Assembly (NCBI GenBank): GCA_947455515.1
Contig: CANGOF010000001.1
Span: 5,049-69,048, forward strand
DNA: 64,000 bases
From: Flavobacteriia bacterium
GTDB lineage: Bacteria > Bacteroidota > Bacteroidia > Flavobacteriales_D > Crocinitomicaceae
Direction of reading: 5' to 3'
Shown here: positions 1 through 64,000 of the stretch, in pieces
How the letters are laid out: every line of letters begins with the position of its first letter
How positions within the stretch are numbered: the stretch's first letter is position 1
Program-made: the position numbers and the translations under genes
The notes under the pieces: model-generated
Database searches by the model: none
Seen by the model: the letters and a program-made list of their open reading frames with translations, nothing else
What the model was told of the DNA's origin: nothing

Positions 1-414
1 CGAATCGGTGGTGGTGAAAATCATCGCTTTGCACTTTATGATATGATTATGCTAAAAGACAACCACATTGACTATGCTGGGGGTATAAAACCTGCGATTG
101 AAAGCACATTGAAGTACTTAAAAGAAACTGGAAAGAAATTAAAAGTAGAAGTAGAGGTGCGTAATTTAGATGAGTTAAACCAAGTATTAGAAGTTGGCGG
201 CATTGACCGAATCATGCTTGATAATTTCACTCCTTCAGAACTTGAAAAAGCTTTAAAATTAATTCCATCAAACTACGAAACAGAAGCGTCTGGCGGAATA
301 ACATTGGATTCCATAAGAGAATATGCAGAAACTGGTGTAGATTTCATTTCTGTTGGCGCATTAACGCACAGTTTCCAAAGTTTAGACATGAGTTTAAAAG
401 CAGAATTTAATTAA
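1..414 (+). CDS. nadC: Nicotinate-nucleotide (quinolinate) pyrophosphorylase, C-terminal part; the 5' end lies outside the window
   Basis: Frame 1 is open from base 1 (RIGGGENHRFALYDMIMLKDNHIDYAGGI...). The MLKDNH, VEVEV..LDE, MLDNF and EASGGI stretches match the type II QPRTase barrel core. Confidence 0.85.
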   Translation, partial: RIGGGENHRFALYDMIMLKDNHIDYAGGIKPAIESTLKYLKETGKKLKVEVEVRNLDELNQVLEVGGIDRIMLDNFTPSELEKALKLIPSNYETEASGGITLDSIREYAETGVDFISVGALTHSFQSLDMSLKAEFN

Positions 415-439
415 TTATAAACTATTTATAATTTAATCT

Positions 440-775
440 TTATCTTTTGCCCTTCAGTTTATCATTTTCTATGTGTCGATGAAAATCACGACCTGTTTTT
501 TTATCTAAATTCTTCTGTAGCGCCTCTGTTAAATCAACTCCAGTTTGATTAGCTAAACATATTAAAACAAATAATACATCTGCAAATTCATCCCCCAAAT
601 CCTTCTCTTTATCGCTCTCTTTTTCGGATTGCTCACCATAGCGACGAGCAATAATTCGGGCAACCTCCCCTACTTCTTCTGTTAATACAGCTAAATTAGT
701 CAATTCATTAAAATAACGAACTCCATAGTTTTTTATCCAATCATCAACTAATTGTTGTGCTTCTTTAATTTGCAT
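440..775 (-). CDS. MazG-like nucleotide pyrophosphohydrolase (small YpjD-type)
   Basis: 111 aa with an EEVGEVAR (EExGE) helix and a second acidic helix, DEFADVLF, typical of all-alpha NTP pyrophosphohydrolases. Its start overlaps the dtd stop by 1 nt. Confidence 0.75.
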   Translation of the reverse strand: MQIKEAQQLVDDWIKNYGVRYFNELTNLAVLTEEVGEVARIIARRYGEQSEKESDKEKDLGDEFADVLFVLICLANQTGVDLTEALQKNLDKKTGRDFHRHIENDKLKGKR

Positions 776-1227
776 TATTCTTTGTTTTTAGAGTCTATAG
801 AAATAGTAACTGGACCATCATTAACTAAAGATACTTTCATATCTGCACCAAAAATTCCTGTTTTAACTATTAAATTAGATTGTTGTAAAGTAGAGACAAA
901 ATCATTATATAATGGAATTGCTAATTCTGGTCTTGAAGAATTCAAAAAACTAGGTCTATTACCTTTATTAGTCGATGCATATAAAGTAAATTGACTCACG
1001 ATTAATAACTCGCCTTTAATATCTTGAATTGAAAGATTCATTTTACCATGCTCATCATTGAATATTCGAAGATTCAATATCTTTTGAGTTAACCAAAGAA
1101 TATCTTCATGTGTATCCTCATGCGTTATTCCTAAAAGAATTAGAAAACCTCTTTGAATAGAAGCACATGATATATTATCAATAATAACGGATGATTGACT
1201 TACACGTTGAATAATAATCCTCATCAC
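775..1227 (-). CDS. dtd: D-aminoacyl-tRNA deacylase
   Basis: 150 aa. N-terminal MRIIIQRV and the SQFTLYA..KGNRPSF motif are characteristic of Dtd. ATGA overlap with the rsgA stop. Confidence 0.9.
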   Translation of the reverse strand: MMRIIIQRVSQSSVIIDNISCASIQRGFLILLGITHEDTHEDILWLTQKILNLRIFNDEHGKMNLSIQDIKGELLIVSQFTLYASTNKGNRPSFLNSSRPELAIPLYNDFVSTLQQSNLIVKTGIFGADMKVSLVNDGPVTISIDSKNKE

Positions 1228-2174
1228 ATATCTTTTTTTCGATGTATTTCATTTTCATCCTCCGTCATTAATTGTAAATATGTTTGATAACGAGATTCAG
1301 AAATCGCACCTTGTTCTACGTAGAGTTTAATTTTACACAATGGTTCATTTAAATGCTGACAATTATGGTATTTACATAGTCCAATTAACGCTCGCATTTC
1401 AGGAAAATAATGAGACATAACATCTTTTTCTAAATCAATAATTCCAAAAGCACGTATACCGGGTGTATCAATAATGTAACCTCCTGTCTGTAATCTATGC
1501 ATTTCAGCAAAAGTGGTTGTATGTTGACCTTGTTGATGATGATCAGATATTTCACCTGTACGCAAGGTTAAATTAGAATCTAATTTATTGATCAATGTAG
1601 TCTTACCAACACCACTATGACCTGAAATCATCACTTGATTTCCAACTATTTCTTTACGTAAAAAATCAATATTTAATTCATTTTCAGCACAAATTTTGTG
1701 GCATTCATATCCAATTGAAGAATACAAGTCTATTAATGCTTCAGAATAAAAAAGTTCATCTTCGGTATAGATGTCCATTTTATTAAATAAAATGGAAACA
1801 GGTACTCGAAATGATTCTGCTGAAACCAAGAAACGATCTATAAAAGCTAAATGTGTTACTGGCGACTTCAAGGTTACCATCAAATAGGCTTTATCTATAT
1901 TAGCGGCTAAAATCTGAGACTGTTTACTCAAATTGGTAGATTTTCTAGCAATATAATTTTTTCTCAATTCAACCGATGATATTACACCCTTACCTTCCTC
2001 ATCCCGATCAGAAGATAACAAAACAACATCCCCGGCAGCTATTGGGTTAGTTGTTCTTAAGCCGTCTAAACGAATCTTACCTCGAATACGGCAATCAACA
2101 ATTGAACCGTCAAGTAATTCAACGATATACCATTTACCAGTGGATTTTAATACGGTTCCTTTTTGATAGGTCAT
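1224..2174 (-). CDS. rsgA: Ribosome small-subunit-dependent GTPase A
   Basis: N-terminal OB fold, circularly permuted GTPase (NKMD, then GHSGVGKTTLINKL, DTPG), and a C-terminal Zn knuckle CKYHNCQHLNEPLC. Confidence 0.9.
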   Translation of the reverse strand: MTYQKGTVLKSTGKWYIVELLDGSIVDCRIRGKIRLDGLRTTNPIAAGDVVLLSSDRDEEGKGVISSVELRKNYIARKSTNLSKQSQILAANIDKAYLMVTLKSPVTHLAFIDRFLVSAESFRVPVSILFNKMDIYTEDELFYSEALIDLYSSIGYECHKICAENELNIDFLRKEIVGNQVMISGHSGVGKTTLINKLDSNLTLRTGEISDHHQQGQHTTTFAEMHRLQTGGYIIDTPGIRAFGIIDLEKDVMSHYFPEMRALIGLCKYHNCQHLNEPLCKIKLYVEQGAISESRYQTYLQLMTEDENEIHRKKDM

Positions 2175-2202
2175 ACTGCTAAAATAGACATTTTAAATAA
2201 AT

Positions 2203-2231
2203 AAAAAAAGCCGCTTCATTTCTGAAGCGGC
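2203..2231 (-). terminator. Rho-independent terminator after the OmpA-family gene
   Basis: 9-bp perfect stem gccgcttca/tgaagcggc (2210-2218 / 2223-2231) with a 4-nt loop. On the minus strand it is followed by a 7-U tract (A-run 2203-2209). Confidence 0.7.
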
Positions 2232-2253
2232 TTCTATATAGAAATTTAAACTA

Positions 2254-3579
2254 TTATTTCATTTTTACAATAAGCTCAACACGACGGTTAGCTGCTCTTC
2301 CCTTTTCAGTATCGTTAGATAATTTAGGTTGAGTAATACCAAATCCTTTTGTAGAGATTCTTGAAGCAGAAATACCTTTAGATACTAAATAATCTTTTAC
2401 AGATTTAGCTCTATCTTCTGACAATTGGTTATTTAATATATCTTCACCTACATTGTCACAGTGACCATGTAACGCTACAACTAAAGAGGTATTTTCATTT
2501 AACAATTTAGCTAAAGCATCTAATTCTTTTTTGAAAGCACCTTTAACAGCAACACTTTTAGTATCAAAGTTTACATCCTTAGAAACAGCAGCAACTTTAG
2601 TTTTAATATCACCAGTTAATTCTGTACCTGCTACCTCGTTCAAAACAACAGTTTTAGTCTCTTGTGCGAAAGCCATTGGACATCCTTTGAATTCAGTAGT
2701 ACCTTTAACTGTTGGGCAGAAATCTTCCGAATCAACAATTCCGTCACCATCCATATCAACGATTGCTTGACCTTTAGAGTTAACTAATGAACCAGCTGGA
2801 GTATTAGGCTCTGCATCTAAGAAGTTAGCAACACCATCGTTATCAGTATCCACTAATTTAGCTTCAGTAGCTGCTAATTTAGCACGTAATGCCTCTAACT
2901 CTTTTTTAGTAGAATATCCGTTTGGAGTCCAATCTGCAGGGTTTTTATCTTTATTTTTTCCTACACCATAATAAGAAACTCCTACAGTAGCATATCCAAA
3001 ATATTTACCAAAACCTGGAGATTGAGAATAAGAAGCTAAATCAAAAGATCTTGATTGCGCTAAATTAAAATTCATCGCAAAATCAACATTTAAAGACAAG
3101 TTTTTACTCAATCGGTATTGAGGCATTAAACCAGCTACAAAAGAAATTGCAACATCTCTTTGTGATTTATTATAAAGATCATGTCCTAATAAAGCAGATA
3201 AACCAGCACCTGCATGTAACATCATTCCAAACTTAGGGCTAATATCAGAAAACTGATAAAGATTACCTAAATTAACATATCCTTGAATAGTAGAACTTAA
3301 ATTGTGAGTAGTAAATTTTGGAGAATTTGATTTAGAACTAATATTATCATAACCTAATACCCAAGCAAAACCAACAACTTTATTCACCATTTTCCTAGCG
3401 CCTAAACGAACACTTAAAGGGTCAATAAAACTAGCTCCTAATCCTGGAGTAAACCTTGGAGACAATACATTACAAGCACCAAGACCTAAATCAATAGACA
3501 CTTTATTATAAGATGTATCTTGTTGAGCAAATGCAGAGCCACATAATAAAAGCGCCGCAGATAAAATAATTTTTTTCAT
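2254..3579 (-). CDS. OmpA-family outer-membrane protein with thrombospondin type-3 Ca-binding repeats
   Basis: Signal peptide and a beta-barrel-like N-terminal half. TSP3-type repeats DTDNDGVANFLD and DMDGDGIVDSED. C-terminal OmpA domain (GHCDNVG..LNNQLSEDRAKSV..NRRVEL). Confidence 0.85.
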   Translation of the reverse strand: MKKIILSAALLLCGSAFAQQDTSYNKVSIDLGLGACNVLSPRFTPGLGASFIDPLSVRLGARKMVNKVVGFAWVLGYDNISSKSNSPKFTTHNLSSTIQGYVNLGNLYQFSDISPKFGMMLHAGAGLSALLGHDLYNKSQRDVAISFVAGLMPQYRLSKNLSLNVDFAMNFNLAQSRSFDLASYSQSPGFGKYFGYATVGVSYYGVGKNKDKNPADWTPNGYSTKKELEALRAKLAATEAKLVDTDNDGVANFLDAEPNTPAGSLVNSKGQAIVDMDGDGIVDSEDFCPTVKGTTEFKGCPMAFAQETKTVVLNEVAGTELTGDIKTKVAAVSKDVNFDTKSVAVKGAFKKELDALAKLLNENTSLVVALHGHCDNVGEDILNNQLSEDRAKSVKDYLVSKGISASRISTKGFGITQPKLSNDTEKGRAANRRVELIVKMK

Positions 3580-3610
3580 AAATTAATAGTTAAATTCTAA
3601 ATTTCTTTTG

Positions 3611-3618
3611 CAAAACTA
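3611..3618 (-). promoter_or_regulatory. Bacteroidetes-type -7 promoter box (TAGTTTTG) for the OmpA-family gene
   Basis: Exact match to TAnnTTTG on the minus strand, 32 nt upstream of the ATG at 3579. Confidence 0.4.
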
Positions 3619-3733
3619 ATGAAATAAATGTATACTCAATACTTTTTTTTAAAAAAATAAAATACTGAATTTTACAATGAACACTTTACAATCATTTAGT
3701 TGTAAATTTTTAAATTACTAATTACTTATCATT

Positions 3734-3741
3734 TATATTTG
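3734..3741 (+). promoter_or_regulatory. Bacteroidetes-type -7 promoter box (TATATTTG)
   Basis: Exact TAnnTTTG match 15 nt upstream of the ATG at 3756. Confidence 0.4.
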
Positions 3742-3755
3742 TAAAAAATAACAAA

Positions 3756-5633
3756 ATGATATTCCCAATTTCCAAAACTCCTAGATGGATAATCTTTTCT
3801 ATAGACATTCTATTATCTGTCCTTTCCTTGTTATTTGCTTATTTTATTCGATTTGAATTTAATGTCAAAAAAATAGAATTTGAATTTTGGGATAAATCGA
3901 AACTATATATAGGTATATTTATTTTAGTAAAATGCATCGTATTTTATGTTTTTAAAATTTATCAAGGACACATTAGACATACTTCAATTACAGATGTAAA
4001 AAGATTATTATTAACGATTGGAACCTCTTCGATTTTGTTTTTTATCATCAATGTACTAAAAGCAAATTGGATTGACGACCAACACCTTTTCCCTACTTCA
4101 ATATTAATTATGGAATTCTTTATTAGTTATTCATTAATTATTGGATTTCGTTTCTTAGTTAAAATATTCTATTTGGAATCAATTCACAAACTTAATAATC
4201 AAAACAAAGAATTAGTTATCATTTATGGCGCAGGAGTATCTGGGCTAATCACAAAAAGAACAATAGAAAAAGATTCTGAATCCCCATTTGAGGTGATTGG
4301 TTATATAGATGATAATCCCAAATTAGGAAACACTCGATTACAAGGTGTAAAAGTCTATCATAGTTCTGAAATAGAAAAAATAATTCAACAAAAAAAAATA
4401 AACAAATTAATTGTTGCTATACAAAAACCTAATTATGAAAAACAGAAGCTTATTTTAGACACTTGTTTAAAACATTCTGTAACTGTATTACAAGTTCCAA
4501 GTTCAAAAAGTTGGATAAACGGTGATTTTACAACTTCTCAGATAAAAAACATTAAAATTGAAGACTTATTAGGTAGAAATCCAATCTATCTTCAGCCTGA
4601 AAAAATCGAAAAAGAATTGGAAAATCAAATTGTTTTAGTGACTGGTGCCGCAGGTTCAATAGGTAGCGGTATTGTCAAACAACTATTATCTTATAATCCT
4701 AAACTTGTAATTCTACTAGATCAAGCTGAATCTCCTTTATACGACTTAGAACAAGAATTGCTCTATAACCATCCAAGTTTTAACTTCTCCATTGTAGTAG
4801 GTGACATTAGTAATTTTAAACGTATGGAGCGATTATATGATTTCTTTAAACCAAATTATGTTTTTCATGCGGCCGCTTACAAACACGTTCCTTTAATGGA
4901 AGATAATCCTTCAGAAGCAATTTACACTAACATTTTAGGTACAAAGAATTTAGTTGATTTATCTGTTAAATATGAAGTTAATAAATTTGTGATGATATCT
5001 ACAGATAAAGCCGTAAATCCTACAAATGTGATGGGGGCCTCAAAAAGAATAGCTGAAATTTATGCACAAACAAACAAATTATCCAACACAAAATTTATAA
5101 CTACTCGTTTTGGGAATGTATTAGGATCCAATGGCTCTGTTATTCCTCTTTTCAAAAAACAAATTGAACAAGGCGGACCAATTACAATCACGGACAAACG
5201 TGTCACTCGATTTTTTATGACTATCCCTGAGGCTTGTCAACTTGTTTTAGAAGCTTGTTCCATGGGTAATGGTGGTGAAATTTTTGTTTTTGACATGGGT
5301 GAATCAGTTAAAATTATTGATCTTGCAAAAAAAATGATTAAATTATCTGGACTAATCGAAGGAAAAGATATCGAAATAAAAGTTACTGGACTAAGACCTG
5401 GCGAAAAATTATACGAGGAATTACTGGCACAAGATGAAAATACTGTACCTACACATCACCCTAAAATATTAATAGCAAAAGTTCGTGAATCCAAAGAAAA
5501 TATAACCGAAATAATTGAAGAGTTAATTAGTTTATACGATTCTCAAAACAATAAAAACATAGTTAAACTAATGAAAGATATTGTTCCTGAGTACATTAGT
5601 AATAACTCTGAATTTTCAACACTCGATAAATGA
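3756..5633 (+). CDS. Membrane-anchored polysaccharide biosynthesis protein, CapD/PglF/WbpM-type NDP-sugar 4,6-dehydratase
   Basis: Four N-terminal TM helices and two Rossmann folds (IIYGAGVSG; VLVTGAAGSIGS). SDR catalytic region: FHAAAYKHVP, STDKAVNPTNVMGASKR. Confidence 0.85.
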   Translation: MIFPISKTPRWIIFSIDILLSVLSLLFAYFIRFEFNVKKIEFEFWDKSKLYIGIFILVKCIVFYVFKIYQGHIRHTSITDVKRLLLTIGTSSILFFIINVLKANWIDDQHLFPTSILIMEFFISYSLIIGFRFLVKIFYLESIHKLNNQNKELVIIYGAGVSGLITKRTIEKDSESPFEVIGYIDDNPKLGNTRLQGVKVYHSSEIEKIIQQKKINKLIVAIQKPNYEKQKLILDTCLKHSVTVLQVPSSKSWINGDFTTSQIKNIKIEDLLGRNPIYLQPEKIEKELENQIVLVTGAAGSIGSGIVKQLLSYNPKLVILLDQAESPLYDLEQELLYNHPSFNFSIVVGDISNFKRMERLYDFFKPNYVFHAAAYKHVPLMEDNPSEAIYTNILGTKNLVDLSVKYEVNKFVMISTDKAVNPTNVMGASKRIAEIYAQTNKLSNTKFITTRFGNVLGSNGSVIPLFKKQIEQGGPITITDKRVTRFFMTIPEACQLVLEACSMGNGGEIFVFDMGESVKIIDLAKKMIKLSGLIEGKDIEIKVTGLRPGEKLYEELLAQDENTVPTHHPKILIAKVRESKENITEIIEELISLYDSQNNKNIVKLMKDIVPEYISNNSEFSTLDK

Positions 5634-6667
5634 AAAATACGATCACTTTATTAATTCTTATTGTTTTCAGCAACTCCCTAATGAGCCAACTTCAAAAGGG
5701 AGGTAAAAAATGTTTTGAAAGAAATGGAAATAACGGACAAAAATATACAGAATGGCAATGTGGAAAAACTCCTGGAGTTGTTGATTGCAATGGAAAAATT
5801 GACTTCGATGAACGAAGTAAAACATTTACTTCGTCGGCAGGTGGAAAACCTTACACGGGGCAATGTGAAACCTGCTATGAAAATGGTATGAGAGAACGTT
5901 TTATTACATTTCAAAATGGAAAAGAGGTAGGGACGGATACAACTAAATATATGTCTGGATGCCCAATGGTAATCCGAACGCACATTGAAGGTTTTGAAAA
6001 TGGCACTTGGACTTACTTTTATGATAGTACAAACATTGTCGCATGGGAAATGAATTATTTGGTAGGACAAAAACACGGAAAATTTGTCTATTTCAATAGA
6101 GCTGGTGATACAACTTTGTTTGAAAATTACAGTCATGATCAATTACAAGGTACTAAACGAATTTTCTTTAATAACGGGAAAATAAAACGATCAATGAGTT
6201 ACATCAAAGGAAATTTTGATGGTAACTTTGTAAGTTACAACAAAGAAGGTAAAATAATTGAAAAATTAAGTTTTAAAAATGGAAAAAAAGATGGTATGCT
6301 AACTTATTATTACGATGATGGCACACTTTTAAAAACTGAATATTGGCTTAATGACGTCAAGAATGGTCCTTTTACTTCTTATTATTATCAAGGATTTGTC
6401 CAAACATTAGAAAATTACAAAAAAGGAATCAAGGATGGTTGGTTTGAAGAATATTACCCAAATCGAAAATTAAAAATTAGATCACTTTATAAAAAAGGAG
6501 TAATAATTGAAGAACATGAATTTAATGAAAAAGGAAAAGAGGTAAGAACATTTCCTGAAGTTCAAAAAGAAGAAACAAAATCGGAAGATGACGAAATTGA
6601 GTTAGAAGAGAATAAAGAAAAAAAAATAAAAAAAGATAAAAGAAAAAAAGAAGAAGAAGTTAAATAA
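5630..6667 (+). CDS. Secreted MORN-variant (YwqK-like) repeat protein with a K/E-rich tail
   Basis: Signal peptide. Repeated G.K.G.f..YY.nG motifs (GKKDGMLTYYYDDG, VKNGPFTSYYYQG, IKDGWFEEYYPN). Highly charged C-terminus. ATGA overlap with the upstream stop. Confidence 0.6.
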   Translation: MKNTITLLILIVFSNSLMSQLQKGGKKCFERNGNNGQKYTEWQCGKTPGVVDCNGKIDFDERSKTFTSSAGGKPYTGQCETCYENGMRERFITFQNGKEVGTDTTKYMSGCPMVIRTHIEGFENGTWTYFYDSTNIVAWEMNYLVGQKHGKFVYFNRAGDTTLFENYSHDQLQGTKRIFFNNGKIKRSMSYIKGNFDGNFVSYNKEGKIIEKLSFKNGKKDGMLTYYYDDGTLLKTEYWLNDVKNGPFTSYYYQGFVQTLENYKKGIKDGWFEEYYPNRKLKIRSLYKKGVIIEEHEFNEKGKEVRTFPEVQKEETKSEDDEIELEENKEKKIKKDKRKKEEEVK

Positions 6668-7288
6668 TTATTCTCTTGCCAATTTCCCTGCTTTCCAAGA
6701 ATTTATAAAAGTATTCCAAGAGGAAGGATTAAATAAATTATTTACAGGACTTTGTCCCATTGTATAAATCTTAGTATATTGTTGGTTTTGTTGCCAAGAA
6801 TATGTTAACCCAGGATCTGTTGTTACACCTGCAGCGATAAAAGCTAAACTAGAACCAGATAATTGTTTTTGTGCTCTTCGCAAAGCATCATCGTATGGAT
6901 GCATTTCTAAAAAAGCCTTTGCAAAATTCTCTTTAGAAGGCCAAGGATATACAACCGCTGTAGGTAACATTTTTGATTCATCTATCATAACATGTATAAT
7001 CGAATAGCGATCTTCTTTCAATGTGTCAGGAACAATATAAGAAGAAGTTTTATATCCAAAATTTTTAAATAATAAGGTATCTCCAGGTATTACAACAATT
7101 GAGAAATAACCATAATAATCAGATACTGTACCTCTTTTAGAACCTTTATGAAAAACAGTTGTAAATGGTAAATTTTCTAAACTATCAGAAGAAACTATCA
7201 CACCTGACAATTGAATTAAAGTAATAGAATCAGCTTGCCCAAAGGTATAATTACAGATAAATAAAAAAAGAAAAATCAAATTCTTCAT
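6668..7288 (-). CDS. Carboxypeptidase-regulatory-like (CarboxypepD_reg) domain protein
   Basis: The signal peptide begins at the internal Met (MKNLIFLFLF). GVIVS..LPFTTVF.....GTVSDYYGYFSIVVIPGDTLLFKNFGYK matches the prealbumin-like fold pattern. I prefer the start at 7288 over the ORF-track start at 7321. Confidence 0.6.
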   Translation of the reverse strand: MKNLIFLFLFICNYTFGQADSITLIQLSGVIVSSDSLENLPFTTVFHKGSKRGTVSDYYGYFSIVVIPGDTLLFKNFGYKTSSYIVPDTLKEDRYSIIHVMIDESKMLPTAVVYPWPSKENFAKAFLEMHPYDDALRRAQKQLSGSSLAFIAAGVTTDPGLTYSWQQNQQYTKIYTMGQSPVNNLFNPSSWNTFINSWKAGKLARE

Positions 7289-7372
7289 TCCATAAAAATT
7301 AAAACTAATGCAATAATACATTGTTTTTTTGTTTAATAATTGTTAAAATCAAAAAATGATAAGAATTATTAA

Positions 7373-8881
<1,509 letters not shown>

Positions 8882-8883
8882 TT

Positions 8884-10833
8884 ATGTTTAAAAAAATTCT
8901 ATTATTCGTTAGTTGTTTAGCAACAATTGTTTTACATGCACAAGAAGAGTATGTTATCGAAGTTAACAACAAGAAAATCTCTAAATCTGAATTTCTTCAG
9001 ATTTATTTAAAGAATAATCAAAATCCAAAATTTGATAAAAAATCAATTGATGAATATTTAGAATTATACAAAAAATTCAAACTTAAAGTATGCGAAGCAG
9101 AAGCTTTGGGTTATGATACGTTGCCTAAACTTAAAAAAGAATTACAAGGGTATAGAAAAACATTAGCAACACCTTATTTAATTGACAAACAAGAAAACCA
9201 AAAGGTAGTTGAAGAAGCATATAAACGTTTGCAAAAAGAAGTCAAAGCATCTCATATTTTAATTCGAATCGATGGTAACGCTTCTCCAGACGATACAGTA
9301 AAAGCATATTCAAAGATTTTATCTATTAAAAAAAGAATTGATGGTGGTGAAGATTTTACAACATTAGCCAAAGAACTTTCAGAAGATCCATCTGCAAAAT
9401 CAAACGGTGGTGATTTAGGCTATTTCACAGCATTTCAAATGGTTTTTCCATTTGAAGAAGCTGCATATAATACACCTATCGGCCAAATTTCAGGAATTGT
9501 GAGAACACGTTTTGGATACCATATTCTTAAAGTTGTTGACCAACGACCTGCTAGAGGGATAATGAAGTCTGCACATATTATGATTTCTGTGAAGCGAGAT
9601 GCACCTGAAGAAGAAGTAATCGCTGCTAAAAAGAAAATTGAAGAGATATACACTAAATTAAAAGCGGGAGATAAATTTGAAGAACTAGCCGCAAATTTTT
9701 CCGATGATCCAGGTTCTAGTGATAAAGGAGGAAAACTACCTGAATTTGGAAGTGGTACTACAACTAGAATGGTACCTGAATTTGAAGAAGTAGCTTTTCA
9801 ATTAAAAAACAATAATGATTTTTCTAATCCATTACAAACAGACTATGGATTTCACATAATAAAAAGACTTGATTTAAGTCCTTTGGCTTCATTTGAAACC
9901 ATGAAAAAGGAATTACAATCAAAAGTAAATAGAGATGATCGTTCAAAAACTTCTCAAACAGCGTTAGTCAATAAATTAAAAATTGAATACAACTATATTG
10001 ACTTGAGTAAAAAAGGATTAAAATGGTTTATAAAAAATATTGATTCCAACTACTATAAAGGCAAATGGAATGCTCAAAAATTGAGAAAAAATGAAATATT
10101 ATTTAGCTTACAAGATCAAAACTATGTGCAAAAACAATTTGCCAATTATTTAGAATCCAATTTTAGAAATGTTACTAAATCAACGAATAAAGAAGTAGTT
10201 GCAAAACAATTTAATGCTTGGGTTACAGCAGAAATTTTAAAATACGAGGATTCTCAATTAGAAAAAAAATACCCGGAATTTAAAGCATTGATGCAGGAAT
10301 ATCACGACGGTGTATTATTATATGAAATAATGACTGATAAAGTATGGAACAAAGCGAATAAAGATACGAATGGGTTGAAAGTTTTTTATGAATCCCACAA
10401 AATGAATTACCAATGGAAAGATCGTATTGATGCTGTAGTATATGAATGTTTAGATAAAAACATAGCTAATCAAGTAATAAAAATGTTGAAAAACGATACG
10501 ATTACTTCGAAACATATCATGGCAAAACTTAACGAAAAGTCTGAGTTGAATTTAAAAGTTAAAACAAACAAATACGAAATAAGTGAAGTTTCTTATTTAA
10601 AAGGACATACATTTAAAATGGGTACAAATCCAATATATGAAGTTGGTGGTAAATATTATGTAATTGATGTAAACCAACTAATCCCTGCAACTACAAAACT
10701 ATTAAATGAGGCAAAAGGTATTATTACATCAGATTATCAAAATTATTTAGAACAAGAATGGCTCAAAGAACTTGCCAAAAAATACTCATTTAGTATTAAT
10801 GAAAAATTGTTATATTCACTTGATAATAAGTAG
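8884..10833 (+). CDS. Periplasmic parvulin-type peptidyl-prolyl isomerase (SurA/PpiD-like, two PPIase domains)
   Basis: Signal peptide and two parvulin cores (KASHILI...GDLGYF...FGYHILKV; SAHIMIS...GGKLPEFG...YGFHIIKR). Confidence 0.8.
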   Translation: MFKKILLFVSCLATIVLHAQEEYVIEVNNKKISKSEFLQIYLKNNQNPKFDKKSIDEYLELYKKFKLKVCEAEALGYDTLPKLKKELQGYRKTLATPYLIDKQENQKVVEEAYKRLQKEVKASHILIRIDGNASPDDTVKAYSKILSIKKRIDGGEDFTTLAKELSEDPSAKSNGGDLGYFTAFQMVFPFEEAAYNTPIGQISGIVRTRFGYHILKVVDQRPARGIMKSAHIMISVKRDAPEEEVIAAKKKIEEIYTKLKAGDKFEELAANFSDDPGSSDKGGKLPEFGSGTTTRMVPEFEEVAFQLKNNNDFSNPLQTDYGFHIIKRLDLSPLASFETMKKELQSKVNRDDRSKTSQTALVNKLKIEYNYIDLSKKGLKWFIKNIDSNYYKGKWNAQKLRKNEILFSLQDQNYVQKQFANYLESNFRNVTKSTNKEVVAKQFNAWVTAEILKYEDSQLEKKYPEFKALMQEYHDGVLLYEIMTDKVWNKANKDTNGLKVFYESHKMNYQWKDRIDAVVYECLDKNIANQVIKMLKNDTITSKHIMAKLNEKSELNLKVKTNKYEISEVSYLKGHTFKMGTNPIYEVGGKYYVIDVNQLIPATTKLLNEAKGIITSDYQNYLEQEWLKELAKKYSFSINEKLLYSLDNK

Positions 10834-10848
10834 TGACAACTGCTAAAA

Positions 10849-12201
10849 ATGCTTATGAAACTTACTTTTCTCCTACTTCTTATTTCCACTATTACATTTG
10901 CACAGCAACAAAAACCCATCGTTTTAGATAAAATTGTTGCTCAAATAGGAGAAAACATTATTTTACAATCTGACATTGAATCACAAAAATCGCAAATGAC
11001 TGATTCTATTCGATTGAATTCATTCTCTACCAATTGCGAGTTACTTGAAAATCTGATGAAGCAGAACTTGTTTTTAAATCAAGCAGAATTAGATAGTATT
11101 AAAATTACGGATGCTCATGTAGATGGAGAGATGGAAAATCGCATCCGTGTAATTGAACAACAAATTGGTGGAAGACAAAAAATGGAGGAGTTTTATAATA
11201 AAACTGTCACTCAAATTAAAAATGAATTTAGACCTCTAATTAAAAACAGATTGTTAACTGAAGAAATGCAAAGACAAATAACATCAACTGCAACAATTAC
11301 TCCAAAAGAAATAGAACTTTTTTACAAAAATTTACCGCCAGATAGTATACCTTTCATAAATGCTAAAATTAGCATTCAACAAATTGTAATTTTTCCAAAA
11401 ATAACACAAGACGATCGACAAATAACTATCAATAAGCTTAAAGATATTCGAGAAGATATACTTAAAGGAAAAAGTTTTGAAACTCAAGCTAGAATTCATT
11501 CTCAAGATCCAGGTAGTGCTGCACAAGGTGGTCAAATGACAGCTTCAAGAGGAATGATGGTTCCTCCTTTCGAAGCTTCAGTTTTTGGCTTGAAAGAAGG
11601 TGAAATTAGTAATGTTTTTGAAACCGATTATGGTTATCATATTGTTCAATTAATAGAAAGAAAAGGCGATGATTATACTTGTCGACATATACTATTAATC
11701 CCAGAATTTAATCGACAAAGTTTAAGTGATGCAAGTACTAAAATGGAAGAGTGTTATTCAAAATTAAAACAAAATCAAATCACTTGGGAGCAAGCAGTTT
11801 TAATGTACTCTAATGACAATAATACCAAACATAATAAAGGAATTATTACCAATCCTATGACTGGAGAACAAGGTTGGAGTATGGAAGATTTAAATCAAAT
11901 TGATCAACAAATTTTTCTTTTAACTAATGCTTTAAATGCAGGAGATTTAACTAAACCATCCTTATATTTTGATTTTAATGAAAAAAAGCAAGGAATTAGA
12001 ATTGTTCGTTTAATGGATAGAGTTGGTCCTCACAAAGCCAATTTAGAGCAAGACTACACCTTAATTCAACGTGCTACTGAAAGTGATAAAAAGGAAAAAA
12101 TATTATCCAATTGGATTAAATCAAAAATAGGTAACGCTTATATTCGAATTGATAACGAATATGAAAATTGCAATTTTAAATATTCTTGGAAAAATAATTA
12201 A
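10849..12201 (+). CDS. SurA-like periplasmic chaperone/peptidyl-prolyl isomerase
   Basis: Signal peptide, SurA N-terminal-like region (LDKIVAQIGENIILQSD) and a parvulin domain (ARIHSQDPGSAAQGG...YGYHIVQL). Confidence 0.8.
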   Translation: MLMKLTFLLLLISTITFAQQQKPIVLDKIVAQIGENIILQSDIESQKSQMTDSIRLNSFSTNCELLENLMKQNLFLNQAELDSIKITDAHVDGEMENRIRVIEQQIGGRQKMEEFYNKTVTQIKNEFRPLIKNRLLTEEMQRQITSTATITPKEIELFYKNLPPDSIPFINAKISIQQIVIFPKITQDDRQITINKLKDIREDILKGKSFETQARIHSQDPGSAAQGGQMTASRGMMVPPFEASVFGLKEGEISNVFETDYGYHIVQLIERKGDDYTCRHILLIPEFNRQSLSDASTKMEECYSKLKQNQITWEQAVLMYSNDNNTKHNKGIITNPMTGEQGWSMEDLNQIDQQIFLLTNALNAGDLTKPSLYFDFNEKKQGIRIVRLMDRVGPHKANLEQDYTLIQRATESDKKEKILSNWIKSKIGNAYIRIDNEYENCNFKYSWKNN

Positions 12202-12208
12202 AAATATA

Positions 12209-13162
12209 ATGGGAGAAGTTGAATTAGCGAATCGTTTAGTAGAAGACTATCATCGATTAAAAAACGAAATCCATAAAATCATCGTTGGTCAAGATGATGT
12301 TGTTGATCAAGTTTTAATATCTATTTTCTCTAGAAGTCATGCTTTACTAATTGGAGTACCTGGATTAGCTAAAACTCTTCTGGTAAATACGATTGCTCAA
12401 TCGCTCGGCTTAGATTTTAACCGAATACAATTCACGCCTGACTTAATGCCTTCAGATATAATCGGTTCAGAAATATTAGATGAAAATAAAAGTTTTAAAT
12501 TCATAAAAGGACCATTATTTAGTAACATTATTTTGGCAGATGAGATAAATAGAACACCCCCAAAAACACAGGCTGCTCTATTAGAATCGATGCAAGAAAA
12601 ATCAGTTACTGCCGCTGGATTTACGCATTCATTACCCAACCCTTTTTTTGTTTTAGCAACACAAAACCCAATTGAACAAGAAGGCACATATCCATTGCCA
12701 GAAGCACAGTTAGATCGATTTATGTTTAATATTTGGGTGGATTATCCAAGTTATACAGAAGAATTAGCCATAGTACGTTCTACTACTGAGGATAAAGAAA
12801 CTAAAATAAATCAGATTCTAAACGAAGAGCAAATCATCGCCTACCAAAATTTAATTCGTAAAATACCTGTCCCAGACAATGTTCTTGAATATGCAGTTCA
12901 ATTAGTTTCCAAAACAAGAAAAGACAATTCATTTGCAACAAATATTTCAAAAGATTACATTTCATGGGGAGCTGGTCCACGCGCATCTCAATTCTTGATA
13001 ATCGGTGCAAAATGTCATGCAGTTTTAAAAGGAAGACTCTCCCCAGATATAGAAGATGTTAAGGCAGTAGCTAAACCAATATTGAGACATCGTTTGGTTA
13101 GAAATTATAGAGCTGAGGCAGAAGGATATACAATGGATAAAATAATTGAATCTTTATTGTAA
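12209..13162 (+). CDS. MoxR-family AAA+ ATPase
   Basis: Walker A LLIGVPGLAKT, Walker B ILADEINR, ATQNPIEQEGTYPLPEAQLDRF. The ATG at 12209 follows the upstream stop, so I prefer it to the overlapping track start at 12149. Confidence 0.9.
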   Translation: MGEVELANRLVEDYHRLKNEIHKIIVGQDDVVDQVLISIFSRSHALLIGVPGLAKTLLVNTIAQSLGLDFNRIQFTPDLMPSDIIGSEILDENKSFKFIKGPLFSNIILADEINRTPPKTQAALLESMQEKSVTAAGFTHSLPNPFFVLATQNPIEQEGTYPLPEAQLDRFMFNIWVDYPSYTEELAIVRSTTEDKETKINQILNEEQIIAYQNLIRKIPVPDNVLEYAVQLVSKTRKDNSFATNISKDYISWGAGPRASQFLIIGAKCHAVLKGRLSPDIEDVKAVAKPILRHRLVRNYRAEAEGYTMDKIIESLL

Positions 13163-13231
13163 ATTATTCCAATTAACAACTTTACTTTTATAAGTAATCA
13201 TAGATCATTCCTATTGAATTAGGCATTGCTT

Positions 13232-13239
13232 TACTTTTG
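13232..13239 (+). promoter_or_regulatory. Bacteroidetes-type -7 promoter box (TACTTTTG)
   Basis: Exact TAnnTTTG match lying inside the ORF-track N-terminal extension. It argues for the ATG at 13244 as the true start. Confidence 0.4.
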
Positions 13240-13243
13240 TACT

Positions 13244-14119
13244 ATGATTACGAAAGATACTCTTCACGCCTTAATTACACTACTCGATGATCCAGACAAG
13301 CAAATCGTGTCGCATATATCGAATAAAATAAAATCTATAGGAATAGAAGTTATTCCATTATTAGAATCTGCATGGGAAAATACTAAATTGACAACATCAC
13401 ATCAACAACGAATTGAACAAATTACCCATGAAATACAATTCGAACAAATAAAAAAAGAATTACTAACTTGGAAATCAACACAAGAATTAAATATCTTAGA
13501 TGCTTGGTTTATTATAAGTAAATGGCAATATCCTGGAATTAATAAAGAAAATTATCTGAATAAAATAGAAGAGATACGCAAAGCAATCTGGATTGAAATC
13601 AATGACCAACAAACCGCCTTTGAAAAGGTAAAAATTATTAATAAAATATTTTATCAAAATTATCATTTTAAAGGGGATACCAAAAATTACCACTCCCCGA
13701 TTAACTCCTATCTTAATACCGTTTTAGAGACGAAACATGGTAATCCATTAAGCTTAAGTATATTATACAGTTCGATTTCTCAATCCTTAAACATTCCTAT
13801 TTATGGTGTAAATTTACCTAACCACTTTATTTTGGCTTATATGGATGAACATATGGTCAATCAATTGTTAGGTAACACTACAAATTCTGGGGTCTTTTTT
13901 TATATTAATGCATTTTCAGATGGGAGTATTTTATATGAAAACGACATTCGAAAATTTTTAGCAGATTTAAAACTACCAGAAGAAAAAGGGTATTTTGAGC
14001 CATGTCAAAACACAATAATAATTCAGCGGATATTTATCAACTTAATCAGTTCATATCAAGCAATAGGAAAAGTGGATAAAGTAAATGAATTGTTAGAATT
14101 GAAGGAGATAATAACATAA
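13244..14119 (+). CDS. SirB1/YchA-like transglutaminase-fold family protein (UPF0162-type)
   Basis: HGNPLSLSILYSSISQSLNIPIYGVNLPNHFIL matches the conserved core of this family (rG.P..Lsily..va..l.lp..gvn.P.HF). Function unknown. Confidence 0.55.
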   Translation: MITKDTLHALITLLDDPDKQIVSHISNKIKSIGIEVIPLLESAWENTKLTTSHQQRIEQITHEIQFEQIKKELLTWKSTQELNILDAWFIISKWQYPGINKENYLNKIEEIRKAIWIEINDQQTAFEKVKIINKIFYQNYHFKGDTKNYHSPINSYLNTVLETKHGNPLSLSILYSSISQSLNIPIYGVNLPNHFILAYMDEHMVNQLLGNTTNSGVFFYINAFSDGSILYENDIRKFLADLKLPEEKGYFEPCQNTIIIQRIFINLISSYQAIGKVDKVNELLELKEIIT

Positions 14120-14148
14120 AAAAGGTCGTACCAATGTGATACGACCTT
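14118..14148 (-). terminator. Rho-independent terminator after purL (may also serve the convergent + gene)
   Basis: 9-bp stem aaggtcgta/tacgacctt (14122-14130 / 14140-14148). The A-run at 14118-14123 gives a U-tract on the minus strand. It lies between convergent genes. Confidence 0.6.
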
Positions 14149-14167
14149 CAAGTATTTAAAAGAAATT

Positions 14168-16405
14168 TTATTTTTCCAACTTCATTGCTAAAGCATTATC
14201 AAAGATATCTTTCGCTTCGTGACAGAATCCATAATGTTCATCATCAACAACAAATTTTCCTTTTGTAACATGTCCTAATAATGTGAAGTTTACACCTGTA
14301 GATAACATATATTCAATAAAGTCTTCTTCTTGATCTTCGGATAATGAAACTACAACTCTACCTTGAGACTCACCAAATAGGAAAGCATCCTCACGAATTT
14401 CAGAATCTGTGACAATATCAAATCCTAAACCTCTTGGGAAAGACATTTCAGAAAGAGTTACGAATAAACCACCATCTGAACAATCGTGAACAGCAGTTAC
14501 TAATGAATTTTTAATTAAACCTTTTATTGCTTGATGTAGTACATATTCTTTTTCAAGATCAAAATGTGGAGCTGGAGATGCTTGTATCTTATGGTATGAA
14601 GCCAAATACTCAGAAGAAGCAATATCTTCCACTGTTTCCCCTAAAATAAAAATCAAATCTCCTTTTTGTTTAAAATCTAAGGTCATTAATTTAGATTTAT
14701 CTTCTAAAACACCGATCATACCAATTGTTGGAGTAGGGAAAACAGGTACCTCTACCCCACCGATTACCGATTGATTATAGAAAGAAACATTACCACCAGT
14801 AACTGGAGTTGCGAATTTTAAACAAGCTGCAGACATCCCTTTAATTGCACCAACAAATTGCCAATAAGATTCAGGATTGTATGGATTACCAAAATTCAAA
14901 CAATTTGTAATAGCACTTGGTTCTCCACCTGCGCAAGTTATATTTCTTGCTGCTTCAGAAACAGCAATCATGGTTCCTACTTCAGGATCAGCATTTACAT
15001 AACGAGAATTACAATCCACCGTCATGGCTAAAGCTTTATTCGTACCTTTAATATTTACCACACCTGCATCTGAAGGCTGGTTAGTAACCATATTTTTTGT
15101 CCCAACCATAGAATCATATTGTTCATAAACCCAACGTTTAGAAGCAATATTTGGATGTTGTAATAAGAACATTGCTACTTCTTTTAAATCTTTTGGTTGT
15201 TCAACCTTAGTAATATCAAACTTTTTATATTCTTGGAAATAAGCAGGCTCTGAATATTCACGTTGATTTTGAGGAGCGCCACCACCTAAAACAAGTGATT
15301 CAGCAGGTACATCACCTACTATTTCGCCATGCATGTGGTATCTAACACGACCAGTATCTGTTACAACGCCAATTTCTTCAGCATGTAAATCCCATTTATC
15401 AAAAATTGATTTTACAACTTCATCTTCTCCTTTTTTAACTACAACAAGCATACGTTCTTGAGATTCCGATAATAAAATCTCATAAGGCAACATGTTTTCT
15501 TGTCTTGTTGGAACTTTATCCAAATAGATATCCATACCAACTCCACCTCCAGCACTCATCTCACAAGTGGAGCAAGTAATACCAGCAGCACCCATATCTT
15601 GCATTCCCACAATTGCATTCGTTTCTGCTAATTCCATAGTAGCTTCTAACAACAATTTTTCTTGGAATGGATCTCCAACTTGAACAGATGGTAAATCTGA
15701 AGCAGAATCCTCTGTAATATCTTTAGAAGCAAATGCAGCTCCAGCAATTCCATCTTTACCTGTTGCTGAGCCAACAATATAAACTGGATTTCCTGGACCT
15801 TTAGCTTTTGCTGAAATAACTTTTTTTGTATCTATCAATCCTGCTGAAAAAGCATTTACTAATGGATTCTGATTGTATGAACTATCAAAAAAGACTTCAC
15901 CACCAACAATTGGAATACCAAAAGAATTACCATAATCGCCAATTCCTTTCACAACACCTTTAACCAACCATTTTGTACGATCTGCTTCAATATCCCCAAA
16001 TCTTAAAGAATTCAATTGAGCAATTGGCCTAGCACCCATCGTAAATATATCTCGATTGATACCTCCAACACCAGTAGCAGCACCTTGATATGGCTCTAAT
16101 GCACTTGGATGATTATGAGACTCTATTTTAAAAACACATCCGATTCCATCACCTAAATCAACAAGACCTGCATTTTCTTCTCCTGCTTTCACTAACATGT
16201 GAGGACCGTCTTTTGGTAACTGTTTCAACCAAAAGATTGAATTTTTATAGGAACAATGTTCTGACCACATTACAGAATACACACTAGTTTCTGTGAAATT
16301 TGGTGTACGACCAAGTATCTCCTTAATCATTTCAAATTCATCCGCGCGTAAACCTAGTTCAATTGCTTGCTCTACTGTTGCTTCTTGATGTAAAGTACTT
16401 TCCAT
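14168..16405 (-). CDS. purL: Phosphoribosylformylglycinamidine synthase subunit PurL (FGAM synthase II)
   Basis: About 745 aa. Motifs [38 protein letters not shown] and the duplicated AIR-synthase-like fold. The start at 16405 (MESTLHQ) is supported by the -7 box at 16426-16433. Confidence 0.93.
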
Positions 16406-16425
16406 GCTTTTGTTTTTAAGAGTAA

Positions 16426-16433
16426 CAAAAATA
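16426..16433 (-). promoter_or_regulatory. Bacteroidetes-type -7 promoter box (TATTTTTG) for purL
   Basis: Exact TAnnTTTG match on the minus strand, 21 nt upstream of the ATG at 16405 and inside the ORF-track N-terminal extension. Confidence 0.4.
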
Positions 16434-16461
16434 AACATATCCAATGGTTCAAAAACCATGA

Positions 16462-17955
16462 TTGAAGAAAAATATACACAGAGTTATCAAAAATGAAAGT
16501 AATAAAAAGTTCTTCCTAACTTTGAAAGAAAAATTATACTTGGAATATCTAATCTATTGCTTGTTTTTTATTGTATCTACGTACATAGTAGAAAATAATA
16601 AATTTTTTCAAATTGATGAAATTTCGAAAATATACGTACGATTTGCTTTTGTTTCAAAAATCGTCGCTGGATTATTATTGTGGTTCATATATACTTACTA
16701 TTATTCAAATACTAAAATTAGCGATATTTATAAGTATTTTGAGGATGGCAATACTATGGCTACTATCTTAAAAAATGACATCTCTGATTTCATTAAAATA
16801 ATTACTGGAAAACTACCTACTAACGGAATTAATAAAACACTTTATCAAGATTTAAAATTTTGGACTAAACCGAACTCGTATGGGATATATAATGACAATC
16901 AAACCATAATACTGTTCAATTGCATTTTATCTATACTTTCTAATAACAATTTAATAACCTCTTTGTTGATTATAAGCTTTCTTTCATTCACAGCAAGTAT
17001 TGCTTTATACAAAGTGTTATCTCCTTATTTAACCTTGAAGAAAACATACTTTTCTATTTTGTTTTTAACACCTTCAATTGCATTATGGACATCTGGATTA
17101 CTTAAAGAATCTATTATATTTATTTCCGTTGTTGGATGCGTATACCATGGTATTAAAGTATTAGAGAAATTAGAAATAAAAAGAGTTGTATTTTTTATAT
17201 CGTCTTGTTTTTTATTGCTTATTTCAAAAACTTACTTACTTGGATTTTTATTACCAACAATTATTTGTACAATTCTGATTTCTTTTCTAAAAACATCAAA
17301 AATTAGAACTTTGTTCTATTGCATTTACGTTGTCTTTATTCTCTTTTTCATAAGCTGGAGTTTAACCCATAACCCCGTATCTTATGATTATAAAAACAAA
17401 ACAGAAAGTGAAAAGAAAAAAGAATATGATAGAGTTAATCATATTTCTTACACCCAAAATGTGCTTGGAAATAATTACAACATACTTGAAATGCTCCGTT
17501 TCAAACAAGCAGATTACAAACATGAGGCTAAAATTGAAAAAGCAAAAAGTTTAATCTGGACAAAAAAAATGGATGGTAGAATGATAAATCTGATAGCGTG
17601 TATTCCTTTTGGATTAAGTAATGGATTTGCAAGACCTCATATTTTTGAAATTAATTCGTTTATGATAAGTATTCCGGCAATAGAAAACTTTATTATTATT
17701 TTGTTATTTGTTTTTAGTATTTTTTTTAGTTCCAAGTTAGATCCGAAAAAACAATTAATTGTTTATGGTTTCGGAACTTTCATCACCCTTACCTACCTGT
17801 TTTTAGGTCTCTTAGTCCCCGTACTTGGAAATTTAGTCAGGTACAAAGCACCTCTTTTACCATTACTTTATTTTTGTATATTAATTCAAATTGATAATAA
17901 AAAACTTAAACATTTTTGGCGCAAAATCAAAAGGAATAAGAATGCGTATCTTTAA
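16462..17955 (+). CDS. Polytopic membrane protein, paralog A (possible GT-C-fold glycosyltransferase)
   Basis: More than 10 hydrophobic helices. Shares [39 protein letters not shown] and [16 protein letters not shown] blocks with the next gene. The track start is TTG and no in-frame ATG is nearby. Confidence 0.6.
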
Positions 17956-17975
17956 TCAAAAAAAGTAATTTCATT

Positions 17976-19292
17976 TTGGAAATAATAGTTGTTTTATTTT
18001 ACTTTCTTATTAGCATCTTTCTCTTAAAAAAATGGAGTTTTTTTAAAAATTCAGGCATTTCATTTCAAACGCTAAGCTTACTTTTTTCCTTAAAATTTAT
18101 TATAGGTATATCCTTATTTTATGTCTATACCTACTACTATACTGAAAGAAAAACTGCTGATATTTTTAAATATTTTGATGATGCCAGATATTTATATGAA
18201 CATGTGTATAAAATTGCACCTATTAGATTTTGGAAAATAATATTCGGATTTCAAAATAAATCTACTGAAATACATCAATACCTAATCGAAACACATTATT
18301 GGTTTAAACCACACGCGACAAATGTTTTTAATGACAACAGAACAGTTATTCGATTTAATGCCGTAATCTATTTGTTTTCTTTTGGCTTTTATCATGTACA
18401 CACCTTAGTTCTTTCAATGCTTTCATTTATAGGACTTACATGTATTTATCGCTCTTTCTTAAGGGAGTTTGAATCAAAAAGAAAGGAATTGATTGTAGCT
18501 TGTTTTCTTATTCCTTCTGTATTATTTTGGGGTTCAGGGATTCTAAAAGAAAGCATCTTACTTTTTGGAATTGGTGTTCTATTTTATTCTTTCACAAAAA
18601 TCTTATACATTAAAAAAAACACCATATATTTCATAATAGCATTTTTAAGTTTAGGACTTTTAGCAATTACAAAAACATATGTATTAATAGTTATTGTCCC
18701 AAGTATGATAGCCTGGATTATTATTCAAAAGTTTAATATTAAAAAAATAGGACGAACATTTTTTTATATAAATATTGGCTTGATAATTTGTGCTTTTAAC
18801 TTAAAATATGTACACCCAAGTTTAGATGTGAGGGGAAATCTAAAATACAAACAACGTGACTTTATAAATGTAGCTCGAGACACAAAAGCTGGAAGTACAA
18901 TTTCATTAGGAAAATTAGACGATAGCGCATATTCTTATATTAAAAACATTCCCAACTCACTAATAAACGGATTATTTAGACCTACCATTTTTGAAGCCAA
19001 GAATCTATTTTCCTTTTCGTCGGCAGTTGAAAACCTTTTTATTATAATATTACTTATTCTACTATTGATTTTCTTTAAGAAACCTATCGAATCCCAACTA
19101 CCCTATATTTATTTTTCAATTTATTTTTCAATCCTACTATCCATATTAATCGGATTGACTGTACCTGTCCTTGGAGCAGTCGTAAGATACAAAGTGCCTT
19201 TTATACCATTTATAATTAGCGCCTTACTGATTTGTATAGATTTCAACAAAATGAAAACTTTCTTTTATAAACTAAAAAATGAAAATAATTAA
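17976..19292 (+). CDS. Polytopic membrane protein, paralog B (possible GT-C-fold glycosyltransferase)
   Basis: Blocks colinear with paralog A: ADIFKYFDDA, WFKPHATNVFNDNRTVIRFN, GILKESILLF, VPVLGAVVRYKVPFIP. TTG start in the track. Confidence 0.6.
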   Translation: MEIIVVLFYFLISIFLLKKWSFFKNSGISFQTLSLLFSLKFIIGISLFYVYTYYYTERKTADIFKYFDDARYLYEHVYKIAPIRFWKIIFGFQNKSTEIHQYLIETHYWFKPHATNVFNDNRTVIRFNAVIYLFSFGFYHVHTLVLSMLSFIGLTCIYRSFLREFESKRKELIVACFLIPSVLFWGSGILKESILLFGIGVLFYSFTKILYIKKNTIYFIIAFLSLGLLAITKTYVLIVIVPSMIAWIIIQKFNIKKIGRTFFYINIGLIICAFNLKYVHPSLDVRGNLKYKQRDFINVARDTKAGSTISLGKLDDSAYSYIKNIPNSLINGLFRPTIFEAKNLFSFSSAVENLFIIILLILLLIFFKKPIESQLPYIYFSIYFSILLSILIGLTVPVLGAVVRYKVPFIPFIISALLICIDFNKMKTFFYKLKNENN

Positions 19293-20310
19293 AATTCTCT
19301 TTATTGCGCTACTTTTATCTAATTGTATGAAAGGGAAAAAAGTTGACAAGATTTTTCACAACGCAAATATTATCACATTATCAGACAATAATAAATTTGG
19401 GGAAGCTATAGCTATCAAAAATGGAAAAATCAAAGAAATTGGTCCAGAACGACAAATATTAAACAAGTATAGAGCAGACGAAACAATCGATGTAGGCGGA
19501 AAAGAAATTTTACCCACATTTACAGATTGTGCAGCTCATTTAGATAGTTCACTCAATAACAACTATTTAAGTAAGTTTGAACTTAATTATTTACAACAAG
19601 GTATCACAAAAATACATGTTCATAATATCAATTACTCACAGTTATTAAAATTAGACAAATTCAAAAACAAAATGGAACTTGAATGGTATATTAATGTTGA
19701 GCCATCCAAAGAAAATATCGAATTCATTCGAAAAAACAAACAACAATTAAACTCTAATTTTCACATTCAAGGTTTCACCATTACAAATCAAAACCTATTT
19801 CAAATCAATGAAATAGTGGTGATTTCAAAAAACAAACACCTACAGATCGGAATTGATTTAAATTTAGCACAACAAAATATTAGTAGTATCTTAAAACTCT
19901 TACAAGATTACAATCAAGATCATCGATGGTTTGTATTTAACCTTTCTAAGATTAACAAATCTACATTTGAACAAATACAAAAGCAAAATCTGTTTTTTTG
20001 TCATAAAGAAGGTGAAACAAAATTGAACTCTATGTATTGTTTTGGATCTAATATTGACAATTTCAGTATCTATAAACAATTAAAAACATTTGTAACAAAA
20101 AACAATTTAGAATACATAAAATCATTAAAATCAATTTCAAATTGGGCTTCCTATCTTTCATTTTCCGAAAATATAAATGGTAGTTTATCCAAAGGAAAAG
20201 ATGCAAATTTTACAATTCTAGAAACCCCTATCAGTACCAATCCAACTTTAGAAAACATCTATTCAAACTCAACTTACATAAAAGGTAAGAAAATTTATAG
20301 TATGGAATAA
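19279..20310 (+). CDS. Shortened amidohydrolase-like lipoprotein (Amidohydro_3/YtcJ-like ends, metal-binding HxH motif absent)
   Basis: Lipobox-like LLLSNC. The N-terminus IFHNANIITL....GEAIAIKNGKIKEIG......ETIDVGGKEILPTFTDCAAHL parallels the family N-terminus. The C-terminus GSLSKGKDANFTILE parallels the family C-terminus. Only 343 aa. Confidence 0.5.
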   Translation: MKIIKILFIALLLSNCMKGKKVDKIFHNANIITLSDNNKFGEAIAIKNGKIKEIGPERQILNKYRADETIDVGGKEILPTFTDCAAHLDSSLNNNYLSKFELNYLQQGITKIHVHNINYSQLLKLDKFKNKMELEWYINVEPSKENIEFIRKNKQQLNSNFHIQGFTITNQNLFQINEIVVISKNKHLQIGIDLNLAQQNISSILKLLQDYNQDHRWFVFNLSKINKSTFEQIQKQNLFFCHKEGETKLNSMYCFGSNIDNFSIYKQLKTFVTKNNLEYIKSLKSISNWASYLSFSENINGSLSKGKDANFTILETPISTNPTLENIYSNSTYIKGKKIYSME

Positions 20311-20364
20311 CTAAATTCTATCAATATTTTATTTATATTTAGTTCGTTACATGACAAATAAACT

Positions 20365-22122
20365 ATGAAAAGACTTTTTGACATCCCTTATTATCAATTA
20401 GAAAAATTTCCAAACACCAAGATGTTTTCTACAAAGACTAATGGAATTTGGACTTCAATTTCAACAAAAGAATTTATTGATTTAGTTGAAAAAACTTCAA
20501 AAGGATTAATTTCTTTAGGAATTAATCCTGGAGATAAAGTTGGAATCATTTCTTCAAATCGATACGAATGGAATGCTTTAGATGTAGCTGCACTTCAAAT
20601 TGGAGCGATTGTCGTACCAATTTACCCAAATATTTCCAGCGAAGATTACAGATACATATTTAACGATTCAAAAATAAAACTATGTGTAGTTGGTGATATA
20701 AATCTATATAATAAAATAAATAATTTAAAATCAGAAATAAGCTCTTTAATTAATTTATTTTGTTTTACTAAAGAAGCATCTGTACCACATTGGTTTGAAA
20801 TTCACAACAAAGCAGATGAAACATCAAACCAAACAATACTTGAAAGAAAATCAGCAATTAATAATTTAGACTTAGCTACAATTATTTACACCTCAGGGAC
20901 TACTGGAAATCCAAAAGGTGTAATGCTCTCTCATAATAATATTCTTTCTAATGTAATGGGTTGTTTAGACCGAATGCCATGTGATGAAAACTCACGTGTG
21001 CTTACATTTCTACCAGTATGCCATGTTTATGAAAGAATGCTACATTATTTATACATGTACATTGGTTGTGCAATTTATTTTGCGGAATCATTGGATACTA
21101 TTGGTGAAAACATCAAAGAGGTTAAGCCACATATGTTCACGGCAGTTCCGCGATTAATAGAAAAAGTATATGAAAAAATTATTTCAAAAGGGGAAGAATT
21201 ACGAGGATTTAAAAGAACATTGTTTTTTTGGGCAGTACAAATTGGAGAACAATACGATGTTGTAAATCGCTCTTTTTTGTACAATGTAAAATTAGCTATA
21301 GCTAGAAAATTAATTTTCTCTAAATGGCAAGAAGCATTAGGTGGAGAAACTAGAGCAATTGTTTCAGGAAGTGCTGCTTTACAACCTAAACTTGCAAGAA
21401 TGTTTTTAGCAGCTGACATTACGATTTTGGAAGGCTATGGATTAACCGAAACCTCTCCGGTTATTGCTGTAAACTGTATTAAAAATGGTATACGAATAGG
21501 TACTGTAGGCACATTAATACATGATGTACAAGTGAAAATTGCAGAAGATGGAGAAATTTTAGTAAAAGGTCCTAATGTTATGATGGGGTATTATAATTTA
21601 CCTGAAAAAACAGCCGAAGAAATTGATAAAGATGGATGGTTTCATACTGGCGATATTGGCACATTTGTTGAAGGTAAATTTTTAAAAATTACAGACCGTA
21701 AAAAAGAAATATTCAAAACTTCTGGAGGGAAGTACATTATTCCTCAAGCAATGGAAAATAAATTTAAAGAATCTCGATTCATAGAACAAATTATTGTTTT
21801 AGGAGAAAATAGAAAATTTCCAGGAGCACTAATAGTGCCTAATTTCAGCTATTTGAAAGAATGGTCTAATAATAAGCAGTTACATTTTGCTTCTATGAGT
21901 AACTCAGAGTTAATTTCTCAGAATGAAATAATAGATAGAATTCAAAAAGAAGTAGATGAAATGAATAAAAACTATGGCGGATTTGAACAAATAAAACGTT
22001 ATACACTACTGGATCATGAATTTTCAGTAGAAGGTGGTGAATTAACACCAACTTTAAAATTGAAAAGAAAAATCATTCTAGAGAAATATACAAACGAAGT
22101 CGAATCAATTTATATTGTTTAA
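20365..22122 (+). CDS. Long-chain fatty-acid--CoA ligase (AMP-dependent synthetase)
   Basis: AMP-binding signature YTSGTTGNPKGVMLSH, plus EGYGLTETSP, GWFHTGDIG and LTPTLKLKR. Confidence 0.88.
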   Translation: MKRLFDIPYYQLEKFPNTKMFSTKTNGIWTSISTKEFIDLVEKTSKGLISLGINPGDKVGIISSNRYEWNALDVAALQIGAIVVPIYPNISSEDYRYIFNDSKIKLCVVGDINLYNKINNLKSEISSLINLFCFTKEASVPHWFEIHNKADETSNQTILERKSAINNLDLATIIYTSGTTGNPKGVMLSHNNILSNVMGCLDRMPCDENSRVLTFLPVCHVYERMLHYLYMYIGCAIYFAESLDTIGENIKEVKPHMFTAVPRLIEKVYEKIISKGEELRGFKRTLFFWAVQIGEQYDVVNRSFLYNVKLAIARKLIFSKWQEALGGETRAIVSGSAALQPKLARMFLAADITILEGYGLTETSPVIAVNCIKNGIRIGTVGTLIHDVQVKIAEDGEILVKGPNVMMGYYNLPEKTAEEIDKDGWFHTGDIGTFVEGKFLKITDRKKEIFKTSGGKYIIPQAMENKFKESRFIEQIIVLGENRKFPGALIVPNFSYLKEWSNNKQLHFASMSNSELISQNEIIDRIQKEVDEMNKNYGGFEQIKRYTLLDHEFSVEGGELTPTLKLKRKIILEKYTNEVESIYIV

Positions 22123-22123
22123 T

Positions 22124-22762
22124 ATGAACGGAGTTGAACTAATATTAAAGCATTTTACTGAACTTACAGAAACACAAAAAAAACAATTTACAGAACTTAA
22201 AGAAGTTTATACTTTTTGGAACGAACAAATCAATGTGATTTCAAGAAAAGATCTAGATCAATTTTATGAAAGACATGTACTACATTCATTAGCAATTGCT
22301 AAAGTGCAATCTTTCAAAGATGGTTCTCGAATTTTAGACATTGGAACTGGCGGAGGATTTCCTGGCGTACCGTTAGCGATATTATTTCCTAATTGTCACT
22401 TTGTTCTTGTAGATTCTATTGGAAAAAAAATTAAAGTTGTCAATGAAGTTTGTGAAGCATTAGGAATAAAAAATATTACAACTCATCATTCAAGAGCAGA
22501 AGAAATTAAAGAACAATTTGATTTTATTGTTAGTAGAGCAGTAACAGCTATGCCTTCATTTTTGAAATGGGTAAAAGGAAAATTCAAACTTGAAAACAAT
22601 AATAAATTAAGAAATGGCATTCTCTACCTGAAAGGAGGTGATTTAAGTGAGGAAATGAAAACAGTGAAACAAAAGGTAAAATACCATGATATTTCGCGTT
22701 TTTTTGACTATGAATTTTTTGAGACCAAAAAAGTAGTGTATTTAGATATGAATAAAAAGTAA
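22124..22762 (+). CDS. rsmG: 16S rRNA (guanine527-N7)-methyltransferase
   Basis: SAM motif ILDIGTGGGFPGVPLAI and GidB-type length. The ATG at 22124 lies just after the upstream TAA (22120-22122). The track start at 22115 is a TTG overlapping it. Confidence 0.9.
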   Translation: MNGVELILKHFTELTETQKKQFTELKEVYTFWNEQINVISRKDLDQFYERHVLHSLAIAKVQSFKDGSRILDIGTGGGFPGVPLAILFPNCHFVLVDSIGKKIKVVNEVCEALGIKNITTHHSRAEEIKEQFDFIVSRAVTAMPSFLKWVKGKFKLENNNKLRNGILYLKGGDLSEEMKTVKQKVKYHDISRFFDYEFFETKKVVYLDMNKK

Positions 22763-22796
22763 AAACATCTGTTTTTATTTTTTATTCATAGAAAGT

Positions 22797-23333
22797 TTAG
22801 AGCTTGTATTTTTTAAAAAAAACATCCCAATCCCAAATAAAATTACTCATAACATCATCCATTCTTTTCAAAAACAATGGATTTGGAGCTTGCATGCGTT
22901 TGAAATACTCTTCTTGAAAATCATTCAAATTATATTTATGGAAAATCGCTTTTGACATTCCGTACAACATATTTTTTGATGGGTGATTTACACGTGAAAT
23001 AAAATTTTTATAATCCTTAATCAAATTAGAGAATTGAGTCTCACTCATTGAAAAAATAGTCGCAAATTTCTGATAAATTAATTGTTCAACTCTAAACGCT
23101 TGATCAGAATCAAAACTTGACTCTAAGGTAACAATATTACCAACTATCACAATTAAAGTAAATTCAGTATGTGATTCAGGAGAAATATTAGGTGAAGATT
23201 CAAATGCTGGATCTTCGTTAATCAATAAAGCAACATCTTTAAAACCATTTTCAATAACATCCAACAGTCCATTTACAAAAATGTTAGCTAGCTGATTATC
23301 TGTTAATTTACGTTTCAAAAATGATCGTATCAT
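22797..23333 (-). CDS. Hypothetical protein
   Basis: 178-aa ORF with no competing frame. No signal peptide and no motif I recognise. Confidence 0.4.
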   Translation of the reverse strand: MIRSFLKRKLTDNQLANIFVNGLLDVIENGFKDVALLINEDPAFESSPNISPESHTEFTLIVIVGNIVTLESSFDSDQAFRVEQLIYQKFATIFSMSETQFSNLIKDYKNFISRVNHPSKNMLYGMSKAIFHKYNLNDFQEEYFKRMQAPNPLFLKRMDDVMSNFIWDWDVFFKKYKL

Positions 23334-23578
23334 CCTTTAATTCTTATCGTTAAAAACTAATAAAAGCAAAGTTACATTAAAAAAAGGGATGTATTCATTC
23401 TTGAACTGCCGAATAATCAACAAGTTATCAACAAGTGTAAATCTCTAAAAAACAACATATTACAATTCAATCATTCCATTAATATTTACAATAATTAGAT
23501 TCAAATTTTAAGACAAAAAATCAAACATGTTAAATAGATAACTAAAAAAAAGTATCTTTAACTAAGCTTATAATTTTT

Positions 23579-24577
23579 GTGAAAAAAATACTTCTATTAC
23601 TATTCTTCTTAAGTTACTTGTCTATCTATCAGGCGCAAGATGTTCATTGGTCTCAAATAAATGAAAATGAACTTTATCAAAACCCAGCTAATACAGGTGA
23701 TTTCCATGGTGATTTTCGAGCATCAGTAAGCACCAAAGATCAATGGAGAAATGTGACAAAGCCTTATCAAACTCAAGCAGTAACTTTTGACATTATCAAT
23801 AAATATGATAGAAAATTAGGTTACGGAGGTTTATTTCTTCATGATGTTACCGGAGATGGTATATTTAGAACAATTGAAATGAAATTAACTCCTGCATATA
23901 CCCTATATCAAAATACAATAAAAAAACAAAAAATTAGGATAGGTATTGATTTAGATTATAAATACAATCAAATGAACTTCTCCAACTACACATTTGATAA
24001 TCAATTCAATGGATTAATATATTCATCGATATTGCCTTCCAATGAAAATTTTACCACCCAACAAAAGTCATTATTTTCAATTGGTACTGGAATAACTTTC
24101 ACTAAAGAAGTTAGCGTTAAATTCCATCTAAAAACTGGTTTAGCAGTTTTTAATATTAATCAAGCAGATCAAGGGTTTTACAACATAAAAACACCTAGAT
24201 TAAGACGGTCACACTTCTTTGTTCAATCCACCTATATTATTTCTCCTAAAATAACACTAATTCCAAGTTTCAATCTTCAATTACAAGGAACCTACTCAGA
24301 AATTATCCTTGGTAGTAAATGCCAATTTAAATCAATCAATTTTTTACCATCTTATCTTTTAATCGGAGGAATCTATTTTAGAAACAAAGACGCAATATTT
24401 ACCCAGATTGGTCTTAAAATAAATAAAATTACTACCACAATAAATTATGACATCAATGTTTCAAAACTTGCAAAAGCTAGTAATGGTCGTGGCGGTCTTG
24501 AAATTAATTGTCAATACATCTGGACAAGAAAAGAAGCAAAAAATTTAATGCATAAAAAATGTTTAGATTACCTATAG
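23579..24577 (+). CDS. PorP/SprF-family type IX secretion system membrane protein
   Basis: Signal peptide, then the family N-terminal signature QDVHWSQINENELYQNPANTG (D.hfSQy....lNPA..G). Beta-barrel-like remainder. GTG start in the track. Confidence 0.8.
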   Translation: MKKILLLLFFLSYLSIYQAQDVHWSQINENELYQNPANTGDFHGDFRASVSTKDQWRNVTKPYQTQAVTFDIINKYDRKLGYGGLFLHDVTGDGIFRTIEMKLTPAYTLYQNTIKKQKIRIGIDLDYKYNQMNFSNYTFDNQFNGLIYSSILPSNENFTTQQKSLFSIGTGITFTKEVSVKFHLKTGLAVFNINQADQGFYNIKTPRLRRSHFFVQSTYIISPKITLIPSFNLQLQGTYSEIILGSKCQFKSINFLPSYLLIGGIYFRNKDAIFTQIGLKINKITTTINYDINVSKLAKASNGRGGLEINCQYIWTRKEAKNLMHKKCLDYL

Positions 24578-26523
24578 TAATATTGAGTCTATGCCTTTCA
24601 ACGTTTTGTTGGGGACAATCTTCGATTAGAGAATTGAAGTTTAAAGCTCAATCAAATAAAGAGCAAGGAGATTATTTAGAAGCATCTTTATACTTTGATT
24701 CTATTTTACAGCGCGACAGTTCAATTCTAGACGTATTGAACGACTATTCCGATGTACTGATACAATCTAAAAATTTTTATAAAGCAAAAATAATTATCGA
24801 AAAGCTAACATTGTTAGATAACAAACATAAAACAGAACCAAATTCAAGTTTAAAATTAGGTTTAATTTATAAACAATTAGGAGACTATGAAAAAGCTATC
24901 AATACATTCAGTAACATCATTTCTAACAAGATAAAAGTAGATTTTCCGAGTATTTATAATAAAGCAAATAGAGAAGTAGAATCTTGTAACTGGGCGATTG
25001 AAAATCTGAAAGACACTCTAAAATATACACTTAATAAAATTCATGGAATTGCAAGTAAGGATTCCGAATTTGGTCATTCAGTGATAGGATCTCAATTAAT
25101 TATTAGCTCATTAAAATGTGCGAACTGCGATACAATTAATGGATTTTTAAGTGAAAACTATACAAACAAATTATATGCTGTCAATAAAAATACTGGGAAA
25201 AACTTAAAAGAAATTAAAAGTTTAAATTCAACAGTTAAACATTCTGCTAATGGTTCATTCAATCATGATAAAACAAAATTTTATTATTCTAGTTGTTCGA
25301 CGAAAACTAACAAGTGCAAAATTTTAGTAAGCAACTATAAAAAAGGAGTATGGTCAATTCCTGACACTTTATTTGGTGAAATAAACAGTTCTGAAGCTAC
25401 CTATACTATGCCAGCAACAGGAAAGATAAATAATACTGAATATCTTTTTTTCTGTTCTGATAATAAAAATAGTTTGGGTGGTTTAGATGTTTTTTACGGA
25501 CAAATAAGCGATAAATTAATTGATCAAGTCAAGCCTATTACCTATATCAACACAGTAGAAGATGAAATAAGTCCATTTTTTGATGACAGTAGCTCAACTC
25601 TTTATTTTTCATCGTCTTGGCACAATGGATATGGTGGTTTTGATTTGTTTAAAACGCAATTTCAACAGGATATAGAAAATGAAATATTAAATTTAGGAAT
25701 TCCTTTTAATAGTTCAAATAATGACACTTATTTAATAAAAGATTCCTCAATTTTTTTTGTAACGAGTAATCGAAATCATAACTCTATTAATAAATCATGC
25801 TGTAGTGATATTTACGTATTTAAACCAATTATTCAAAAAAATATTGATACTATTTCTATGGTTACAAAAATAGATTCATCAAATCAATTAATTGTACAAT
25901 TAGGTATATCAAACCATCTTAAAAACATTTCAACACTTGAGCAACTTATTCCTGTTTCCCTATATTTTCATAACGATATGCCAAACCCTAATACACTTGA
26001 CAGTGTTACACACGTGAATTATTTGGAAACATACATTGATTATAACAAACTACTTCCTCTTTATCAATTTAAATACTCGCAAGGAACAACTGGAAATCAA
26101 AACGAATTATCAAAAAAAGAAATTACCAGTTTTTTTACTAATGAATTGCAAAATGGGAAAAAAGAGTTAGATGACTTTTTAGAAATTTTAGAAGTAGAAT
26201 TAAAAAATGGGGCATCCTTTGATTTAATTTTCAAGGGTTTTGCAAGTCCACTTTCTCTAAGTTACTATAATAAAATACTAAGTAAACGAAGAATTAGTTC
26301 TGTAAGAAATTATATCGGTTTCTATAAAAATGGTGCGTTATTAAAATATATGATTGCTGAAAATGACAAAGATGCTCGGCTTCAAGTTAAAGAAGAACCA
26401 TTTGGCGAATATAAAACAGATAAAAATGTGAGTGATAATCCAAATGATACAAAAAACTCTATATATTCAAAAAAAGCAGCATTAGAAAGAAAAGTAGAAA
26501 TAATTGGATTCAAAATTCGATAA
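24559..26523 (+). CDS. TPR / PD40 (TolB-like beta-propeller) / OmpA-like domain protein
   Basis: Signal peptide, TPR region (GDYLEASLYFDS, GDYEKAINTF) and PD40-type repeats ending GGLDVFYG and GGFDLFK. Divergent C-terminal OmpA-like motif GFASPLSLSYYNKILSKRRISSVRNYI...ERKVEI. 19-nt overlap with the PorP/SprF gene. Confidence 0.7.
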   Translation: MFRLPIVILSLCLSTFCWGQSSIRELKFKAQSNKEQGDYLEASLYFDSILQRDSSILDVLNDYSDVLIQSKNFYKAKIIIEKLTLLDNKHKTEPNSSLKLGLIYKQLGDYEKAINTFSNIISNKIKVDFPSIYNKANREVESCNWAIENLKDTLKYTLNKIHGIASKDSEFGHSVIGSQLIISSLKCANCDTINGFLSENYTNKLYAVNKNTGKNLKEIKSLNSTVKHSANGSFNHDKTKFYYSSCSTKTNKCKILVSNYKKGVWSIPDTLFGEINSSEATYTMPATGKINNTEYLFFCSDNKNSLGGLDVFYGQISDKLIDQVKPITYINTVEDEISPFFDDSSSTLYFSSSWHNGYGGFDLFKTQFQQDIENEILNLGIPFNSSNNDTYLIKDSSIFFVTSNRNHNSINKSCCSDIYVFKPIIQKNIDTISMVTKIDSSNQLIVQLGISNHLKNISTLEQLIPVSLYFHNDMPNPNTLDSVTHVNYLETYIDYNKLLPLYQFKYSQGTTGNQNELSKKEITSFFTNELQNGKKELDDFLEILEVELKNGASFDLIFKGFASPLSLSYYNKILSKRRISSVRNYIGFYKNGALLKYMIAENDKDARLQVKEEPFGEYKTDKNVSDNPNDTKNSIYSKKAALERKVEIIGFKIR

Positions 26524-26551
26524 TTTACCAACTTTATTTATATTTAGATTT

Positions 26552-27964
26552 ATGGAAAAACCAAAAAGAATTTTATTTCTTGATTTAATGCGTGTCCTTG
26601 CATTATTTATGATGATACAAGGACACACCACCTATGACTTTCTTGACCTTTCAATTAGAGACGGGCATAGTTCAGGTATAAAGGTATGGACAATGTTACG
26701 TGGATACACAGCGCCATTTTTTATGATGGTTTCAGGTGCTGTATTTACATTTTTAATGTTATCACAAGAACAAGAAGATGGTTCTAACCCGAGAGTGAAA
26801 GCTGGAATAAATCGAATATTCACTTTATTGTTTTGGGGTTATTTATTAAATTTTCCAATTTATGAAATTGGACAAATATTTACAGCTGACGGATTAAATC
26901 ACTTTTTAAATGTCGGTATAGGAGAAACATTTATTACAATTTTATGGATTTCTATTTGTATATATATCTATAAATTAATCACTAATAAAGAAAAAGTATA
27001 TCAAGATAATGTAATAAAAAATCTATTTAGAGAAGGTGCATTAAAACACATCCGTTTTCGGGAAGCATTATTTAATAAAAAATACTTTGAAGAGGAAGAT
27101 AAAAAACGTAGACTATTCACCTCTGTATTTTGGGGAGTAATCATAAGTATACCATTTTTAATAATATCAAACGTTTTAACATTAGAAGAAAAACAAAGAG
27201 CACTTCGTGTAGATGTACTACATATAATCGCTTTAGGTTTGCTTATAATTATGTTTGTGTATTTTGTATCACATCATAAAAAATGGATAATGACAACTAT
27301 ATATTTTATTTTGATGTTAATTATAATTTCTTCTTTTCCATTATTGAATAATGTAGACTTATCACATCTACCGATATTTGTAGCTCCCTATCTAAATGAT
27401 TTTGAAACAAAATCCATGTTTCCTTTAACACCTTGGTTGGCATATATATTTGCAGGTGCATTATTAGGCTTGTGGTTAAATCACGAAATTAAAAAACCTA
27501 ACTTTGAAAAAATTATTGGTATTAAATTAGCATTCGTTGGTTTAGGATTTATTACATTATCCGAAATTGGAAACCATTTTGAAATGTATTACTACGGTAA
27601 AAGTTATTTTTGGCACGATAGCCCTAACTTAATTTACCATCGAATCGGTGTAGTCATAAGTGTTGGATCGGTTATGGCATTTCTCAGTTTACTTATAACT
27701 GACCTACCTAAATTTATGAAACAAATGAGTAGAAATACACTTTGGTTGTATGTTGGGCATTTAATAATAATCTACCAATTTGTAAAGCCAATCATTGGTT
27801 ATAAAACACGTTTTAGTGTTCCAACAACAATGATATGCATATTTCTTATGTTTGTATTAATGTACCTACAAACACGTGTGATACTTTATGTCCAAAAGAA
27901 TAATGGATATAGAGAGACAGTTAAGAAATTGATGAGTATAAAATCGAAAAGCAAAATTGAATAA
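26552..27964 (+). CDS. DUF1624/acyltransferase-3-like polytopic membrane protein
   Basis: The N-terminus KRILFLDLMRVLALFMMIQGHT is typical of heparan-alpha-glucosaminide N-acetyltransferase-like/OpgC-like acyltransferases, and there are many TM helices. The ATG at 26552 follows the upstream stop. Confidence 0.55.
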   Translation: MEKPKRILFLDLMRVLALFMMIQGHTTYDFLDLSIRDGHSSGIKVWTMLRGYTAPFFMMVSGAVFTFLMLSQEQEDGSNPRVKAGINRIFTLLFWGYLLNFPIYEIGQIFTADGLNHFLNVGIGETFITILWISICIYIYKLITNKEKVYQDNVIKNLFREGALKHIRFREALFNKKYFEEEDKKRRLFTSVFWGVIISIPFLIISNVLTLEEKQRALRVDVLHIIALGLLIIMFVYFVSHHKKWIMTTIYFILMLIIISSFPLLNNVDLSHLPIFVAPYLNDFETKSMFPLTPWLAYIFAGALLGLWLNHEIKKPNFEKIIGIKLAFVGLGFITLSEIGNHFEMYYYGKSYFWHDSPNLIYHRIGVVISVGSVMAFLSLLITDLPKFMKQMSRNTLWLYVGHLIIIYQFVKPIIGYKTRFSVPTTMICIFLMFVLMYLQTRVILYVQKNNGYRETVKKLMSIKSKSKIE

Positions 27965-27970
27965 ACGCTA

Positions 27971-28360
27971 CTAAGCATTTTGTATTGTAAAAGCTATTTC
28001 AGCTAATTCATTTGAAGTAATTGATAATTTAGGTGAGCTAAAATTCATATCTGCTATAGAATTAATTGGTACCAAATGAATATGAGCATGCGGAACTTCT
28101 AAACCGATTACTGTTATTCCAATTTTTTTACACGGAAAAACCTTTTTTATTTTATGTGCAACCTCTTTACTGAATACCATCATTTTCCCTAACAGATCAT
28201 CTTCAATATCAAATATATAATCAATTTCTAACTTAGGAATAACCAACACATGTCCTTTGGTTAAAGGTTGAATGTCTAAAAATGCCAAAAAATCATCATT
28301 TTCAGCAACTTTATAGCAAGGAATTTCCCCTAAAACAATTCTTGAAAATAAAGTCGCCAT
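27971..28360 (-). CDS. HIT-family (histidine triad) nucleotide hydrolase
   Basis: 129 aa. IPCYKVAENDDFLAFLDIQPLTKGHVLVIPK and histidine triad HAHIHLVP. Confidence 0.88.
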   Translation of the reverse strand: MATLFSRIVLGEIPCYKVAENDDFLAFLDIQPLTKGHVLVIPKLEIDYIFDIEDDLLGKMMVFSKEVAHKIKKVFPCKKIGITVIGLEVPHAHIHLVPINSIADMNFSSPKLSITSNELAEIAFTIQNA

Positions 28361-28833
28361 TATCTTGAGATCTCCATTATTTCAAACTGAATAATACCAT
28401 TGGGAGTAGTAACATCAGCCAATTCACCAAGTTTTTTACCTAAAAGACCTTTTCCAATTGGCGAGTCAATAGATATCTTTTTAGCTTTCAAATCCGCCTC
28501 GTTTTCAGCAACAATCGTATACTCCATTTCCATACCGTTAGAAACATTTTTAATTCTAACTTTCGTTAATATAAAAACTTTTGAAGTATCAATAGTAGAT
28601 TCATCTATCACACGAGCATTAGCAAGAATTCCTTCCATTTTAGAAATTTTCATTTCTAATAAACCCTGTGCTTCTTTAGCTGCATCATATTCAGCATTTT
28701 CAGATAAATCACCCTTGTCTCTAGCTTCAGCAATCTGATCTGAAATTGCAGGTCGCATTACAGTTTTCATTTCGTGTAATTCATCACGTAATTTTTTTAA
28801 TCCTTCTTCTGTGTAATAAGTAACTTGTGACAT
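28360..28833 (-). CDS. greA: Transcription elongation factor GreA
   Basis: 157 aa. Coiled-coil N-terminus with DLSENAEYDAAKE and a C-terminal ISIDSPIGKGLLGKK motif. Confidence 0.93.
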   Translation of the reverse strand: MSQVTYYTEEGLKKLRDELHEMKTVMRPAISDQIAEARDKGDLSENAEYDAAKEAQGLLEMKISKMEGILANARVIDESTIDTSKVFILTKVRIKNVSNGMEMEYTIVAENEADLKAKKISIDSPIGKGLLGKKLGELADVTTPNGIIQFEIMEISR

Positions 28834-28848
28834 ATTCCTTGCTTATAT

Positions 28849-28877
28849 AAAAAAAGTAGAGAGCCAATAGACTCTCT
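28849..28877 (-). terminator. Rho-independent terminator closing the TBDR-like / 1409-aa / PorV-like operon
   Basis: Minus-strand hairpin AGAGAGTC-TATT-GGCTCTCT (8 bp including one G-U), followed by AC and a 7-U tract. It sits 24 nt after the PorV-like stop. Confidence 0.65.
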
Positions 28878-28900
28878 TCAAATAAATAAATTAATCGTAA

Positions 28901-29992
28901 CTATTTTAAACTAATTGTAACCCCAAAAGTATGAATTGCTCCAAATGGGTTTGACATACGAACAGCATATTCTAAACCTATTGCCGATTCCTTTTTAACC
29001 CCTTCGGCTGTAGTTTTACGAGAAATTAAATCAATAGACATACCGGCTGTAAGTCCTGTCAATGCATTTGTTCTATTTGATGAACTTAATAGATTCTTTT
29101 CATAAACATATCCAGCTCTTAAATTAAATGCAGCAATTCCAGTATTAAATAAATAATCTAAACCCAAGCGGTATTGATCATTAGAAAATGAATTAGCAGT
29201 AAAAGCAAAAGCAGCAGTAAATTTATTGTCAGAAACAGTATCGTTGATAATATCATAGGAAACTCCCATGGACATCATTGATGGCAATTCATATTTTTGA
29301 GAACGTTGATCCGTCGTAATGGCATTCCCCGTTTTAGTTACGGTAACCTGAGTTCCTAAACCATCACCATTCATAGACAGTGGGGAACCAATGTTTTTCA
29401 ATGTGATACCCATTTTCATACGATCTAATTTACCTGTAACATATTTTATACCAGCATCGACAGCTACGCCACTAGATCCAAGGTTTGAAACTGATTCTGA
29501 CAAAACCTTTATATTAATACCTCCTGAAATAGATGGTATAAAAGATTTTGCATAACCTAAATTTATAACTGTCATGTTAGGTGAAAAAGTTCCGATTCCA
29601 CCTTCGGGATTATCAACAGTAGTATACATAACTTTACCGAAAGTCATCGCTTGAACACTCATTGCTATTACGCTAGTTGAACTAATTCTTTGAGCAAAAC
29701 CAGCACTTGAAAAAGGAACACTTGCACTACCTAACCAATTTGTAAAATTAAATTTTAACTGTGTTTTTCCTGTTTGTGCTAATCCAGCAATGTTGGTAAA
29801 AGTAGCTTCTAAACCAGAAGAGCTTGCAACATTTGCATCACCTAAAGCCGCAGAACGACACCAAGGATTAATCAACAACTCAGATGCACCAGCGGAACCG
29901 GCACGATCTTCATTCCCAGCAAATAAAGTAGCTGAAAGAGAGAACAAAACAGAAAACAATCCTATTTTATTAACGTAAACTAAATTTTTCAT
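28901..29992 (-). CDS. PorV/PorQ-family outer-membrane beta-barrel protein
   Basis: Signal peptide. N-terminal GSAGASELLINPWCRSAALGDANVASSSGLEATFTNIAGLA follows the PorV/PorQ pattern (..fL.i...aRaaamGdA.vA.s.....f.NPAgla). The rest shows alternating barrel-strand character and ends in ..ISLK. Confidence 0.6.
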   Translation of the reverse strand: MKNLVYVNKIGLFSVLFSLSATLFAGNEDRAGSAGASELLINPWCRSAALGDANVASSSGLEATFTNIAGLAQTGKTQLKFNFTNWLGSASVPFSSAGFAQRISSTSVIAMSVQAMTFGKVMYTTVDNPEGGIGTFSPNMTVINLGYAKSFIPSISGGINIKVLSESVSNLGSSGVAVDAGIKYVTGKLDRMKMGITLKNIGSPLSMNGDGLGTQVTVTKTGNAITTDQRSQKYELPSMMSMGVSYDIINDTVSDNKFTAAFAFTANSFSNDQYRLGLDYLFNTGIAAFNLRAGYVYEKNLLSSSNRTNALTGLTAGMSIDLISRKTTAEGVKKESAIGLEYAVRMSNPFGAIHTFGVTISLK

Positions 29993-30011
29993 AATAATCT
30001 TAATTAAACTA

Positions 30012-33000
30012 TTAAATGTTCTCTAAATCAATTTGTCTTACTCCACCAAAGAACTTAATTACAGTTTCTCCAACGCCTGGAACTTCCACATGAATTAGAT
30101 AAACCCCACTAGCAATTGGAATAGCCAAATTGTTTTTCATATCCCAATCAATATAATAAACTCTTTTTTCAGTTTCATCAGCAGTATGGTCTATTTTGAA
30201 TGTACGAATTAATTTACCACTCAAGTTATAAATATTCACATTACATTTAGCAGGCAAATTTGTAATCTTTACACGAGTATCTAATCTGTTTTTTTCATAC
30301 TCAGAGTAAGCATAATAAGGATTTGGTACAACATTAACTAATGACAACTCATTTTTTCTTTGATCCTGACTTGCTACTTCAGTAGCAATTTCATCCATAG
30401 ACCATCCATACATTGGTTGCCCATTATTTTTACCAGTAGCAACATAGTCATTGTATTGTTTAGCTAATCTAGTTTTAATTACAACATCTGTAGAAAGTAA
30501 TTCTTTATTTTTTGATAAGATAGGATTAACAACCCATAACAAGCTGGTATAAGCATTTACTAAAGAGTTAATATCACCTAATTTAAGGTTATCGTATACC
30601 CAATTGTTAACACCATCATAGAAAGGACAGTTTCTATTTTGATTAGCGTAGGAATGAACTTTTACACCAAAAATATAAATAGGATGCTGCCCCCCTAAGT
30701 GAGGTTGACCATTATCATCGTACAATACATTAGAAGGATTCCAAATCATATCACGACCATTGTCTTTAAATAAGAAAGAATTCTCCCCAAAAGCCATGTG
30801 TAAACGAACACCAGTTTCAACATCAATAGCGTAACCAGGAAACCAACCCATTCCTGAAGAACCACTTATAATGTTACCGTTTTTGTCAACACTAGCTCCT
30901 TTACGTAACATTCCCGCTTCCGCACCACCTTCAGTAAGTGAAGGATTTCTACCTAATTCAATAACTGCACATCGAGTCCATTTACTTGTATCTGAAGTTA
31001 TAACTAAATCTATACTTGGCGTTCTTATAATAGAAGCTTTTTCTCTCAAGTCATCTCTATAAGAAGGTGATGCAATAGAACTTGGATATGCAAGCGGCAT
31101 ATATTCAGATTGGTAACCAACTAAACAATGCGGAGCAATACCACCACCTAACAATTTGGAATATTTTTGATCTTTATCCAACCAAACCTGAGCTGGATGT
31201 ATAGAATTATCCGCACCATAAGATGCATCTGGAAAATAGAATGGATTGTTATACCCTAATTTAGGATTATTATCTGTAGGTAAAATTTGATGACTACCTG
31301 AACGAATCCAGTTGGATGGATTATATGCATCATTATCATTAACGAAAGACAACCATTTTTTAGTGGAATCAGCAAAATTAATAGTAGCTGAAATTGGGTC
31401 AGAATACTGTCTGTATTCATAAGTAGAACTCATATTAGCATCTAATTTTACATAATTAGTTTGCGTTATCTGAACGGAAACTCCCCATTTTGGAATCAAC
31501 TGTTCATTATTTACAGCAATTGTATTTTCAGAAAGTACTGAATCTAATAACACGCCGCCATTTTTACTATTATATTGGTAAATAACCCAAGATGCTGTAT
31601 CCACAGCATCATTATTAATCGCATCATTGGTTTGGTTACTTGCAACTTTATAATTTCTGAATTTACATTCAAAATATCCCTTAGCTAAATTTAAAGGATC
31701 AATTACCTTTATATTTAAAGGTCCTTTGCCATAATCGTAGGTTGGATTTTCAAATTTACCTTTCGAAATTATTTGATCTAATGAGCTTTTAACCAACTCT
31801 ACAGCTCTTCCTCCATTTCCTCTACCATCTAAACGAGTAATTTGAGGTGTATAACCAAAATCTGCTTTTTTAACAACATTTTCAGCTATAGGTTTATGAG
31901 GAATAGACATTACGGGATTAATTTTCCCTCCATCGTAACCAGTTCTTGACATGATAAATGGAATTTTTTGACCATCTGTAAAACCAGGCTCATCAGGAAT
32001 GTATGTTTTATAATTATTATATGCATAAGCTACAGCTATGTAATAATACGATTTATTATTCGCAAGGTTTGTATTTGTGAACAAATCAGTTTTAACTGAA
32101 AAACTATGTTTGATACCTTGGTCGTTACCTTTGACTTTTAAGATAGGAACCGAAATTCCAAAATCTTCATCAAATTCATAATTAATAATTTTTGATACCC
32201 CATTTTTGATATCGCATTGAGCAACTAATCGAGCATTATCTGTATTATACAAATCAGTTGATGAAACCTTCTCAGATTTAGCTTGGTAAATCATATATCC
32301 TTCAAAATGGTAGAATTTATCCTTATAACTTGGATCAATGGATACATCTTTTTGTATATAATTCTCACCAACGTTATTAGATGGCTTAGGATTACTGAGT
32401 GTTAAAATCAATTCTTTGTCCAATTCTTGAACCGATAATTTAGGAGCACTTGGTGGTTCCAATATTTTAAAACAATTATCAAATAATTGTTGTGCTTTCG
32501 TATCTGCCACTCTTAAAGAATTTACAGAAGCTAACAACCCACTTTCCGTACTACGTGCATAAACTATACCAACGGTAATGTTATTGATTGCCCCTGGTTT
32601 AAGTGTAAAAGGTCCAGCAGATTGAACAAAACGTCTGTCACCTTTAGGATTACCTTCTGAAATTTCAGACCAATCTTTTTGACCTGGATTAATACCGGCT
32701 GTACTCCAATTTAATGTATCTGAATCACCAGGGAACATATAGTCAGCAGGAATTGTAGTTACCTTTGGACCGCCAGGAAATCCAGAACCTCCAAACATTG
32801 TTTTATCACCAAATCTCCACTTACCATTCATGTAGTTGTAAAACTGACCAGCAGTAGAAGGGTCAGTAACCGATTGATTCGAAGAACCTGAACCAGTGTA
32901 GTAAGTAAAGCGTTTCATACCATAACGTTCATTATCCACTATACCATCCCCATAACCAATCCCTAAACCAGCGTAAACGATACCTTTATTTGCGATAGCA

Positions 33001-34241
33001 ACTTGAACGGTAGGTTTTGTAAAATTTCCGGATTTGTCAAAATGAGGGCCAGGATTGTCTATTCCATCAGCATCTTGATATGGACCTTCAAAGAAATCTA
33101 CCCCGATTGCAGGAGGATTTGCTCCATAACCTAATTTACCTGCAAATGATTCGTCATTATCATCCGCATTGTAACAGAATCCCAAACCACGAGTAACATC
33201 ACAACCTACATAATCATCACTATAGTTACCCAAGTCTGGATCGACATATTGCGCAAAATAGGTGTTGTATAATGTTTGTGTACTTCTATTAATCATTTCA
33301 TAATTATAGAAAGTCATACGGTTAATTTGATCTGTTGTAGTAAAGGTAAAAGCTTGTGCACGAATTTCCATCCCAATTGGCTCACCATTTGTTTCTGTGT
33401 GAATGTTTCCCTTATCATTAAAAATCCACCAGTTTGTTTCGTCTCCAAATAAAGAAACACGACGATCGCTACCACAAATAATATCATCTTTATTTAAGAT
33501 ATCATCGTACCAAGGATAATCTCCGTCATTTAATGGATCGTACCAACCATCTTTACCATCCTTACATTCTGCATTGTCATAAAAAGGAGCTAAATAATGA
33601 TCTTGAAATAACGTTTCATCCCCATGTGCAGGCCAAGAATAAATACGATTTAACACTTCATTCGATGGTGTACTAACAGTTAAACATAAATCAGTGTTTG
33701 ATTTCAATCCTTTACAAGCTTCCCACCAAGTTGCGAATTGAATTACTTCTGCTTTTCGAATAGTGAAAAATTTATCGTAAGCTTCACATTCTTTAGTACC
33801 AATGTTCGCATCCCCAAAATCCTTTACTGAATTATCGCCTAATGGAACTTTAGGATTATAATTACCACTATTTGGTTTTGAAGTTAAAGGTCCAGTCCAA
33901 AAGTCATTTCCAGTTGAACGGTATTTTTGAGCAGCGATTTTTAATTGATTATTCACATCAACTCCCCCCATCCATAAAGACGCTGCATAAATTGCCGTCA
34001 ATCCTGTATGTGCAGGTACTTCATACGTACCAATACCATTTGATCTATCTAAGAACAACATTCCACCAGTTTCTAACAAAGCACTAACGTCATTAAACGA
34101 CAAACGAAGCGTTGTACTTGATGGAGCACATCCGGATTTATTTACGTGTTTTTGTGCATTTCCTTTTTTTCCGAAATCATAATCGTACGAAAAACCTATT
34201 GTGCTAAGCGTAAAAGATAACGCGATTACTAAATATTTCAT
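30012..34241 (-). CDS. 1409-aa secreted protein with a T9SS C-terminal sorting domain; body of unknown function
   Basis: N-terminal signal peptide. The last ~90 aa (VVPNPYYAYSEYE..RVKITNLPAKCNVNIYNLSGKLIRTF....WDMKNN..IPIASGVYLIHVEV...GETVIKFFG) follow the Por_Secre_tail/FlgD-Ig-like pattern. I recognise no catalytic motif. Confidence 0.6.
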   Translation of the reverse strand: MKYLVIALSFTLSTIGFSYDYDFGKKGNAQKHVNKSGCAPSSTTLRLSFNDVSALLETGGMLFLDRSNGIGTYEVPAHTGLTAIYAASLWMGGVDVNNQLKIAAQKYRSTGNDFWTGPLTSKPNSGNYNPKVPLGDNSVKDFGDANIGTKECEAYDKFFTIRKAEVIQFATWWEACKGLKSNTDLCLTVSTPSNEVLNRIYSWPAHGDETLFQDHYLAPFYDNAECKDGKDGWYDPLNDGDYPWYDDILNKDDIICGSDRRVSLFGDETNWWIFNDKGNIHTETNGEPIGMEIRAQAFTFTTTDQINRMTFYNYEMINRSTQTLYNTYFAQYVDPDLGNYSDDYVGCDVTRGLGFCYNADDNDESFAGKLGYGANPPAIGVDFFEGPYQDADGIDNPGPHFDKSGNFTKPTVQVAIANKGIVYAGLGIGYGDGIVDNERYGMKRFTYYTGSGSSNQSVTDPSTAGQFYNYMNGKWRFGDKTMFGGSGFPGGPKVTTIPADYMFPGDSDTLNWSTAGINPGQKDWSEISEGNPKGDRRFVQSAGPFTLKPGAINNITVGIVYARSTESGLLASVNSLRVADTKAQQLFDNCFKILEPPSAPKLSVQELDKELILTLSNPKPSNNVGENYIQKDVSIDPSYKDKFYHFEGYMIYQAKSEKVSSTDLYNTDNARLVAQCDIKNGVSKIINYEFDEDFGISVPILKVKGNDQGIKHSFSVKTDLFTNTNLANNKSYYYIAVAYAYNNYKTYIPDEPGFTDGQKIPFIMSRTGYDGGKINPVMSIPHKPIAENVVKKADFGYTPQITRLDGRGNGGRAVELVKSSLDQIISKGKFENPTYDYGKGPLNIKVIDPLNLAKGYFECKFRNYKVASNQTNDAINNDAVDTASWVIYQYNSKNGGVLLDSVLSENTIAVNNEQLIPKWGVSVQITQTNYVKLDANMSSTYEYRQYSDPISATINFADSTKKWLSFVNDNDAYNPSNWIRSGSHQILPTDNNPKLGYNNPFYFPDASYGADNSIHPAQVWLDKDQKYSKLLGGGIAPHCLVGYQSEYMPLAYPSSIASPSYRDDLREKASIIRTPSIDLVITSDTSKWTRCAVIELGRNPSLTEGGAEAGMLRKGASVDKNGNIISGSSGMGWFPGYAIDVETGVRLHMAFGENSFLFKDNGRDMIWNPSNVLYDDNGQPHLGGQHPIYIFGVKVHSYANQNRNCPFYDGVNNWVYDNLKLGDINSLVNAYTSLLWVVNPILSKNKELLSTDVVIKTRLAKQYNDYVATGKNNGQPMYGWSMDEIATEVASQDQRKNELSLVNVVPNPYYAYSEYEKNRLDTRVKITNLPAKCNVNIYNLSGKLIRTFKIDHTADETEKRVYYIDWDMKNNLAIPIASGVYLIHVEVPGVGETVIKFFGGVRQIDLENI

Positions 34242-34268
34242 GGTTATGTATTTTAAGTAATATTCTTA

Positions 34269-37200
34269 TTAAAAATCAAATCTAACTCCCAAACGAATGG
34301 TACGTGGCGAACTTATATTGAAAGCATTTTGAACTTTCATTGTATAATAATCTCTAAACGATTTCTCGTCATATTGATTTTGAATGGATTGTTGAAATTG
34401 AGATGCAGCTAAATATCCATCATCATTCCAGTTACCTGTAGCTCTATAAACATTAATTACGTTAAATTGATTTAATAAATTTGTTGCTCTAATGTATACA
34501 TTTAAGAAAACAGTTTTATCTTTATTTAAAGTTGCATCACCAGCAGTTGCGGATCTATCTTTGATTTTTATTTCAATATTTCGATCTAATTGTATATCCA
34601 TTCTGTATGACCAAGGTTTACGTGAACCATTCAATGTACCTGTCATACCAGATGCTAATGGACTAATTGCCGCAGCATTTGTAATTGTAGACTGAGAAGA
34701 ATAAGGATTACCAGAATAAATATTTGAAGTTATATTAATACCAGTATTTTCAAATAATTTAATACCTGCTATCTCTGGACCATTGTATTTTTTACCACTT
34801 CCATAACGGTAATCAGTTACGATGTTAAATTGATGTCTTGTATCGTAATCATAAGGAAAGATATTACGAAGGTTTGGTTGACCCGCATTAATAAATGAAG
34901 CCACAGAAGCTGCATCTGTACCAGTTCCATCCGCAAATTGCAAGGTATAGTTTGCTGTTAACCTAATGTTTCCTGTTCTTCTCAAGTCATATGCAATTGT
35001 TAATCCTTTTACTGTACCAAAATCTCTGTTTCCGTATGTTTTGTATGCTTTTGGATAAGCCTCAAACATATTTATTAATTGTACTTGATTACGTTGTTCT
35101 CTATAGTAAGAAGAAATTTTAATAGAGGAACTTGCAGATAATACTTGTTGGAATCCCAATTCATAATCAATAGTTGTTTCAGGTTTCAAGTTAGGATTAT
35201 TGATTGTTGGGGAAGAAGTAACAGCTAAAAATTGGTACTCTGTTGGATCAAATCGAGTTGCAGTAGTTGGGCGTTTCGTTAATATATCATAATGTGCGAA
35301 GAATAATGCTTTATCTGAAATAGGAAATGAGAATGAAAAACGAGGCATAAAGTTCACCTGAGGTTTGTAAGCTTCAAATGCTGAAGCATTAATTGTTTTT
35401 ACATTAGGATCCGTTAACCAAGGAGAAATTCCTCCAGGTCCTTCCAAAGATTTAGGATTCTCAACTGGAACACCTTGTGCATTATACCAAGTTGAACCTG
35501 AACGGTACCCCATTATCGACGTTGGGTTTTTAATATCGTTTACATAGACCACATAATTATCACCCATTGTGGATGGAATAATACTATTTTTACTGTCATC
35601 TGCTAACCAAGTATGCGTGGTTGGTTCTTTACTGTAAATCGCTTTTGCTTGAGCTACAGTATTTGCATTAAATAATAAATAAGGATCTTTAAGAACAGGT
35701 TGATTTGCATCAAATGCATCAATACGAAGACCTACGTTAAAAATTAAATCATTTACAGAAAATTTATCCATAATATAACCAGCTACATAAATTGGTTGAA
35801 ATGCACCTATTGCACGTTTATAGTTACCATGCTCATCAAATTTTGTAAAATAATCATTGATATCGGTTTTACCATACGTTTTATTTCCAGCAACGTCGTA
35901 TCCATAGTAAGATATCAATTTATTTCCTTGGTTCATTAATTCATCTGCTGAGAACATATCAACGGAAAGTAGACTTGGGTCAATTCTATCTAAATCAACA
36001 TACGAATTATTTGCACCACCACCTGGTAGGTGTAGTTTATTTCTCAAATTAAAATCAAAAAAAGATTGATTTTCTTGCATTGTTGAATCACCTCCTGAAA
36101 ATTTAGTACGAGCATAATCCCCACCAAAAACTCCATTATGGTGATATGCGTACCCAGAATTTAAGTTATCATAATTAATTTGCTTATAATTTCCCATGTT
36201 GATAACATGACCTTGCGTAGTATCTAATGATTTATTATGGAAGTTTGTTAGTTGCCTTGCAATTGTCCATAAACTTGCCGGATTTGAAACACCCCAAGAT
36301 CTATCAAATCGTTGCTCAAATTCAAAACCTAAGGAAATTTTATGGCCACCTATTACAACATTTCCATTACCAGTAACACGGAATTGTTCGTTTTGAGATT
36401 TACCCATATAACTATAAGGGGTTCCAATGTTATTCCATAAATCATATACGTTATTTGGAGAATCTCCATTAAATAAAGCGTTACCTTGTTGCACTTGTTG
36501 TCTATTTTCTGTGTGCCCTGAAGGATTGTTTGCATAAATAGAAAAATATTGAGAAGTGATTGCTGCCAAAGATGGATTATAAATTGACGGAGTAAAATCA
36601 ACTTTCGTTTCTTGCCAAGAATTTTGGGATTCTACAAGAGTACTGTAATTCATTTTGTATGTAGGAATTCTTGTTGTAGCAAGCGTTCCTACATGACCAT
36701 ACTCAAAAGCATTGTACTTAAATCTATTATCGTAATAATTACCAGTACTACTTGAATAATCTACCATCAAAGTATAACTTGCACTTTTAATTAATGCACT
36801 AGAATCGTTAAAATCAAAACGTTGACTTAAACGTCCATACACCCTGAAGTCAGAAGTTATTGCATCTCCAAAATTTGTAAAATTTAATAAGGAACTTCTA
36901 TAATTATATTCCTTTCCGTTATTATAGTTAAACGTTCCACCAAAAGTCAAGTTAATTGTAGGACCTAATTTCACGTCCACTTTAGCATTAGAAGTAAATG
37001 TAGATTTTCTTGCATTCATTCTCCAAGCATTTTGCTCAAAATCGGAAGAACGTAAAAAATTCGCAGCATGTAATGGAACTTTACCATCTGGCTGAGCAAC
37101 CAAAGGATGTGCCAAAATTTCGTCTCTTACTTCTTTTTTTATCCTATACCCACCTCCGTTTGCCAAAGGACGATCATCTAATTGATCCGTGTAATTTGCA

Positions 37201-38153
37201 GAAATTAAAAAACCTAATAATGGCTTATCTTTATTACCTAATGAATCTTTTGTAAATAATAAAGGACCAGAAAGCATACCTTCTGCTAAATTGTACCCGT
37301 ACTTATCTAAACCAAACACTTTACCATCGTAACCATTTGCATCTTTCCCTTTAAAATACAAGCCTGAACTTACAATTTCGGCACTTCCAAAATATTTAGA
37401 AGAAGGACCACGAGTTGTTACAGAAATAATACCTCCTGTAGCATCTCCATAATTCGCTGGAATACCTCCTGTCATAACCGAAACTTCTTCTAAAGCACTT
37501 TTAGGCAAATTCAATCCTCCACGAACTTTAATATTATCAATATAAGTATAACTTGTACCTTCTCCAGTACCAGATCCACGCATACTAATTTTACCATCGC
37601 CTTCATTTGTATTTGCACCAGCCATTGTAGCTACAACTCCTTCAATACTACGTGTTGGTAATGCAGCAATTTCTTCTCTTGTTTTTGTGTCTCCAGAAGG
37701 ACCACCATCCCTTTCAATAAGTGGTTTTTTATAAATCTTAACCACAGTTTCTGTTAACATTTTTTCTTTTTCTTTTGCAGTCAAAGGCTTCGCTCCTGGT
37801 TTAGTTTCCTCTTCTAATTTCGGTTTATTCAAATAAAAGGTTTCTGGATAATTAATTTTATTTCCAGAAACAACAAAACCTTCCAATTTCACATCTTGAT
37901 AACCATCTATGGTTTTAGAAACGATAATATCATATGTTCCTGCAGGAATCTCACCCATACGAAATTCTCCATTAAAATCCGTTTTGGCGATTCGAACAGT
38001 TTCTGTCCCTGACTTCAACAACACTTTAGCGTCAAAAATCGCTTCCGTTTTATTAACACCATCCATTACAGTTCCTATAATTTCATTCTGAGAAAAACTA
38101 TAAGCTACTGACAAAAAAACAGTTGCAACTAATAAAGAGAGCTTACGTACCAT
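34269..38153 (-). CDS. Outsized TonB-dependent-receptor-like outer-membrane protein (CarboxypepD_reg + plug + very long barrel)
   Basis: Signal peptide from the ATG at 38153 (MVRKLSLLVATVFLSVAYSFSQ). Prealbumin-like domain (IIGTVMDG...FNGEFRMGEIPAGTYDIIVS) and plug (ISMRGSG...IDNIKVRGG...VSVMTGGIPANYGDATGGIISVTTRG). C-terminus RTIRLGVRFDF. Confidence 0.75.
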   Translation of the reverse strand: MVRKLSLLVATVFLSVAYSFSQNEIIGTVMDGVNKTEAIFDAKVLLKSGTETVRIAKTDFNGEFRMGEIPAGTYDIIVSKTIDGYQDVKLEGFVVSGNKINYPETFYLNKPKLEEETKPGAKPLTAKEKEKMLTETVVKIYKKPLIERDGGPSGDTKTREEIAALPTRSIEGVVATMAGANTNEGDGKISMRGSGTGEGTSYTYIDNIKVRGGLNLPKSALEEVSVMTGGIPANYGDATGGIISVTTRGPSSKYFGSAEIVSSGLYFKGKDANGYDGKVFGLDKYGYNLAEGMLSGPLLFTKDSLGNKDKPLLGFLISANYTDQLDDRPLANGGGYRIKKEVRDEILAHPLVAQPDGKVPLHAANFLRSSDFEQNAWRMNARKSTFTSNAKVDVKLGPTINLTFGGTFNYNNGKEYNYRSSLLNFTNFGDAITSDFRVYGRLSQRFDFNDSSALIKSASYTLMVDYSSSTGNYYDNRFKYNAFEYGHVGTLATTRIPTYKMNYSTLVESQNSWQETKVDFTPSIYNPSLAAITSQYFSIYANNPSGHTENRQQVQQGNALFNGDSPNNVYDLWNNIGTPYSYMGKSQNEQFRVTGNGNVVIGGHKISLGFEFEQRFDRSWGVSNPASLWTIARQLTNFHNKSLDTTQGHVINMGNYKQINYDNLNSGYAYHHNGVFGGDYARTKFSGGDSTMQENQSFFDFNLRNKLHLPGGGANNSYVDLDRIDPSLLSVDMFSADELMNQGNKLISYYGYDVAGNKTYGKTDINDYFTKFDEHGNYKRAIGAFQPIYVAGYIMDKFSVNDLIFNVGLRIDAFDANQPVLKDPYLLFNANTVAQAKAIYSKEPTTHTWLADDSKNSIIPSTMGDNYVVYVNDIKNPTSIMGYRSGSTWYNAQGVPVENPKSLEGPGGISPWLTDPNVKTINASAFEAYKPQVNFMPRFSFSFPISDKALFFAHYDILTKRPTTATRFDPTEYQFLAVTSSPTINNPNLKPETTIDYELGFQQVLSASSSIKISSYYREQRNQVQLINMFEAYPKAYKTYGNRDFGTVKGLTIAYDLRRTGNIRLTANYTLQFADGTGTDAASVASFINAGQPNLRNIFPYDYDTRHQFNIVTDYRYGSGKKYNGPEIAGIKLFENTGINITSNIYSGNPYSSQSTITNAAAISPLASGMTGTLNGSRKPWSYRMDIQLDRNIEIKIKDRSATAGDATLNKDKTVFLNVYIRATNLLNQFNVINVYRATGNWNDDGYLAASQFQQSIQNQYDEKSFRDYYTMKVQNAFNISSPRTIRLGVRFDF

Positions 38154-38342
38154 ATCTAAAAAAATTAAATTTTTTATAAATTGAGAACTATTCACACGAA
38201 AAGTGCAAAAAATCAAATGCAAAGAAAGTAGAAAAAAACCGGTTAACAAAATTTAACTTATAATTTCTTTTAAACAATTTTAACAATTCGTTAAAATGTA
38301 GTGTGTGTAATTTTCACAATCTTCTTATTTCTTTTTTGTATG

Positions 38343-38350
38343 TAATTTTG
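38343..38350 (+). promoter_or_regulatory. Bacteroidetes-type -7 promoter box (TAATTTTG)
   Basis: Exact TAnnTTTG match only 5 nt upstream of the ATG at 38355. Confidence 0.35.
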
Positions 38351-38354
38351 TGTT

Positions 38355-38972
38355 ATGCAAACAACAAGGGAAATCTTTTCATTCTCGAAAAAGAATACAC
38401 ATGTTTACCTTATCAAAAACAATAGTATAAAATCTACCGATGTAGATGAACTACAATTGGAAGACGACGAAATAAGAAAATTCGTTGCCTTTCAAAGTGA
38501 AAAAAGAAAAAAAGAATTCATTGCCATTAGGATAATAGTAAATAAAATACTCCCTGGGAAAAAAATCAAATATAAATCTACTGGAGCCCCCTACTTTGAA
38601 GACCATTCATTCTCTTTGTCCATAACGCACACCAAAGAATATGTTGCCATTGGAATAAGCTCAGAAAAGAGAGTAGGTATTGATATTGAAACCGTACAAG
38701 AAAAGATCATACATTTGGGAGTGAAATTCATGCATCCTATAGAAATCAAATCGGTAAATGAAATCGATTTAGCAAAATATTACACCCGCTATTGGTGTGC
38801 AAAAGAAGCCCTATACAAATGGTCGAATATTACTGGGTTAAGTTTTCAGAATGACTTACCTATCTATAATCAAAATGACATTTGGTCTGGTAGATCCTTA
38901 AAAATTTCTAACGAAATTATCCCTTTAGAAATGATCGAAATCGGCGAACATATACTTTGTTTTACTTATTAA
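38355..38972 (+). CDS. 4'-phosphopantetheinyl transferase (Sfp-type)
   Basis: GIDIE metal-binding motif (RVGIDIETV) and WCAKEALYKW, the two hallmark PPTase motifs. Confidence 0.8.
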   Translation: MQTTREIFSFSKKNTHVYLIKNNSIKSTDVDELQLEDDEIRKFVAFQSEKRKKEFIAIRIIVNKILPGKKIKYKSTGAPYFEDHSFSLSITHTKEYVAIGISSEKRVGIDIETVQEKIIHLGVKFMHPIEIKSVNEIDLAKYYTRYWCAKEALYKWSNITGLSFQNDLPIYNQNDIWSGRSLKISNEIIPLEMIEIGEHILCFTY

Positions 38973-38982
38973 TAACTCTCAG

Positions 38983-39750
38983 ATGAATTCTTCTACTACT
39001 TTACTTCAACAAATAGAAAACTCGAATGGAAATATTGCCATTCTAATTGATCCCGAAAAAACGAACACTTCATCTACCCTACTTCCAATAATTCAAAAAT
39101 CACACCAAGTTGGTGTTACGTTTTTTTTTGTCGGAGGTAGTACCGTAAGAAAAAAAGATATAGAGTTTGTAGTAAATTTTATAAAAAAAGAAAGTGAGAT
39201 TCCTGTTATTTTATTTCCAGGTTCAAACCAACAGTTTACACCTTATGCTGATGGAATTTTATATCTGAGTTTATTATCTGGAAGAAATCCAAAATACTTA
39301 ATAGAGCAACATATTGAAAATGCTTTAGAAGTTTATCAATCTAATGTAGAAATACTACCAACGGCCTACTTAGTAATTGATGGAGAAAATGACAGTTCGG
39401 TTACTAAAGTAAGTCAAACAAAACCAATCAAAAGAAAAGATAATAAATTAGCACTAAAAACTTCGTTAGCAGGTATACTTCAAGGCAAAAAAATCATTTA
39501 TTTAGACTCAGGTAGTGGTGCAAAAAAATCTGTTCCATTAACAATAATAAAAGAAATAAAAAAATATACAAAAGCACCAATAATAATAGGAGGAGGTGTC
39601 AATTCAACTAAAAAATTAATTTCATTTAAAAATTTAGGTGTATCTATAATTGTAATAGGTAATAAAATTGAAAATGATTTAAATTTTTTTAATGAAATTA
39701 ATAGTTTTATTTCGAATAAAAACGATATAAAAATCGACATTAAAAACTAA
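38983..39750 (+). CDS. Geranylgeranylglyceryl/heptaprenylglyceryl phosphate synthase family protein (PcrB/GGGPS)
   Basis: TIM-barrel blocks IDPEK, FFFVGGS, ILFPGS, LSLLSGRNP, IYLDSGSGA and PIIIGGGVNS match the GGGPS family layout. Confidence 0.8.
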   Translation: MNSSTTLLQQIENSNGNIAILIDPEKTNTSSTLLPIIQKSHQVGVTFFFVGGSTVRKKDIEFVVNFIKKESEIPVILFPGSNQQFTPYADGILYLSLLSGRNPKYLIEQHIENALEVYQSNVEILPTAYLVIDGENDSSVTKVSQTKPIKRKDNKLALKTSLAGILQGKKIIYLDSGSGAKKSVPLTIIKEIKKYTKAPIIIGGGVNSTKKLISFKNLGVSIIVIGNKIENDLNFFNEINSFISNKNDIKIDIKN

Positions 39751-39859
39751 AAAATCAGTAATTTAATTTAAGTCAAATTGTCATGCAATAAAAGGGGAAT
39801 GATAATTGATAATGTAAGAAAAGAAAAAAGCTATTATTCAACTTACAAGCAAACTTTAG

Positions 39860-40573
39860 ATGACAAAAAAAGCTATTAATTTAGAGCTTCTACTCTATCC
39901 ATTTTTGTTGATTATTACCTTGTGGGTGATTTATTGGGGAGAATTTAATGCACCTTTTGAATTAACAAGATTAGGTATTTTACCAAGAACTGTAGGTGGA
40001 TTAAGTGGGGTTTTATTTTCTCCATTATTACATTCAACTAATGATATATATCATTTAATTAATAATTCATTTCCAATCTATATATTGAGTGTTGCGTTAC
40101 TTTATTACTATAAAGATATCGCTTTCAAAGTATTTTTTTTGAGTTGGATTTTATCTGGAATACTTACTTGGTCCATCGCTAAAAACGAAGGTTCTTATCA
40201 CATTGGAATAAGTAGTATTATTTATGCTCTAGTGTGTTTTTTATTTTTGAGTGGTGTTTTAAGAAGACAAAAACAACTTCAAGCCGTTTCTTTATTAATC
40301 GTATTTCTCTATGGCAGTTTAGTATGGGGAGTATTTCCAATGGAAGAAAAAATTTCATGGCAGGGACATTTGGGTGGAAGTATAACTGGACTTGTTTTAG
40401 CAGCATATTACTATGAACCTTTGCCGAAAAGCAAATCAATCACACAAGAAATTACTCCATCCTATAATACTCAAAAAAAATTAGACCATTTAAAAGAGCA
40501 ATACACCACTAATAGTAGTAATCCTATTTATTACGACTACGTTAAAACACAAGCAACAGAGGCTAAGAATTAG
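39860..40573 (+). CDS. Rhomboid-family intramembrane serine protease
   Basis: Six TM helices, HLINNSF (H...N), catalytic-Ser helix GISSIIYAL and catalytic-His helix WQGHLGGSITG. Confidence 0.8.
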   Translation: MTKKAINLELLLYPFLLIITLWVIYWGEFNAPFELTRLGILPRTVGGLSGVLFSPLLHSTNDIYHLINNSFPIYILSVALLYYYKDIAFKVFFLSWILSGILTWSIAKNEGSYHIGISSIIYALVCFLFLSGVLRRQKQLQAVSLLIVFLYGSLVWGVFPMEEKISWQGHLGGSITGLVLAAYYYEPLPKSKSITQEITPSYNTQKKLDHLKEQYTTNSSNPIYYDYVKTQATEAKN

Positions 40574-41036
40574 GCTCGAAAAATCGTATAATAGTACCAT
40601 TACCATTCGAAATAAGTTTAGAATTTATAAAAGGAAAATCTATACCTACATAATTTGCTGTTCCTAATCCTACGTATTGATTTGTCAAATAGGATGCTAA
40701 AGCAGAAATCCCTTCATTATGCCCAATCAAAAGGATATCTTTCTCCGTATTTAATTCATTAATAAATTTTAATAACCTATCAGAACTAGTTAGATAAAGT
40801 TCATCTAAATAGACTGCATTAGAAAATAATTCATTTGTAAGTGCAATAGATGAAGTTTCCATTGTTCTTTGACTACTCGAAATATAAATATCTGTATTAA
40901 ACAATTCTATTGTATTAACGAATGTTTGTAGGAGTTTTGCTTCTACCCTTCCCTTTACAGAGAGTGTTCGATCAAAATCTTTACCGGAAGTTGATTTAAT
41001 CATCGCGTTAGCATGTCGAATTAAATGTAAAATCAT
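40563..41036 (-). CDS. Histidine phosphatase superfamily protein (SixA-like)
   Basis: N-terminal LIRHANA (RHG-type motif) and LLIGHNEGIS second-His motif. 157 aa, typical SixA size. Confidence 0.7.
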   Translation of the reverse strand: MILHLIRHANAMIKSTSGKDFDRTLSVKGRVEAKLLQTFVNTIELFNTDIYISSSQRTMETSSIALTNELFSNAVYLDELYLTSSDRLLKFINELNTEKDILLIGHNEGISALASYLTNQYVGLGTANYVGIDFPFINSKLISNGNGTIIRFFEPNS

Positions 41037-41117
41037 AATCTGTTATTATTGTTATCCTTTTAATCAAAAGTACAGAGAACCATTCATAGTTATACGAGTA
41101 TTGCAAAAGTAAAAACG

Positions 41118-41125
41118 TATCTTTG
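41118..41125 (+). promoter_or_regulatory. Bacteroidetes-type -7 promoter box (TATCTTTG) for rnpB
   Basis: Exact TAnnTTTG match ending 5 nt before the 5' strand of the RNase P P1 stem. Confidence 0.5.
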
Positions 41126-41129
41126 TACA

Positions 41130-41494
41130 AAGCAAGCCAAACTATCGCCTGTAGAAATACAGGAGGAAAGTCTGGGCAGTATAGAGCGCCGTACTTCCTA
41201 ACGGGAAGGACTGAGAAATCAGGACAGAAAGTGCCACAGAAAGGAAAACTACCAAAAGCAATTTTGGAAAAGGTGAAAAGGTGAGGTAAGAGCTCACCGT
41301 GTTTTTGGCGACAAAAACTGCAAGGTAAACCTTACGGACTGAAAGACCATGTAAACTGGGGCGTTATGCAAATAACGAATGGTTGCTCGCTAAACTCAGA
41401 GGGTAGGTCGATGGATCTTAAGAGTGATTTTAAGACTAGATAAATGATAGTTATTCGTGAAAACGATACACAGAACCCGGCTTATGGCTTGCTT
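41130..41494 (+). ncRNA. rnpB: RNase P RNA, bacterial type A
   Basis: Universal blocks GGAGGAAAGTCTGGGC, AGTGCCACAGAAA, GGTAAGAGCTCAC and ACAGAACCCGGCTTAT. P1 stem aagcaagcca (41130-41139) pairs with tggcttgctt (41485-41494). Ends are approximate to a few nt. Confidence 0.9.
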
Positions 41495-41520
41495 TTATTT
41501 AAAAACAAAATAACAGAAAC

Positions 41521-41550
41521 AAAAAAAGGTGTCTAATTAGACACCTTTTT
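41521..41550. terminator. Bidirectional rho-independent terminator between rnpB and tRNA-Phe
   Basis: Palindrome ggtgtcta/tagacacc (41528-41545) flanked by A7 (41521-41527) and T5 (41546-41550), so it reads as hairpin plus U-tract on both strands. Confidence 0.7.
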
Positions 41551-41554
41551 ACTG

Positions 41555-41627
41555 TGGGAGCGGAGGGAATCGAACCCCCGACACAAGGATTTTCAGTCCT
41601 TTGCTCTACCGACTGAGCTACGCTCCC
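41555..41627 (-). tRNA. tRNA-Phe (anticodon GAA)
   Basis: Minus strand: GGGAGCG-TA-GCTC-AGTCGGTA-GAGC-A-AAGGA-CTGAAAA-TCCTT-GTGTC-GGGGG-TTCGATT-CCCTC-CGCTCCC-A. Full 73-nt cloverleaf, 7-bp acceptor stem, CCA not encoded. Confidence 0.92.
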
Positions 41628-41701
41628 CCGTTTACTTGAATGCAAATATATAAATAAATTTAAAACAAAATGATATTTCTATGATTTTTTGAAAATAAAA
41701 G

Positions 41702-41709
41702 TAAATTTG
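41702..41709 (+). promoter_or_regulatory. Bacteroidetes-type -7 promoter box (TAAATTTG) upstream of coaX
   Basis: Exact TAnnTTTG match 8 nt upstream of the ATG at 41717. Confidence 0.35.
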
Positions 41710-41716
41710 TATACCT

Positions 41717-42451
41717 ATGAAAGCGAACTTAAAAACAACTTTGGTAATAGATGCTGGTAATACACGCATTAAAGTGGGTGTATTTATTGAGGAACAATTA
41801 AAAGAAATTTTTTATTTTGGAAACCAAGAATGGGGACAATTAAAGACATTTTTATTAGAATATCATTTTGACCAATCCATTCTTTCATCTGTTCGTTCGG
41901 AAAAAGAAACAACATGGTTATTACAAATGATGCCAAATTCTATTTATTTTAAAAATGAAGGAGAACTTCCATTTAGTCATAACTATAGAACTCCAAACAC
42001 ATTAGGAAGTGATCGAATAGCTAACATAATAGGTGCAACTAAACTTTCCAATACAGCGAACTTAATAATTGATATTGGAACCTGCATAAAATTTGATTTA
42101 GTTGATCAAGAACACATTTATCAAGGCGGGTCTATTTCTCCTGGAATAAATTTACGTTATCGATCATTATCTGAATTCACAGGTGCATTACCATTAATCG
42201 AAGATTATACAATCCCTCCTGTTATTGGCACATCTACAAATGAATGTATACAAAGTGGTGTAATGTTAGGAATTCAGAGTGAAATTGATTGTTTCATACA
42301 ACACTATGAAAAGCAATATGAGACAATAACAATTTTTGTTACAGGAGGTGACGCACATTGTTTTGATATCCAAGCAAAAAACGGCATATTTGTAGAGTTA
42401 AATTTAACTTTAATCGGATTATATTATTCATTAGGTACCTATGCTTCTTAA
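41717..42451 (+). CDS. coaX: Type III pantothenate kinase
   Basis: ASKHA-fold motifs LVIDAGNTRIKVG, LGSDR and VTGGDA. 244 aa. Confidence 0.9.
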   Translation: MKANLKTTLVIDAGNTRIKVGVFIEEQLKEIFYFGNQEWGQLKTFLLEYHFDQSILSSVRSEKETTWLLQMMPNSIYFKNEGELPFSHNYRTPNTLGSDRIANIIGATKLSNTANLIIDIGTCIKFDLVDQEHIYQGGSISPGINLRYRSLSEFTGALPLIEDYTIPPVIGTSTNECIQSGVMLGIQSEIDCFIQHYEKQYETITIFVTGGDAHCFDIQAKNGIFVELNLTLIGLYYSLGTYAS

Positions 42452-43775
42452 AATCATACTATTAAGTCTATTTATTTCGCCTTTTATTTTGATTGGACAA
42501 ACGAATACAAACAACCCATTCACATCAAGAGGTTTAGGTGAACTAAATCCATTAAGTCATTCTATATTTGGAGGACTAGGAAATGTAAGTACGCCACTTA
42601 TTGATTCAGCACAATTAAATTCAGAAAATCCATCTTCATATTCTTTTTTAGGAAAAGGTCAACCGATTTTTTCTATTGGATTAACATCCTCTTTTTCTAA
42701 TTTCAAACAAAATTCACTTACAAGCATTGCTAATTTCATCTCATTAAATCACTTTACTTTAGGTATGTCAGTTAGTAATCGCTTCGGAATATGTTTTGGG
42801 TTAAAACCTTATTCGAGCACTGGTTATCAACTAAAAGGAGATCAGATTTCAGGAGTTGATACACTACATTACTCATACAGTGGTAGTGGGGGTTATTCAA
42901 ATGCATATTTTGGATTTTCCTACAAATTACTCCAAATTCATAAACATACTGTTTCTTTAGGTACAAACATTGGTTATATTTTCGGTGTAGCTACAAATGA
43001 AATAGTTACAAGTCTTTCAAGTTCATCCATAGGTGGTATACGAGAGCGTACGCAACAAATTAAATCTGCCAATTTTGATTTTGGTGCCAGTTATCAGTAC
43101 AAAATAAATCGGGATCACGCTTTTGTTTTTGGTGGTACCTATAGTCCATCACAGTTGTATTCAACAGTAAACACCAATTCTTTAATCTATGCATTAAGTA
43201 CAAGTAACGTTTTAGGAAACGATACTTTAAAATACATTAAATCCATAGGGAACATACATTCTCCTTCTATTTATTCCGTAGGATTTAAGTATGATTTCAC
43301 ACAAAATAACAAATCAAATCGAAACTCAGATCGATCACCTCAATTACAGCTAAGTGGAGAGCTGAGAATGGTTGACTGGAAAAGTTATTCAACGACACAA
43401 ACAACCACCGATTTATTGTACAGTACTATTCAATATGGTATAGGATTTCAGTTTGCGCCACATTACGATTTCTTAGACCGTTCCAAAAACATCAATTTAA
43501 TACATCGAATGAAATATCGAGTTGGAGCAGTTTATCAAACGTTACCATGGAAAGATAATAACGTCCAATTAACAAACAAAGCAATTACATTTGGTTTTGG
43601 TATCCCAATTATCAGCCAATTTTCCTCTTCATCCATTAACATTAGTTGTTTATACGGACAAAAATGGAATGGAAATGTGGCTACTTTAAAAGAGAATTAT
43701 TTGACGGTTAACTTTGGAGTTAATATTACACCAGCAAGTTATGAACGATGGTTTAAGAAAAATAAAATTGATTAG
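42441..43775 (+). CDS. Predicted outer-membrane beta-barrel protein, function unknown
   Basis: Signal peptide and a long run of short alternating hydrophobic/polar strands rich in G, S, Y and N. No specific family recognised. Confidence 0.45.
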   Translation: MLLKIILLSLFISPFILIGQTNTNNPFTSRGLGELNPLSHSIFGGLGNVSTPLIDSAQLNSENPSSYSFLGKGQPIFSIGLTSSFSNFKQNSLTSIANFISLNHFTLGMSVSNRFGICFGLKPYSSTGYQLKGDQISGVDTLHYSYSGSGGYSNAYFGFSYKLLQIHKHTVSLGTNIGYIFGVATNEIVTSLSSSSIGGIRERTQQIKSANFDFGASYQYKINRDHAFVFGGTYSPSQLYSTVNTNSLIYALSTSNVLGNDTLKYIKSIGNIHSPSIYSVGFKYDFTQNNKSNRNSDRSPQLQLSGELRMVDWKSYSTTQTTTDLLYSTIQYGIGFQFAPHYDFLDRSKNINLIHRMKYRVGAVYQTLPWKDNNVQLTNKAITFGFGIPIISQFSSSSINISCLYGQKWNGNVATLKENYLTVNFGVNITPASYERWFKKNKID

Positions 43776-43781
43776 TTCTAC

Positions 43782-44327
43782 ATGAAACATTGGGCTTATT
43801 TAATTCTTGGTGCGTTTTTATTTTTTATTTTCATTTCATGTGAAAATGATTTAAGTACAATAAAAAAAGTAAGCTTTAAGCCAACAGATCCTGACGAACG
43901 AACTTCAAATGTACACATGATACAAACGGATAGTGGATTTGCCAAAATTGAATTAAAAGCAAAGCTATCAGAGACGTATTACAAGCCAAAAACAAGAATA
44001 AAATTTAGAAAAGGAATTGAAATCACACTGTACAATCAAGCTGGAAAAGTTGAATCTGTCTTGAGTTCAATGTATGGAGAAATAATACAGGAGACTGGAC
44101 AGATGAAATTTAAAGATTCTGTAAGATTAAGAAATATTAAAGAGAATCAAATATTAGAAACAGAAGAACTTCATTGGAATCAGAATACTCAGGCTGTATT
44201 TACTGATAAATCAGTAATTGTAAAATCAAGTGATGGTAGTCTATTTTATGGAGATGGTATTAAAACTTCTTTAGACTTTAAACAATATGAATTTATCAAA
44301 CCAAAAGGAAAATTTAAAATAGATTAA
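43782..44327 (+). CDS. lptC: LptC-like LPS export periplasmic protein
   Basis: N-terminal anchor/lipobox-like FISC, 181 aa, OstA/LptC-like beta-jellyroll pattern (..MIQTDSGFAKIELKA....; ETEELHWNQNTQAVFTDKSVIV). The position after coaX is common in Flavobacteriia as far as I recall. Confidence 0.55.
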   Translation: MKHWAYLILGAFLFFIFISCENDLSTIKKVSFKPTDPDERTSNVHMIQTDSGFAKIELKAKLSETYYKPKTRIKFRKGIEITLYNQAGKVESVLSSMYGEIIQETGQMKFKDSVRLRNIKENQILETEELHWNQNTQAVFTDKSVIVKSSDGSLFYGDGIKTSLDFKQYEFIKPKGKFKID

Positions 44328-44328
44328 A

Positions 44329-44544
44329 ATGAGTAAATACAATACATTTATGCTATACCTATGGTTAGTAGTGTCTATAGGTTCTGTTCTCGTTGTAACT
44401 ATAATGGGCATACTTGAAGGATTTGAAAGATGGTATTCCTACTATGTGATTTCATTACTTTCTTTTTTCATGTATATTGTTAGAAGATGGATGATGAGAC
44501 GAATGGCAAAACATTTAGAATACTTAAAGAATAATTCAAATTAA
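44329..44544 (+). CDS. Small two-TM membrane protein
   Basis: 71 aa with two hydrophobic helices and a basic C-terminus. It starts 2 nt after the lptC-like stop. Confidence 0.4.
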   Translation: MSKYNTFMLYLWLVVSIGSVLVVTIMGILEGFERWYSYYVISLLSFFMYIVRRWMMRRMAKHLEYLKNNSN

Positions 44545-44547
44545 TAA

Positions 44548-45027
44548 TTGAAAAAAGTAATTGAAATATTTACAGATGGAGCTGCCAAGGGAAACCCTGG
44601 AAATGGTGGATATGGAGTATACTTACGTTTTGGAGATAAGATAAAAGAATTGTCTCAAGGATATCGTTTAACCACGAATAATAGAATGGAATTACTTGCT
44701 GTTGTTGTCGCTTTAGAAAGTTTAAAAACAACGGATTATTTAGTACGTATTACCTCAGATTCTAAATACGTTATAGACTCAATTACGAAAGGATGGGTTT
44801 ACAATTGGATCAAAAAGGGTTTTTTCGGCAAGAAAAATGAAGATTTATGGCGAAGGTATTTAAAAATAGCTTCAAACTTTCAAATTGAATATATATGGGT
44901 TAAAGGTCACAATGGCCATTTTGAAAATGAGCGTTGCGATGCATTGGCGGTTAGAGCTGCAGAGTCGAAACAATTAGAAATCGACGAATATTATGAAAAC
45001 ACAGAAAAAGGGAGTAGTTTATTTTAA
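44548..45027 (+). CDS. rnhA: Ribonuclease HI
   Basis: IFTDGAAKGNPGNGGYG, TNNRMEL, TSDSKYV and WVKGHNGHFENERCDALA give the DEDD catalytic residues in the canonical order. TTG start in the track. Confidence 0.9.
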   Translation: MKKVIEIFTDGAAKGNPGNGGYGVYLRFGDKIKELSQGYRLTTNNRMELLAVVVALESLKTTDYLVRITSDSKYVIDSITKGWVYNWIKKGFFGKKNEDLWRRYLKIASNFQIEYIWVKGHNGHFENERCDALAVRAAESKQLEIDEYYENTEKGSSLF

Positions 45028-45699
45028 TTGATACTCCATTGCTGCTTTGATAAATGTATAGATAATTGGATGAGGAATTTCTCGTGTAGATGAAATTTGA
45101 GGCGAGAAACCACAAGCCAAGAAAAAATCTTTATTTCTTAAACTAAAAATTTCCACTTCTTCCACTTGATTATATGCTTCAATCGTTATAAATTCATCTT
45201 TCAAATAATTTAAAAGCTTAGGGTACAAACTGTAACGAGCAGCAGTCAATTCAATATCATTATGATTTGTATAAAGGTGTATCAATGCTTTCGAATGAGG
45301 GATAATTTGAACTTGTTCAAACATTCTACCTTCAATTAGGTTATCTGAAATTAATTTTTCACCTTTTACGTTCAAATTATTTCTTGCAACTAAAACTTCT
45401 AACAATTTTTTATATCCTTCACCTGTTATAAAAACCGGTATAGATTGTTGAATTAAAAAATCAATAATACCACCTAAAAAGAACTCATTTTTATAGGGTC
45501 CTGGACTTATCCAGATTCCGTCATATTCTTTTATTTGACTGGGAGTAAGTTGGCTGGCTTCGTTTAATTTAATCCAATAATAACTTATCTCAACTTCTAA
45601 AAAATATGCTGCATGATCTAAGGCTAAATTAGTAGCATGATGGGAGTTATAAGTGAAGTTATAATCTCCAATAATTGCTATTTTAATTGTGTGGCTCAT
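45019..45699 (-). CDS. Stand-alone CTP-synthase-type class I glutamine amidotransferase-like domain, catalytic triad not conserved
   Basis: IKIAIIGDY..Y.SH.AT..AL.HA, DGIWISPGP and FFLACGFSPQISSTREIPHPIIYTFIKAA parallel the PyrG GATase domain (kIalVGKY, dGilvPGGFG, fFvg.QfHPEf.S.p...hPlF..Fi.Aa). ITGEG replaces GICLG and SPQ replaces HPE. Confidence 0.5.
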   Translation of the reverse strand: MSHTIKIAIIGDYNFTYNSHHATNLALDHAAYFLEVEISYYWIKLNEASQLTPSQIKEYDGIWISPGPYKNEFFLGGIIDFLIQQSIPVFITGEGYKKLLEVLVARNNLNVKGEKLISDNLIEGRMFEQVQIIPHSKALIHLYTNHNDIELTAARYSLYPKLLNYLKDEFITIEAYNQVEEVEIFSLRNKDFFLACGFSPQISSTREIPHPIIYTFIKAAMEYQLK

Positions 45700-45724
45700 A
45701 CTATTTTAAACTGATAAATCAGTT

Positions 45725-46351
45725 TTATCTCGTAAACCATCCTTTAAAAATTGCATTTTCTACCTCTAACGAATCCTTTTTCTTAGTATCGTTATTGTAG
45801 TGAAATAAATGACAATTAAAAGTAGCTGTAAATTTACAATAGTCTAAATTTATATCTGAATCATAGGAAAGGTTAGAAATTGTGACATTTTGAGGAAAAA
45901 TAGAAGCTGAATCAGACACCCATTCCGTTCCTAAATTATCTTTATAACGAACTTCAAAACCAAATTTACCTCCAGTAGAATATAAAGGATGATCGGTTTT
46001 ATAGGTGTCAAAAAACTTAGTGAAAATTTCATGTGTTGGCTTGTCAAATTGCGTCCAAAATACTCGTCCTAATGCAACCGAAATTTCACCTTTAACCGAA
46101 GATGAAGCAATTTTAGAAATGAAAGTTGAGGAAGATTGTTGACCACTAGTAGTTGTCAATAATTTATCTTGCGATGGGATACAATTATAATCATCCACAT
46201 TTTGCAACCACTTAATATCTGTTCCACCAATTGAACCTTTAAATGAGCAAGCTAAATCTACAGATTTAGATGGTGCTGGAATAATCTCATGTTTAATGCA
46301 ACTAATTAAAAACAAGATAGGTAAAAAATAAAAGAACACATTTTTTTTCAT
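45725..46351 (-). CDS. Hypothetical lipoprotein
   Basis: Signal peptide with lipobox-like LISC. 208 aa, no recognisable domain. Confidence 0.4.
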   Translation of the reverse strand: MKKNVFFYFLPILFLISCIKHEIIPAPSKSVDLACSFKGSIGGTDIKWLQNVDDYNCIPSQDKLLTTTSGQQSSSTFISKIASSSVKGEISVALGRVFWTQFDKPTHEIFTKFFDTYKTDHPLYSTGGKFGFEVRYKDNLGTEWVSDSASIFPQNVTISNLSYDSDINLDYCKFTATFNCHLFHYNNDTKKKDSLEVENAIFKGWFTR

Positions 46352-46477
46352 AAAAAGCTAATTTAAATCTCTCAACAACTGATAATTATTCAAATATATA
46401 AAAAAAAAGTTGAAAGATGAAAGTTTAAAATACTCCTACTCTATCGACAATTGACAAATAAAGAAAATAAAAGCTGT

Positions 46478-46798
46478 TTATGCTCTAATTTGTCGAATTG
46501 GATGAAATTCACTCATTTCAGATAGTGGTAATTTAAATACATTTTCATTGTCATTTGCGAGATAGTAAAGTGATGCGCCATTATCTAAATTTGTAGTTTT
46601 AAAATAGCTAAATAAATCCATTATTTTTGTGATTTTTTGAATTTTATTAATCAATCTATTTAAATCTGAAAAATCAATAATTAACTCATTTACAAATACA
46701 TTCACCCCTTGACTCACAATGCATTTAACTGAAACTTCATCGCTATTTGTTTGAAATTCTATATTTTTTATTTCTATTTTGTCAAATAAATTTACCAT
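46478..46798 (-). CDS. Hypothetical protein
   Basis: Isolated 106-aa ORF with its own flanking intergenic regions. No motif recognised. Confidence 0.35.
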   Translation of the reverse strand: MVNLFDKIEIKNIEFQTNSDEVSVKCIVSQGVNVFVNELIIDFSDLNRLINKIQKITKIMDLFSYFKTTNLDNGASLYYLANDNENVFKLPLSEMSEFHPIRQIRA

Positions 46799-46920
46799 TA
46801 TATTTAGTTTTAATTTTTAATTCTTTTGACAAAGCTAAGACCAGTAGAACGTAAATTAATTACGACCTACTAGAATTTAAAAAAAAATTAAAAAAAAATT
46901 GTCGTTACTATTTAGAGAAG

Positions 46921-46928
46921 TATCTTTG
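46921..46928 (+). promoter_or_regulatory. Bacteroidetes-type -7 promoter box (TATCTTTG)
   Basis: Exact TAnnTTTG match 24 nt upstream of the ATG at 46952. Confidence 0.4.
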
Positions 46929-46951
46929 TTTAGCACTCAAAAAATTAGAAA

Positions 46952-48244
46952 ATGAAATACGATAAAATATCTTCCGAATTATTTATTAAAAACAGATTAA
47001 AGTTTAGTTCAAAAATGAATGGAAAAACTCTTGCTGTTTTCAATTCAAATGATATTTATCCAATTAGTGCAGATAGTACTATACCCTTTCAACAGCATCG
47101 TGATATTTTTTATTTATCGGGTGTTGATCAAGAAGAATCCATATTAGTGATATTCCCGACTTCAGATAATGAATCTCATAGAGAGGTGTTGTTTTTAAAA
47201 GAAACAAGTGAAACAATCGCAATTTGGGAAGGAGAAAAATTATCTAAAGAGCAAGCTTTTGAAGTTTCAGGAATAAAAACTGTTTATTGGTTGAATCAAT
47301 TTGAAACTATATTCAATCAATTGATGGCAGAAGCGGAAGGGATCTACTTCAATACAAACGAGCATTTAAGAGCTGGGAAAGATACCGAAACCAGAGAAGA
47401 ACGTTTTATTAAGAAATGTAAAAATGATTTCCCTGCACATGCAGTTCATAAAAGTGCGCCAATTATACATTCCATTCGATCCGTTAAAGAGAATGAAGAA
47501 ATTGCTTTACTCCAAAAGGCTTGTGACATTACACACAAAGGAATTGATCGATTATTACATTTTATCAAACCAGGAGTTTGGGAGTATGAAATTGAGGCGG
47601 AATTAGCCCATGAATTTTTAATGAATCGTTCGAAAGGCTTTGCTTATACACCAATAATTGCATCGGGAAAAAATGCATGTGTATTACATTATATAGAAAA
47701 TAACAAAAAATGTCTTTCTGGAGATCTTATTTTGTTAGATGTAGGTGCAGAATATGCGAATTATGCATCAGATTTAACGCGTTGTATACCAGTTAACGGT
47801 AAATTTACTGAACGACAAAAAGCGGTTTATAATTCGGTATTACATGTTAAAAATGAAGCACAAAAAATGTTAGTACCTGGAACATTATTAGCCGAATACC
47901 AAAAAGAGGTAGGAAGATTAATGGAAAGTGAATTGATTAAATTAAAATTAATTGATTCAACCGACATCAAAAACCAAGATTCGAATTGGCCTGCATATAA
48001 AAAATACTTTATGCATGGCACAAGTCATTTTTTAGGTTTAGACACCCATGACGTAGGATTATTTAATGAGCCAATTCAAGCAGGGATGGTTTTTACTTGT
48101 GAACCTGGCATATATATTCCTGAAGAAGGGATTGGAATTCGTATAGAAGATGATTTAGTTGTTAGAGAAGATGGTTCTCCATTCAATTTAATGGCGAACA
48201 TTCCAATTGAAGTTGACGAAATTGAAACGATAATGAATGCATAG
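46952..48244 (+). CDS. Xaa-Pro aminopeptidase (M24B)
   Basis: Creatinase-like N-domain and pita-bread domain with metal ligands in LLDVGAEYANYASDLTR, HGTSHFLGLDTHD, EPGIY and IRIEDD. Confidence 0.88.
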   Translation: MKYDKISSELFIKNRLKFSSKMNGKTLAVFNSNDIYPISADSTIPFQQHRDIFYLSGVDQEESILVIFPTSDNESHREVLFLKETSETIAIWEGEKLSKEQAFEVSGIKTVYWLNQFETIFNQLMAEAEGIYFNTNEHLRAGKDTETREERFIKKCKNDFPAHAVHKSAPIIHSIRSVKENEEIALLQKACDITHKGIDRLLHFIKPGVWEYEIEAELAHEFLMNRSKGFAYTPIIASGKNACVLHYIENNKKCLSGDLILLDVGAEYANYASDLTRCIPVNGKFTERQKAVYNSVLHVKNEAQKMLVPGTLLAEYQKEVGRLMESELIKLKLIDSTDIKNQDSNWPAYKKYFMHGTSHFLGLDTHDVGLFNEPIQAGMVFTCEPGIYIPEEGIGIRIEDDLVVREDGSPFNLMANIPIEVDEIETIMNA

Positions 48245-48997
48245 ATGTCGGTTAACCTAACAATTATTGGCGAAGGTAAACCTGTTGTATTTCTGCATGG
48301 ATTTTTGGAATCATCAAGCATGTGGAATTATTTGGATTTTAGCTCCTCTTCTATTCAATGTATATATGTCGATATTCCAGGGCATGGTAATTCAACTGTA
48401 CCCAAATCAAAAGAAAAGAGTATATCCAACCTTGCAAAGTTAATTATCGAAACTCTTCATAAAAATGGAATTCTCCGCTATGATATTGTTGGACATTCTA
48501 TGGGTGGTTATGTCGCTTTGGAAATGGCTAAACAAGTAAGTTTTGAACCTAAAGTTATTTTATTAAATTCTAATTTTTGGGAAGATTCAATAGAGAAAAA
48601 AAACAATAGAAATCGTGTAATATCCATTGTAAATCAAAATAAAGATCTTTTTATAAATGAAGCCATACCAGGATTGTTTTGCAACCCAAAACAACATTAT
48701 AAAGCAATAAAGCATTTAATTGAAGAAGCAAAAAAAATAACTATTGAAGGTATTGAATACGCAACTATTGCTATGCGAGACAGGCCTGATTTAACTAATC
48801 TTGCTTTAAAAATAAATGCTCAACTGGTGTGTTTACAGGGTGAAAAAGATATGATTGTATCGCAAAATGAAATGATACATAAATGTATGGATAAGATACC
48901 TCATGTTATTTTACCAAGTGTAGGACATATGGCACATATCGAGTCGAGCGAAGTAGTTAGAGTAACTATTGAACAAATACTTTTTGAGAAACTTTAA
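48245..48997 (+). CDS. Alpha/beta hydrolase
   Basis: HGF oxyanion region (VVFLHGFLES), nucleophile elbow GHSMGG and C-terminal GHMAHIE. It starts 1 nt after the upstream stop. Confidence 0.8.
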   Translation: MSVNLTIIGEGKPVVFLHGFLESSSMWNYLDFSSSSIQCIYVDIPGHGNSTVPKSKEKSISNLAKLIIETLHKNGILRYDIVGHSMGGYVALEMAKQVSFEPKVILLNSNFWEDSIEKKNNRNRVISIVNQNKDLFINEAIPGLFCNPKQHYKAIKHLIEEAKKITIEGIEYATIAMRDRPDLTNLALKINAQLVCLQGEKDMIVSQNEMIHKCMDKIPHVILPSVGHMAHIESSEVVRVTIEQILFEKL

Positions 48998-49572
48998 TCT
49001 TCTGAGTCAACCAAGCGTTGGAAATCTTGAATCAACAACGCGATTTCACTAATCAACCCCCCTTTTTGAGAGGATTTATCAGGATTAGTTTCCGCATAAT
49101 TACCCAAAAGTACTTGAGATTCCATTACCGATTTTTCAGAAAAAGGGCCATCTAAATTTTCTATAATCGTTAAACATTCTAAAGTGATCATAAAATCTCC
49201 TTTTATTGCAAGATCCACAAAAACTTCTAAATAATCCGTATAATCTAAAGGTGAATTCCAAAGTGTGGATAAAAGAATTTGTCTATAAGCAATATATTCA
49301 GCATCCTGAACAAGATTCATCATAACAGAACGTGCCTTAGCATCTTTCAAGCAGGATAAAAATTCGATAATCGCATTGTTTTTTTCTGAATGAGATTCTA
49401 ATGTTAATTCTTTAATTGCTCTAGGAAGAATGGATGGATCTCCATATAATTTTAAAGCCTCCAGTGTAAGTTTAACCTTCGAAATATTAGAATTACTTAA
49501 CTCCTTCAATAAAGCATCTATTTTAGCTTGTTTTGTTGCGCTTGTTTTTTTATTTTTTTCTTCCATAACCAT
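48994..49572 (-). CDS. Hypothetical all-helical (HEAT/ARM-like) protein
   Basis: 192-aa ORF with helical-repeat character. No specific motif recognised. Confidence 0.4.
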   Translation of the reverse strand: MVMEEKNKKTSATKQAKIDALLKELSNSNISKVKLTLEALKLYGDPSILPRAIKELTLESHSEKNNAIIEFLSCLKDAKARSVMMNLVQDAEYIAYRQILLSTLWNSPLDYTDYLEVFVDLAIKGDFMITLECLTIIENLDGPFSEKSVMESQVLLGNYAETNPDKSSQKGGLISEIALLIQDFQRLVDSED

Positions 49573-49678
49573 GCTGTTTAGACAAAAGTAACAAATGCTG
49601 AAATAATAAATTTATAAAATTGTCCCAAAATGAAACATTCGCGTTAAAAAGGAGTATATGAAACAAAACGATTAAATT

Positions 49679-50125
49679 ATGGCTAAGACAAAAGTTCAAA
49701 AAAAAATCATTTTATCGATTATTAATACTGAAAAGATTGTATCTGTTACTCTAATATGTATATTTTCATTTCTTTTAGTAATTAGTCTATTTTTATATAA
49801 TTTTATTGGACTAAGTTGGCAGAATCTTGCTATTCATGCATTAATGATATTAGTATTTATATTATTCTTTTATTCTTTAAATAATATTAGTCAAGTAAGT
49901 ATAATTGGAGATTGCATCTTAGTTAAAAAATCAAATACTAAACGATACATTACACCAATAAAATCAATTAGAAATGTCAAACAGATTCCAGTGTTTCGTT
50001 TTCAATTATACTCCTTAGAATTTAAAATTGATGGTCACAAACAAAAAGTTAGATTCTTAAGTACAGTAGATAAGGTACTTGAAATTCAACGATTAGCTCC
50101 ACATCACCCTTTAAAAGTAGCTTAA
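49679..50125 (+). CDS. Hypothetical membrane protein (two TM helices plus a small C-terminal domain)
   Basis: 148 aa with two clear hydrophobic helices followed by a beta-rich soluble region. Confidence 0.4.
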   Translation: MAKTKVQKKIILSIINTEKIVSVTLICIFSFLLVISLFLYNFIGLSWQNLAIHALMILVFILFFYSLNNISQVSIIGDCILVKKSNTKRYITPIKSIRNVKQIPVFRFQLYSLEFKIDGHKQKVRFLSTVDKVLEIQRLAPHHPLKVA

Positions 50126-50127
50126 AC

Positions 50128-50880
50128 CTACTTTTTTCTTTTTGAAACTGTAGTTAAAATAGGAACGATAAATATTGCTATTGTTAACAAAGAAACGAAC
50201 ATATCTGCCGTTTCGCTTTTCATAAATTGCGATATGGCATGAAAAGGGAAAAAGTGTTCGTAAATAGAGAACGATAATTTTAATCCCAATATTGCAATAA
50301 CTATAAAAGCAGAAGATTCTAAAAAAGGAAATTTCTCCATTAATTTAACAAACCATTGCGCAACAAAACGCATAGCTAAAATACCAATAAAAACACCTAT
50401 ACAAATAAGAATAGTATTTGGAGTATACGCAACGGCTGCAAATACATTATCAATAGAAAAAGCCATATCCATTAATTCGACAAGTGCAATTGTAGCCCAA
50501 AAATTACCGATATATCCAACAGTCTTACGATACAACCAATTGGCATTTTTATCTACAATTTCCTCTTCGTTATTACTTTTTTGTTTTTTCTTATACCAGT
50601 CAAAAACAAGGTATAAAAGGTATAGTCCGCCGATAGGTTTTAACCACCAAATTTTAATTAAAACCGAAGCAAACAAAAGTGCAAGTCCTCTAAAGAAATA
50701 TGCACCTAAAATACCATATTTCAATGCTTTTTGTCTTTGATTTTCAGGAAGATCAAGAACCATAGTAGCTAAAACAGCCGCATTATCAATCGATAATAAA
50801 CTTTCAATCAATATTAGGTTACCGATAATAATAAGCGAAGCACCTGGATTATCAATAATTTGTTGGACTAATTCATTCAT
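50128..50880 (-). CDS. TerC-family integral membrane protein
   Basis: Duplicated SIDN motif (LLSIDNAAVLA and AFSIDNVFAAV) within about 7 TM helices. Confidence 0.8.
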   Translation of the reverse strand: MNELVQQIIDNPGASLIIIGNLILIESLLSIDNAAVLATMVLDLPENQRQKALKYGILGAYFFRGLALLFASVLIKIWWLKPIGGLYLLYLVFDWYKKKQKSNNEEEIVDKNANWLYRKTVGYIGNFWATIALVELMDMAFSIDNVFAAVAYTPNTILICIGVFIGILAMRFVAQWFVKLMEKFPFLESSAFIVIAILGLKLSFSIYEHFFPFHAISQFMKSETADMFVSLLTIAIFIVPILTTVSKRKK

Positions 50881-50908
50881 AAATTCAAGTTTAAAACAAA
50901 GTTAAACT

Positions 50909-50934
50909 AAAAATGCCCATCTTAGATGAGCATT
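50909..50934 (-). terminator. Possible weak rho-independent terminator after the last TPR gene
   Basis: Minus-strand hairpin AATGCTCATC-TAA-GATGGGCATT (10 bp, one mismatch) followed by a short T-run. It starts 21 nt after the stop at 50955. Confidence 0.45.
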
Positions 50935-50954
50935 AATAAAATGATTGACTAAAA

Positions 50955-51575
50955 TTATTTTGTTTTTAATACAGTATCGTACTTTTTTTCATCTGGACTT
51001 AATAATAATGCCTTTTTAAAATATAAAATTGCTTCATCTTTGCTCCCTAAATTAAATTTAATCCATCCAGCTAAATTAACACCATCAAAATTGAACGGAT
51101 AGCAAGCTATATATGTATTAATATAAGATAATGCATTCTTAAAATCTGCTCTATTATAATAAATTAATGCAAGATTGTAATTTGCTAATGCATGAGTCGG
51201 ATCAATCGATAATATTGCCTTATACTGATCAATAACCAAATCCCATTTTTCAAGTGAGGCTAATGCATAAATATAGCCCATTTTAGCTTCTAAGCTTTTT
51301 GGAGCGAGATCCACTGCTTTTTTGTAATAAACTGTAGATTCTTTAAATTTATTATTGCAATAATATAACCAAGCTAAACGAACATTAATCTCATATGTAT
51401 TAGAAACTGCGTAAGGTGATAACAATTCTACAGCCTTAGCATACTTTAAATTATATTCCTCGATATAACTTTGTTTAAATGCATTACGTAATTCAATTTC
51501 ATTTTGAGTAAATGCAGTTAGAGCAAATATTGAAAACGTTCCAGCAAGTACAATTTTTTTCAATTTATTTTTCAT
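50955..51575 (-). CDS. Secreted TPR-repeat protein, paralog 1
   Basis: Signal peptide. 206 aa, colinear without indels with the next gene (shared blocks LRL.WL.Y, ES..YYKKA, LEKWD, ANY.L.LIYYNR.D, YPF..DG..LAGW.K, FKKAL). Confidence 0.7.
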   Translation of the reverse strand: MKNKLKKIVLAGTFSIFALTAFTQNEIELRNAFKQSYIEEYNLKYAKAVELLSPYAVSNTYEINVRLAWLYYCNNKFKESTVYYKKAVDLAPKSLEAKMGYIYALASLEKWDLVIDQYKAILSIDPTHALANYNLALIYYNRADFKNALSYINTYIACYPFNFDGVNLAGWIKFNLGSKDEAILYFKKALLLSPDEKKYDTVLKTK

Positions 51576-51606
51576 AATTTGTTGTTTTGATTAATTTATT
51601 ATTAAG

Positions 51607-52227
51607 CTATTTAATTCCCAGCACCTTATTAAAGCTTGTATCGTATGGATTTACCATTAGTGCCTTTTTAAAAAAGGCATATGCTTCTTCTTTTTTTCCA
51701 ACACTATATTTTACCCATCCCGCCAAACTATTACCATCATAATCAAATGGGTAAAGATTTACATATTTTTGCAAATACTTCCATGAATTACCATAATCAC
51801 CACGATTATAATAAATTAACGACAAGCGGTAATTGGCAGTTGCGTTATACACATCAATTTTAATGATAGCCAAGTAACTATCAACTACTTGATCCCATTT
51901 TTCTAATGCACCTAAAGGATAAACTATTCCCAATTTCGCTTCAATACTTAGCGGCATTTTAGCAATTGCCTTCTTATAATAAATAATTGATTCTGTATAC
52001 TTTCCCGCTTTATAACTCAACCATCCTAAACGTAAATTTAACTCGTAAGAAGTTGGCTCATATACACCCATTAAATCCTCCATCGCCTTTTGAAATTTTA
52101 GTTGATATTCAGAATCATAACTTTTTTTTAAAGCATCTCGAACAGCATTATCAGATTGAGAAAACAAGAAACTTGAGAAAACTATTACTAATAATAGAAC
52201 CCAAGATTTTTTACTTAAAATTTCCAT
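51607..52227 (-). CDS. Secreted TPR-repeat protein, paralog 2
   Basis: Signal peptide. 206 aa, same length and block structure as 50955..51575. Confidence 0.7.
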   Translation of the reverse strand: MEILSKKSWVLLLVIVFSSFLFSQSDNAVRDALKKSYDSEYQLKFQKAMEDLMGVYEPTSYELNLRLGWLSYKAGKYTESIIYYKKAIAKMPLSIEAKLGIVYPLGALEKWDQVVDSYLAIIKIDVYNATANYRLSLIYYNRGDYGNSWKYLQKYVNLYPFDYDGNSLAGWVKYSVGKKEEAYAFFKKALMVNPYDTSFNKVLGIK

Positions 52228-53615
52228 ATTAAATTTAAGATTAATGAATGATTTAAATAATTATCTGTGTAAGACATGAAGGTGGATTTCTTTGCGCTAT
52301 AATAACGATCATAGCTTGATTCTCTTTTCAACAAGTCGTAACGAATACCAAAATTAAGTTTTTGTGATAAATAATAAGTTAGATTTAACCCTGACTTCAT
52401 CGTTATTTTATCTGAAATATTGTAAACAACATACCCATTTCCTTCCGTAAAATATTTAAGATTTCCTCCATAAAAATAAGCCACATACCAAAGCTTTTTA
52501 GTCACCTCCCCTCCTATTTTAACAAAATAAACAGTTCTATTATTTGATTGATCTTTCGATAAACTAATACCAGTACTCAAATTCAAATTAAAGTTACCAA
52601 AAGGTAAATAATTAATTTGTGAAGAATATTGAGTGATCGAAATTGCGTCTATATAATTATACCCTAAACTAATGGAAGGAATGATTTTACCAATACTTTT
52701 CGACAGACTTACATTTGTTACAAAATTACCTTTTGAAATCTTGTTGTCTATATAACTATATTTAAAAGAAGTAGAATCATAATTAGCTTTTATTTTAGTT
52801 TGTGTGTAGTACATATATTGTCCTCCAACCTGAAGATTAAAGTTTTTTGGAAGCGTAATTGACAAACCTGTATATGCTTGATATTGAGACAAAGTATATG
52901 ATTTAGCCGTATCTTTTATAGATGGTATTAGCGTAAAATTTGCAGCAGTAAGATAACTCTTTGAATAAATATGTTGTTCACGATTATTTTGAACAAGAGA
53001 AACACCTGTATATGCCTTAATGCGTTTAGATATAGGATAACTAATGCCAAATTGATAATAAAGAATAGATTTCATCCTGTCAGATTCAGCATAAATTCCA
53101 TTTCCATGAAGTGAAGTGTCTTTTGTATCTTTTGCAAGGAAAATAGAACTATCTTGTTTATTCGAATAATTAGTAAATTGATAACCTGATTCAAAAACAA
53201 ATGATTTTTGCAACTTAATTTGTTTTGTATAAAAATCTTGATAGCTAATCGGCATTTTAGCAATTATCAACTTGGCTTCTTCCATATTCTCCATATATAA
53301 ATATGCATAAAATAAAAACTCTTTTGTGTACATATCTGAAGGATAAAACTCAAGCGCTTTACGCAAATGAATAGCAGCCAGGTAAAATTCATTTTTATTA
53401 AAATAGGAAACTCCAATTCTTACTCTTAAATAATATGAATCAATCCCCTCTGAAAGAGCTCTTTTTGTCAATGAAACTAATTCTTTATGTTTACCTTTTG
53501 AGAAACAAACATAAGAAGCACTATCCACATAGGATTCTTTGATATTAACATACTTTTGCGCCCACGAAAAGGTAGAAAATACGCTAAGAAAAATAATTAG
53601 GCTTAATTTTCGCAT
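52215..53615 (-). CDS. Outer-membrane protein: N-terminal TPR region plus C-terminal beta-barrel
   Basis: Signal peptide (MRKLSLIIFLSVFSTFSWAQ). TPR-like helices to about residue 130, then about 330 aa of alternating strands ending in the OMP-type terminus LNLIWKF. Confidence 0.6.
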   Translation of the reverse strand: MRKLSLIIFLSVFSTFSWAQKYVNIKESYVDSASYVCFSKGKHKELVSLTKRALSEGIDSYYLRVRIGVSYFNKNEFYLAAIHLRKALEFYPSDMYTKEFLFYAYLYMENMEEAKLIIAKMPISYQDFYTKQIKLQKSFVFESGYQFTNYSNKQDSSIFLAKDTKDTSLHGNGIYAESDRMKSILYYQFGISYPISKRIKAYTGVSLVQNNREQHIYSKSYLTAANFTLIPSIKDTAKSYTLSQYQAYTGLSITLPKNFNLQVGGQYMYYTQTKIKANYDSTSFKYSYIDNKISKGNFVTNVSLSKSIGKIIPSISLGYNYIDAISITQYSSQINYLPFGNFNLNLSTGISLSKDQSNNRTVYFVKIGGEVTKKLWYVAYFYGGNLKYFTEGNGYVVYNISDKITMKSGLNLTYYLSQKLNFGIRYDLLKRESSYDRYYSAKKSTFMSYTDNYLNHSLILNLIWKF

Positions 53616-55825
53616 ATGGCTATTGTTTTGTTATTTGAAGTAGTAATTATAAATTCATTTATTTTATTGGATTTTAAATTCGTGCTATATTGAAATGCTT
53701 TGGATTTAAATCCCAAAATTTTAATCTCGGCGGCAGATTCTAAAATTATTTCTGAAGTGATATTTATATCATCAATAAAAGTATATTTTACAGCATAATT
53801 TGCATTTACAAAGCGATAGAATGGCGAAAAAAAATCTTGAATAATATTTATAAACTTTAATGAAATAGTTGCAATAGGGTATTTTTCTTCAATTATTAAA
53901 TCTTGATAATAACCCAAAACTAATTTATAGTGTGCTAAATAAAAATGATATAATAACGATTTTTTGGAGCCAAAGAAACTTGTAAAAACAATCATATTAC
54001 CATCATTATAAAAATATGCTACTGCCTTAGTATCGTGACAATAAATATAGGAAACATTTAAACTATCTGTAAAAATTTCCCATTGTTGAGACTTAACTTC
54101 TTGATTTTCCTCCTTAATTTTCCAATTTAATTTTGTTCCTGGAATTAATTCAAAAGCAAGTTTTAATAACGGATTCACTTCGATACTTTGAATAAATTCA
54201 CCTTCATTTGGTTTCGAAAAAGAGTGTAGACTAAACTTTTTATTTTCTCGTTTGATATAATATGCTAAAGGAAAATCTAAAGTTTTGGAACCTATGATTG
54301 GAGATTCTTGTAGCTGAAAATGTATGTGAGGTTCTGGAGATCTTCCAGAATTACCACAATAAGCAATAATCTCCCCTTTTTTCACAAATTCACCAATTCC
54401 ATATTTTAAAGAACCCATTTTTAAATGACTGACTTGGCTATATAATCCATCTGCATGATAAATTACCATGGAATTACCCCAGTTCTGTTGTGTATTTATA
54501 CCTTTTATTTCATTATCCTCTATATTATCCATGACAGAAACAACGTAGCCATCTGCACAAGCAACGACAGGTTTATTATAGCAATAAAAATCATCCACTA
54601 CCTGTCCAGGATTTTGATAAGATTTCATTTCATTATCCAATATGATAAAATCAAATGCTTTACTCCATTCTCCAAGATGCGTAATTTTACCATCATGCGC
54701 TTGGGATACCATCCATTCTCCCCAAAAAGGTAAATGAATTGGAAAAAAATTAAACAGGCGTAAACGGTGGTTTGTATTCAAAAAATTATATAAATTTTTC
54801 TCTGGACTAAACTCTTGATGATGAACCCTGTGAATATATTTAATGGAAACTCGATAATTTAACACATGTAAAAACAAAATAGTTAACAACGTAAATGGTA
54901 AAGAATATGGAGCTAACCCTACCATATAAAGTATTTTATTTAAGCCAAATAATAGGATAATCAATAAAGGAGTTAGAACAACCGTCATGAAATAGCTAAC
55001 AATATTTGGAATCAAATAAATTCCACCAATTGCGATTGCAAGAAAAATAAAATTTAATCCAATAAATTTCTCGTAAAAATCAGAAACATCTCCACCCAAC
55101 ATAGGATAAAAGAAATACGCAGCTACAAATCCAAGTATTGATAAACTAAATGCAATTCGAGAATAAACTAATAAGCCAATTGCAATCAAAAGTCCAGATA
55201 AAATGTTTGACTGAAAAAAAAGAGAGGATAGAGATTTTAAATAAACGGATACAATCTGCGGAAATGAAAGCAAATGATTTTCAAGCTTATCAATTGTTTC
55301 TAACCAAATGGAGATTGTTACCCCTGAAACTTTTTGTTTTTCATTCAAAGAATAAATTAATTCCGGATGAACTTGCATTGTAGACATCGACGGAAAAGCA
55401 CTGAAGACTAACCAAATGGAAATTAAAAAAGGGAAACTCAGTGTGGGTAAATTGTATTTATGTAAAATCCCATGAATTAAAAATGAAATCAAAGTTGAGA
55501 AAATACCAACACATACGATTACCAATAAGACTGTTTCATTAAACGAATAAAAATGAGCAATCCCACTTGCCACCAACATTGCGTCATATCCGTGATATCC
55601 TTTTCGAATAAACTCTTTATTCAAACCAATTACACGAGAAAACACATTTGCTGAAACAACACCAATTAGGCCACAAATACCAGCTAAAGGATCTACAAAA
55701 GAAGCCAATAAAAGTAATAGCCCAAACACTACATTGTTAGAAAAGAACACAACTGCATAGCTGTTGACGATAGTGTCAAAGCTATACAGAAGTTCTTTCT
55801 TAGCTATGGAAAGCCATTTATTCAT
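53603..55825 (-). CDS. Fusion protein: urea-transporter-like polytopic membrane domain plus M23 (LytM-type) metallopeptidase domain plus C-terminal domain of unknown function
   Basis: The N-terminal ~330 aa hold about 10 TM helices opening with SYAVVFFSNNVVFGLLLLLA, which parallels the UT-family signature (s.Qv.F.nN..sGllil.a). The central part has AFDF, VVACADGYVV, WGNSMVIYHADGLYSQVSHL and GNSGRSPEPHIHFQL (HxH) of M23. Confidence 0.7.
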   Translation of the reverse strand: MNKWLSIAKKELLYSFDTIVNSYAVVFFSNNVVFGLLLLLASFVDPLAGICGLIGVVSANVFSRVIGLNKEFIRKGYHGYDAMLVASGIAHFYSFNETVLLVIVCVGIFSTLISFLIHGILHKYNLPTLSFPFLISIWLVFSAFPSMSTMQVHPELIYSLNEKQKVSGVTISIWLETIDKLENHLLSFPQIVSVYLKSLSSLFFQSNILSGLLIAIGLLVYSRIAFSLSILGFVAAYFFYPMLGGDVSDFYEKFIGLNFIFLAIAIGGIYLIPNIVSYFMTVVLTPLLIILLFGLNKILYMVGLAPYSLPFTLLTILFLHVLNYRVSIKYIHRVHHQEFSPEKNLYNFLNTNHRLRLFNFFPIHLPFWGEWMVSQAHDGKITHLGEWSKAFDFIILDNEMKSYQNPGQVVDDFYCYNKPVVACADGYVVSVMDNIEDNEIKGINTQQNWGNSMVIYHADGLYSQVSHLKMGSLKYGIGEFVKKGEIIAYCGNSGRSPEPHIHFQLQESPIIGSKTLDFPLAYYIKRENKKFSLHSFSKPNEGEFIQSIEVNPLLKLAFELIPGTKLNWKIKEENQEVKSQQWEIFTDSLNVSYIYCHDTKAVAYFYNDGNMIVFTSFFGSKKSLLYHFYLAHYKLVLGYYQDLIIEEKYPIATISLKFINIIQDFFSPFYRFVNANYAVKYTFIDDINITSEIILESAAEIKILGFKSKAFQYSTNLKSNKINEFIITTSNNKTIAICEN

Positions 55826-55834
55826 TTTTCAAAA

Positions 55835-57199
55835 TTACAAATTAAACGTTTTCAAATGATCTGGCATTCTTTCTGGTTCAGTAATTGTCTTAAGTGTTTC
55901 GTTTTCACGAATAATATGAGAATTACCGTTTGTATCAATTAACGTTACTTTTGGTCTCATTGCAATAAACTGCATCCATTGCGTCATATTGTAAGCGCCC
56001 ACTTTATGGACAACAACATGGTCGCCTTTATTTAATGCTGGCAAAGTAACGCTTGATCTAACTACATCAATATTCATACATAGTGGACCATAAATTACCA
56101 TATCTTCTGTATGTGAGGAGAATTCTTGTGCTGGTGTAATTTTGTGTTCGTACCAGAAAGCTGTGAATAAGATGTTTACACCAAAGTCCATGATGGTTGC
56201 TCTTCTTCCGTCTGATAAACGTTTGTTCGCAATTACACTTCCCAATAGATACCCCGCATCGTCAATCATTGCACGACCAGTTTCCAAAATCAATAAAGGT
56301 AAGTCTTCTTTCTTAAAACCATAATTCAATATTGTATTTGTAATTACCTCAGCAAATTCATCGATTGATGGAATCATATCTGGTCCTGGCAAATATGCAC
56401 CTCTTAATGTGTTAGCAGAAGGGAAACCACCACCTAAATCAAGGTATTGAATCGTTTTATTAAATACATATTTAATATTTACAGCTAAATCTGAAAGTTT
56501 TGATGCGGCTACAGCATAGGCATTTGGATCTAACATAAAAGTTCCTATATGACAGTGTAGACCAACCATTTCAAGGTATTCAGAAGCCATTATTTTATTA
56601 ATTGCATTCCAAGCTTGACCAGACTCATAGTTGAATCCAAAGCGATCCCACATTGGATAAACTCCTGTATCCATATTTACACGAATCGCAACTTTAGCTG
56701 TTTTTTTCAATTCTTGTGTCAATTCAATTAAATCGTATAATTCATCAAAATGATCAATGTGGATATAAGAATTGTTTTCTAAGGCTACTTGTAAGTCTGC
56801 TTTTGTTTTTTCAGGACCATTAAAAATGATTTTATTTCCAGGCACACCATTTTCAATTGCCTTAGTATATTCAAAAATAGAAACTACTTCTGCCCAAGAA
56901 CCTTCTTGATGGAAAACGTTACATACAGCATCAATGTAGTTTGTTTTGTAACTCCAAGCGAATTGTACTTTAGGATAACGCGTTTTAAAAGCTCGAACCG
57001 CATTTTGGTATGTTTTACGAATGGTTCTTTCCGAGATTACGAAACATGGAGAACCATATTTGTTAATCAATTCTTTTACAGATACCCCATCAATGTGAGT
57101 AAATGGAGCATATTCCGTTCTTGTTCCGAATTTATTCATCAATCCTGTATTCATTTTACGGATAGCAGGTCTTTCGTATTTTAATTTTTCAGTTTTCAT
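55835..57199 (-). CDS. PLP-dependent decarboxylase, Orn/DAP/Arg decarboxylase family 2 (LysA-like)
   Basis: PLP-Lys context FAWSYKTNY, LHCHIGT, DLGGGFP phosphate loop, EPGRA-like ETGRAM and YGPLCMNIDV active-site Cys. It has about 35 extra N-terminal residues before the usual start of the fold. Confidence 0.85.
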   Translation of the reverse strand: MKTEKLKYERPAIRKMNTGLMNKFGTRTEYAPFTHIDGVSVKELINKYGSPCFVISERTIRKTYQNAVRAFKTRYPKVQFAWSYKTNYIDAVCNVFHQEGSWAEVVSIFEYTKAIENGVPGNKIIFNGPEKTKADLQVALENNSYIHIDHFDELYDLIELTQELKKTAKVAIRVNMDTGVYPMWDRFGFNYESGQAWNAINKIMASEYLEMVGLHCHIGTFMLDPNAYAVAASKLSDLAVNIKYVFNKTIQYLDLGGGFPSANTLRGAYLPGPDMIPSIDEFAEVITNTILNYGFKKEDLPLLILETGRAMIDDAGYLLGSVIANKRLSDGRRATIMDFGVNILFTAFWYEHKITPAQEFSSHTEDMVIYGPLCMNIDVVRSSVTLPALNKGDHVVVHKVGAYNMTQWMQFIAMRPKVTLIDTNGNSHIIRENETLKTITEPERMPDHLKTFNL

Positions 57200-57292
57200 A
57201 ATATTAAGTTTTTTAGTTACTTCAACACCGCTCAGTCGGACACCTAAACTCTATGTGACCATAACGGAAAAAGGTTTGTTATTAATTATATT

Positions 57293-58348
57293 TTACAATT
57301 CTCCGAAAGCGGATATTTTTTGAAATTCAGTTACATCTGTAATTAAGTCCCAAGCGTATCGAATAAATAGTTTTCCAACCGCATAAGATGTGTATGGATC
57401 TACTTTTTCACCTAAAGCTAACTTAACCAGTGAGGCAGGTTGATTTTGTCCAGCACCGACAGTTAAATAAATCCAAGCTGGGAAACGAGGGTTTACTTCC
57501 ATAATATATGGTTTACCATCATTTGTTCGCATGATTTCTATTTCAAATCCTCCTCTCCACTTAGTAGCATTTATGAATTTCGAAGCTAAATCAATCAAAG
57601 ATTGTTCTTCAAGTGTTATTCCTGCCCATGCTTTCCCTTTGTCAGTAATAAACAATTTACGCATTGGAACTGCAGAAATTGTATTTCCTTCTCCGTCACC
57701 TAAAGCAGCAATATTTACTTCAGTTCCAGAAATAAACTCTTGTACAATGATTGGAAGTCCCCATTTTGCATTTAGTTTATGATAAGCTTTTTGAGCTTGT
57801 TCTAAAGTATATGCAACAGTAGCTTCGTAATATTTGCCTTTCACTACAATTGGATATTCGAATTCTTTGGCTACTCCAGCTAATTCGTTTACATCGTAAA
57901 TAGTTTTATCTCTTGGAATTAGAAAGCCGTGTTTTTCACCAAATTTGAATAAATTCACTTTATCTCGCGCTTCAAATTGTTCATTTGTTGGTAAGAAAGT
58001 TGAAATACCAATTTCTTTTAATTGTTTCGATATTTTGATAAAATTATGTAATTCAGCATCAAAATTTGGAATAATTACATCTATTTTTTCAACTGAATGA
58101 ATGTATTCTAATCTGCTCATCAAAGTATCTGTTCCAGCTGCAGGATACGGAATTTGGTATACTTTGTCGGCAATTCCTTCCATGTAAATACCTGGTTCTA
58201 ATGACTCATAGGATAATCCGATGATTCTAACGTCAAAATCCTCGCAATCTCGGATCCCACGTATTACAGCAACTCCTGGTCCAGGACTATCCACGGCATT
58301 TAAACCAGTGACTGCTACTGTAAGTTTGCGTTTCGTAGTATTAGACAT
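57293..58348 (-). CDS. ATP-grasp family ligase (carboxylate-amine/peptide ligase type)
   Basis: Pre-ATP-grasp Rossmann (LTVAVTGLNAVDSPGPG), PIVVKGKYYEA, IVQEFISGTEV and FEIEIMRT..GKPYIMEVNPRFPAW (E.NPR Mg/ATP motif). Confidence 0.8.
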   Translation of the reverse strand: MSNTTKRKLTVAVTGLNAVDSPGPGVAVIRGIRDCEDFDVRIIGLSYESLEPGIYMEGIADKVYQIPYPAAGTDTLMSRLEYIHSVEKIDVIIPNFDAELHNFIKISKQLKEIGISTFLPTNEQFEARDKVNLFKFGEKHGFLIPRDKTIYDVNELAGVAKEFEYPIVVKGKYYEATVAYTLEQAQKAYHKLNAKWGLPIIVQEFISGTEVNIAALGDGEGNTISAVPMRKLFITDKGKAWAGITLEEQSLIDLASKFINATKWRGGFEIEIMRTNDGKPYIMEVNPRFPAWIYLTVGAGQNQPASLVKLALGEKVDPYTSYAVGKLFIRYAWDLITDVTEFQKISAFGEL

Positions 58349-58586
58349 GACTAACTAAAAAATGGTCTTGTAATTGAGAAATAAAATCTTCGTAATCTTT
58401 CTCGAAAGCACCTGGTTCAACTTCATATTTTGCACTAATTTCTTTCTTAATCTCATTTAAAGATTTACCTTCTTTCATTAATCGAATGATATCGGCACCA
58501 ACAGCATTTGTTGAGAAAGAATCTCCATTGGATGGGTTAAAGATAAAACCACTATCGCTAACCGCTAAATTTGAATTTATTTTCAT
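58341..58586 (-). CDS. PqqD-family protein (RiPP-recognition-element-like small winged-helix protein)
   Basis: 81 aa. GFIFNPSNGDSFSTNAVGADIIRLMKEGKSLNEIKKEISAKYEV....FEKDYEDFISQL follows the PqqD pattern (...ln.tg..iw.ll.g..s..ei...l...y.v......Dv..fl..L). 8-nt overlap with the ATP-grasp gene. Confidence 0.7.
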   Translation of the reverse strand: MKINSNLAVSDSGFIFNPSNGDSFSTNAVGADIIRLMKEGKSLNEIKKEISAKYEVEPGAFEKDYEDFISQLQDHFLVSHV

Positions 58587-58710
58587 GTTTTCTATTTTTA
58601 TATTTGTTGTTATCTACACTTCAAATATGAAAAATAAATCATTTGACAAAAAATAAAAGATACGTAGGGGAATAAAAAAGAGATGAAAGTTTGATTTTCG
58701 TCGAAAAAAA

Positions 58711-59439
58711 CTATTCATCTTCGGAAATCTCTAAACCTAAGGATTTATATAAAGGGACTTTGTAGCTATCTCCAATAAAAAGCTCCGTTTCTTCAATCGT
58801 AAGACGGGTTTTTTTTATCGATGTTATCTTGCTTAAATTTACGATATAAGATTTGTGTATACGTTTAAAACCTAACAATTCAAGCCTTTCTTCTATTGAC
58901 TTCATACTCATTCGAGTTATAATTGGCTTTGAAATGTTAGTTAAATAGATTTTTATATAGTCTTTCAGGCCTTCAATATAAGCTATATCTGGAATATTTA
59001 CTTTAACTAAACTATAATCGGAATTAACAAAAATATAGTCTGGAGGTAATTGTTTTAAAACCGAAGGAGTAGAATTATGTATTAAACTATGTGTCTCTTT
59101 AACTTTGAGTACACTTTTATAAAAACGATCAAAGGAAAAAGGTTTAACCAAATAATCGATCACATCTAATTCAAAACCTTCTAAAGCATATTTTTTATAT
59201 GCAGTTGAAAAAATAATATATGGCTTTTGTTTCAGCGACTGAACAAACTGAATGCCATTAATTTCTGGCATTTCAACGTCAACAAAAATTAAATCGACGT
59301 ATTCATTTTCAAGAATTTCATAAGCTTGAATGGCATTTCTACAAGTAGTAACCAATTGCAAAAAAGGTACTTTTTGAACAAAATCAGCCATCATTTCTAA
59401 TGCTAACGGTTCGTCATCTATGCAAATACATTTAATCAT
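58711..59439 (-). CDS. LytR/AlgR-family response regulator (receiver + LytTR DNA-binding domain)
   Basis: The receiver has DDEP and phospho-acceptor DLIFVDVEMPEINGI. C-terminal LytTR pattern (I.YIEGLKDYIKIY......RMSMK.IEE.L....F.RIHKSYIVNL). Confidence 0.9.
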   Translation of the reverse strand: MIKCICIDDEPLALEMMADFVQKVPFLQLVTTCRNAIQAYEILENEYVDLIFVDVEMPEINGIQFVQSLKQKPYIIFSTAYKKYALEGFELDVIDYLVKPFSFDRFYKSVLKVKETHSLIHNSTPSVLKQLPPDYIFVNSDYSLVKVNIPDIAYIEGLKDYIKIYLTNISKPIITRMSMKSIEERLELLGFKRIHKSYIVNLSKITSIKKTRLTIEETELFIGDSYKVPLYKSLGLEISEDE

Positions 59440-60493
59440 CTTTTAAAATTGCTAATGACAAAGATACACAATACCAGTTTGATTCTTTAGAAACATTTAA
59501 TTGGTATTTAGTTGGGTATAATAAATCCAAACGACGTTTCACATTTACTAATCCAATACCTTGATTTTTTGAATCAAATTTAGAATAATTTTCTTTGAAT
59601 TTATTTTTTACATCCAACTGAAAACGATTTTTATTAATATAAATATGAATCTCAATTTCAGGAGAATCAATGACAGACGTCCCATGCTTAAATGCATTTT
59701 CGATATAAGGTATCAACAACATAGGTTCAATATTCAATTCCAAATCCGAAGGAATATCTACCTTTTGGATAATATTAACTGTATCTCCAAAACGAATCAC
59801 TTGTAAATCAATATAATCTGAGATATATTCTAATTCGTCATGAATAGAAACTTTATCTTCATCTGATTCATATAGCATATATCGAATAATAGAAGCAAGT
59901 TTTAACAAACTTCCCTCCGCTTTTTCGGATTGTTTACGAACTAATATGATACTACTATTTAGTGCATTAAAAATAAAATGAGGACTAATTTGAGAACGAA
60001 GAAAAGACAATTCTGTCTTTAAATTTTCCGTTTCCTTTTCTTTTCTTAATTTCTCTTCTTTAAATCTATCAGTCAATAAACGGTATGAGATACTAATAAA
60101 AAGAATAAAAAGTAATGGTAATGATAAAGCAATTAATTGATTTCCACGAATACTTTCAGGAGAAGGTATCCCACGACCTAAATTTGGTGGTGGAATATAA
60201 GTGGGTAAAAACGGGAAAATAAAATAGGATATAGAAAGTATGGTAATAATTAAGATTAGAAGTGAACTAATATAAATGACTGAACTTCTTTTTAATAATT
60301 TTGGTATAAGTACAGAACTATTAAAATAGAAAATGAAGATAAAATAAATGTGATTTACAAGTAAATGCTCATCCAAAAATTGTATTCCCTCACTTGGGAT
60401 TGGTTGAACACCTTTAGGATCAACAAAAGGAACTAAATAAAAAGCTATCCAAAAAAAGAGATGAAGAGAGAAATTAAACAAAGAAATTTTCAT
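59432..60493 (-). CDS. LytS/YehU-type sensor histidine kinase (membrane-embedded sensor, no large periplasmic domain)
   Basis: Four N-terminal TM helices, His_kinase box LRSQISPHFIFNALNS and an ATPase domain with IENAFKHG and GIGLVNVKRRL. 8-nt overlap with the regulator gene. Confidence 0.85.
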   Translation of the reverse strand: MKISLFNFSLHLFFWIAFYLVPFVDPKGVQPIPSEGIQFLDEHLLVNHIYFIFIFYFNSSVLIPKLLKRSSVIYISSLLILIITILSISYFIFPFLPTYIPPPNLGRGIPSPESIRGNQLIALSLPLLFILFISISYRLLTDRFKEEKLRKEKETENLKTELSFLRSQISPHFIFNALNSSIILVRKQSEKAEGSLLKLASIIRYMLYESDEDKVSIHDELEYISDYIDLQVIRFGDTVNIIQKVDIPSDLELNIEPMLLIPYIENAFKHGTSVIDSPEIEIHIYINKNRFQLDVKNKFKENYSKFDSKNQGIGLVNVKRRLDLLYPTKYQLNVSKESNWYCVSLSLAILKDD

Positions 60494-60499
60494 CGTATT

Positions 60500-62647
60500 T
60501 TATTTCTTCTTTTTCTCTTTTTTAGCGGCTTTTTTAGCTGTTTTTAAATTTTCAACCGGTGCAAGTAGTTTTTGTTCCGCTAAATCTGGATCAAAATCCA
60601 TCCCTCTTACAAAACCTTCTGTTCGACGATTTAACGAATGTAGTTTTTCAAACTTAATTGGATCTTTTGTTTTAAACTGAAGTATATATTTTTCCGTTAA
60701 TACTACAGCCTTTCCTCTTTCATCAATCCATTTAACAGGTTCTTTTTCACCTTTTCCAACAGGAATTAAACGACGTATGTCAATTCCTTTTTCTTGTACT
60801 AAATATTGTACACATTCACGTGCACGGTTATTCGATAATTTCAAGTTAAATTCATCATTTCCACGGCAATCCGTATGCGAACTCAATTCCAAAATCATTT
60901 TAGGGTATTTCATTAAAACATCATAGACGAAATTCAGTGAATCTTTAGAACTAATAGTAGAATCTTGCAATAATTCCCATTTTCCAAAGGCATATCTAAC
61001 TTCAGGAATACGAATTTTTTCTTCCGGAATTAACAGAGGAACATCAATAATGAAATTTTGATCGTAACGCAAACCTCGCGTAGTGAATTGCGTTTCACTT
61101 TTGTTTTTTTCAGCACCAACGCGGTACGTTAGAATTGTATAATCTGTATTTTCTTTAATAACTCGTTCCCCATTTGCTTTATTCTCAAAAAATATCACTC
61201 CCTTTTTATCCGTAAATCCTTCCACTTTAGAACTATCCGACCCAATTATTACCACTTTAACATTTCCTAATTTTTTTTCAATTTGACCTAATTTGCTAAC
61301 AATGATTTTAATATCATACTTGTTCGGAGGTAATTGATATCTATATAAATCCGTTTTAAAAGTTTTACCTAAACCTGTTTTACGTTCCGAAGTAAAATAC
61401 CCTTCCGTTTCATTGATTTCTATTAAACTAAAATCATTACCTTCAGAATTTCGAGGATATCCAATATTTTCCGCTTTTTCCCAAGTGTTTTTTCCATTTG
61501 CAGAACTCTTAATTGCTTTAAAAATATCTAAACCACCTATCCCTGGTCTTCCATCGGATGAGAAATATAAATCTTCATACGCATTAAATGTAGGGAACAT
61601 TTCATTACCTGCGGTATTAATCTCAGGCCCTAAATTTACCGGTGGTGACCATATGTCTGCTTTTTTAGAATACGTAGAATACCACAAATCTTTCCCCCCA
61701 AAACCACCAGGTAATTCTGATACAAAAATTAAAAAATTACCATCAGCAGATACACAAGGATGACCAATAGAAACTGAGTCTGCATTTTTTAAAGGTAGTT
61801 TGATAGGCTCAGCCCAATCTTTACCTCTCAATTCTGACATCCAAATTTCACAACCAAGGTTTTTATTTTTTTCATAAGGACAACGAGTAAAAAACATTTT
61901 CTTGAATTTACTATCAAAACAAACTGTTCCTTCATTAAATTCGGTGTTAATTTTTTCTCCAGGTAGAAGAATAGGTTCTCCAAAATTTCCTTTTTTATCA
62001 ATCTGAGTTAACCATAAATCCATATGTCCCTCCCCTGTTCTTGGATCTGTATCGCCACTAAAAGTACTTGGTCGATTCGAACTGAAAACTAAAGAAGCTT
62101 TCTTTTTATCTGCAAAAACGGTAGACATATCAATTCCATCTTTATTTAAAATTGATAAATTTGTAATAAGGTGATTAGTTTTGTTAGCCATAAATTTGGC
62201 TACTTCTTTACATGCAACCAAGCCGGCATCAGCTTTAGAATCATTAGGTACCAATGCTTTATAGGAATTATAATTTTCTATGGCTAAATTATAATCTCCC
62301 ATGTAACGAATCATTTCTGCATAATAGAATAAAACAACAGGATTAATCAATTGATAATTAACTACCAGTGCTTTTTGATACCAATCTAATGCATTCTTGT
62401 AGTCTTCCAACATTCTATAACATTCACCCGTTTTGAAAGCCATATCTCCTTTTCGTTCAGAAGCTTTTCTGCTTTTAGGATTCACCTTATCAAACGCATG
62501 AATTGTAAGCTTTACGGCTTCTACATAATTCTCATCATAAAACGACTTATTTGCTTTTTTAATTTCCTTTGGTTCCTGCCCAAAAGCCTGAAAAGCAAGC
62601 GTTAACAAACAAAAAAAGAATATATTACGGAATAACATAATTTTCAA
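60500..62647 (-). CDS. OmpA-family protein with TPR and PD40 (TolB-like) repeats
   Basis: Signal peptide, TPR (YKNALDWYQKAL, GDYNLAIENY) and PD40 repeats ending GHMDLWLTQ, GGKDLWYS and GGLDIFKA. C-terminal OmpA domain (LSSHTDCRGNDEFNLKLSNNRARECVQYL). Confidence 0.8.
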   Translation of the reverse strand: MKIMLFRNIFFFCLLTLAFQAFGQEPKEIKKANKSFYDENYVEAVKLTIHAFDKVNPKSRKASERKGDMAFKTGECYRMLEDYKNALDWYQKALVVNYQLINPVVLFYYAEMIRYMGDYNLAIENYNSYKALVPNDSKADAGLVACKEVAKFMANKTNHLITNLSILNKDGIDMSTVFADKKKASLVFSSNRPSTFSGDTDPRTGEGHMDLWLTQIDKKGNFGEPILLPGEKINTEFNEGTVCFDSKFKKMFFTRCPYEKNKNLGCEIWMSELRGKDWAEPIKLPLKNADSVSIGHPCVSADGNFLIFVSELPGGFGGKDLWYSTYSKKADIWSPPVNLGPEINTAGNEMFPTFNAYEDLYFSSDGRPGIGGLDIFKAIKSSANGKNTWEKAENIGYPRNSEGNDFSLIEINETEGYFTSERKTGLGKTFKTDLYRYQLPPNKYDIKIIVSKLGQIEKKLGNVKVVIIGSDSSKVEGFTDKKGVIFFENKANGERVIKENTDYTILTYRVGAEKNKSETQFTTRGLRYDQNFIIDVPLLIPEEKIRIPEVRYAFGKWELLQDSTISSKDSLNFVYDVLMKYPKMILELSSHTDCRGNDEFNLKLSNNRARECVQYLVQEKGIDIRRLIPVGKGEKEPVKWIDERGKAVVLTEKYILQFKTKDPIKFEKLHSLNRRTEGFVRGMDFDPDLAEQKLLAPVENLKTAKKAAKKEKKKK

Positions 62648-62722
62648 TCTAATTAATTCTATAAAAAAGAATTTGAAAGTAAGAATAAATCGTGAAACTA
62701 CAAAATGAAATTTATATTTTAA

Positions 62723-63787
62723 CTACTCTCTCGAACCTTGTGTATAGCTTTCCCATTTTTTTAAAATTTCCTGAAAACCAGCAGGTAATTCTGAATCAAA
62801 ACTTAATAAATCACCACTTATTGGGTGTTTAAAGCCTAAGGTTTTAGCATGAAGAGCTTGACCAGGTATAAGGGCAAAACAATTTTCAACAAACTGTTTA
62901 TATTTTGTATGTGTTGTTCCTCTAAGAATCGAATCTCCGCCATATTCATTATCATTAAATAAAGGGTGACCTATCGATTTCATGTGAGCACGAATTTGGT
63001 GTGTTCTACCCGTTTCTAACTTACACTCTATTAGCGTAACTAATCCAAAACGTTGCAGTACCTTATAATGTGTTACCGCATGTTTTCCATGTTCACTATC
63101 TTCTGGAAAAACAGCCATTACTTTTCTGTTTTTTAAAGATCTTCCAATATTGCCTATAATCGTGCCAGATTCTTCCTTAACATCGCCCCAAACCAACGCA
63201 TTATATCTACGTTCTGTAGTCCTATCAAAAAATTGTTTTGCTAAATTCGTTAAAACATATTCTGTTTTGGCTATAACCATCAAGCCTGTAGTATTCTTAT
63301 CTAAACGATGAACTAAACCTGGTCTACCAGAATAATCTTGTGTTTTAATCGGTAGATTATCAAAATGAAAAACCAAAGCATTCACTAAAGTTCCTGTATA
63401 ATTCCCATAACCTGGATGTACTACCATTTCAGAAGGCTTGTGAACTACAGCCAAATATTCATCTTCAAATTCAATTTTAATCGGTATATCTTCTGCTATA
63501 AGTTCAATTTCTCGAATAGGATAGGGAAAAACTACGGAAACCTCATCTCCTGGTTTTACTTTGTAATTGGATTTAATTACAACTTTATTCGCTAAAACAT
63601 TGCCATTTCGAGCTGCAATTTGAATTTTATTTCGTGAAGTATTTGGTAAACGATCTAATAAAAACTTATCGATACGAATAATTTCTTGACCTTTATCCAC
63701 TTTAAATTTATGGTGTTCAAATAATTCATCTTCTCCAGCATTTTCCTCCCATTCGGCATCGTTGTACTTATCCATTATTGTTTGCAT
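62723..63787 (-). CDS. rluD: 23S rRNA pseudouridine synthase, RluD type
   Basis: S4 domain (RIDKFL...SR..IQ), catalytic HRLDKNTTGLMV, and GRTHQIRAH. Confidence 0.92.
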   Translation of the reverse strand: MQTIMDKYNDAEWEENAGEDELFEHHKFKVDKGQEIIRIDKFLLDRLPNTSRNKIQIAARNGNVLANKVVIKSNYKVKPGDEVSVVFPYPIREIELIAEDIPIKIEFEDEYLAVVHKPSEMVVHPGYGNYTGTLVNALVFHFDNLPIKTQDYSGRPGLVHRLDKNTTGLMVIAKTEYVLTNLAKQFFDRTTERRYNALVWGDVKEESGTIIGNIGRSLKNRKVMAVFPEDSEHGKHAVTHYKVLQRFGLVTLIECKLETGRTHQIRAHMKSIGHPLFNDNEYGGDSILRGTTHTKYKQFVENCFALIPGQALHAKTLGFKHPISGDLLSFDSELPAGFQEILKKWESYTQGSRE

Positions 63788-63999
63788 ATTTTATAGGTAC
63801 GACCTGTTATATTATCTTTCATTAAGTAGATACCTTTACTCCAATTTTCAGATGAAAACTGTTTGGTATCATTACTCAATTCAATAAGTATTTTTCCTTG
63901 AAGATCATAAATTACCACACCATTATATCCTATGTAATTTGGACTGATATTAAATAATTCCGAAGTTGGATTAGGAAAAATGGAAAGGGATTTGTCAAT
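63775..63999 (-). CDS. 3' end of a gene encoding a protein with a T9SS C-terminal sorting domain (5' part outside the window)
   Basis: The minus-strand frame is open from the window edge: IDKSLSIFPNPTSELFNISPNYIGYNGVVIYDLQGKILIELSNDTKQFSSENWSKGIYLMKDNITGRTYKICKQ*. This is the Por_Secre_tail pattern (fPNP......i......v.iyd..Gk......lskGiY). The stop at 63775-63777 overlaps the rluD start by 13 nt. It is absent from the ORF track because it has no start in the window. Confidence 0.6.
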   Translation of the reverse strand: MDKSLSIFPNPTSELFNISPNYIGYNGVVIYDLQGKILIELSNDTKQFSSENWSKGIYLMKDNITGRTYKICKQ

Positions 64000-64000
64000 T

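Follow-up and report, generated by a model that had tools for sequence, protein, structure and literature searches.

What do three closely packed minus-strand genes build at the cell surface when they encode, in this order, an oversized TonB-type outer-membrane barrel (g1), a giant, presumably secreted protein with a type IX secretion system (T9SS) C-terminal domain (CTD; g2) and a PorV/PorQ-family barrel (g3)? Bacteroidota dominate the turnover of polymers in waters, soils and guts by means of SusC-type TonB-dependent transporters and type IX secretion, two envelope systems that are normally treated separately. The triad operon, as we interpret it, joins one element of each of these systems with a dedicated PorV/PorQ paralogue. 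Our provisional answer, to which we give slightly less than an even chance, is that g2 would be exported by the T9SS, docked permanently on g3 and presented as the surface partner of g1 for TonB-powered uptake. The relevant features of the window, i.e. the whole 64-kb stretch of DNA that was analysed, are compiled in Table 1.

Table 1. Positions of the triad, its predicted domains and its flanking elements in the window.
Feature	Position	Strand	Basis or remarks
g1 upstream intergenic region, presumed operon promoter region	38154..38354	.	201 nt
g1, 1294-aa TonB-dependent-transporter-class outer-membrane protein	34269..38153	-	extension, TonB-box-like motif, Plug, barrel, C-terminal Phe
g1 signal peptide, aa 1-22	38088..38153	-	read from sequence; mature protein would begin with Gln
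g1 N-terminal extension, CarboxypepD_reg fold, aa 25-98	37860..38081	-	PF13620
g1 TonB-box-like motif LTETVVKIY, aa 133-141	37731..37757	-	directly before Plug
g1 Plug domain, aa 156-242	37428..37688	-	PF07715
g1 putative beta-barrel region with very long loops, aa 243-1294	34272..37427	-	end ...RLGVRFDF
g2, 1409-aa secreted, mostly beta protein of an unnamed family with T9SS type-A CTD	30012..34241	-	
g2 N-terminal large beta domain with four-helix insert, ~aa 38-592	32466..34130	-	AlphaFold2; boundaries approximate
g2 two beta-sandwich (Fn3/Ig-like) domains, ~aa 600-745 and 760-925	31467..32444	-	model secondary structure
g2 C-terminal body domain, ~aa 930-1300	30342..31454	-	model, conserved motif
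g2 T9SS type-A C-terminal domain, aa 1301-1409	30015..30341	-	TIGR04183, Por_Secre_tail, PorZ CTD relation
g3, 363-aa PorV/PorQ-family outer-membrane barrel	28901..29992	-	NF033709; PorV, PorQ and PorV2 equivalogs fail
Intrinsic terminator, operon end	28849..28877	-	8-bp stem and T7 run
greA and HIT-family gene, downstream neighbours	27971..28833	-	conserved in all three orders

Layout and conservation of the locus

The ORF list confirms the close packing described in the first-pass annotation, with gaps of exactly 27 nt (g1/g2) and 19 nt (g2/g3), and no hairpin was found in either of them. The terminator predicted behind the triad also stood up to analysis, since its stem at 28877-28858, located 24 nt past the g3 stop codon, folds with an energy of -12.1 kcal/mol (z = -3.0 versus shuffled sequences). 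For g1, whose ORF spans positions 34269-38249, we chose the ATG at 38153, which agrees with the N-termini of its orthologues and gives rise to a protein of 1294 aa with a signal peptide. The divergent promoter region proposed upstream of it was borne out in its dimensions and in the presence of a divergent gene, encoding a 4'-phosphopantetheinyl-transferase, but not in its sequence signals: sigma-70-type matches occurred at chance level in a promoter scan (46 found versus 47.7 expected), and the region contains no exact copy of the Bacteroidetes TAnnTTTG motif.

In 44 loci, assigned by their labels to Flavobacteriales, Chitinophagales and Bacteroidales, the genes follow one another as g1-g2-g3-greA-HIT, and the order of the triad itself is found in dozens of unrelated contigs. 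Among the loci with enough flanking sequence, 52 of 67 have g1 immediately upstream of g2; g3 immediately follows g2 in 60 of 76 loci, and the two intergenic gaps have medians of 22 nt (n = 70) and 21 nt (n = 67). The arrangement occurs in Crocinitomicaceae and other Flavobacteriales, in MAGs labelled Chitinophagales and in one MAG labelled Bacteroidales, with identities of 35-44% in the loci from the latter two groups. All three proteins are highly conserved and diverge in step, with 37%, 35% and 38% identity in the Chitinophagales loci. The short gaps in the window, the single terminator after g3 and the short median gaps across loci argue for a single operon, which, within an overall interpretation that we consider nearly but not quite as probable as its negation, would build an outer-membrane surface module. 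By their conserved position, greA and the HIT-family gene are conserved neighbours of this unit, and any functional tie to it is only putative.

The other neighbours of the triad are housekeeping genes, and the locus lacks a regulator, a catabolic enzyme and an inner-membrane transporter, unlike typical nutrient-uptake loci; both observations count against a role in uptake. Elsewhere, the window codes for a PorP/SprF protein and PorE-like proteins, in keeping with a probable T9SS in this organism, whose core genes (SprA, GldKLMN, PorV) would lie outside the window. The conservation of the triad also has exceptions that weigh against our provisional answer: g2 paralogues are also encoded singly or in tandem with neither g1 nor g3 beside them, and a few loci (L056, L057 and L084) contain g2 and g3 without g1.

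Predicted properties of the three proteins

Judged by its profile matches, g3 is a member of the PorV/PorQ family, as the first-pass annotation had recognised from its N-terminal signature, and is neither PorV, PorQ nor PorV2. It matches the family model NF033709 with 136.4 bits (cut-off 90) over profile positions 4-325 of 326, and its orthologues score 117-155 bits. However, it reaches only 60.5 bits with the model of canonical PorV (NF033710; cut-off 250, orthologues 46-81), 82.7 bits with that of PorQ (NF033711; cut-off 220, orthologues 53-85) and 28.2 bits with that of PorV2 (NF052325; cut-off 325, orthologues 19-42). This combination of a family match with equivalog failure is repeated in six orthologues from three orders, which speaks against the notion that g3 is simply the canonical PorV of this genome. 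The sole PDB match of the g3 family profile is PorV of Flavobacterium johnsoniae (E 2e-18).

The g2 protein starts with a Sec signal peptide, as read from its sequence, and contains no Cys before residue 38 and hence no lipobox, in agreement with the initial description. It has no Pfam domain other than the type-A T9SS CTD, and in particular no SusD match. The CTD itself was only partly confirmed: TIGR04183 scores 18.3 bits in the window protein and thus remains below its cut-off of 23, which counts against our provisional answer, whereas two orthologues pass it with 27.0 and 25.6 bits and a third scores 21.3. At the family level, Por_Secre_tail (PF18962) matches 17 of 30 members (best E 1e-8), and CHU_C (type B) matches one of the 30. 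Moreover, PNP, GxY and K motifs are visible in the domain, whose sole PDB relative is the CTD of PorZ (5m11). We infer from these data that the CTD of g2 is a member of the T9SS type-A family, with export by this route being putative. In g2 orthologues, the CTD region also weakly matches the models of PorU (NF033707) and PorZ (NF052228), scoring 16-28 bits where the cut-offs are 420 and 260, respectively. As the body of the protein is unmatched and window g2 gives no match at all, an identity of g2 with the PorU sortase or PorZ was rejected. The CTD is kept in every g2 paralogue examined and represents the best-conserved 100-aa block of g2 between orders (53% identity versus 25-51% elsewhere), which suggests that it may be retained rather than cleaved.

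The g2 protein belongs to a family with members of 1300-1500 aa that forms about 7000 clusters at 50% identity and for whose body neither Pfam nor NCBIfam has a model. Across hundreds of relatives, identity stays at or above 55% over 1400 aa, and dozens of polar residues are invariant. The AlphaFold2 model (pLDDT 88, pTM 0.78 over 1199 residues) depicts a compact, globular and mostly beta protein with few helices. Its N-terminal large beta domain contains many invariant Asp, Asn and Gly residues, its beta-sandwich domains have Fn3 matches in BFVD, and its C-terminal body domain carries the near-invariant motif WFPGYAIDxExGxRLHMAFGENSF (30774-30845). A Foldseek search with this model returned weak matches (TM 0.1-0.2) that reflect a beta-sandwich resemblance only. 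The best PDB matches are all carbohydrate-active enzymes that have a beta-supersandwich domain in common, and no catalytic domain or binding site in g2 was identified from the structure matches. The GH15-like, GH94, GH116, GH63 and GH65 families are defined by a catalytic (alpha/alpha)6 barrel; with its mostly beta structure, its low TM scores and no glycoside-hydrolase match in Pfam, g2 was rejected as a supersandwich glycoside hydrolase or phosphorylase of this kind.

For g1, whose predicted signal peptide reads MVRKLSLLVATVFLSVAYSFS and would be cleaved before Q, the domain signatures listed in the first-pass annotation proved to be of unequal strength. The Plug domain exceeds its curated cut-off (PF07715, 30.2 bits versus 23.9) and is found in 10 of 11 orthologues; in addition, the family profile matches the plugs of Cir and PirA in the PDB (E 2e-9). 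The CarboxypepD_reg extension (PF13620) falls just below the Pfam cut-off in the window protein (31.4 versus 32.3 bits) but matches all 11 orthologues (best E 5e-18). By contrast, no Pfam barrel model matches the barrel region of window g1, which comprises about 1050 aa, and among the orthologues TonB_dep_Rec_b-barrel (PF00593, 4e-9) and OMP_b-brl_3 (PF14905, 6e-9) are each found in one of 11; the C-terminal Phe is conserved among them. Given its Plug domain, g1 is classed as a TonB-dependent-transporter-class protein. No NCBIfam family was detected at E<=0.01 and, thus, no match to SusC/RagA, and its orthologues match generic plug or barrel models only. The SusC-like layout noted initially therefore holds as an architecture but not as a family assignment, which was rejected for lack of a curated model match and because the next gene, g2, has neither a lipobox nor a SusD Pfam match. 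The order of PF13620 extension, Plug and barrel fits the architecture of the Oar subclass, with any export function being only putative. For the predicted TonB-box-like motif, the orthologue consensus is LxEVxVxAYKxPLI, and the motif is degenerate in the closest relatives of the window protein, which counts against a role in uptake.

A putative surface module and its alternatives

In the mechanism that we provisionally favour, g1, g2 and g3 would all cross the inner membrane through Sec, as suggested by the signal peptides read from their sequences, after which g1 and g3 would insert into the outer membrane as beta-barrels, as expected from their family membership, and g2 would be exported by the T9SS in a manner dependent on its type-A CTD, to which the profile matches point. 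Its uncleaved CTD would then dock permanently on g3, a presumably dedicated paralogue of PorV and PorQ, much like PorZ docks on PorQ and PorU on PorV, a step suggested by analogy, gene linkage and the unusually strong conservation of this domain. The CTDs of PorU and PorZ remain in place, with PorV and PorQ as the anchors of the two proteins, and it has been proposed that such cognate PorV-like barrels protect CTDs from cleavage (PMC10202324; PMC12365241). Based on this analogy and on the CTD being the most conserved segment of g2, the idea that g2 may have its own PorV-like anchor in g3 is well supported. The same CTD is found on further g2 paralogues encoded elsewhere in these genomes, which may also use g3 as their dock. 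On the cell surface, g2 would sit beside g1, an oversized TonB-dependent transporter with a SusC/Oar-type extension, and fill the role that is played elsewhere by a SusD-like lipoprotein, capturing and perhaps processing a large, possibly glycan-carrying substrate for TonB-energised import through g1. This capture step is suggested by the operon position, the architecture of g1 and the weak fold resemblance of g2, and the putative partnership of g2 and g1 has operon adjacency as its basis. Thus, of the dedicated surface module envisaged in the first-pass annotation, the PorV-like anchor is the part that analogy and CTD conservation strengthen, whereas the transporter partnership still derives from operon adjacency.

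Each of the known systems resembles the triad in part. SusC partners SusD, and g1 resembles SusC/SusD (RagA/RagB) systems in its putative TonB-dependent barrel, preceded by an extension of the CarboxypepD_reg type, a TonB-box-like motif and a plug, and in the gene for a putative surface-exposed partner directly behind it; however, it does not match SusC/RagA, its neighbour g2 is not a lipoprotein and not SusD-like but a 1409-aa, presumably T9SS-targeted protein with its own barrel dock, and neither a regulator nor a glycoside hydrolase is linked to the locus. The PorQ-PorZ and PorV-PorU pairs of Porphyromonas gingivalis likewise combine a PorV/PorQ-family barrel with a large surface protein bearing a type-A CTD, whose retention we infer in the case of g2, whereas g3 misses the equivalog cut-offs widely, the g2 body is unmatched and the triad adds a gene for a TonB-type barrel. 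An adjoining, dedicated beta-barrel gene is also typical of type-B cargo such as SprB, encoded next to SprF in F. johnsoniae, where each PorP/SprF shuttle handles only its own cargo and fixes its final location (PMC12618676), but the CTD of g2 is of type A and its barrel belongs to the PorV/PorQ rather than the PorP/SprF family.

Instead of importing nutrients, the triad could be a T9SS accessory module, composed of a PorF-like g1, a PorQ-like dock (g3) and a PorZ/PorU-like surface factor (g2), that processes, attaches or organises the cargo proteins of the T9SS, of which these lineages have very large sets; this is the main rival scenario, although we consider it unlikely. It would be consistent with the housekeeping context of the locus, devoid of regulatory or catabolic genes, with the high conservation of all three proteins, with the resemblance of the g2 CTD to those of PorZ and PorU, and with the roughly 230 CTD proteins predicted for Fluviicola, a relative with a g3 orthologue (PMC10202324). 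TonB-receptor-type proteins have indeed been tied to the T9SS: PorF (PG0534) of P. gingivalis, which we compared with g1 by description only, is needed for normal T9SS output, and PorV of C. hutchinsonii co-purifies with a TonB-dependent receptor, so that the link is functional for PorF and physical, to PorV, for CHU_1606 (PMC12704123, PMC8564354). However, CHU_1606 is a protein of 91 kDa (PMC8564354), as opposed to the 1294 aa of g1, the two papers disagree on the presence of a plug domain in PorF (PMC12704123 and PMC8564354), whose role in T9SS output is described as unknown (PMC12704123), and no link of either protein to a giant CTD protein or a PorV paralogue has been reported. In addition, similarity of g2 to PorU and PorZ is limited to the CTD region and weak, its tandem and orphan paralogues are more suggestive of a surface family undergoing diversification than of a fixed component of a machine, and the triad is unreported from the well-studied T9SS models.

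This diversification, with arrays of g2 paralogues, would suit a structural role of g2 at the cell surface, where it could be a coat, an adhesin or a gliding-related factor held on g3, with g1 being co-transcribed as an extra anchor or acting independently. The large size and T9SS targeting of g2, its richness in beta-sandwich and Fn3-like domains and the PorP/SprF gene nearby in the window agree with such a function, but its modelled shape is that of a globular protein rather than a repetitive fibre, its conservation is far above that usual for coats and adhesins, and g1 has kept a plug and a TonB-box-like motif, leaving this explanation rather improbable. We give very little credence to a reversal of the transport direction, in which TonB-dependent export through g1 would bring g2 to the surface, where g3 would receive it, and the CTD-like domain would have no function other than docking. 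It would draw on the position of g1 immediately upstream of g2 and on the domain order that g1 shares with Oar of Myxococcus xanthus (PF13620 extension, Plug with TonB box, barrel), an exporter of the protease PopC (PMC6434023). However, Oar exports a soluble protease without a T9SS or PorV-like partner, whereas the direction of transport by g1 is putative; the CTD of g2 falls into the T9SS type-A family, the window contains genes associated with the T9SS, orphan g2 paralogues sharing this CTD have no g1 next to them, and a folded 150-kDa protein would be far larger than the known Oar cargo.

Significance for type IX secretion and TonB-dependent uptake

A full-text literature search found no paper describing the triad, in line with the earlier remark that no function is known to have been described for this combination of genes. 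Synteny, the identity of g3 with the canonical PorV, the profile match of the CTD and a possible earlier description, on which the first-pass annotation had staked its interpretation, were all examined, and none of the four outcomes clearly contradicts it. It is tempting to speculate, although we doubt it more than we believe it, that the triad constitutes an unrecognised machine, old within the Bacteroidota, in which a TonB-energised barrel is coupled to a globular, T9SS-delivered protein of some 150 kDa that rests on a PorV/PorQ barrel of a fourth type. If true, this machine would be a lipoprotein-free counterpart of SusCD, uniting type IX secretion with TonB-dependent uptake in a single complex.

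After PorU-PorV and PorZ-PorQ, g2 would provide the third natural case of a CTD that stays on its cognate PorV-like barrel, thereby making the proposed protection of CTDs by such barrels directly testable. The triad also gives a name and a context to the very large g2 family. Moreover, if the link to the transporter holds, it would show how a TonB-dependent transporter can be armed without SusD in bacteria that abound in fresh and marine waters.

Operon layout and family membership of the gene products

The first-pass annotation had described three close-packed minus-strand genes, followed by a terminator, for a giant TonB-type barrel (g1), a secreted protein with a T9SS C-terminal sorting domain (CTD; g2) and a PorV/PorQ-like barrel (g3). 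Our computational analysis bears out this operon structure: the reading frames are separated by only 27 nt (g1-g2) and 19 nt (g2-g3), with no hairpins found in either gap, and the stop codon of g3 is followed, 24 nt downstream, by an 8-bp stem with a T7 run (-12.1 kcal/mol, z -3.0). The divergent promoter region of about 200 nt proposed upstream of g1 is only partly upheld. A 201-nt spacer to a divergent phosphopantetheinyl-transferase gene is present, but a promoter scan yielded sigma-70-type matches at chance level, and the spacer contains no exact copy of the Bacteroidetes -7 motif TAnnTTTG. The window has a G+C content of ~30%, and the nearest relatives of its proteins come from metagenome-assembled genomes (MAGs) of freshwater Crocinitomicaceae and other Flavobacteriales. 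A public MAG contig (113 kb) encodes identical copies of g1, g2 and g3, which are left unnamed there.

Features of the window (window positions; L003 and L007 are loci of the closest relatives)
Feature	Position	Strand	Remarks
Three successive ORFs	16462-20310	+	497, 438 and 343 aa; no Pfam match
PorP/SprF family protein, then TPR protein	23579-26523	+	TPR protein with weak N-terminal PorE-like match, no OmpA domain
greA and HIT-family gene	27971-28833	-	downstream of g3
g3	28901-29992	-	363 aa
g2	30012-34241	-	1409 aa
g1 (ORF)	34269-38249	-	ATG 38153, giving 1294 aa with a typical signal peptide, in agreement with orthologue N-termini
g1 linker	37731-37860	-	from N-terminal extension to plug; longer and Lys/Glu-rich, also in L003 and L007
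RNase P RNA and adjoining opposite-strand tRNA-Phe gene	41129-41627		RNase P RNA class A, 255 bits
BamG-like FadL-type barrel	42441-44327	+	NF053685 207 bits (cut-off 250); no Pfam match
ORF	52215-53615	-	466 aa; no Pfam match
TPR-PD40-OmpA protein	60500-62647	-	PorE/CHU_0125-like, 404 bits (cut-off 600)

The assignment of g3 to the PorV/PorQ type is corroborated by the corresponding NF family model, which gives a full-length match of 136.4 bits (cut-off 90). By contrast, all equivalog models failed widely, with 60.5 of the required 250 bits for PorV, 82.7 of 220 for PorQ and 28.2 of 325 for PorV2, which rules out g3 as a canonical PorV or PorQ. Seven orthologues from three orders show the same pattern of passes and failures, and the g3 family profile retrieved only F. 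johnsoniae PorV from the PDB (E 2e-18). Because the family model passes, the equivalogs fail and the orthologues agree, g3 can be assigned to a separate clade within the PorV/PorQ family.

For g1, the previously suggested SusC-like layout holds at the level of domain architecture. The Plug domain exceeds its Pfam cut-off (30.2 versus 23.9 bits), while CarboxypepD_reg, which forms the N-terminal extension, remains just below (31.4 versus 32.3 bits); among 11 orthologues, these domains were detected in 11 and 10 cases for CarboxypepD_reg and Plug, respectively, and the barrel models TonB_dep_Rec_b-barrel and OMP_b-brl_3 in one case each. In the PDB, the family profile matches the Cir and PirA plugs (E 2e-9). 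The plug is preceded by a TonB-box-like motif (LTETVVKIY in the window; consensus LxEVxVxAYKxPLI), which is degenerate in the closest relatives (e.g. AAKIKTKKY in locus L003), while more distant orthologues retain IEEVVVVAYKVPLI, and it is followed by ~1050 residues that end in Phe. However, no NCBIfam model, those for SusC/RagA included, matched g1 at E<=0.01, and its profile scores rule out a SusC/RagA protein. Judged by its sequence, g1 thus appears to belong to the class of TonB-dependent transporters, with a SusC/Oar-type layout, but to lie outside every curated subfamily.

The gene product g2 is, as initially noted, a giant protein with a signal peptide, and it lacks a lipobox, since no Cys occurs ahead of residue 38. 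Its last 109 residues contain the motifs of a type-A CTD. The profile evidence for this domain comes from the family rather than from the window protein, whose score for TIGR04183 (18.3 bits) stays below the cut-off of 23 that two orthologues pass (27.0 and 25.6 bits); among 30 family members scanned, Por_Secre_tail was found in 17 (best E 1e-8) and FlgD_ig in 22. The sole PDB chain resembling the CTD is PorZ of P. gingivalis (5m11; E 0.077 with the family profile and 0.0013 with the CTD of an orthologue). The NCBIfam models for PorZ and PorU match weakly and in the CTD region only, and these profile scores rule out g2 as either protein.

Elsewhere in the window, the PorP/SprF and PorE-like genes may be signs of a T9SS or gliding machinery in this organism. 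The BamG-like gene lies directly upstream of an LptC-family gene, a second unusual pair of outer-membrane genes in this stretch. The four ORFs of 497, 438, 343 and 466 aa gave no NCBIfam match except for a marginal adenine-deaminase fragment in the 343-aa ORF.

Conservation of the triad and diversification of g2

The claim of synteny beyond the window is substantiated by 109 loci from genomes and metagenomes; the first 105 were tallied by tblastn, and for the last four the called genes were read. The order g1-g2-g3-greA-HIT recurs in 44 loci under three order labels. Moreover, g1 lies directly upstream of g2 in 52 of the 67 loci whose flank extends for 4.3 kb or more, and g3 directly downstream in 60 of 76, with median gaps of 22 nt (g1-g2; n=70) and 21 nt (g2-g3; n=67). 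This co-conservation is deep: the arrangement is kept at 35-44% identity in Chitinophagales-labelled genomes and is also found in one Bacteroidales-labelled MAG. Where one of the three proteins is closer to its window counterpart, so are the other two (r 0.94-0.97 for the identities), but the correlation between g2 and greA is equally high (0.93), so that this co-variation reflects phylogeny and is no evidence of interaction. The greA and HIT-family genes have the same order and orientation throughout the 44 loci (including L001, L023, L025, L106 and L109), on contigs labelled Flavobacteriales, Chitinophagales or Bacteroidales. The triad has thus long kept a transcription factor gene, greA, as its neighbour, even though g3 and greA are parted by a terminator in the window.

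Outside the triad, g2 has diversified. Members of an orphan paralogue clade, ~47-48% identical to the window protein, adjoin neither g1 nor g3 (L014, L046-L052, L054, L058-L063, L065, L069 and L070), and no alternative barrels were found in their flanks. In further loci, two or three g2 genes stand in tandem with neither g1 nor g3 (L077, L104, L107 and L108), an extra copy lies between g3 and greA (L001, L068, L075 and L095) or a g2-g3 pair lacks g1 (L056, L057 and L084). A gene for an M28/LapA-like aminopeptidase lies upstream in L014 and L056. Every paralogue examined retains the same CTD. The two copies in L001 (10001-14191 and 15526-19749 of that locus) are 87% identical overall and 100% identical over their last 200 residues, with 97% identity in the DNA of the last 420 nt, which suggests that their CTD ends have been homogenised.

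The family as a whole is large. A word-indexed search returned more than 4400 g2 homologues, the best 120 of which comprise 1375-1546 aa and are at least 54% identical over their full length. An exhaustive search of 50%-identity representatives yielded 7012 clusters at E<=1e-3 and 1741 at E<=1e-30, most of them with 1250-1550 aa, all under generic names ('T9SS type A sorting domain-containing protein' or 'hypothetical protein'). Organism labels include Crocinitomicaceae, Flavobacteriales, Lishizhenia, Chitinophagales, 'Sphingobacteriales bacterium UPWRP_1' and one Bacteroidales MAG, as well as Fluviicola for g3; the genome-collection scan, run with patterns taken from a single protein, covered close relatives only, and cluster look-ups gave few names. 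Several contigs with this Bacteroidota operon bear doubtful titles, among them 'Chryseobacterium gleum', 'Chitinophaga pinensis' and 'Candidatus Planktophila lacus', an actinobacterium (loci L003, L007 and L010-L012). Because MAG taxon labels are unreliable, we give the breadth by order, and cautiously.

The body of g2 and the constraint on its CTD

Pfam identified no domain in g2, and its body matched neither Pfam nor NCBIfam models, even when 30 members were scanned singly at E<=1; sequence and profile searches of the PDB likewise revealed no relative apart from the CTD of PorZ. An AlphaFold2 model of residues 31-1229, based on 82 sequences with pairwise identities below 70% that span two orders or clades, reached a pLDDT of 88 and a pTM of 0.78 (a shallow alignment of 30 close relatives gave a pLDDT of 45, and that model was not used). 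The high pTM over 1199 residues suggests a body of several compactly packed domains, not a fibre. Beta structure predominates in the model, whose secondary structure points to a large beta domain at the N-terminus, interrupted by an insert of four helices, then two beta sandwiches and a C-terminal mixed domain bearing the near-invariant motif WFPGYAIDxExGxRLHMAFGENSF, all with approximate boundaries. In Foldseek searches against the PDB, TM scores were low throughout (0.1-0.2), but the best matches were consistently carbohydrate-active enzymes, including dextran dextrinase (E 6.5e-5), GH94 phosphorylases, GH116, GH63, polysaccharide lyases and galactose mutarotase, which have a beta-supersandwich domain in common; BFVD returned Fn3-type matches only. 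An (alpha/alpha)6 catalytic domain is absent from the model. The predicted fold thus gives a weak hint of glycan binding, rather than an enzyme assignment or family membership.

The conservation of the CTD is exceptional. Between Flavobacteriales and Chitinophagales, blocks of 100 residues are 25-51% identical, whereas the final block, comprising the CTD, reaches 53%. By our own reasoning, a secretion signal that is cleaved off and discarded should rank with the least constrained stretches of its protein. That the CTD is the most constrained block fits a domain that the mature protein retains and that engages in a specific contact.

A possible role for the triad at the cell surface

Type-A CTDs are bound by PorV at the SprA translocon. 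PorV and PorQ anchor PorU and PorZ, which retain their CTDs, and a published proposal is that CTDs are shielded from cleavage by cognate PorV-like barrels (PMC10202324; PMC12365241). Similarly, PorP/SprF shuttle genes adjoin the genes of their type-B cargo (PMC12618676). In our reading, g2 would be exported via the T9SS and keep its CTD, which by analogy would dock on g3, and its ectodomain, whose gene holds the slot of a SusD-like lipoprotein, could serve as the surface partner of a TonB-energised g1. We consider the docking of g2 on g3 likely; the whole reading, from T9SS export through docking to import via g1, is tentative and falls somewhat short of probable.

Instead of mediating uptake, the triad could be an accessory module of the T9SS resembling PorF, a TonB-receptor-type protein required for full T9SS output (PMC12704123). 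This precedent, the co-purification of a TonB-dependent receptor with C. hutchinsonii PorV (PMC8564354) and the housekeeping surroundings of the operon, with neither regulator nor catabolic genes, speak for such a role, whereas the diversifying g2 paralogues suit it less well. That g2 is a structural coat or adhesin is made less likely by its compact model and very high conservation. Oar-like export of g2 through g1 (PMC6434023) is made less likely by the T9SS type of the g2 CTD and by the orphan paralogues that lack g1.

Taken singly, the parts of the triad belong to known kinds of protein, namely barrels of the TonB-dependent-transporter class, cargo with a type-A CTD, and barrels of the PorV/PorQ family. 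A search of the full-text literature found no description of their combination. New are a fourth PorV/PorQ clade, the constant pairing of this clade with a single family of giant cargo proteins for whose body no curated model exists, the firm link of the g2-g3 pair to an oversized TonB-type barrel, and the age and spread of this arrangement. The triad, whose function we infer here, should be notable to specialists in the T9SS and the outer membrane, and it makes the idea that a cognate barrel retains the CTD testable.

Follow-up and report, generated by a model that had tools for sequence, protein, structure and literature searches.

The cluster analysed here raises the question of what a bacterium achieves by encoding a PqqD-like protein, an ATP-grasp ligase and a PLP decarboxylase alongside a UT-family channel with a peptidase tail, an outer-membrane barrel and secreted TPR proteins. 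Within the window, the whole 64-kb stretch of DNA that was analysed, the original prediction had described nine tightly packed minus-strand genes, and every coordinate and spacing of that layout was reproduced, together with the gene order, the overlaps and the terminator. The domain assignments were likewise borne out by Pfam matches and, in the case of the barrel ORF, by an AlphaFold2 model. The features are as follows.

59432-60493, minus strand: LytS-type membrane histidine kinase, accessory (Pfam His_kinase PF06580, 82 bits, and HATPase_c_5)
58711-59439, minus strand: LytTR-family response regulator, accessory (Pfam Response_reg and LytTR)
58587-58710, minus strand: intergenic promoter region of the core operon (direct repeat and -7-like element)
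58341-58586, minus strand: PqqD-like (RRE-fold) 81-aa protein (Pfam PqqD, 45.3 bits, cut-off 23.4)
57293-58348, minus strand: ATP-grasp ligase of the carbamoyl-phosphate-synthase-like / ATPgrasp_Ter type (Pfam ATPgrasp_Ter/ATP-grasp_3 and NCBIfam)
55835-57199, minus strand: alanine-racemase-fold PLP decarboxylase of the FigC/BtrK/MccE/DAPDC clade (Pfam Orn_Arg_deC_N and Orn_DAP_Arg_deC)
53603-55825, minus strand: UT-family channel (about aa 1-325), M23 domain (about aa 360-535) and all-beta C-terminal domain (about aa 540-740)
52215-53615, minus strand: secreted 466-aa protein with TPR-like repeats and an outer-membrane barrel (AlphaFold2 model, no Pfam match)
51607-52227, minus strand: TPR2, secreted 206-aa TPR protein and sixth core gene (Pfam TPR, signal-peptide-like N-terminus)
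50955-51575, minus strand: TPR1, second secreted 206-aa TPR paralog (Pfam TPR)
50912-50934, minus strand: terminator-like hairpin (10-bp stem, 3-nt loop, T-rich tail) that closes the operon

The kinase and response regulator genes overlap by 8 nt and are followed by a 124-nt gap before the PqqD-like gene, which is translationally coupled to the ATP-grasp gene through a further 8-nt overlap. A 93-nt gap leads to the decarboxylase gene and 9 nt separate the latter from the UT/M23 gene; overlaps of 13 nt join the UT/M23 gene to the barrel ORF and the barrel ORF to TPR2, and a 31-nt gap lies between TPR2 and TPR1. The end of an OmpA/TPR/PD40 gene (60500-62647) lies 6 nt before the kinase gene. A TerC gene is located in the window downstream of the operon.

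The gene-neighbourhood conservation on which the original prediction hinged is strong. Six genes, encoding the PqqD-like protein, the ATP-grasp ligase, the PLP decarboxylase, UT::M23, the TPR-barrel and a TPR protein, form a conserved core: about 70 of 81 independent loci in Bacteroidota, representing at least four orders, have these genes in this order and on a single strand, with median overlaps of -8 nt (PqqD/ATP-grasp), -13 nt (UT-M23/barrel) and -13 nt (barrel/TPR). The core set was found again in about 60 further metagenome loci, and UT::M23 proteins are encoded in 265 GTDB species. Because the same order and translational overlaps recur across both collections, the arrangement is far beyond chance. 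The genes make up a single co-directional unit extending over cytoplasm, inner membrane, periplasm and outer membrane. The second TPR paralog, found only in Crocinitomicaceae-like loci and a few others, and a PorE-like neighbour gene, confined to one lineage, are lineage-specific. High-GC metagenome contigs carry a second architecture, in which the only recurring families are TPR, PqqD, ATP-grasp (in double form), decarboxylase and UT::SIR2, the last extended to UT::SIR2::GNAT in one locus. Gene fusions of PqqD to ATP-grasp (P0397) and of ATP-grasp to decarboxylase (P0369) also exist, and together with the domain swaps they point to a functional linkage of the families. Exceptions are four loci in which UT/M23, barrel and TPR genes lack an adjoining enzyme trio, and a variant (L087-L089) in which the enzymes are accompanied by a 637-aa protein with no detectable UT domain. 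The named matches to the enzymes are all MAGs, and the best-known cultured Bacteroidota lack these enzymes as far as the matches show. The original prediction knew of no characterised system with this gene set, and in the literature searched we found no publication assigning a function to the cluster; the pairing of UT and M23 appears there only as a listed domain architecture (PMC12998343).

The cluster had been presented as headed by its LytS/LytTR pair, yet the pair is accessory and not a defining trait. A response regulator adjoins the core in about 27 of the 81 loci and a LytS kinase is present in 21, an AraC-type regulator takes the place of the two-component system in 11, and both are lacking from many others. 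In the core promoter region, upstream of the PqqD-like gene, lie an imperfect direct repeat of 21-nt period (CATCTCTTTT at 58685-58676 and CGTATCTTTT at 58664-58655) and a Bacteroidetes -7-like element (CATATTTG at 58629-58622). Relatives carry perfect 10/10 repeats in the same register, namely two copies of TTCGTATCTT in L014 and two copies of a CCGATAC-type sequence in L055, L069, L081 and L082; such 21-nt-spaced direct repeats upstream of the PqqD gene occur in loci with an adjoining response regulator. This spacing is typical of LytTR sites. The LytTR response regulator probably activates the core operon, and we infer that in this genome the core machine is controlled by the adjoining LytS/LytTR pair.

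The three soluble proteins, comprising a PqqD/RRE adaptor, a carbamoyl-phosphate-synthase (CPS)-like ATP-grasp and a FigC/BtrK-clade decarboxylase, constitute one functional unit. Across 68 loci the PqqD-like protein hardly varies in its N-terminal beta region (NIAxSDSGFxFNPxxGDSFSxN), while its C-terminal tail is variable. Among solved structures, the uncharacterised 2pn1 is nearest to the ATP-grasp and the CPS large subunit comes next; the best 120 database matches of the ligase are 70-97% identical, and tandem-double forms occur. The best PDB match of the decarboxylase is 7kh2 (207 bits), the N-citrylornithine decarboxylase FigC/FslC and thus its nearest solved relative, ahead of Methanocaldococcus jannaschii LysA (171) and BtrK (99), and it falls under the NCBIfam cut-offs for LysA and FslC alike. 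All 71 of 71 homologs keep the catalytic loop GPLCMNID unchanged; Met375 stands in place of an acidic residue and Thr346 in place of the DAPDC Arg. According to the literature, R343 of DAPDC binds the distal carboxylate, and the same paper places FigC, SbnH, AcsE, MccE and BtrK, whose substrates are all amino-acid moieties joined to a larger molecule, in one clade. A bona fide LysA, the identity that would have spoken against the original prediction, was rejected: both DAP-binding determinants are gone, the Cys-Met loop is of the FigC type and the score lies under the LysA cut-off.

The inner-membrane component scores 187.5 bits to Pfam UT and 51.9 bits to Peptidase_M23, and it has a UT domain of 10 TM and a K/R-rich linker; its AlphaFold2 model (pLDDT 89) shows no TM helix past residue 325 or so. 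Foldseek matches the UT domain to dvUT (3k3f, TM 0.83) and the middle domain to M23 structures; 62 sequences all retain the M23 catalytic residues H383, D392, H467, H500 and H502, and the UT pore motifs are conserved only in part. In other loci the position of M23 is held by SIR2 or SIR2 and GNAT, which need NAD and acetyl-CoA, respectively. Since no TM helix follows the UT domain and these cofactor-requiring domains replace M23 in sister systems, the M23 and C-terminal beta domains are predicted, by homology and cofactor logic, to be cytoplasmic, and this location undercuts the regulated cell-wall remodelling that had been offered as an alternative function. In its model (pLDDT 89) the 466-aa protein carries a signal peptide, helices at 27-130 that make up about four TPR-like pairs, a beta-barrel of about 14 strands (138-465) and a C-terminal WKF; Foldseek matched it to FadL, OmpG and porins, and BcsC ranked 24th. 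Its gene adjoins UT/M23 in 80 of 81 loci and the core TPR protein is present in 73; SIR2-type systems are also accompanied by a TPR protein.

We tentatively read the locus as a six-gene machine that would ligate, decarboxylate, cut and export. The enzyme unit is encoded beside a UT channel with an amide-cleaving tail, which is M23 in this locus and SIR2, alone or joined by GNAT, in different lineages, and unit and channel are accompanied by one or more periplasmic TPR proteins and, in Bacteroidota, by the TPR-bearing outer-membrane barrel. The ATP-grasp, positioned by the PqqD-like protein, would join an amino acid via its side-chain end to a carboxylate or amine of a carrier; candidates for this carrier are a small acid and a conserved segment of a protein or peptide. 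Once tethered, the residue would lose the carboxyl group of its free alpha-amino-acid end, leaving a primary amine; the pocket of the decarboxylase no longer has the residues for binding a distal amine or carboxylate in free form, so that it suits a neutral, acylated side chain. At the mouth of the channel, the fused hydrolase would cut the amide, allowing the small product to enter the UT pore and to pass the periplasm and outer membrane with the barrel and TPR proteins as its path. In this scheme we infer the carrier and the amino acid as well as the order of the ligation and decarboxylation steps and the direction of transport: no small carrier or precursor ORF is conserved in or near 80 + 21 loci, which makes the tether hypothetical, and UT pores are narrow, with neutral molecules of urea size as their known cargo, so the amine product might not pass.

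Parts of this proposed logic are found in known systems. In Francisella rhizoferrin synthesis by FigA/FigC (FslA/FslC), and in the SbnH/AcsE steps, side-chain joining to a carboxylic acid precedes PLP decarboxylation, as proposed here, and the Cys-Met loop common to FigC and our decarboxylase marks the lost binding of a free side-chain amine. The ligase here is an ATP-grasp, however, whereas theirs is an NIS synthetase; FigC His357 is replaced by Ile, the specificity helix is hydrophobic, Fig/Fsl lacks PqqD, UT, M23 and TPR partners, and the present locus lacks a siderophore receptor. In the butirosin side-chain module BtrI/BtrJ/BtrK the ATP-grasp BtrJ loads an amino acid onto a carrier, the alanine-racemase-fold PLP enzyme BtrK decarboxylates the tethered substrate and a later enzyme removes a helper group; that carrier is a phosphopantetheinylated ACP with a thioester, whereas here there is no ACP and the small partner has the PqqD/RRE fold. 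Amino-group carrier protein (LysW) pathways follow a similar logic, in that the ATP-grasps LysX/ArgX ligate the substrate to a small carrier protein, modification takes place on the carrier and the metallohydrolase LysK effects release. LysW carriers have a conserved acidic C-terminal tail, unlike the variable PqqD-like tail, and these pathways use a different hydrolase family and no membrane channel. RRE-dependent pathways to RiPPs and to pearlin-type scaffold peptides also place a stand-alone or fused PqqD/RRE beside a modifying enzyme, and a protease could free the small product from its scaffold; here no precursor or scaffold gene is conserved, the protease is channel-fused and the ligase is an ATP-grasp instead of a PEARL, YcaO, rSAM or lasso cyclase. 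The envelope part resembles exopolysaccharide secretion (BcsC, PgaA, AlgK/AlgE, PelB), which likewise combines an outer-membrane barrel with periplasmic TPR repeats and an extra TPR protein, and there are weak NCBIfam matches to the TPR proteins PgaA and PrsT, but a glycosyltransferase synthase and a c-di-GMP receptor are absent, a UT-type channel serves as the partner in the inner membrane, and the barrel, with about 14 strands, is smaller. With urea transporters (dvUT, UT-A/UT-B, Yut) the channel has the fold in common and retains LP-box-like motifs; it differs in its fused M23 and beta domains and its altered pore motifs (Q to S, T to S/G), and genes of urea metabolism are absent from its surroundings.

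The same enzymes might instead edit or recycle peptidoglycan stem peptides in the cytoplasm, coupled to the wall by the envelope proteins: the decarboxylase would turn meso-DAP within a peptide into a Lys-like one, the ATP-grasp would use Ddl/VanA-like chemistry to add or re-ligate a residue, M23 would cut the DAP/Lys epsilon-amide, and in the SIR2/GNAT variants the new epsilon-amine would be deacylated or acylated. The loss of exactly both determinants for the distal groups of free DAP fits DAP in peptide bonds, and SIR2 and GNAT have an established specificity for lysine epsilon-amines; cross-links are the characteristic M23 target, with NCBIfam partial matches to Pgp3, MepM, ShyA and DipM, and the ATP-grasp has weak Pfam similarity to Dala_Dala_lig_C. 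This account is nevertheless unlikely, given that more than 150 loci show no association with Mur, Mpl, Ldc or AmpG-type genes, that the PqqD/RRE fold has no known role on D-amino-acid stem peptides, that cytoplasmic work needs neither a UT channel nor an outer-membrane barrel, and that the enzymes are, as far as the matches show, missing from the best-known cultured Bacteroidota. Improbable, too, is a RiPP-like or protein-modification system whose substrate is encoded elsewhere or is an operon protein such as a TPR protein or a conserved cytoplasmic segment of the UT fusion. PqqD would bind the substrate, the ATP-grasp add a side-chain residue, the decarboxylase trim it and M23 or SIR2 process or reverse the modification. 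PqqD/RRE is the peptide-binding element of many RiPP pathways, with NCBIfam partial matches to lasso and other PqqD chaperones; the PqqD::ATP-grasp fusion looks like RRE-fused RiPP enzymes, the near-invariant beta-strand region suggests a conserved peptide or protein ligand, the TPR protein is the sole non-enzymatic partner conserved in both architectures, and acyl-lysine in proteins is the established SIR2 substrate. The RiPP and graspetide analogies drawn originally are weak, however, given that no precursor ORF is conserved and that the ATP-grasp is CPS-like / ATPgrasp_Ter and not RimK-like; the TPR partner ranges from 200 to >1900 aa, and the graspetide survey PMC8939145 does not contain the terms 'urea', 'M23' or 'decarboxylase'.

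Two further explanations turn on the identity of a small molecule. Uptake, assimilation or sensing of a urea-like or amide compound, imported by barrel and UT and converted by the cytoplasmic M23/SIR2 and enzymes, draws on the genuine UT fold, the database annotation of the protein as a urea transporter, the nearest characterised relatives of the ATP-grasp (carbamoyl-phosphate synthase and the biotin/urea carboxylase ATP-grasp domains) and the arginase and CPSase genes flanking one locus (L001). It seems very unlikely: those neighbours are not conserved, the Bacteroidota and metagenome loci show no associated urease, allophanate hydrolase, biotin carrier or carboxyltransferase, the NCBIfam urea-transporter equivalog score is 113 bits against a cut-off of 274.6, and an ATP-grasp with an amino-acid decarboxylase is a biosynthetic and not a catabolic pairing. 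Highly doubtful also is a metal-linked function, such as making and exporting a small metal-binding amine or amide (metallophore- or chalkophore-like) or protecting against metal stress. The nearest solved decarboxylase works in siderophore synthesis; AraC regulators with an HMA-like N-domain lie directly upstream in 11 + 2 loci, a YHYH/MORN/SCO1-SenC trio adjoins the operon and is inside it in L032, ArsR-type HTH and glyoxalase genes lie beside two SIR2-type loci, a TerC gene is present downstream in the window, and the ATP-grasp is of the 'Ter operon' Pfam family. Yet each of these associations is confined to particular lineages and a minority of loci, neither SCO1 nor YHYH was found at the 80 metagenome loci, the HMA match (16.9 bits) is under the Pfam cut-off of 24.8, and no TonB-dependent receptor or re-uptake system is conserved.

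The gene set is therefore real, widely conserved and apparently undescribed. From the earlier interpretation the conserved unit, the non-LysA decarboxylase and the lack of a prior description in the literature searched stand; LytS/LytTR is not the defining trait, wall remodelling is undercut and the RiPP and graspetide analogies are weak. The locus is still best read as a route in which ligation and decarboxylation would yield an amide or amine that is then exported.

The cluster occupies the minus strand of a region with a GC content of about 30% throughout, and an ORF map of 48-64 kb reproduced exactly the nine genes, overlaps and gaps of the original prediction, all of whose named domains were confirmed by Pfam and NCBIfam searches. 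The nearest relatives are freshwater Flavobacteriia/Crocinitomicaceae MAGs.

Genes and adjoining elements of the cluster (window position, strand, feature)
60500-62647 (-), OmpA/TPR/PD40 gene, its end 6 nt from the kinase gene
59432-60493 (-), kinase gene, 8-nt overlap with the regulator gene
58711-59439 (-), regulator gene, 124-nt gap before the PqqD-like gene
58341-58586 (-), PqqD-like gene, 8-nt overlap with the ATP-grasp gene
57293-58348 (-), ATP-grasp gene, 93-nt gap before the decarboxylase gene
55835-57199 (-), PLP decarboxylase gene, 9-nt gap before the UT/M23 gene
53603-55825 (-), UT/M23 gene (urea-transporter-fold and M23 peptidase domains), 13-nt overlap with the 466-aa ORF
52215-53615 (-), 466-aa ORF (barrel protein), 13-nt overlap with TPR2
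51607-52227 (-), TPR2 gene, 31-nt gap before TPR1
50955-51575 (-), TPR1 gene, hairpin next
50934-50912 (-), terminator-like hairpin, closing after TPR1

The expectation that this neighbourhood is conserved proved correct: the order PqqD, ATP-grasp, decarboxylase, UT/M23, barrel and TPR recurs on one strand across Bacteroidota loci. More than 2,700 full-length homologs of the UT/M23 fusion were found; wherever the source name gives an organism, it is a Bacteroidota MAG. Three distant examples have the same neighbouring genes. A scan that sampled one genome per GTDB species identified a UT/M23 relative in 265 species; its best 80 loci belong exclusively to MAGs of the Flavobacteriales, Chitinophagales, Bacteroidales (including Prolixibacteraceae/Mariniphaga) and Sphingobacteriales. 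When the window proteins were searched against naive ORFs of these 80 loci, the six-gene order was found on one strand in every locus with a sufficiently long contig. Among 81 loci the cluster includes UT/M23 in 81, the barrel protein in 80, the decarboxylase and a TPR protein in 73 each, ATP-grasp in 69 and PqqD in 68, and the translational overlaps are conserved, with medians of -8 nt (PqqD/ATP-grasp), -13 nt (UT-M23/barrel) and -13 nt (barrel/TPR). A second TPR paralog is present in a minority of the 81 loci. The LytTR regulator adjoins the core in 27 of them and the kinase in 21, and in a further arrangement (11/81) an AraC-type regulator with a weakly HMA-like N-terminal domain lies directly upstream instead. 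On the basis of these counts, the shared overlaps and the replacement of the LytTR pair by AraC, the core amounts to six genes, with the two-component system as one among several regulators that can replace each other. The description of the cluster as LytS/LytTR-headed thus fits the window and those loci in which the pair is adjacent, but the pair is accessory to the system. Four loci (L026, L042, L064 and L074 in our numbering of homologous loci) combine UT/M23, barrel and TPR with unrelated genes throughout the 8-10 kb upstream; here the three enzyme genes are either elsewhere in the genome or missing.

Several neighbours flank or interrupt the operon in particular lineages. The 715-aa OmpA/TPR/PD40 protein (60500-62647, -) is PorE-like, with 403.7 bits against the T9SS PorE model of NCBIfam, whose cut-off is 600, and 294 against the OmpA-like model CHU_0125. 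Since its gene accompanies the operon in just 11 of the 81 loci, all close kin, it probably does not belong to the system. Directly 3' of the terminator lies a gene for a TerC-family membrane protein (50128-50880, -), a position kept only in five close relatives. The ATP-grasp protein matches the Pfam 'ATP-grasp with Ter operon' family and the TerC gene adjoins the operon end in the window; a TerC-operon link is possible but unsupported. In two Bacteroidales-like loci (L047 9030-9947, L076 9029-9985) a gene of the IF-2B family (PF01008, to which sugar-phosphate isomerases such as MtnA belong) separates the decarboxylase gene from that of UT/M23.

The nearest solved relative of the core decarboxylase is the FigC/FslC N-citrylornithine decarboxylase, followed by archaeal LysA and BtrK. 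It scores 219.6 bits against the LysA equivalog model (NCBIfam TIGR01048, cut-off 297.9 bits) and 237.8 bits against the FslC model (NCBIfam NF041039, cut-off 500 bits). The PLP-binding lysine, the glycine loop and the catalytic cysteine are all kept (SYK85TN, DLGGGF and C374). In the alignment, the catalytic loop C374-M375-N376 carries a methionine where LysA has the acidic residue that binds the distal amine of meso-DAP, and Thr346 occupies the position of Arg343 of DAPDC, which contacts the distal carboxylate of meso-DAP (FigC paper). Both Met375 and Thr346 are invariant or nearly so in 71 homologs, the loop GPLCMNID is present in 71/71, and the specificity helix GVNxLFTxFWY (LFTAFWY in the window protein) is hydrophobic and near-invariant. 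LysA identity is ruled out by the cut-off together with the loss of both specificity determinants. Identity with FigC/FslC is likewise ruled out, by the score, by Ile377 in place of His357 of FigC, by the helix LFTAFWY where FigC has its Thr/Tyr specificity-helix residues, and by the absence of an NIS synthetase partner from every Bacteroidota or metagenome locus examined; Cys-Met is the sole tested FigC feature that the window enzyme shares. The FigC paper groups FigC with SbnH, AcsE, MccE and BtrK, all of which decarboxylate an amino-acid moiety joined to something larger. From Met375 and Thr346, the hydrophobic helix and the attached substrates of the FigC-clade enzymes, we infer that the enzyme would act on an amino acid with its side-chain end already tied up in an amide or some other neutral linkage.

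The ATP-grasp protein belongs to the CPS-like / ATPgrasp_Ter / PRK12767 group (Pfam, NCBIfam). Its family profile best matches the uncharacterised structure 2pn1; the large subunit of carbamoyl-phosphate synthase comes next, and biotin carboxylases and Ddl/VanA rank far lower. The window protein reaches 32 bits against RimK_fam (cut-off 143), and a graspetide (omega-ester peptide) cluster is ruled out because the ATP-grasp is not RimK-like and a precursor was not found in the 80 Bacteroidota loci searched. Identity is 70-97% in the best 120 matches, across taxa over which that of UT/M23 falls to about 40%. Such tight constraint on the ATP-grasp, at 70% identity or more across orders, speaks for a single defined product that is itself conserved.

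When the ATP-grasp was used as query in an exhaustive HMMER search, 237 representative clusters were obtained at E < 1e-30, among them tandem double ATP-grasp proteins of about 710 aa. The ATP-grasp contexts and a metagenome scan revealed a second, high-GC architecture consisting of a large secreted TPR protein, PqqD, double ATP-grasp, decarboxylase and UT::SIR2, in which SIR2 takes the place of M23. The UT::SIR2 fusions lie on high-GC, non-Bacteroidota contigs (L086 11541-13217; L090 7233-9344; L092 6084-7583; L093-L106), where the tandem ATP-grasp measures about 715 aa; the UT fusion of L090 carries SIR2 plus a GNAT acetyltransferase, and its decarboxylase is 40% identical to that of the window, with the catalytic loop unchanged. 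Just these five families recur in 21 SIR2-type loci. Two further homologs are a PqqD::ATP-grasp fusion (P0397) and an ATP-grasp::decarboxylase fusion (P0369). The swaps and fusions show that PqqD, ATP-grasp and decarboxylase function jointly, and that the module fused behind the UT domain is an interchangeable enzyme of the amide-cleaving or amine-modifying kind. A third variant (L087-L089, e.g. L087 3972-13583) encodes PqqD and an 871-aa ATP-grasp::decarboxylase fusion, followed by a 637-aa protein in which neither UT nor another Pfam domain was detected; upstream are a giant TPR protein (> 1900 aa), a TonB_C-like protein and an 879-aa HEAT-repeat protein. A stand-alone ATP-grasp paralog, 45% identical, is found on a Bacteroidota contig (L091 9001-10056) beside an uncharacterised 1263-aa protein, and PqqD, decarboxylase and UT genes are absent around it on that contig.

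The PqqD-like protein contains the RRE domain (Pfam PqqD, 45.3 bits). Its N-terminal beta-strand region is near-invariant across orders and its C-terminal tail is variable, and because of this tail a role as a LysW-like C-terminal carrier is ruled out. A search of ORFs of 12-75 aa outside large ORFs in 80 Bacteroidota loci yielded no precursor peptide, the small-ORF clusters being merely shadow ORFs of the PqqD gene; in the 21 SIR2-type loci, where ORFs of 60 aa or more were clustered, no family recurred besides the five core ones. An RRE-dependent RiPP cluster is rejected on these grounds: the domain is present, but a co-encoded precursor was not found in the searched loci. Given the near-invariant N-terminal region and the lack of a conserved small ORF in these searches, a hypervariable RiPP leader is a less likely ligand than either the ATP-grasp itself or some conserved segment of a protein.

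So far the UT/M23 combination appears in the literature only as an entry among domain architectures, with no function attached (PMC12998343). The AlphaFold2 model of the window protein has a pLDDT of 89, and the UT domain is recognised both by Pfam (UT, 187.5 bits) and by Foldseek (3k3f, the Desulfovibrio urea channel; E 6e-15, TM 0.83). Membership of the urea-transporter equivalog TIGR03441 fails on score (113.2 bits, cut-off 274.6) and on the absence of a urea-metabolism context, there being no conserved urease or urea carboxylase gene nearby among the Bacteroidota and metagenome loci. A urea-cycle link was also rejected, since the arginase/CPSase neighbours found at one locus (L001) are not conserved in the others. 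The pore signature motifs are kept in part, LPxL(S/G)xPF and FFQxN among them, and differ from those of dvUT by changes of Q to S and of T to S/G, so that the selectivity of the pore may be other than for urea. The M23 domain structurally matches DipM, Csd, ShyA and lysostaphin (Foldseek), and its catalytic and zinc residues H383, D392, H467, H500 and H502 are invariant in 62 sequences. The C-terminal all-beta domain had no separate match among the top 50 Foldseek matches or in a PDB profile search.

Both termini of UT proteins are cytoplasmic. In UT/M23 of the window the N-terminus is rich in K, the central loop is acidic and the linker past the last helix is rich in K/R; the AlphaFold2 model contains no TM helix after the UT domain, and the position equivalent to M23 holds NAD-dependent SIR2 and acetyl-CoA-dependent GNAT in the sister operons. 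Together these features argue that the M23 and beta domains would be cytoplasmic. Within residues 335-346 (window about 54790-54825), the cytoplasmic linker between the last UT helix and M23 bears a motif, Q-x-F-S-P-E-K-N-L-Y, which is nearly invariant in the 62 sequences, with Q337 and E342 fully so; it is a candidate docking or attachment site.

For the 466-aa protein, in which no Pfam match was found, the AlphaFold2 model (pLDDT 89) comprises a signal peptide, TPR-like helices (27-130), a beta-barrel of about 14 strands (138-465) and a C-terminal WKF. Its structural matches in Foldseek include FadL, OmpG and porins, and BcsC appears lower in the list, which supports the earlier TPR-barrel call; a 100% identical copy exists in public assemblies. 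An outer-membrane barrel with periplasmic TPR, as in the TPR-barrel secretins of synthase-dependent polysaccharide systems, is thus present and the envelope part resembles theirs, but a system of that kind is ruled out by the absence of an inner-membrane glycosyltransferase synthase from the conserved gene set.

The LytS/LytTR domains correspond to a PF06580 kinase and a REC-LytTR regulator. The 124-nt gap upstream of the PqqD gene contains a Bacteroidetes -7-like element, CATATTTG, and an imperfect direct repeat with a 21-nt period and 8/10 matching positions, the classical geometry of LytTR sites. Relatives with an adjacent LytTR regulator have perfect repeats (10/10) about 85-105 nt upstream of the start codon, of the type CGTATC in the Crocinitomicaceae group and CCGATAC in others. 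The regulator probably activates the core operon directly via these putative sites. A sigma-70 promoter scan was uninformative, giving fewer matches than shuffled sequence; the promoters of Bacteroidota are of other types. As to a riboswitch or other RNA in the gaps, Rfam returned just a sub-threshold 'mir-1010' match, on both strands, at the PorE/kinase junction (60442-60531; 29 bits, gathering score 70). The stretch is palindromic and overlaps a terminator-like hairpin at 60524-60542 (+), and the match is almost certainly due to chance.

Some loci have metal-related neighbours. The AraC-type regulator (200 aa, HTH_18) lies directly upstream of the PqqD gene in place of the LytS/LytTR pair (L020, L041, L053, L057, L061, L063, L065, L066, L067, L073 and L076; also L138 and L163), and its N-terminal domain has a CHCC motif and a weak heavy-metal-associated likeness (16.9 bits, below cut-off). 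A YHYH (PF14240), MORN_2 and SCO1/SenC trio is located between regulator and PqqD gene in L056, L059 and L079 (about 5000-7130) and inside the operon, in the ATP-grasp to decarboxylase interval, in L032 (6520-8492); SCO1 occurs further in L037, L074 and L080. For some Chitinophagales-like lineages this hints at a link with copper. Two independent SIR2-type loci have an ArsR/SmtB-type HTH regulator and a glyoxalase-fold protein beside them (L086 2049-3027; L090 9991-10755). All these neighbours, TerC included, are real but lineage-restricted.

The analysis shows which genes belong together and how widely they are conserved, which fusions occur, which determinants the decarboxylase has, and the protein folds. 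The best-supported model is a cytoplasmic route in which a substrate is ligated, decarboxylated and then released by hydrolysis where a UT-type channel opens; its carrier, amino acid and product, like the step order and the transport direction, are inferred. Ligation and then decarboxylation would take place in the cytoplasm, the hydrolase would free the product at the channel mouth, and the freed product would cross via the periplasmic TPR proteins and the outer-membrane barrel. The chemistry most resembles that of FigA/FigC and BtrJ/BtrK, and the carrier logic that of LysW/LysX.

Four rival explanations, each with a smaller probability, have to be weighed against this. Editing of peptidoglycan stem peptides would draw on the M23 domain. 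The predicted cytoplasmic location of that domain disfavours a peptidoglycan-remodelling role, including a periplasmic cell-wall hydrolase, and argues against the regulated cell-wall remodelling offered as an alternative in the original prediction. Modification of a protein or RiPP encoded at an unlinked site would make use of the RRE domain, and is to be set beside the near-invariance of its N-terminal region. Uptake of a urea-like compound would account for the channel fold, and has to be read with the missing urea-metabolism genes. A metal-related metabolite is suggested by the regulators and SCO1 neighbours, but these are confined to particular lineages. A defence system is rejected: neither the core proteins nor the UT::SIR2 variants matched any PADLOC anti-phage model, and the conservation pattern is unlike that of defence islands.

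Returning to ligation, decarboxylation and release, we regard the cluster as a hitherto undescribed kind of system, made up of known domains and hypothetical in function, because membership tests fail for known systems and full-text literature searches found no description of it, in keeping with the original claim of an uncharacterised system. It is possible, though we think it rather unlikely, that it represents a previously unrecognised trans-envelope 'tether, modify, release' class across several phyla, with an RRE protein without a RiPP precursor, an amine on a carrier and an amidase-channel fusion. ATP-grasp and the FigC-like decarboxylase would build the amine on the carrier, and the amidase that frees it (either M23 or SIR2, the latter sometimes with GNAT) would be physically fused to the urea-transporter-fold channel, so that cleavage and export would be one step. 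If so, the system would make a small signal or envelope metabolite that is new and highly conserved, and the UT fold would do something other than transport urea.

The annotations 'urea transporter', 'carbamoyl-phosphate synthase large subunit' and 'diaminopimelate decarboxylase' are probably all misleading for a system carried by 265 GTDB species and thousands of metagenomic proteins, almost all from uncultured Bacteroidota, with its sister architecture in other bacteria. Should the model hold, M23 peptidases would have a cytoplasmic role and RRE domains a non-RiPP one, and hydrolase-gated export would be a new design principle. The bacteria that carry the system are abundant in fresh water and soil.
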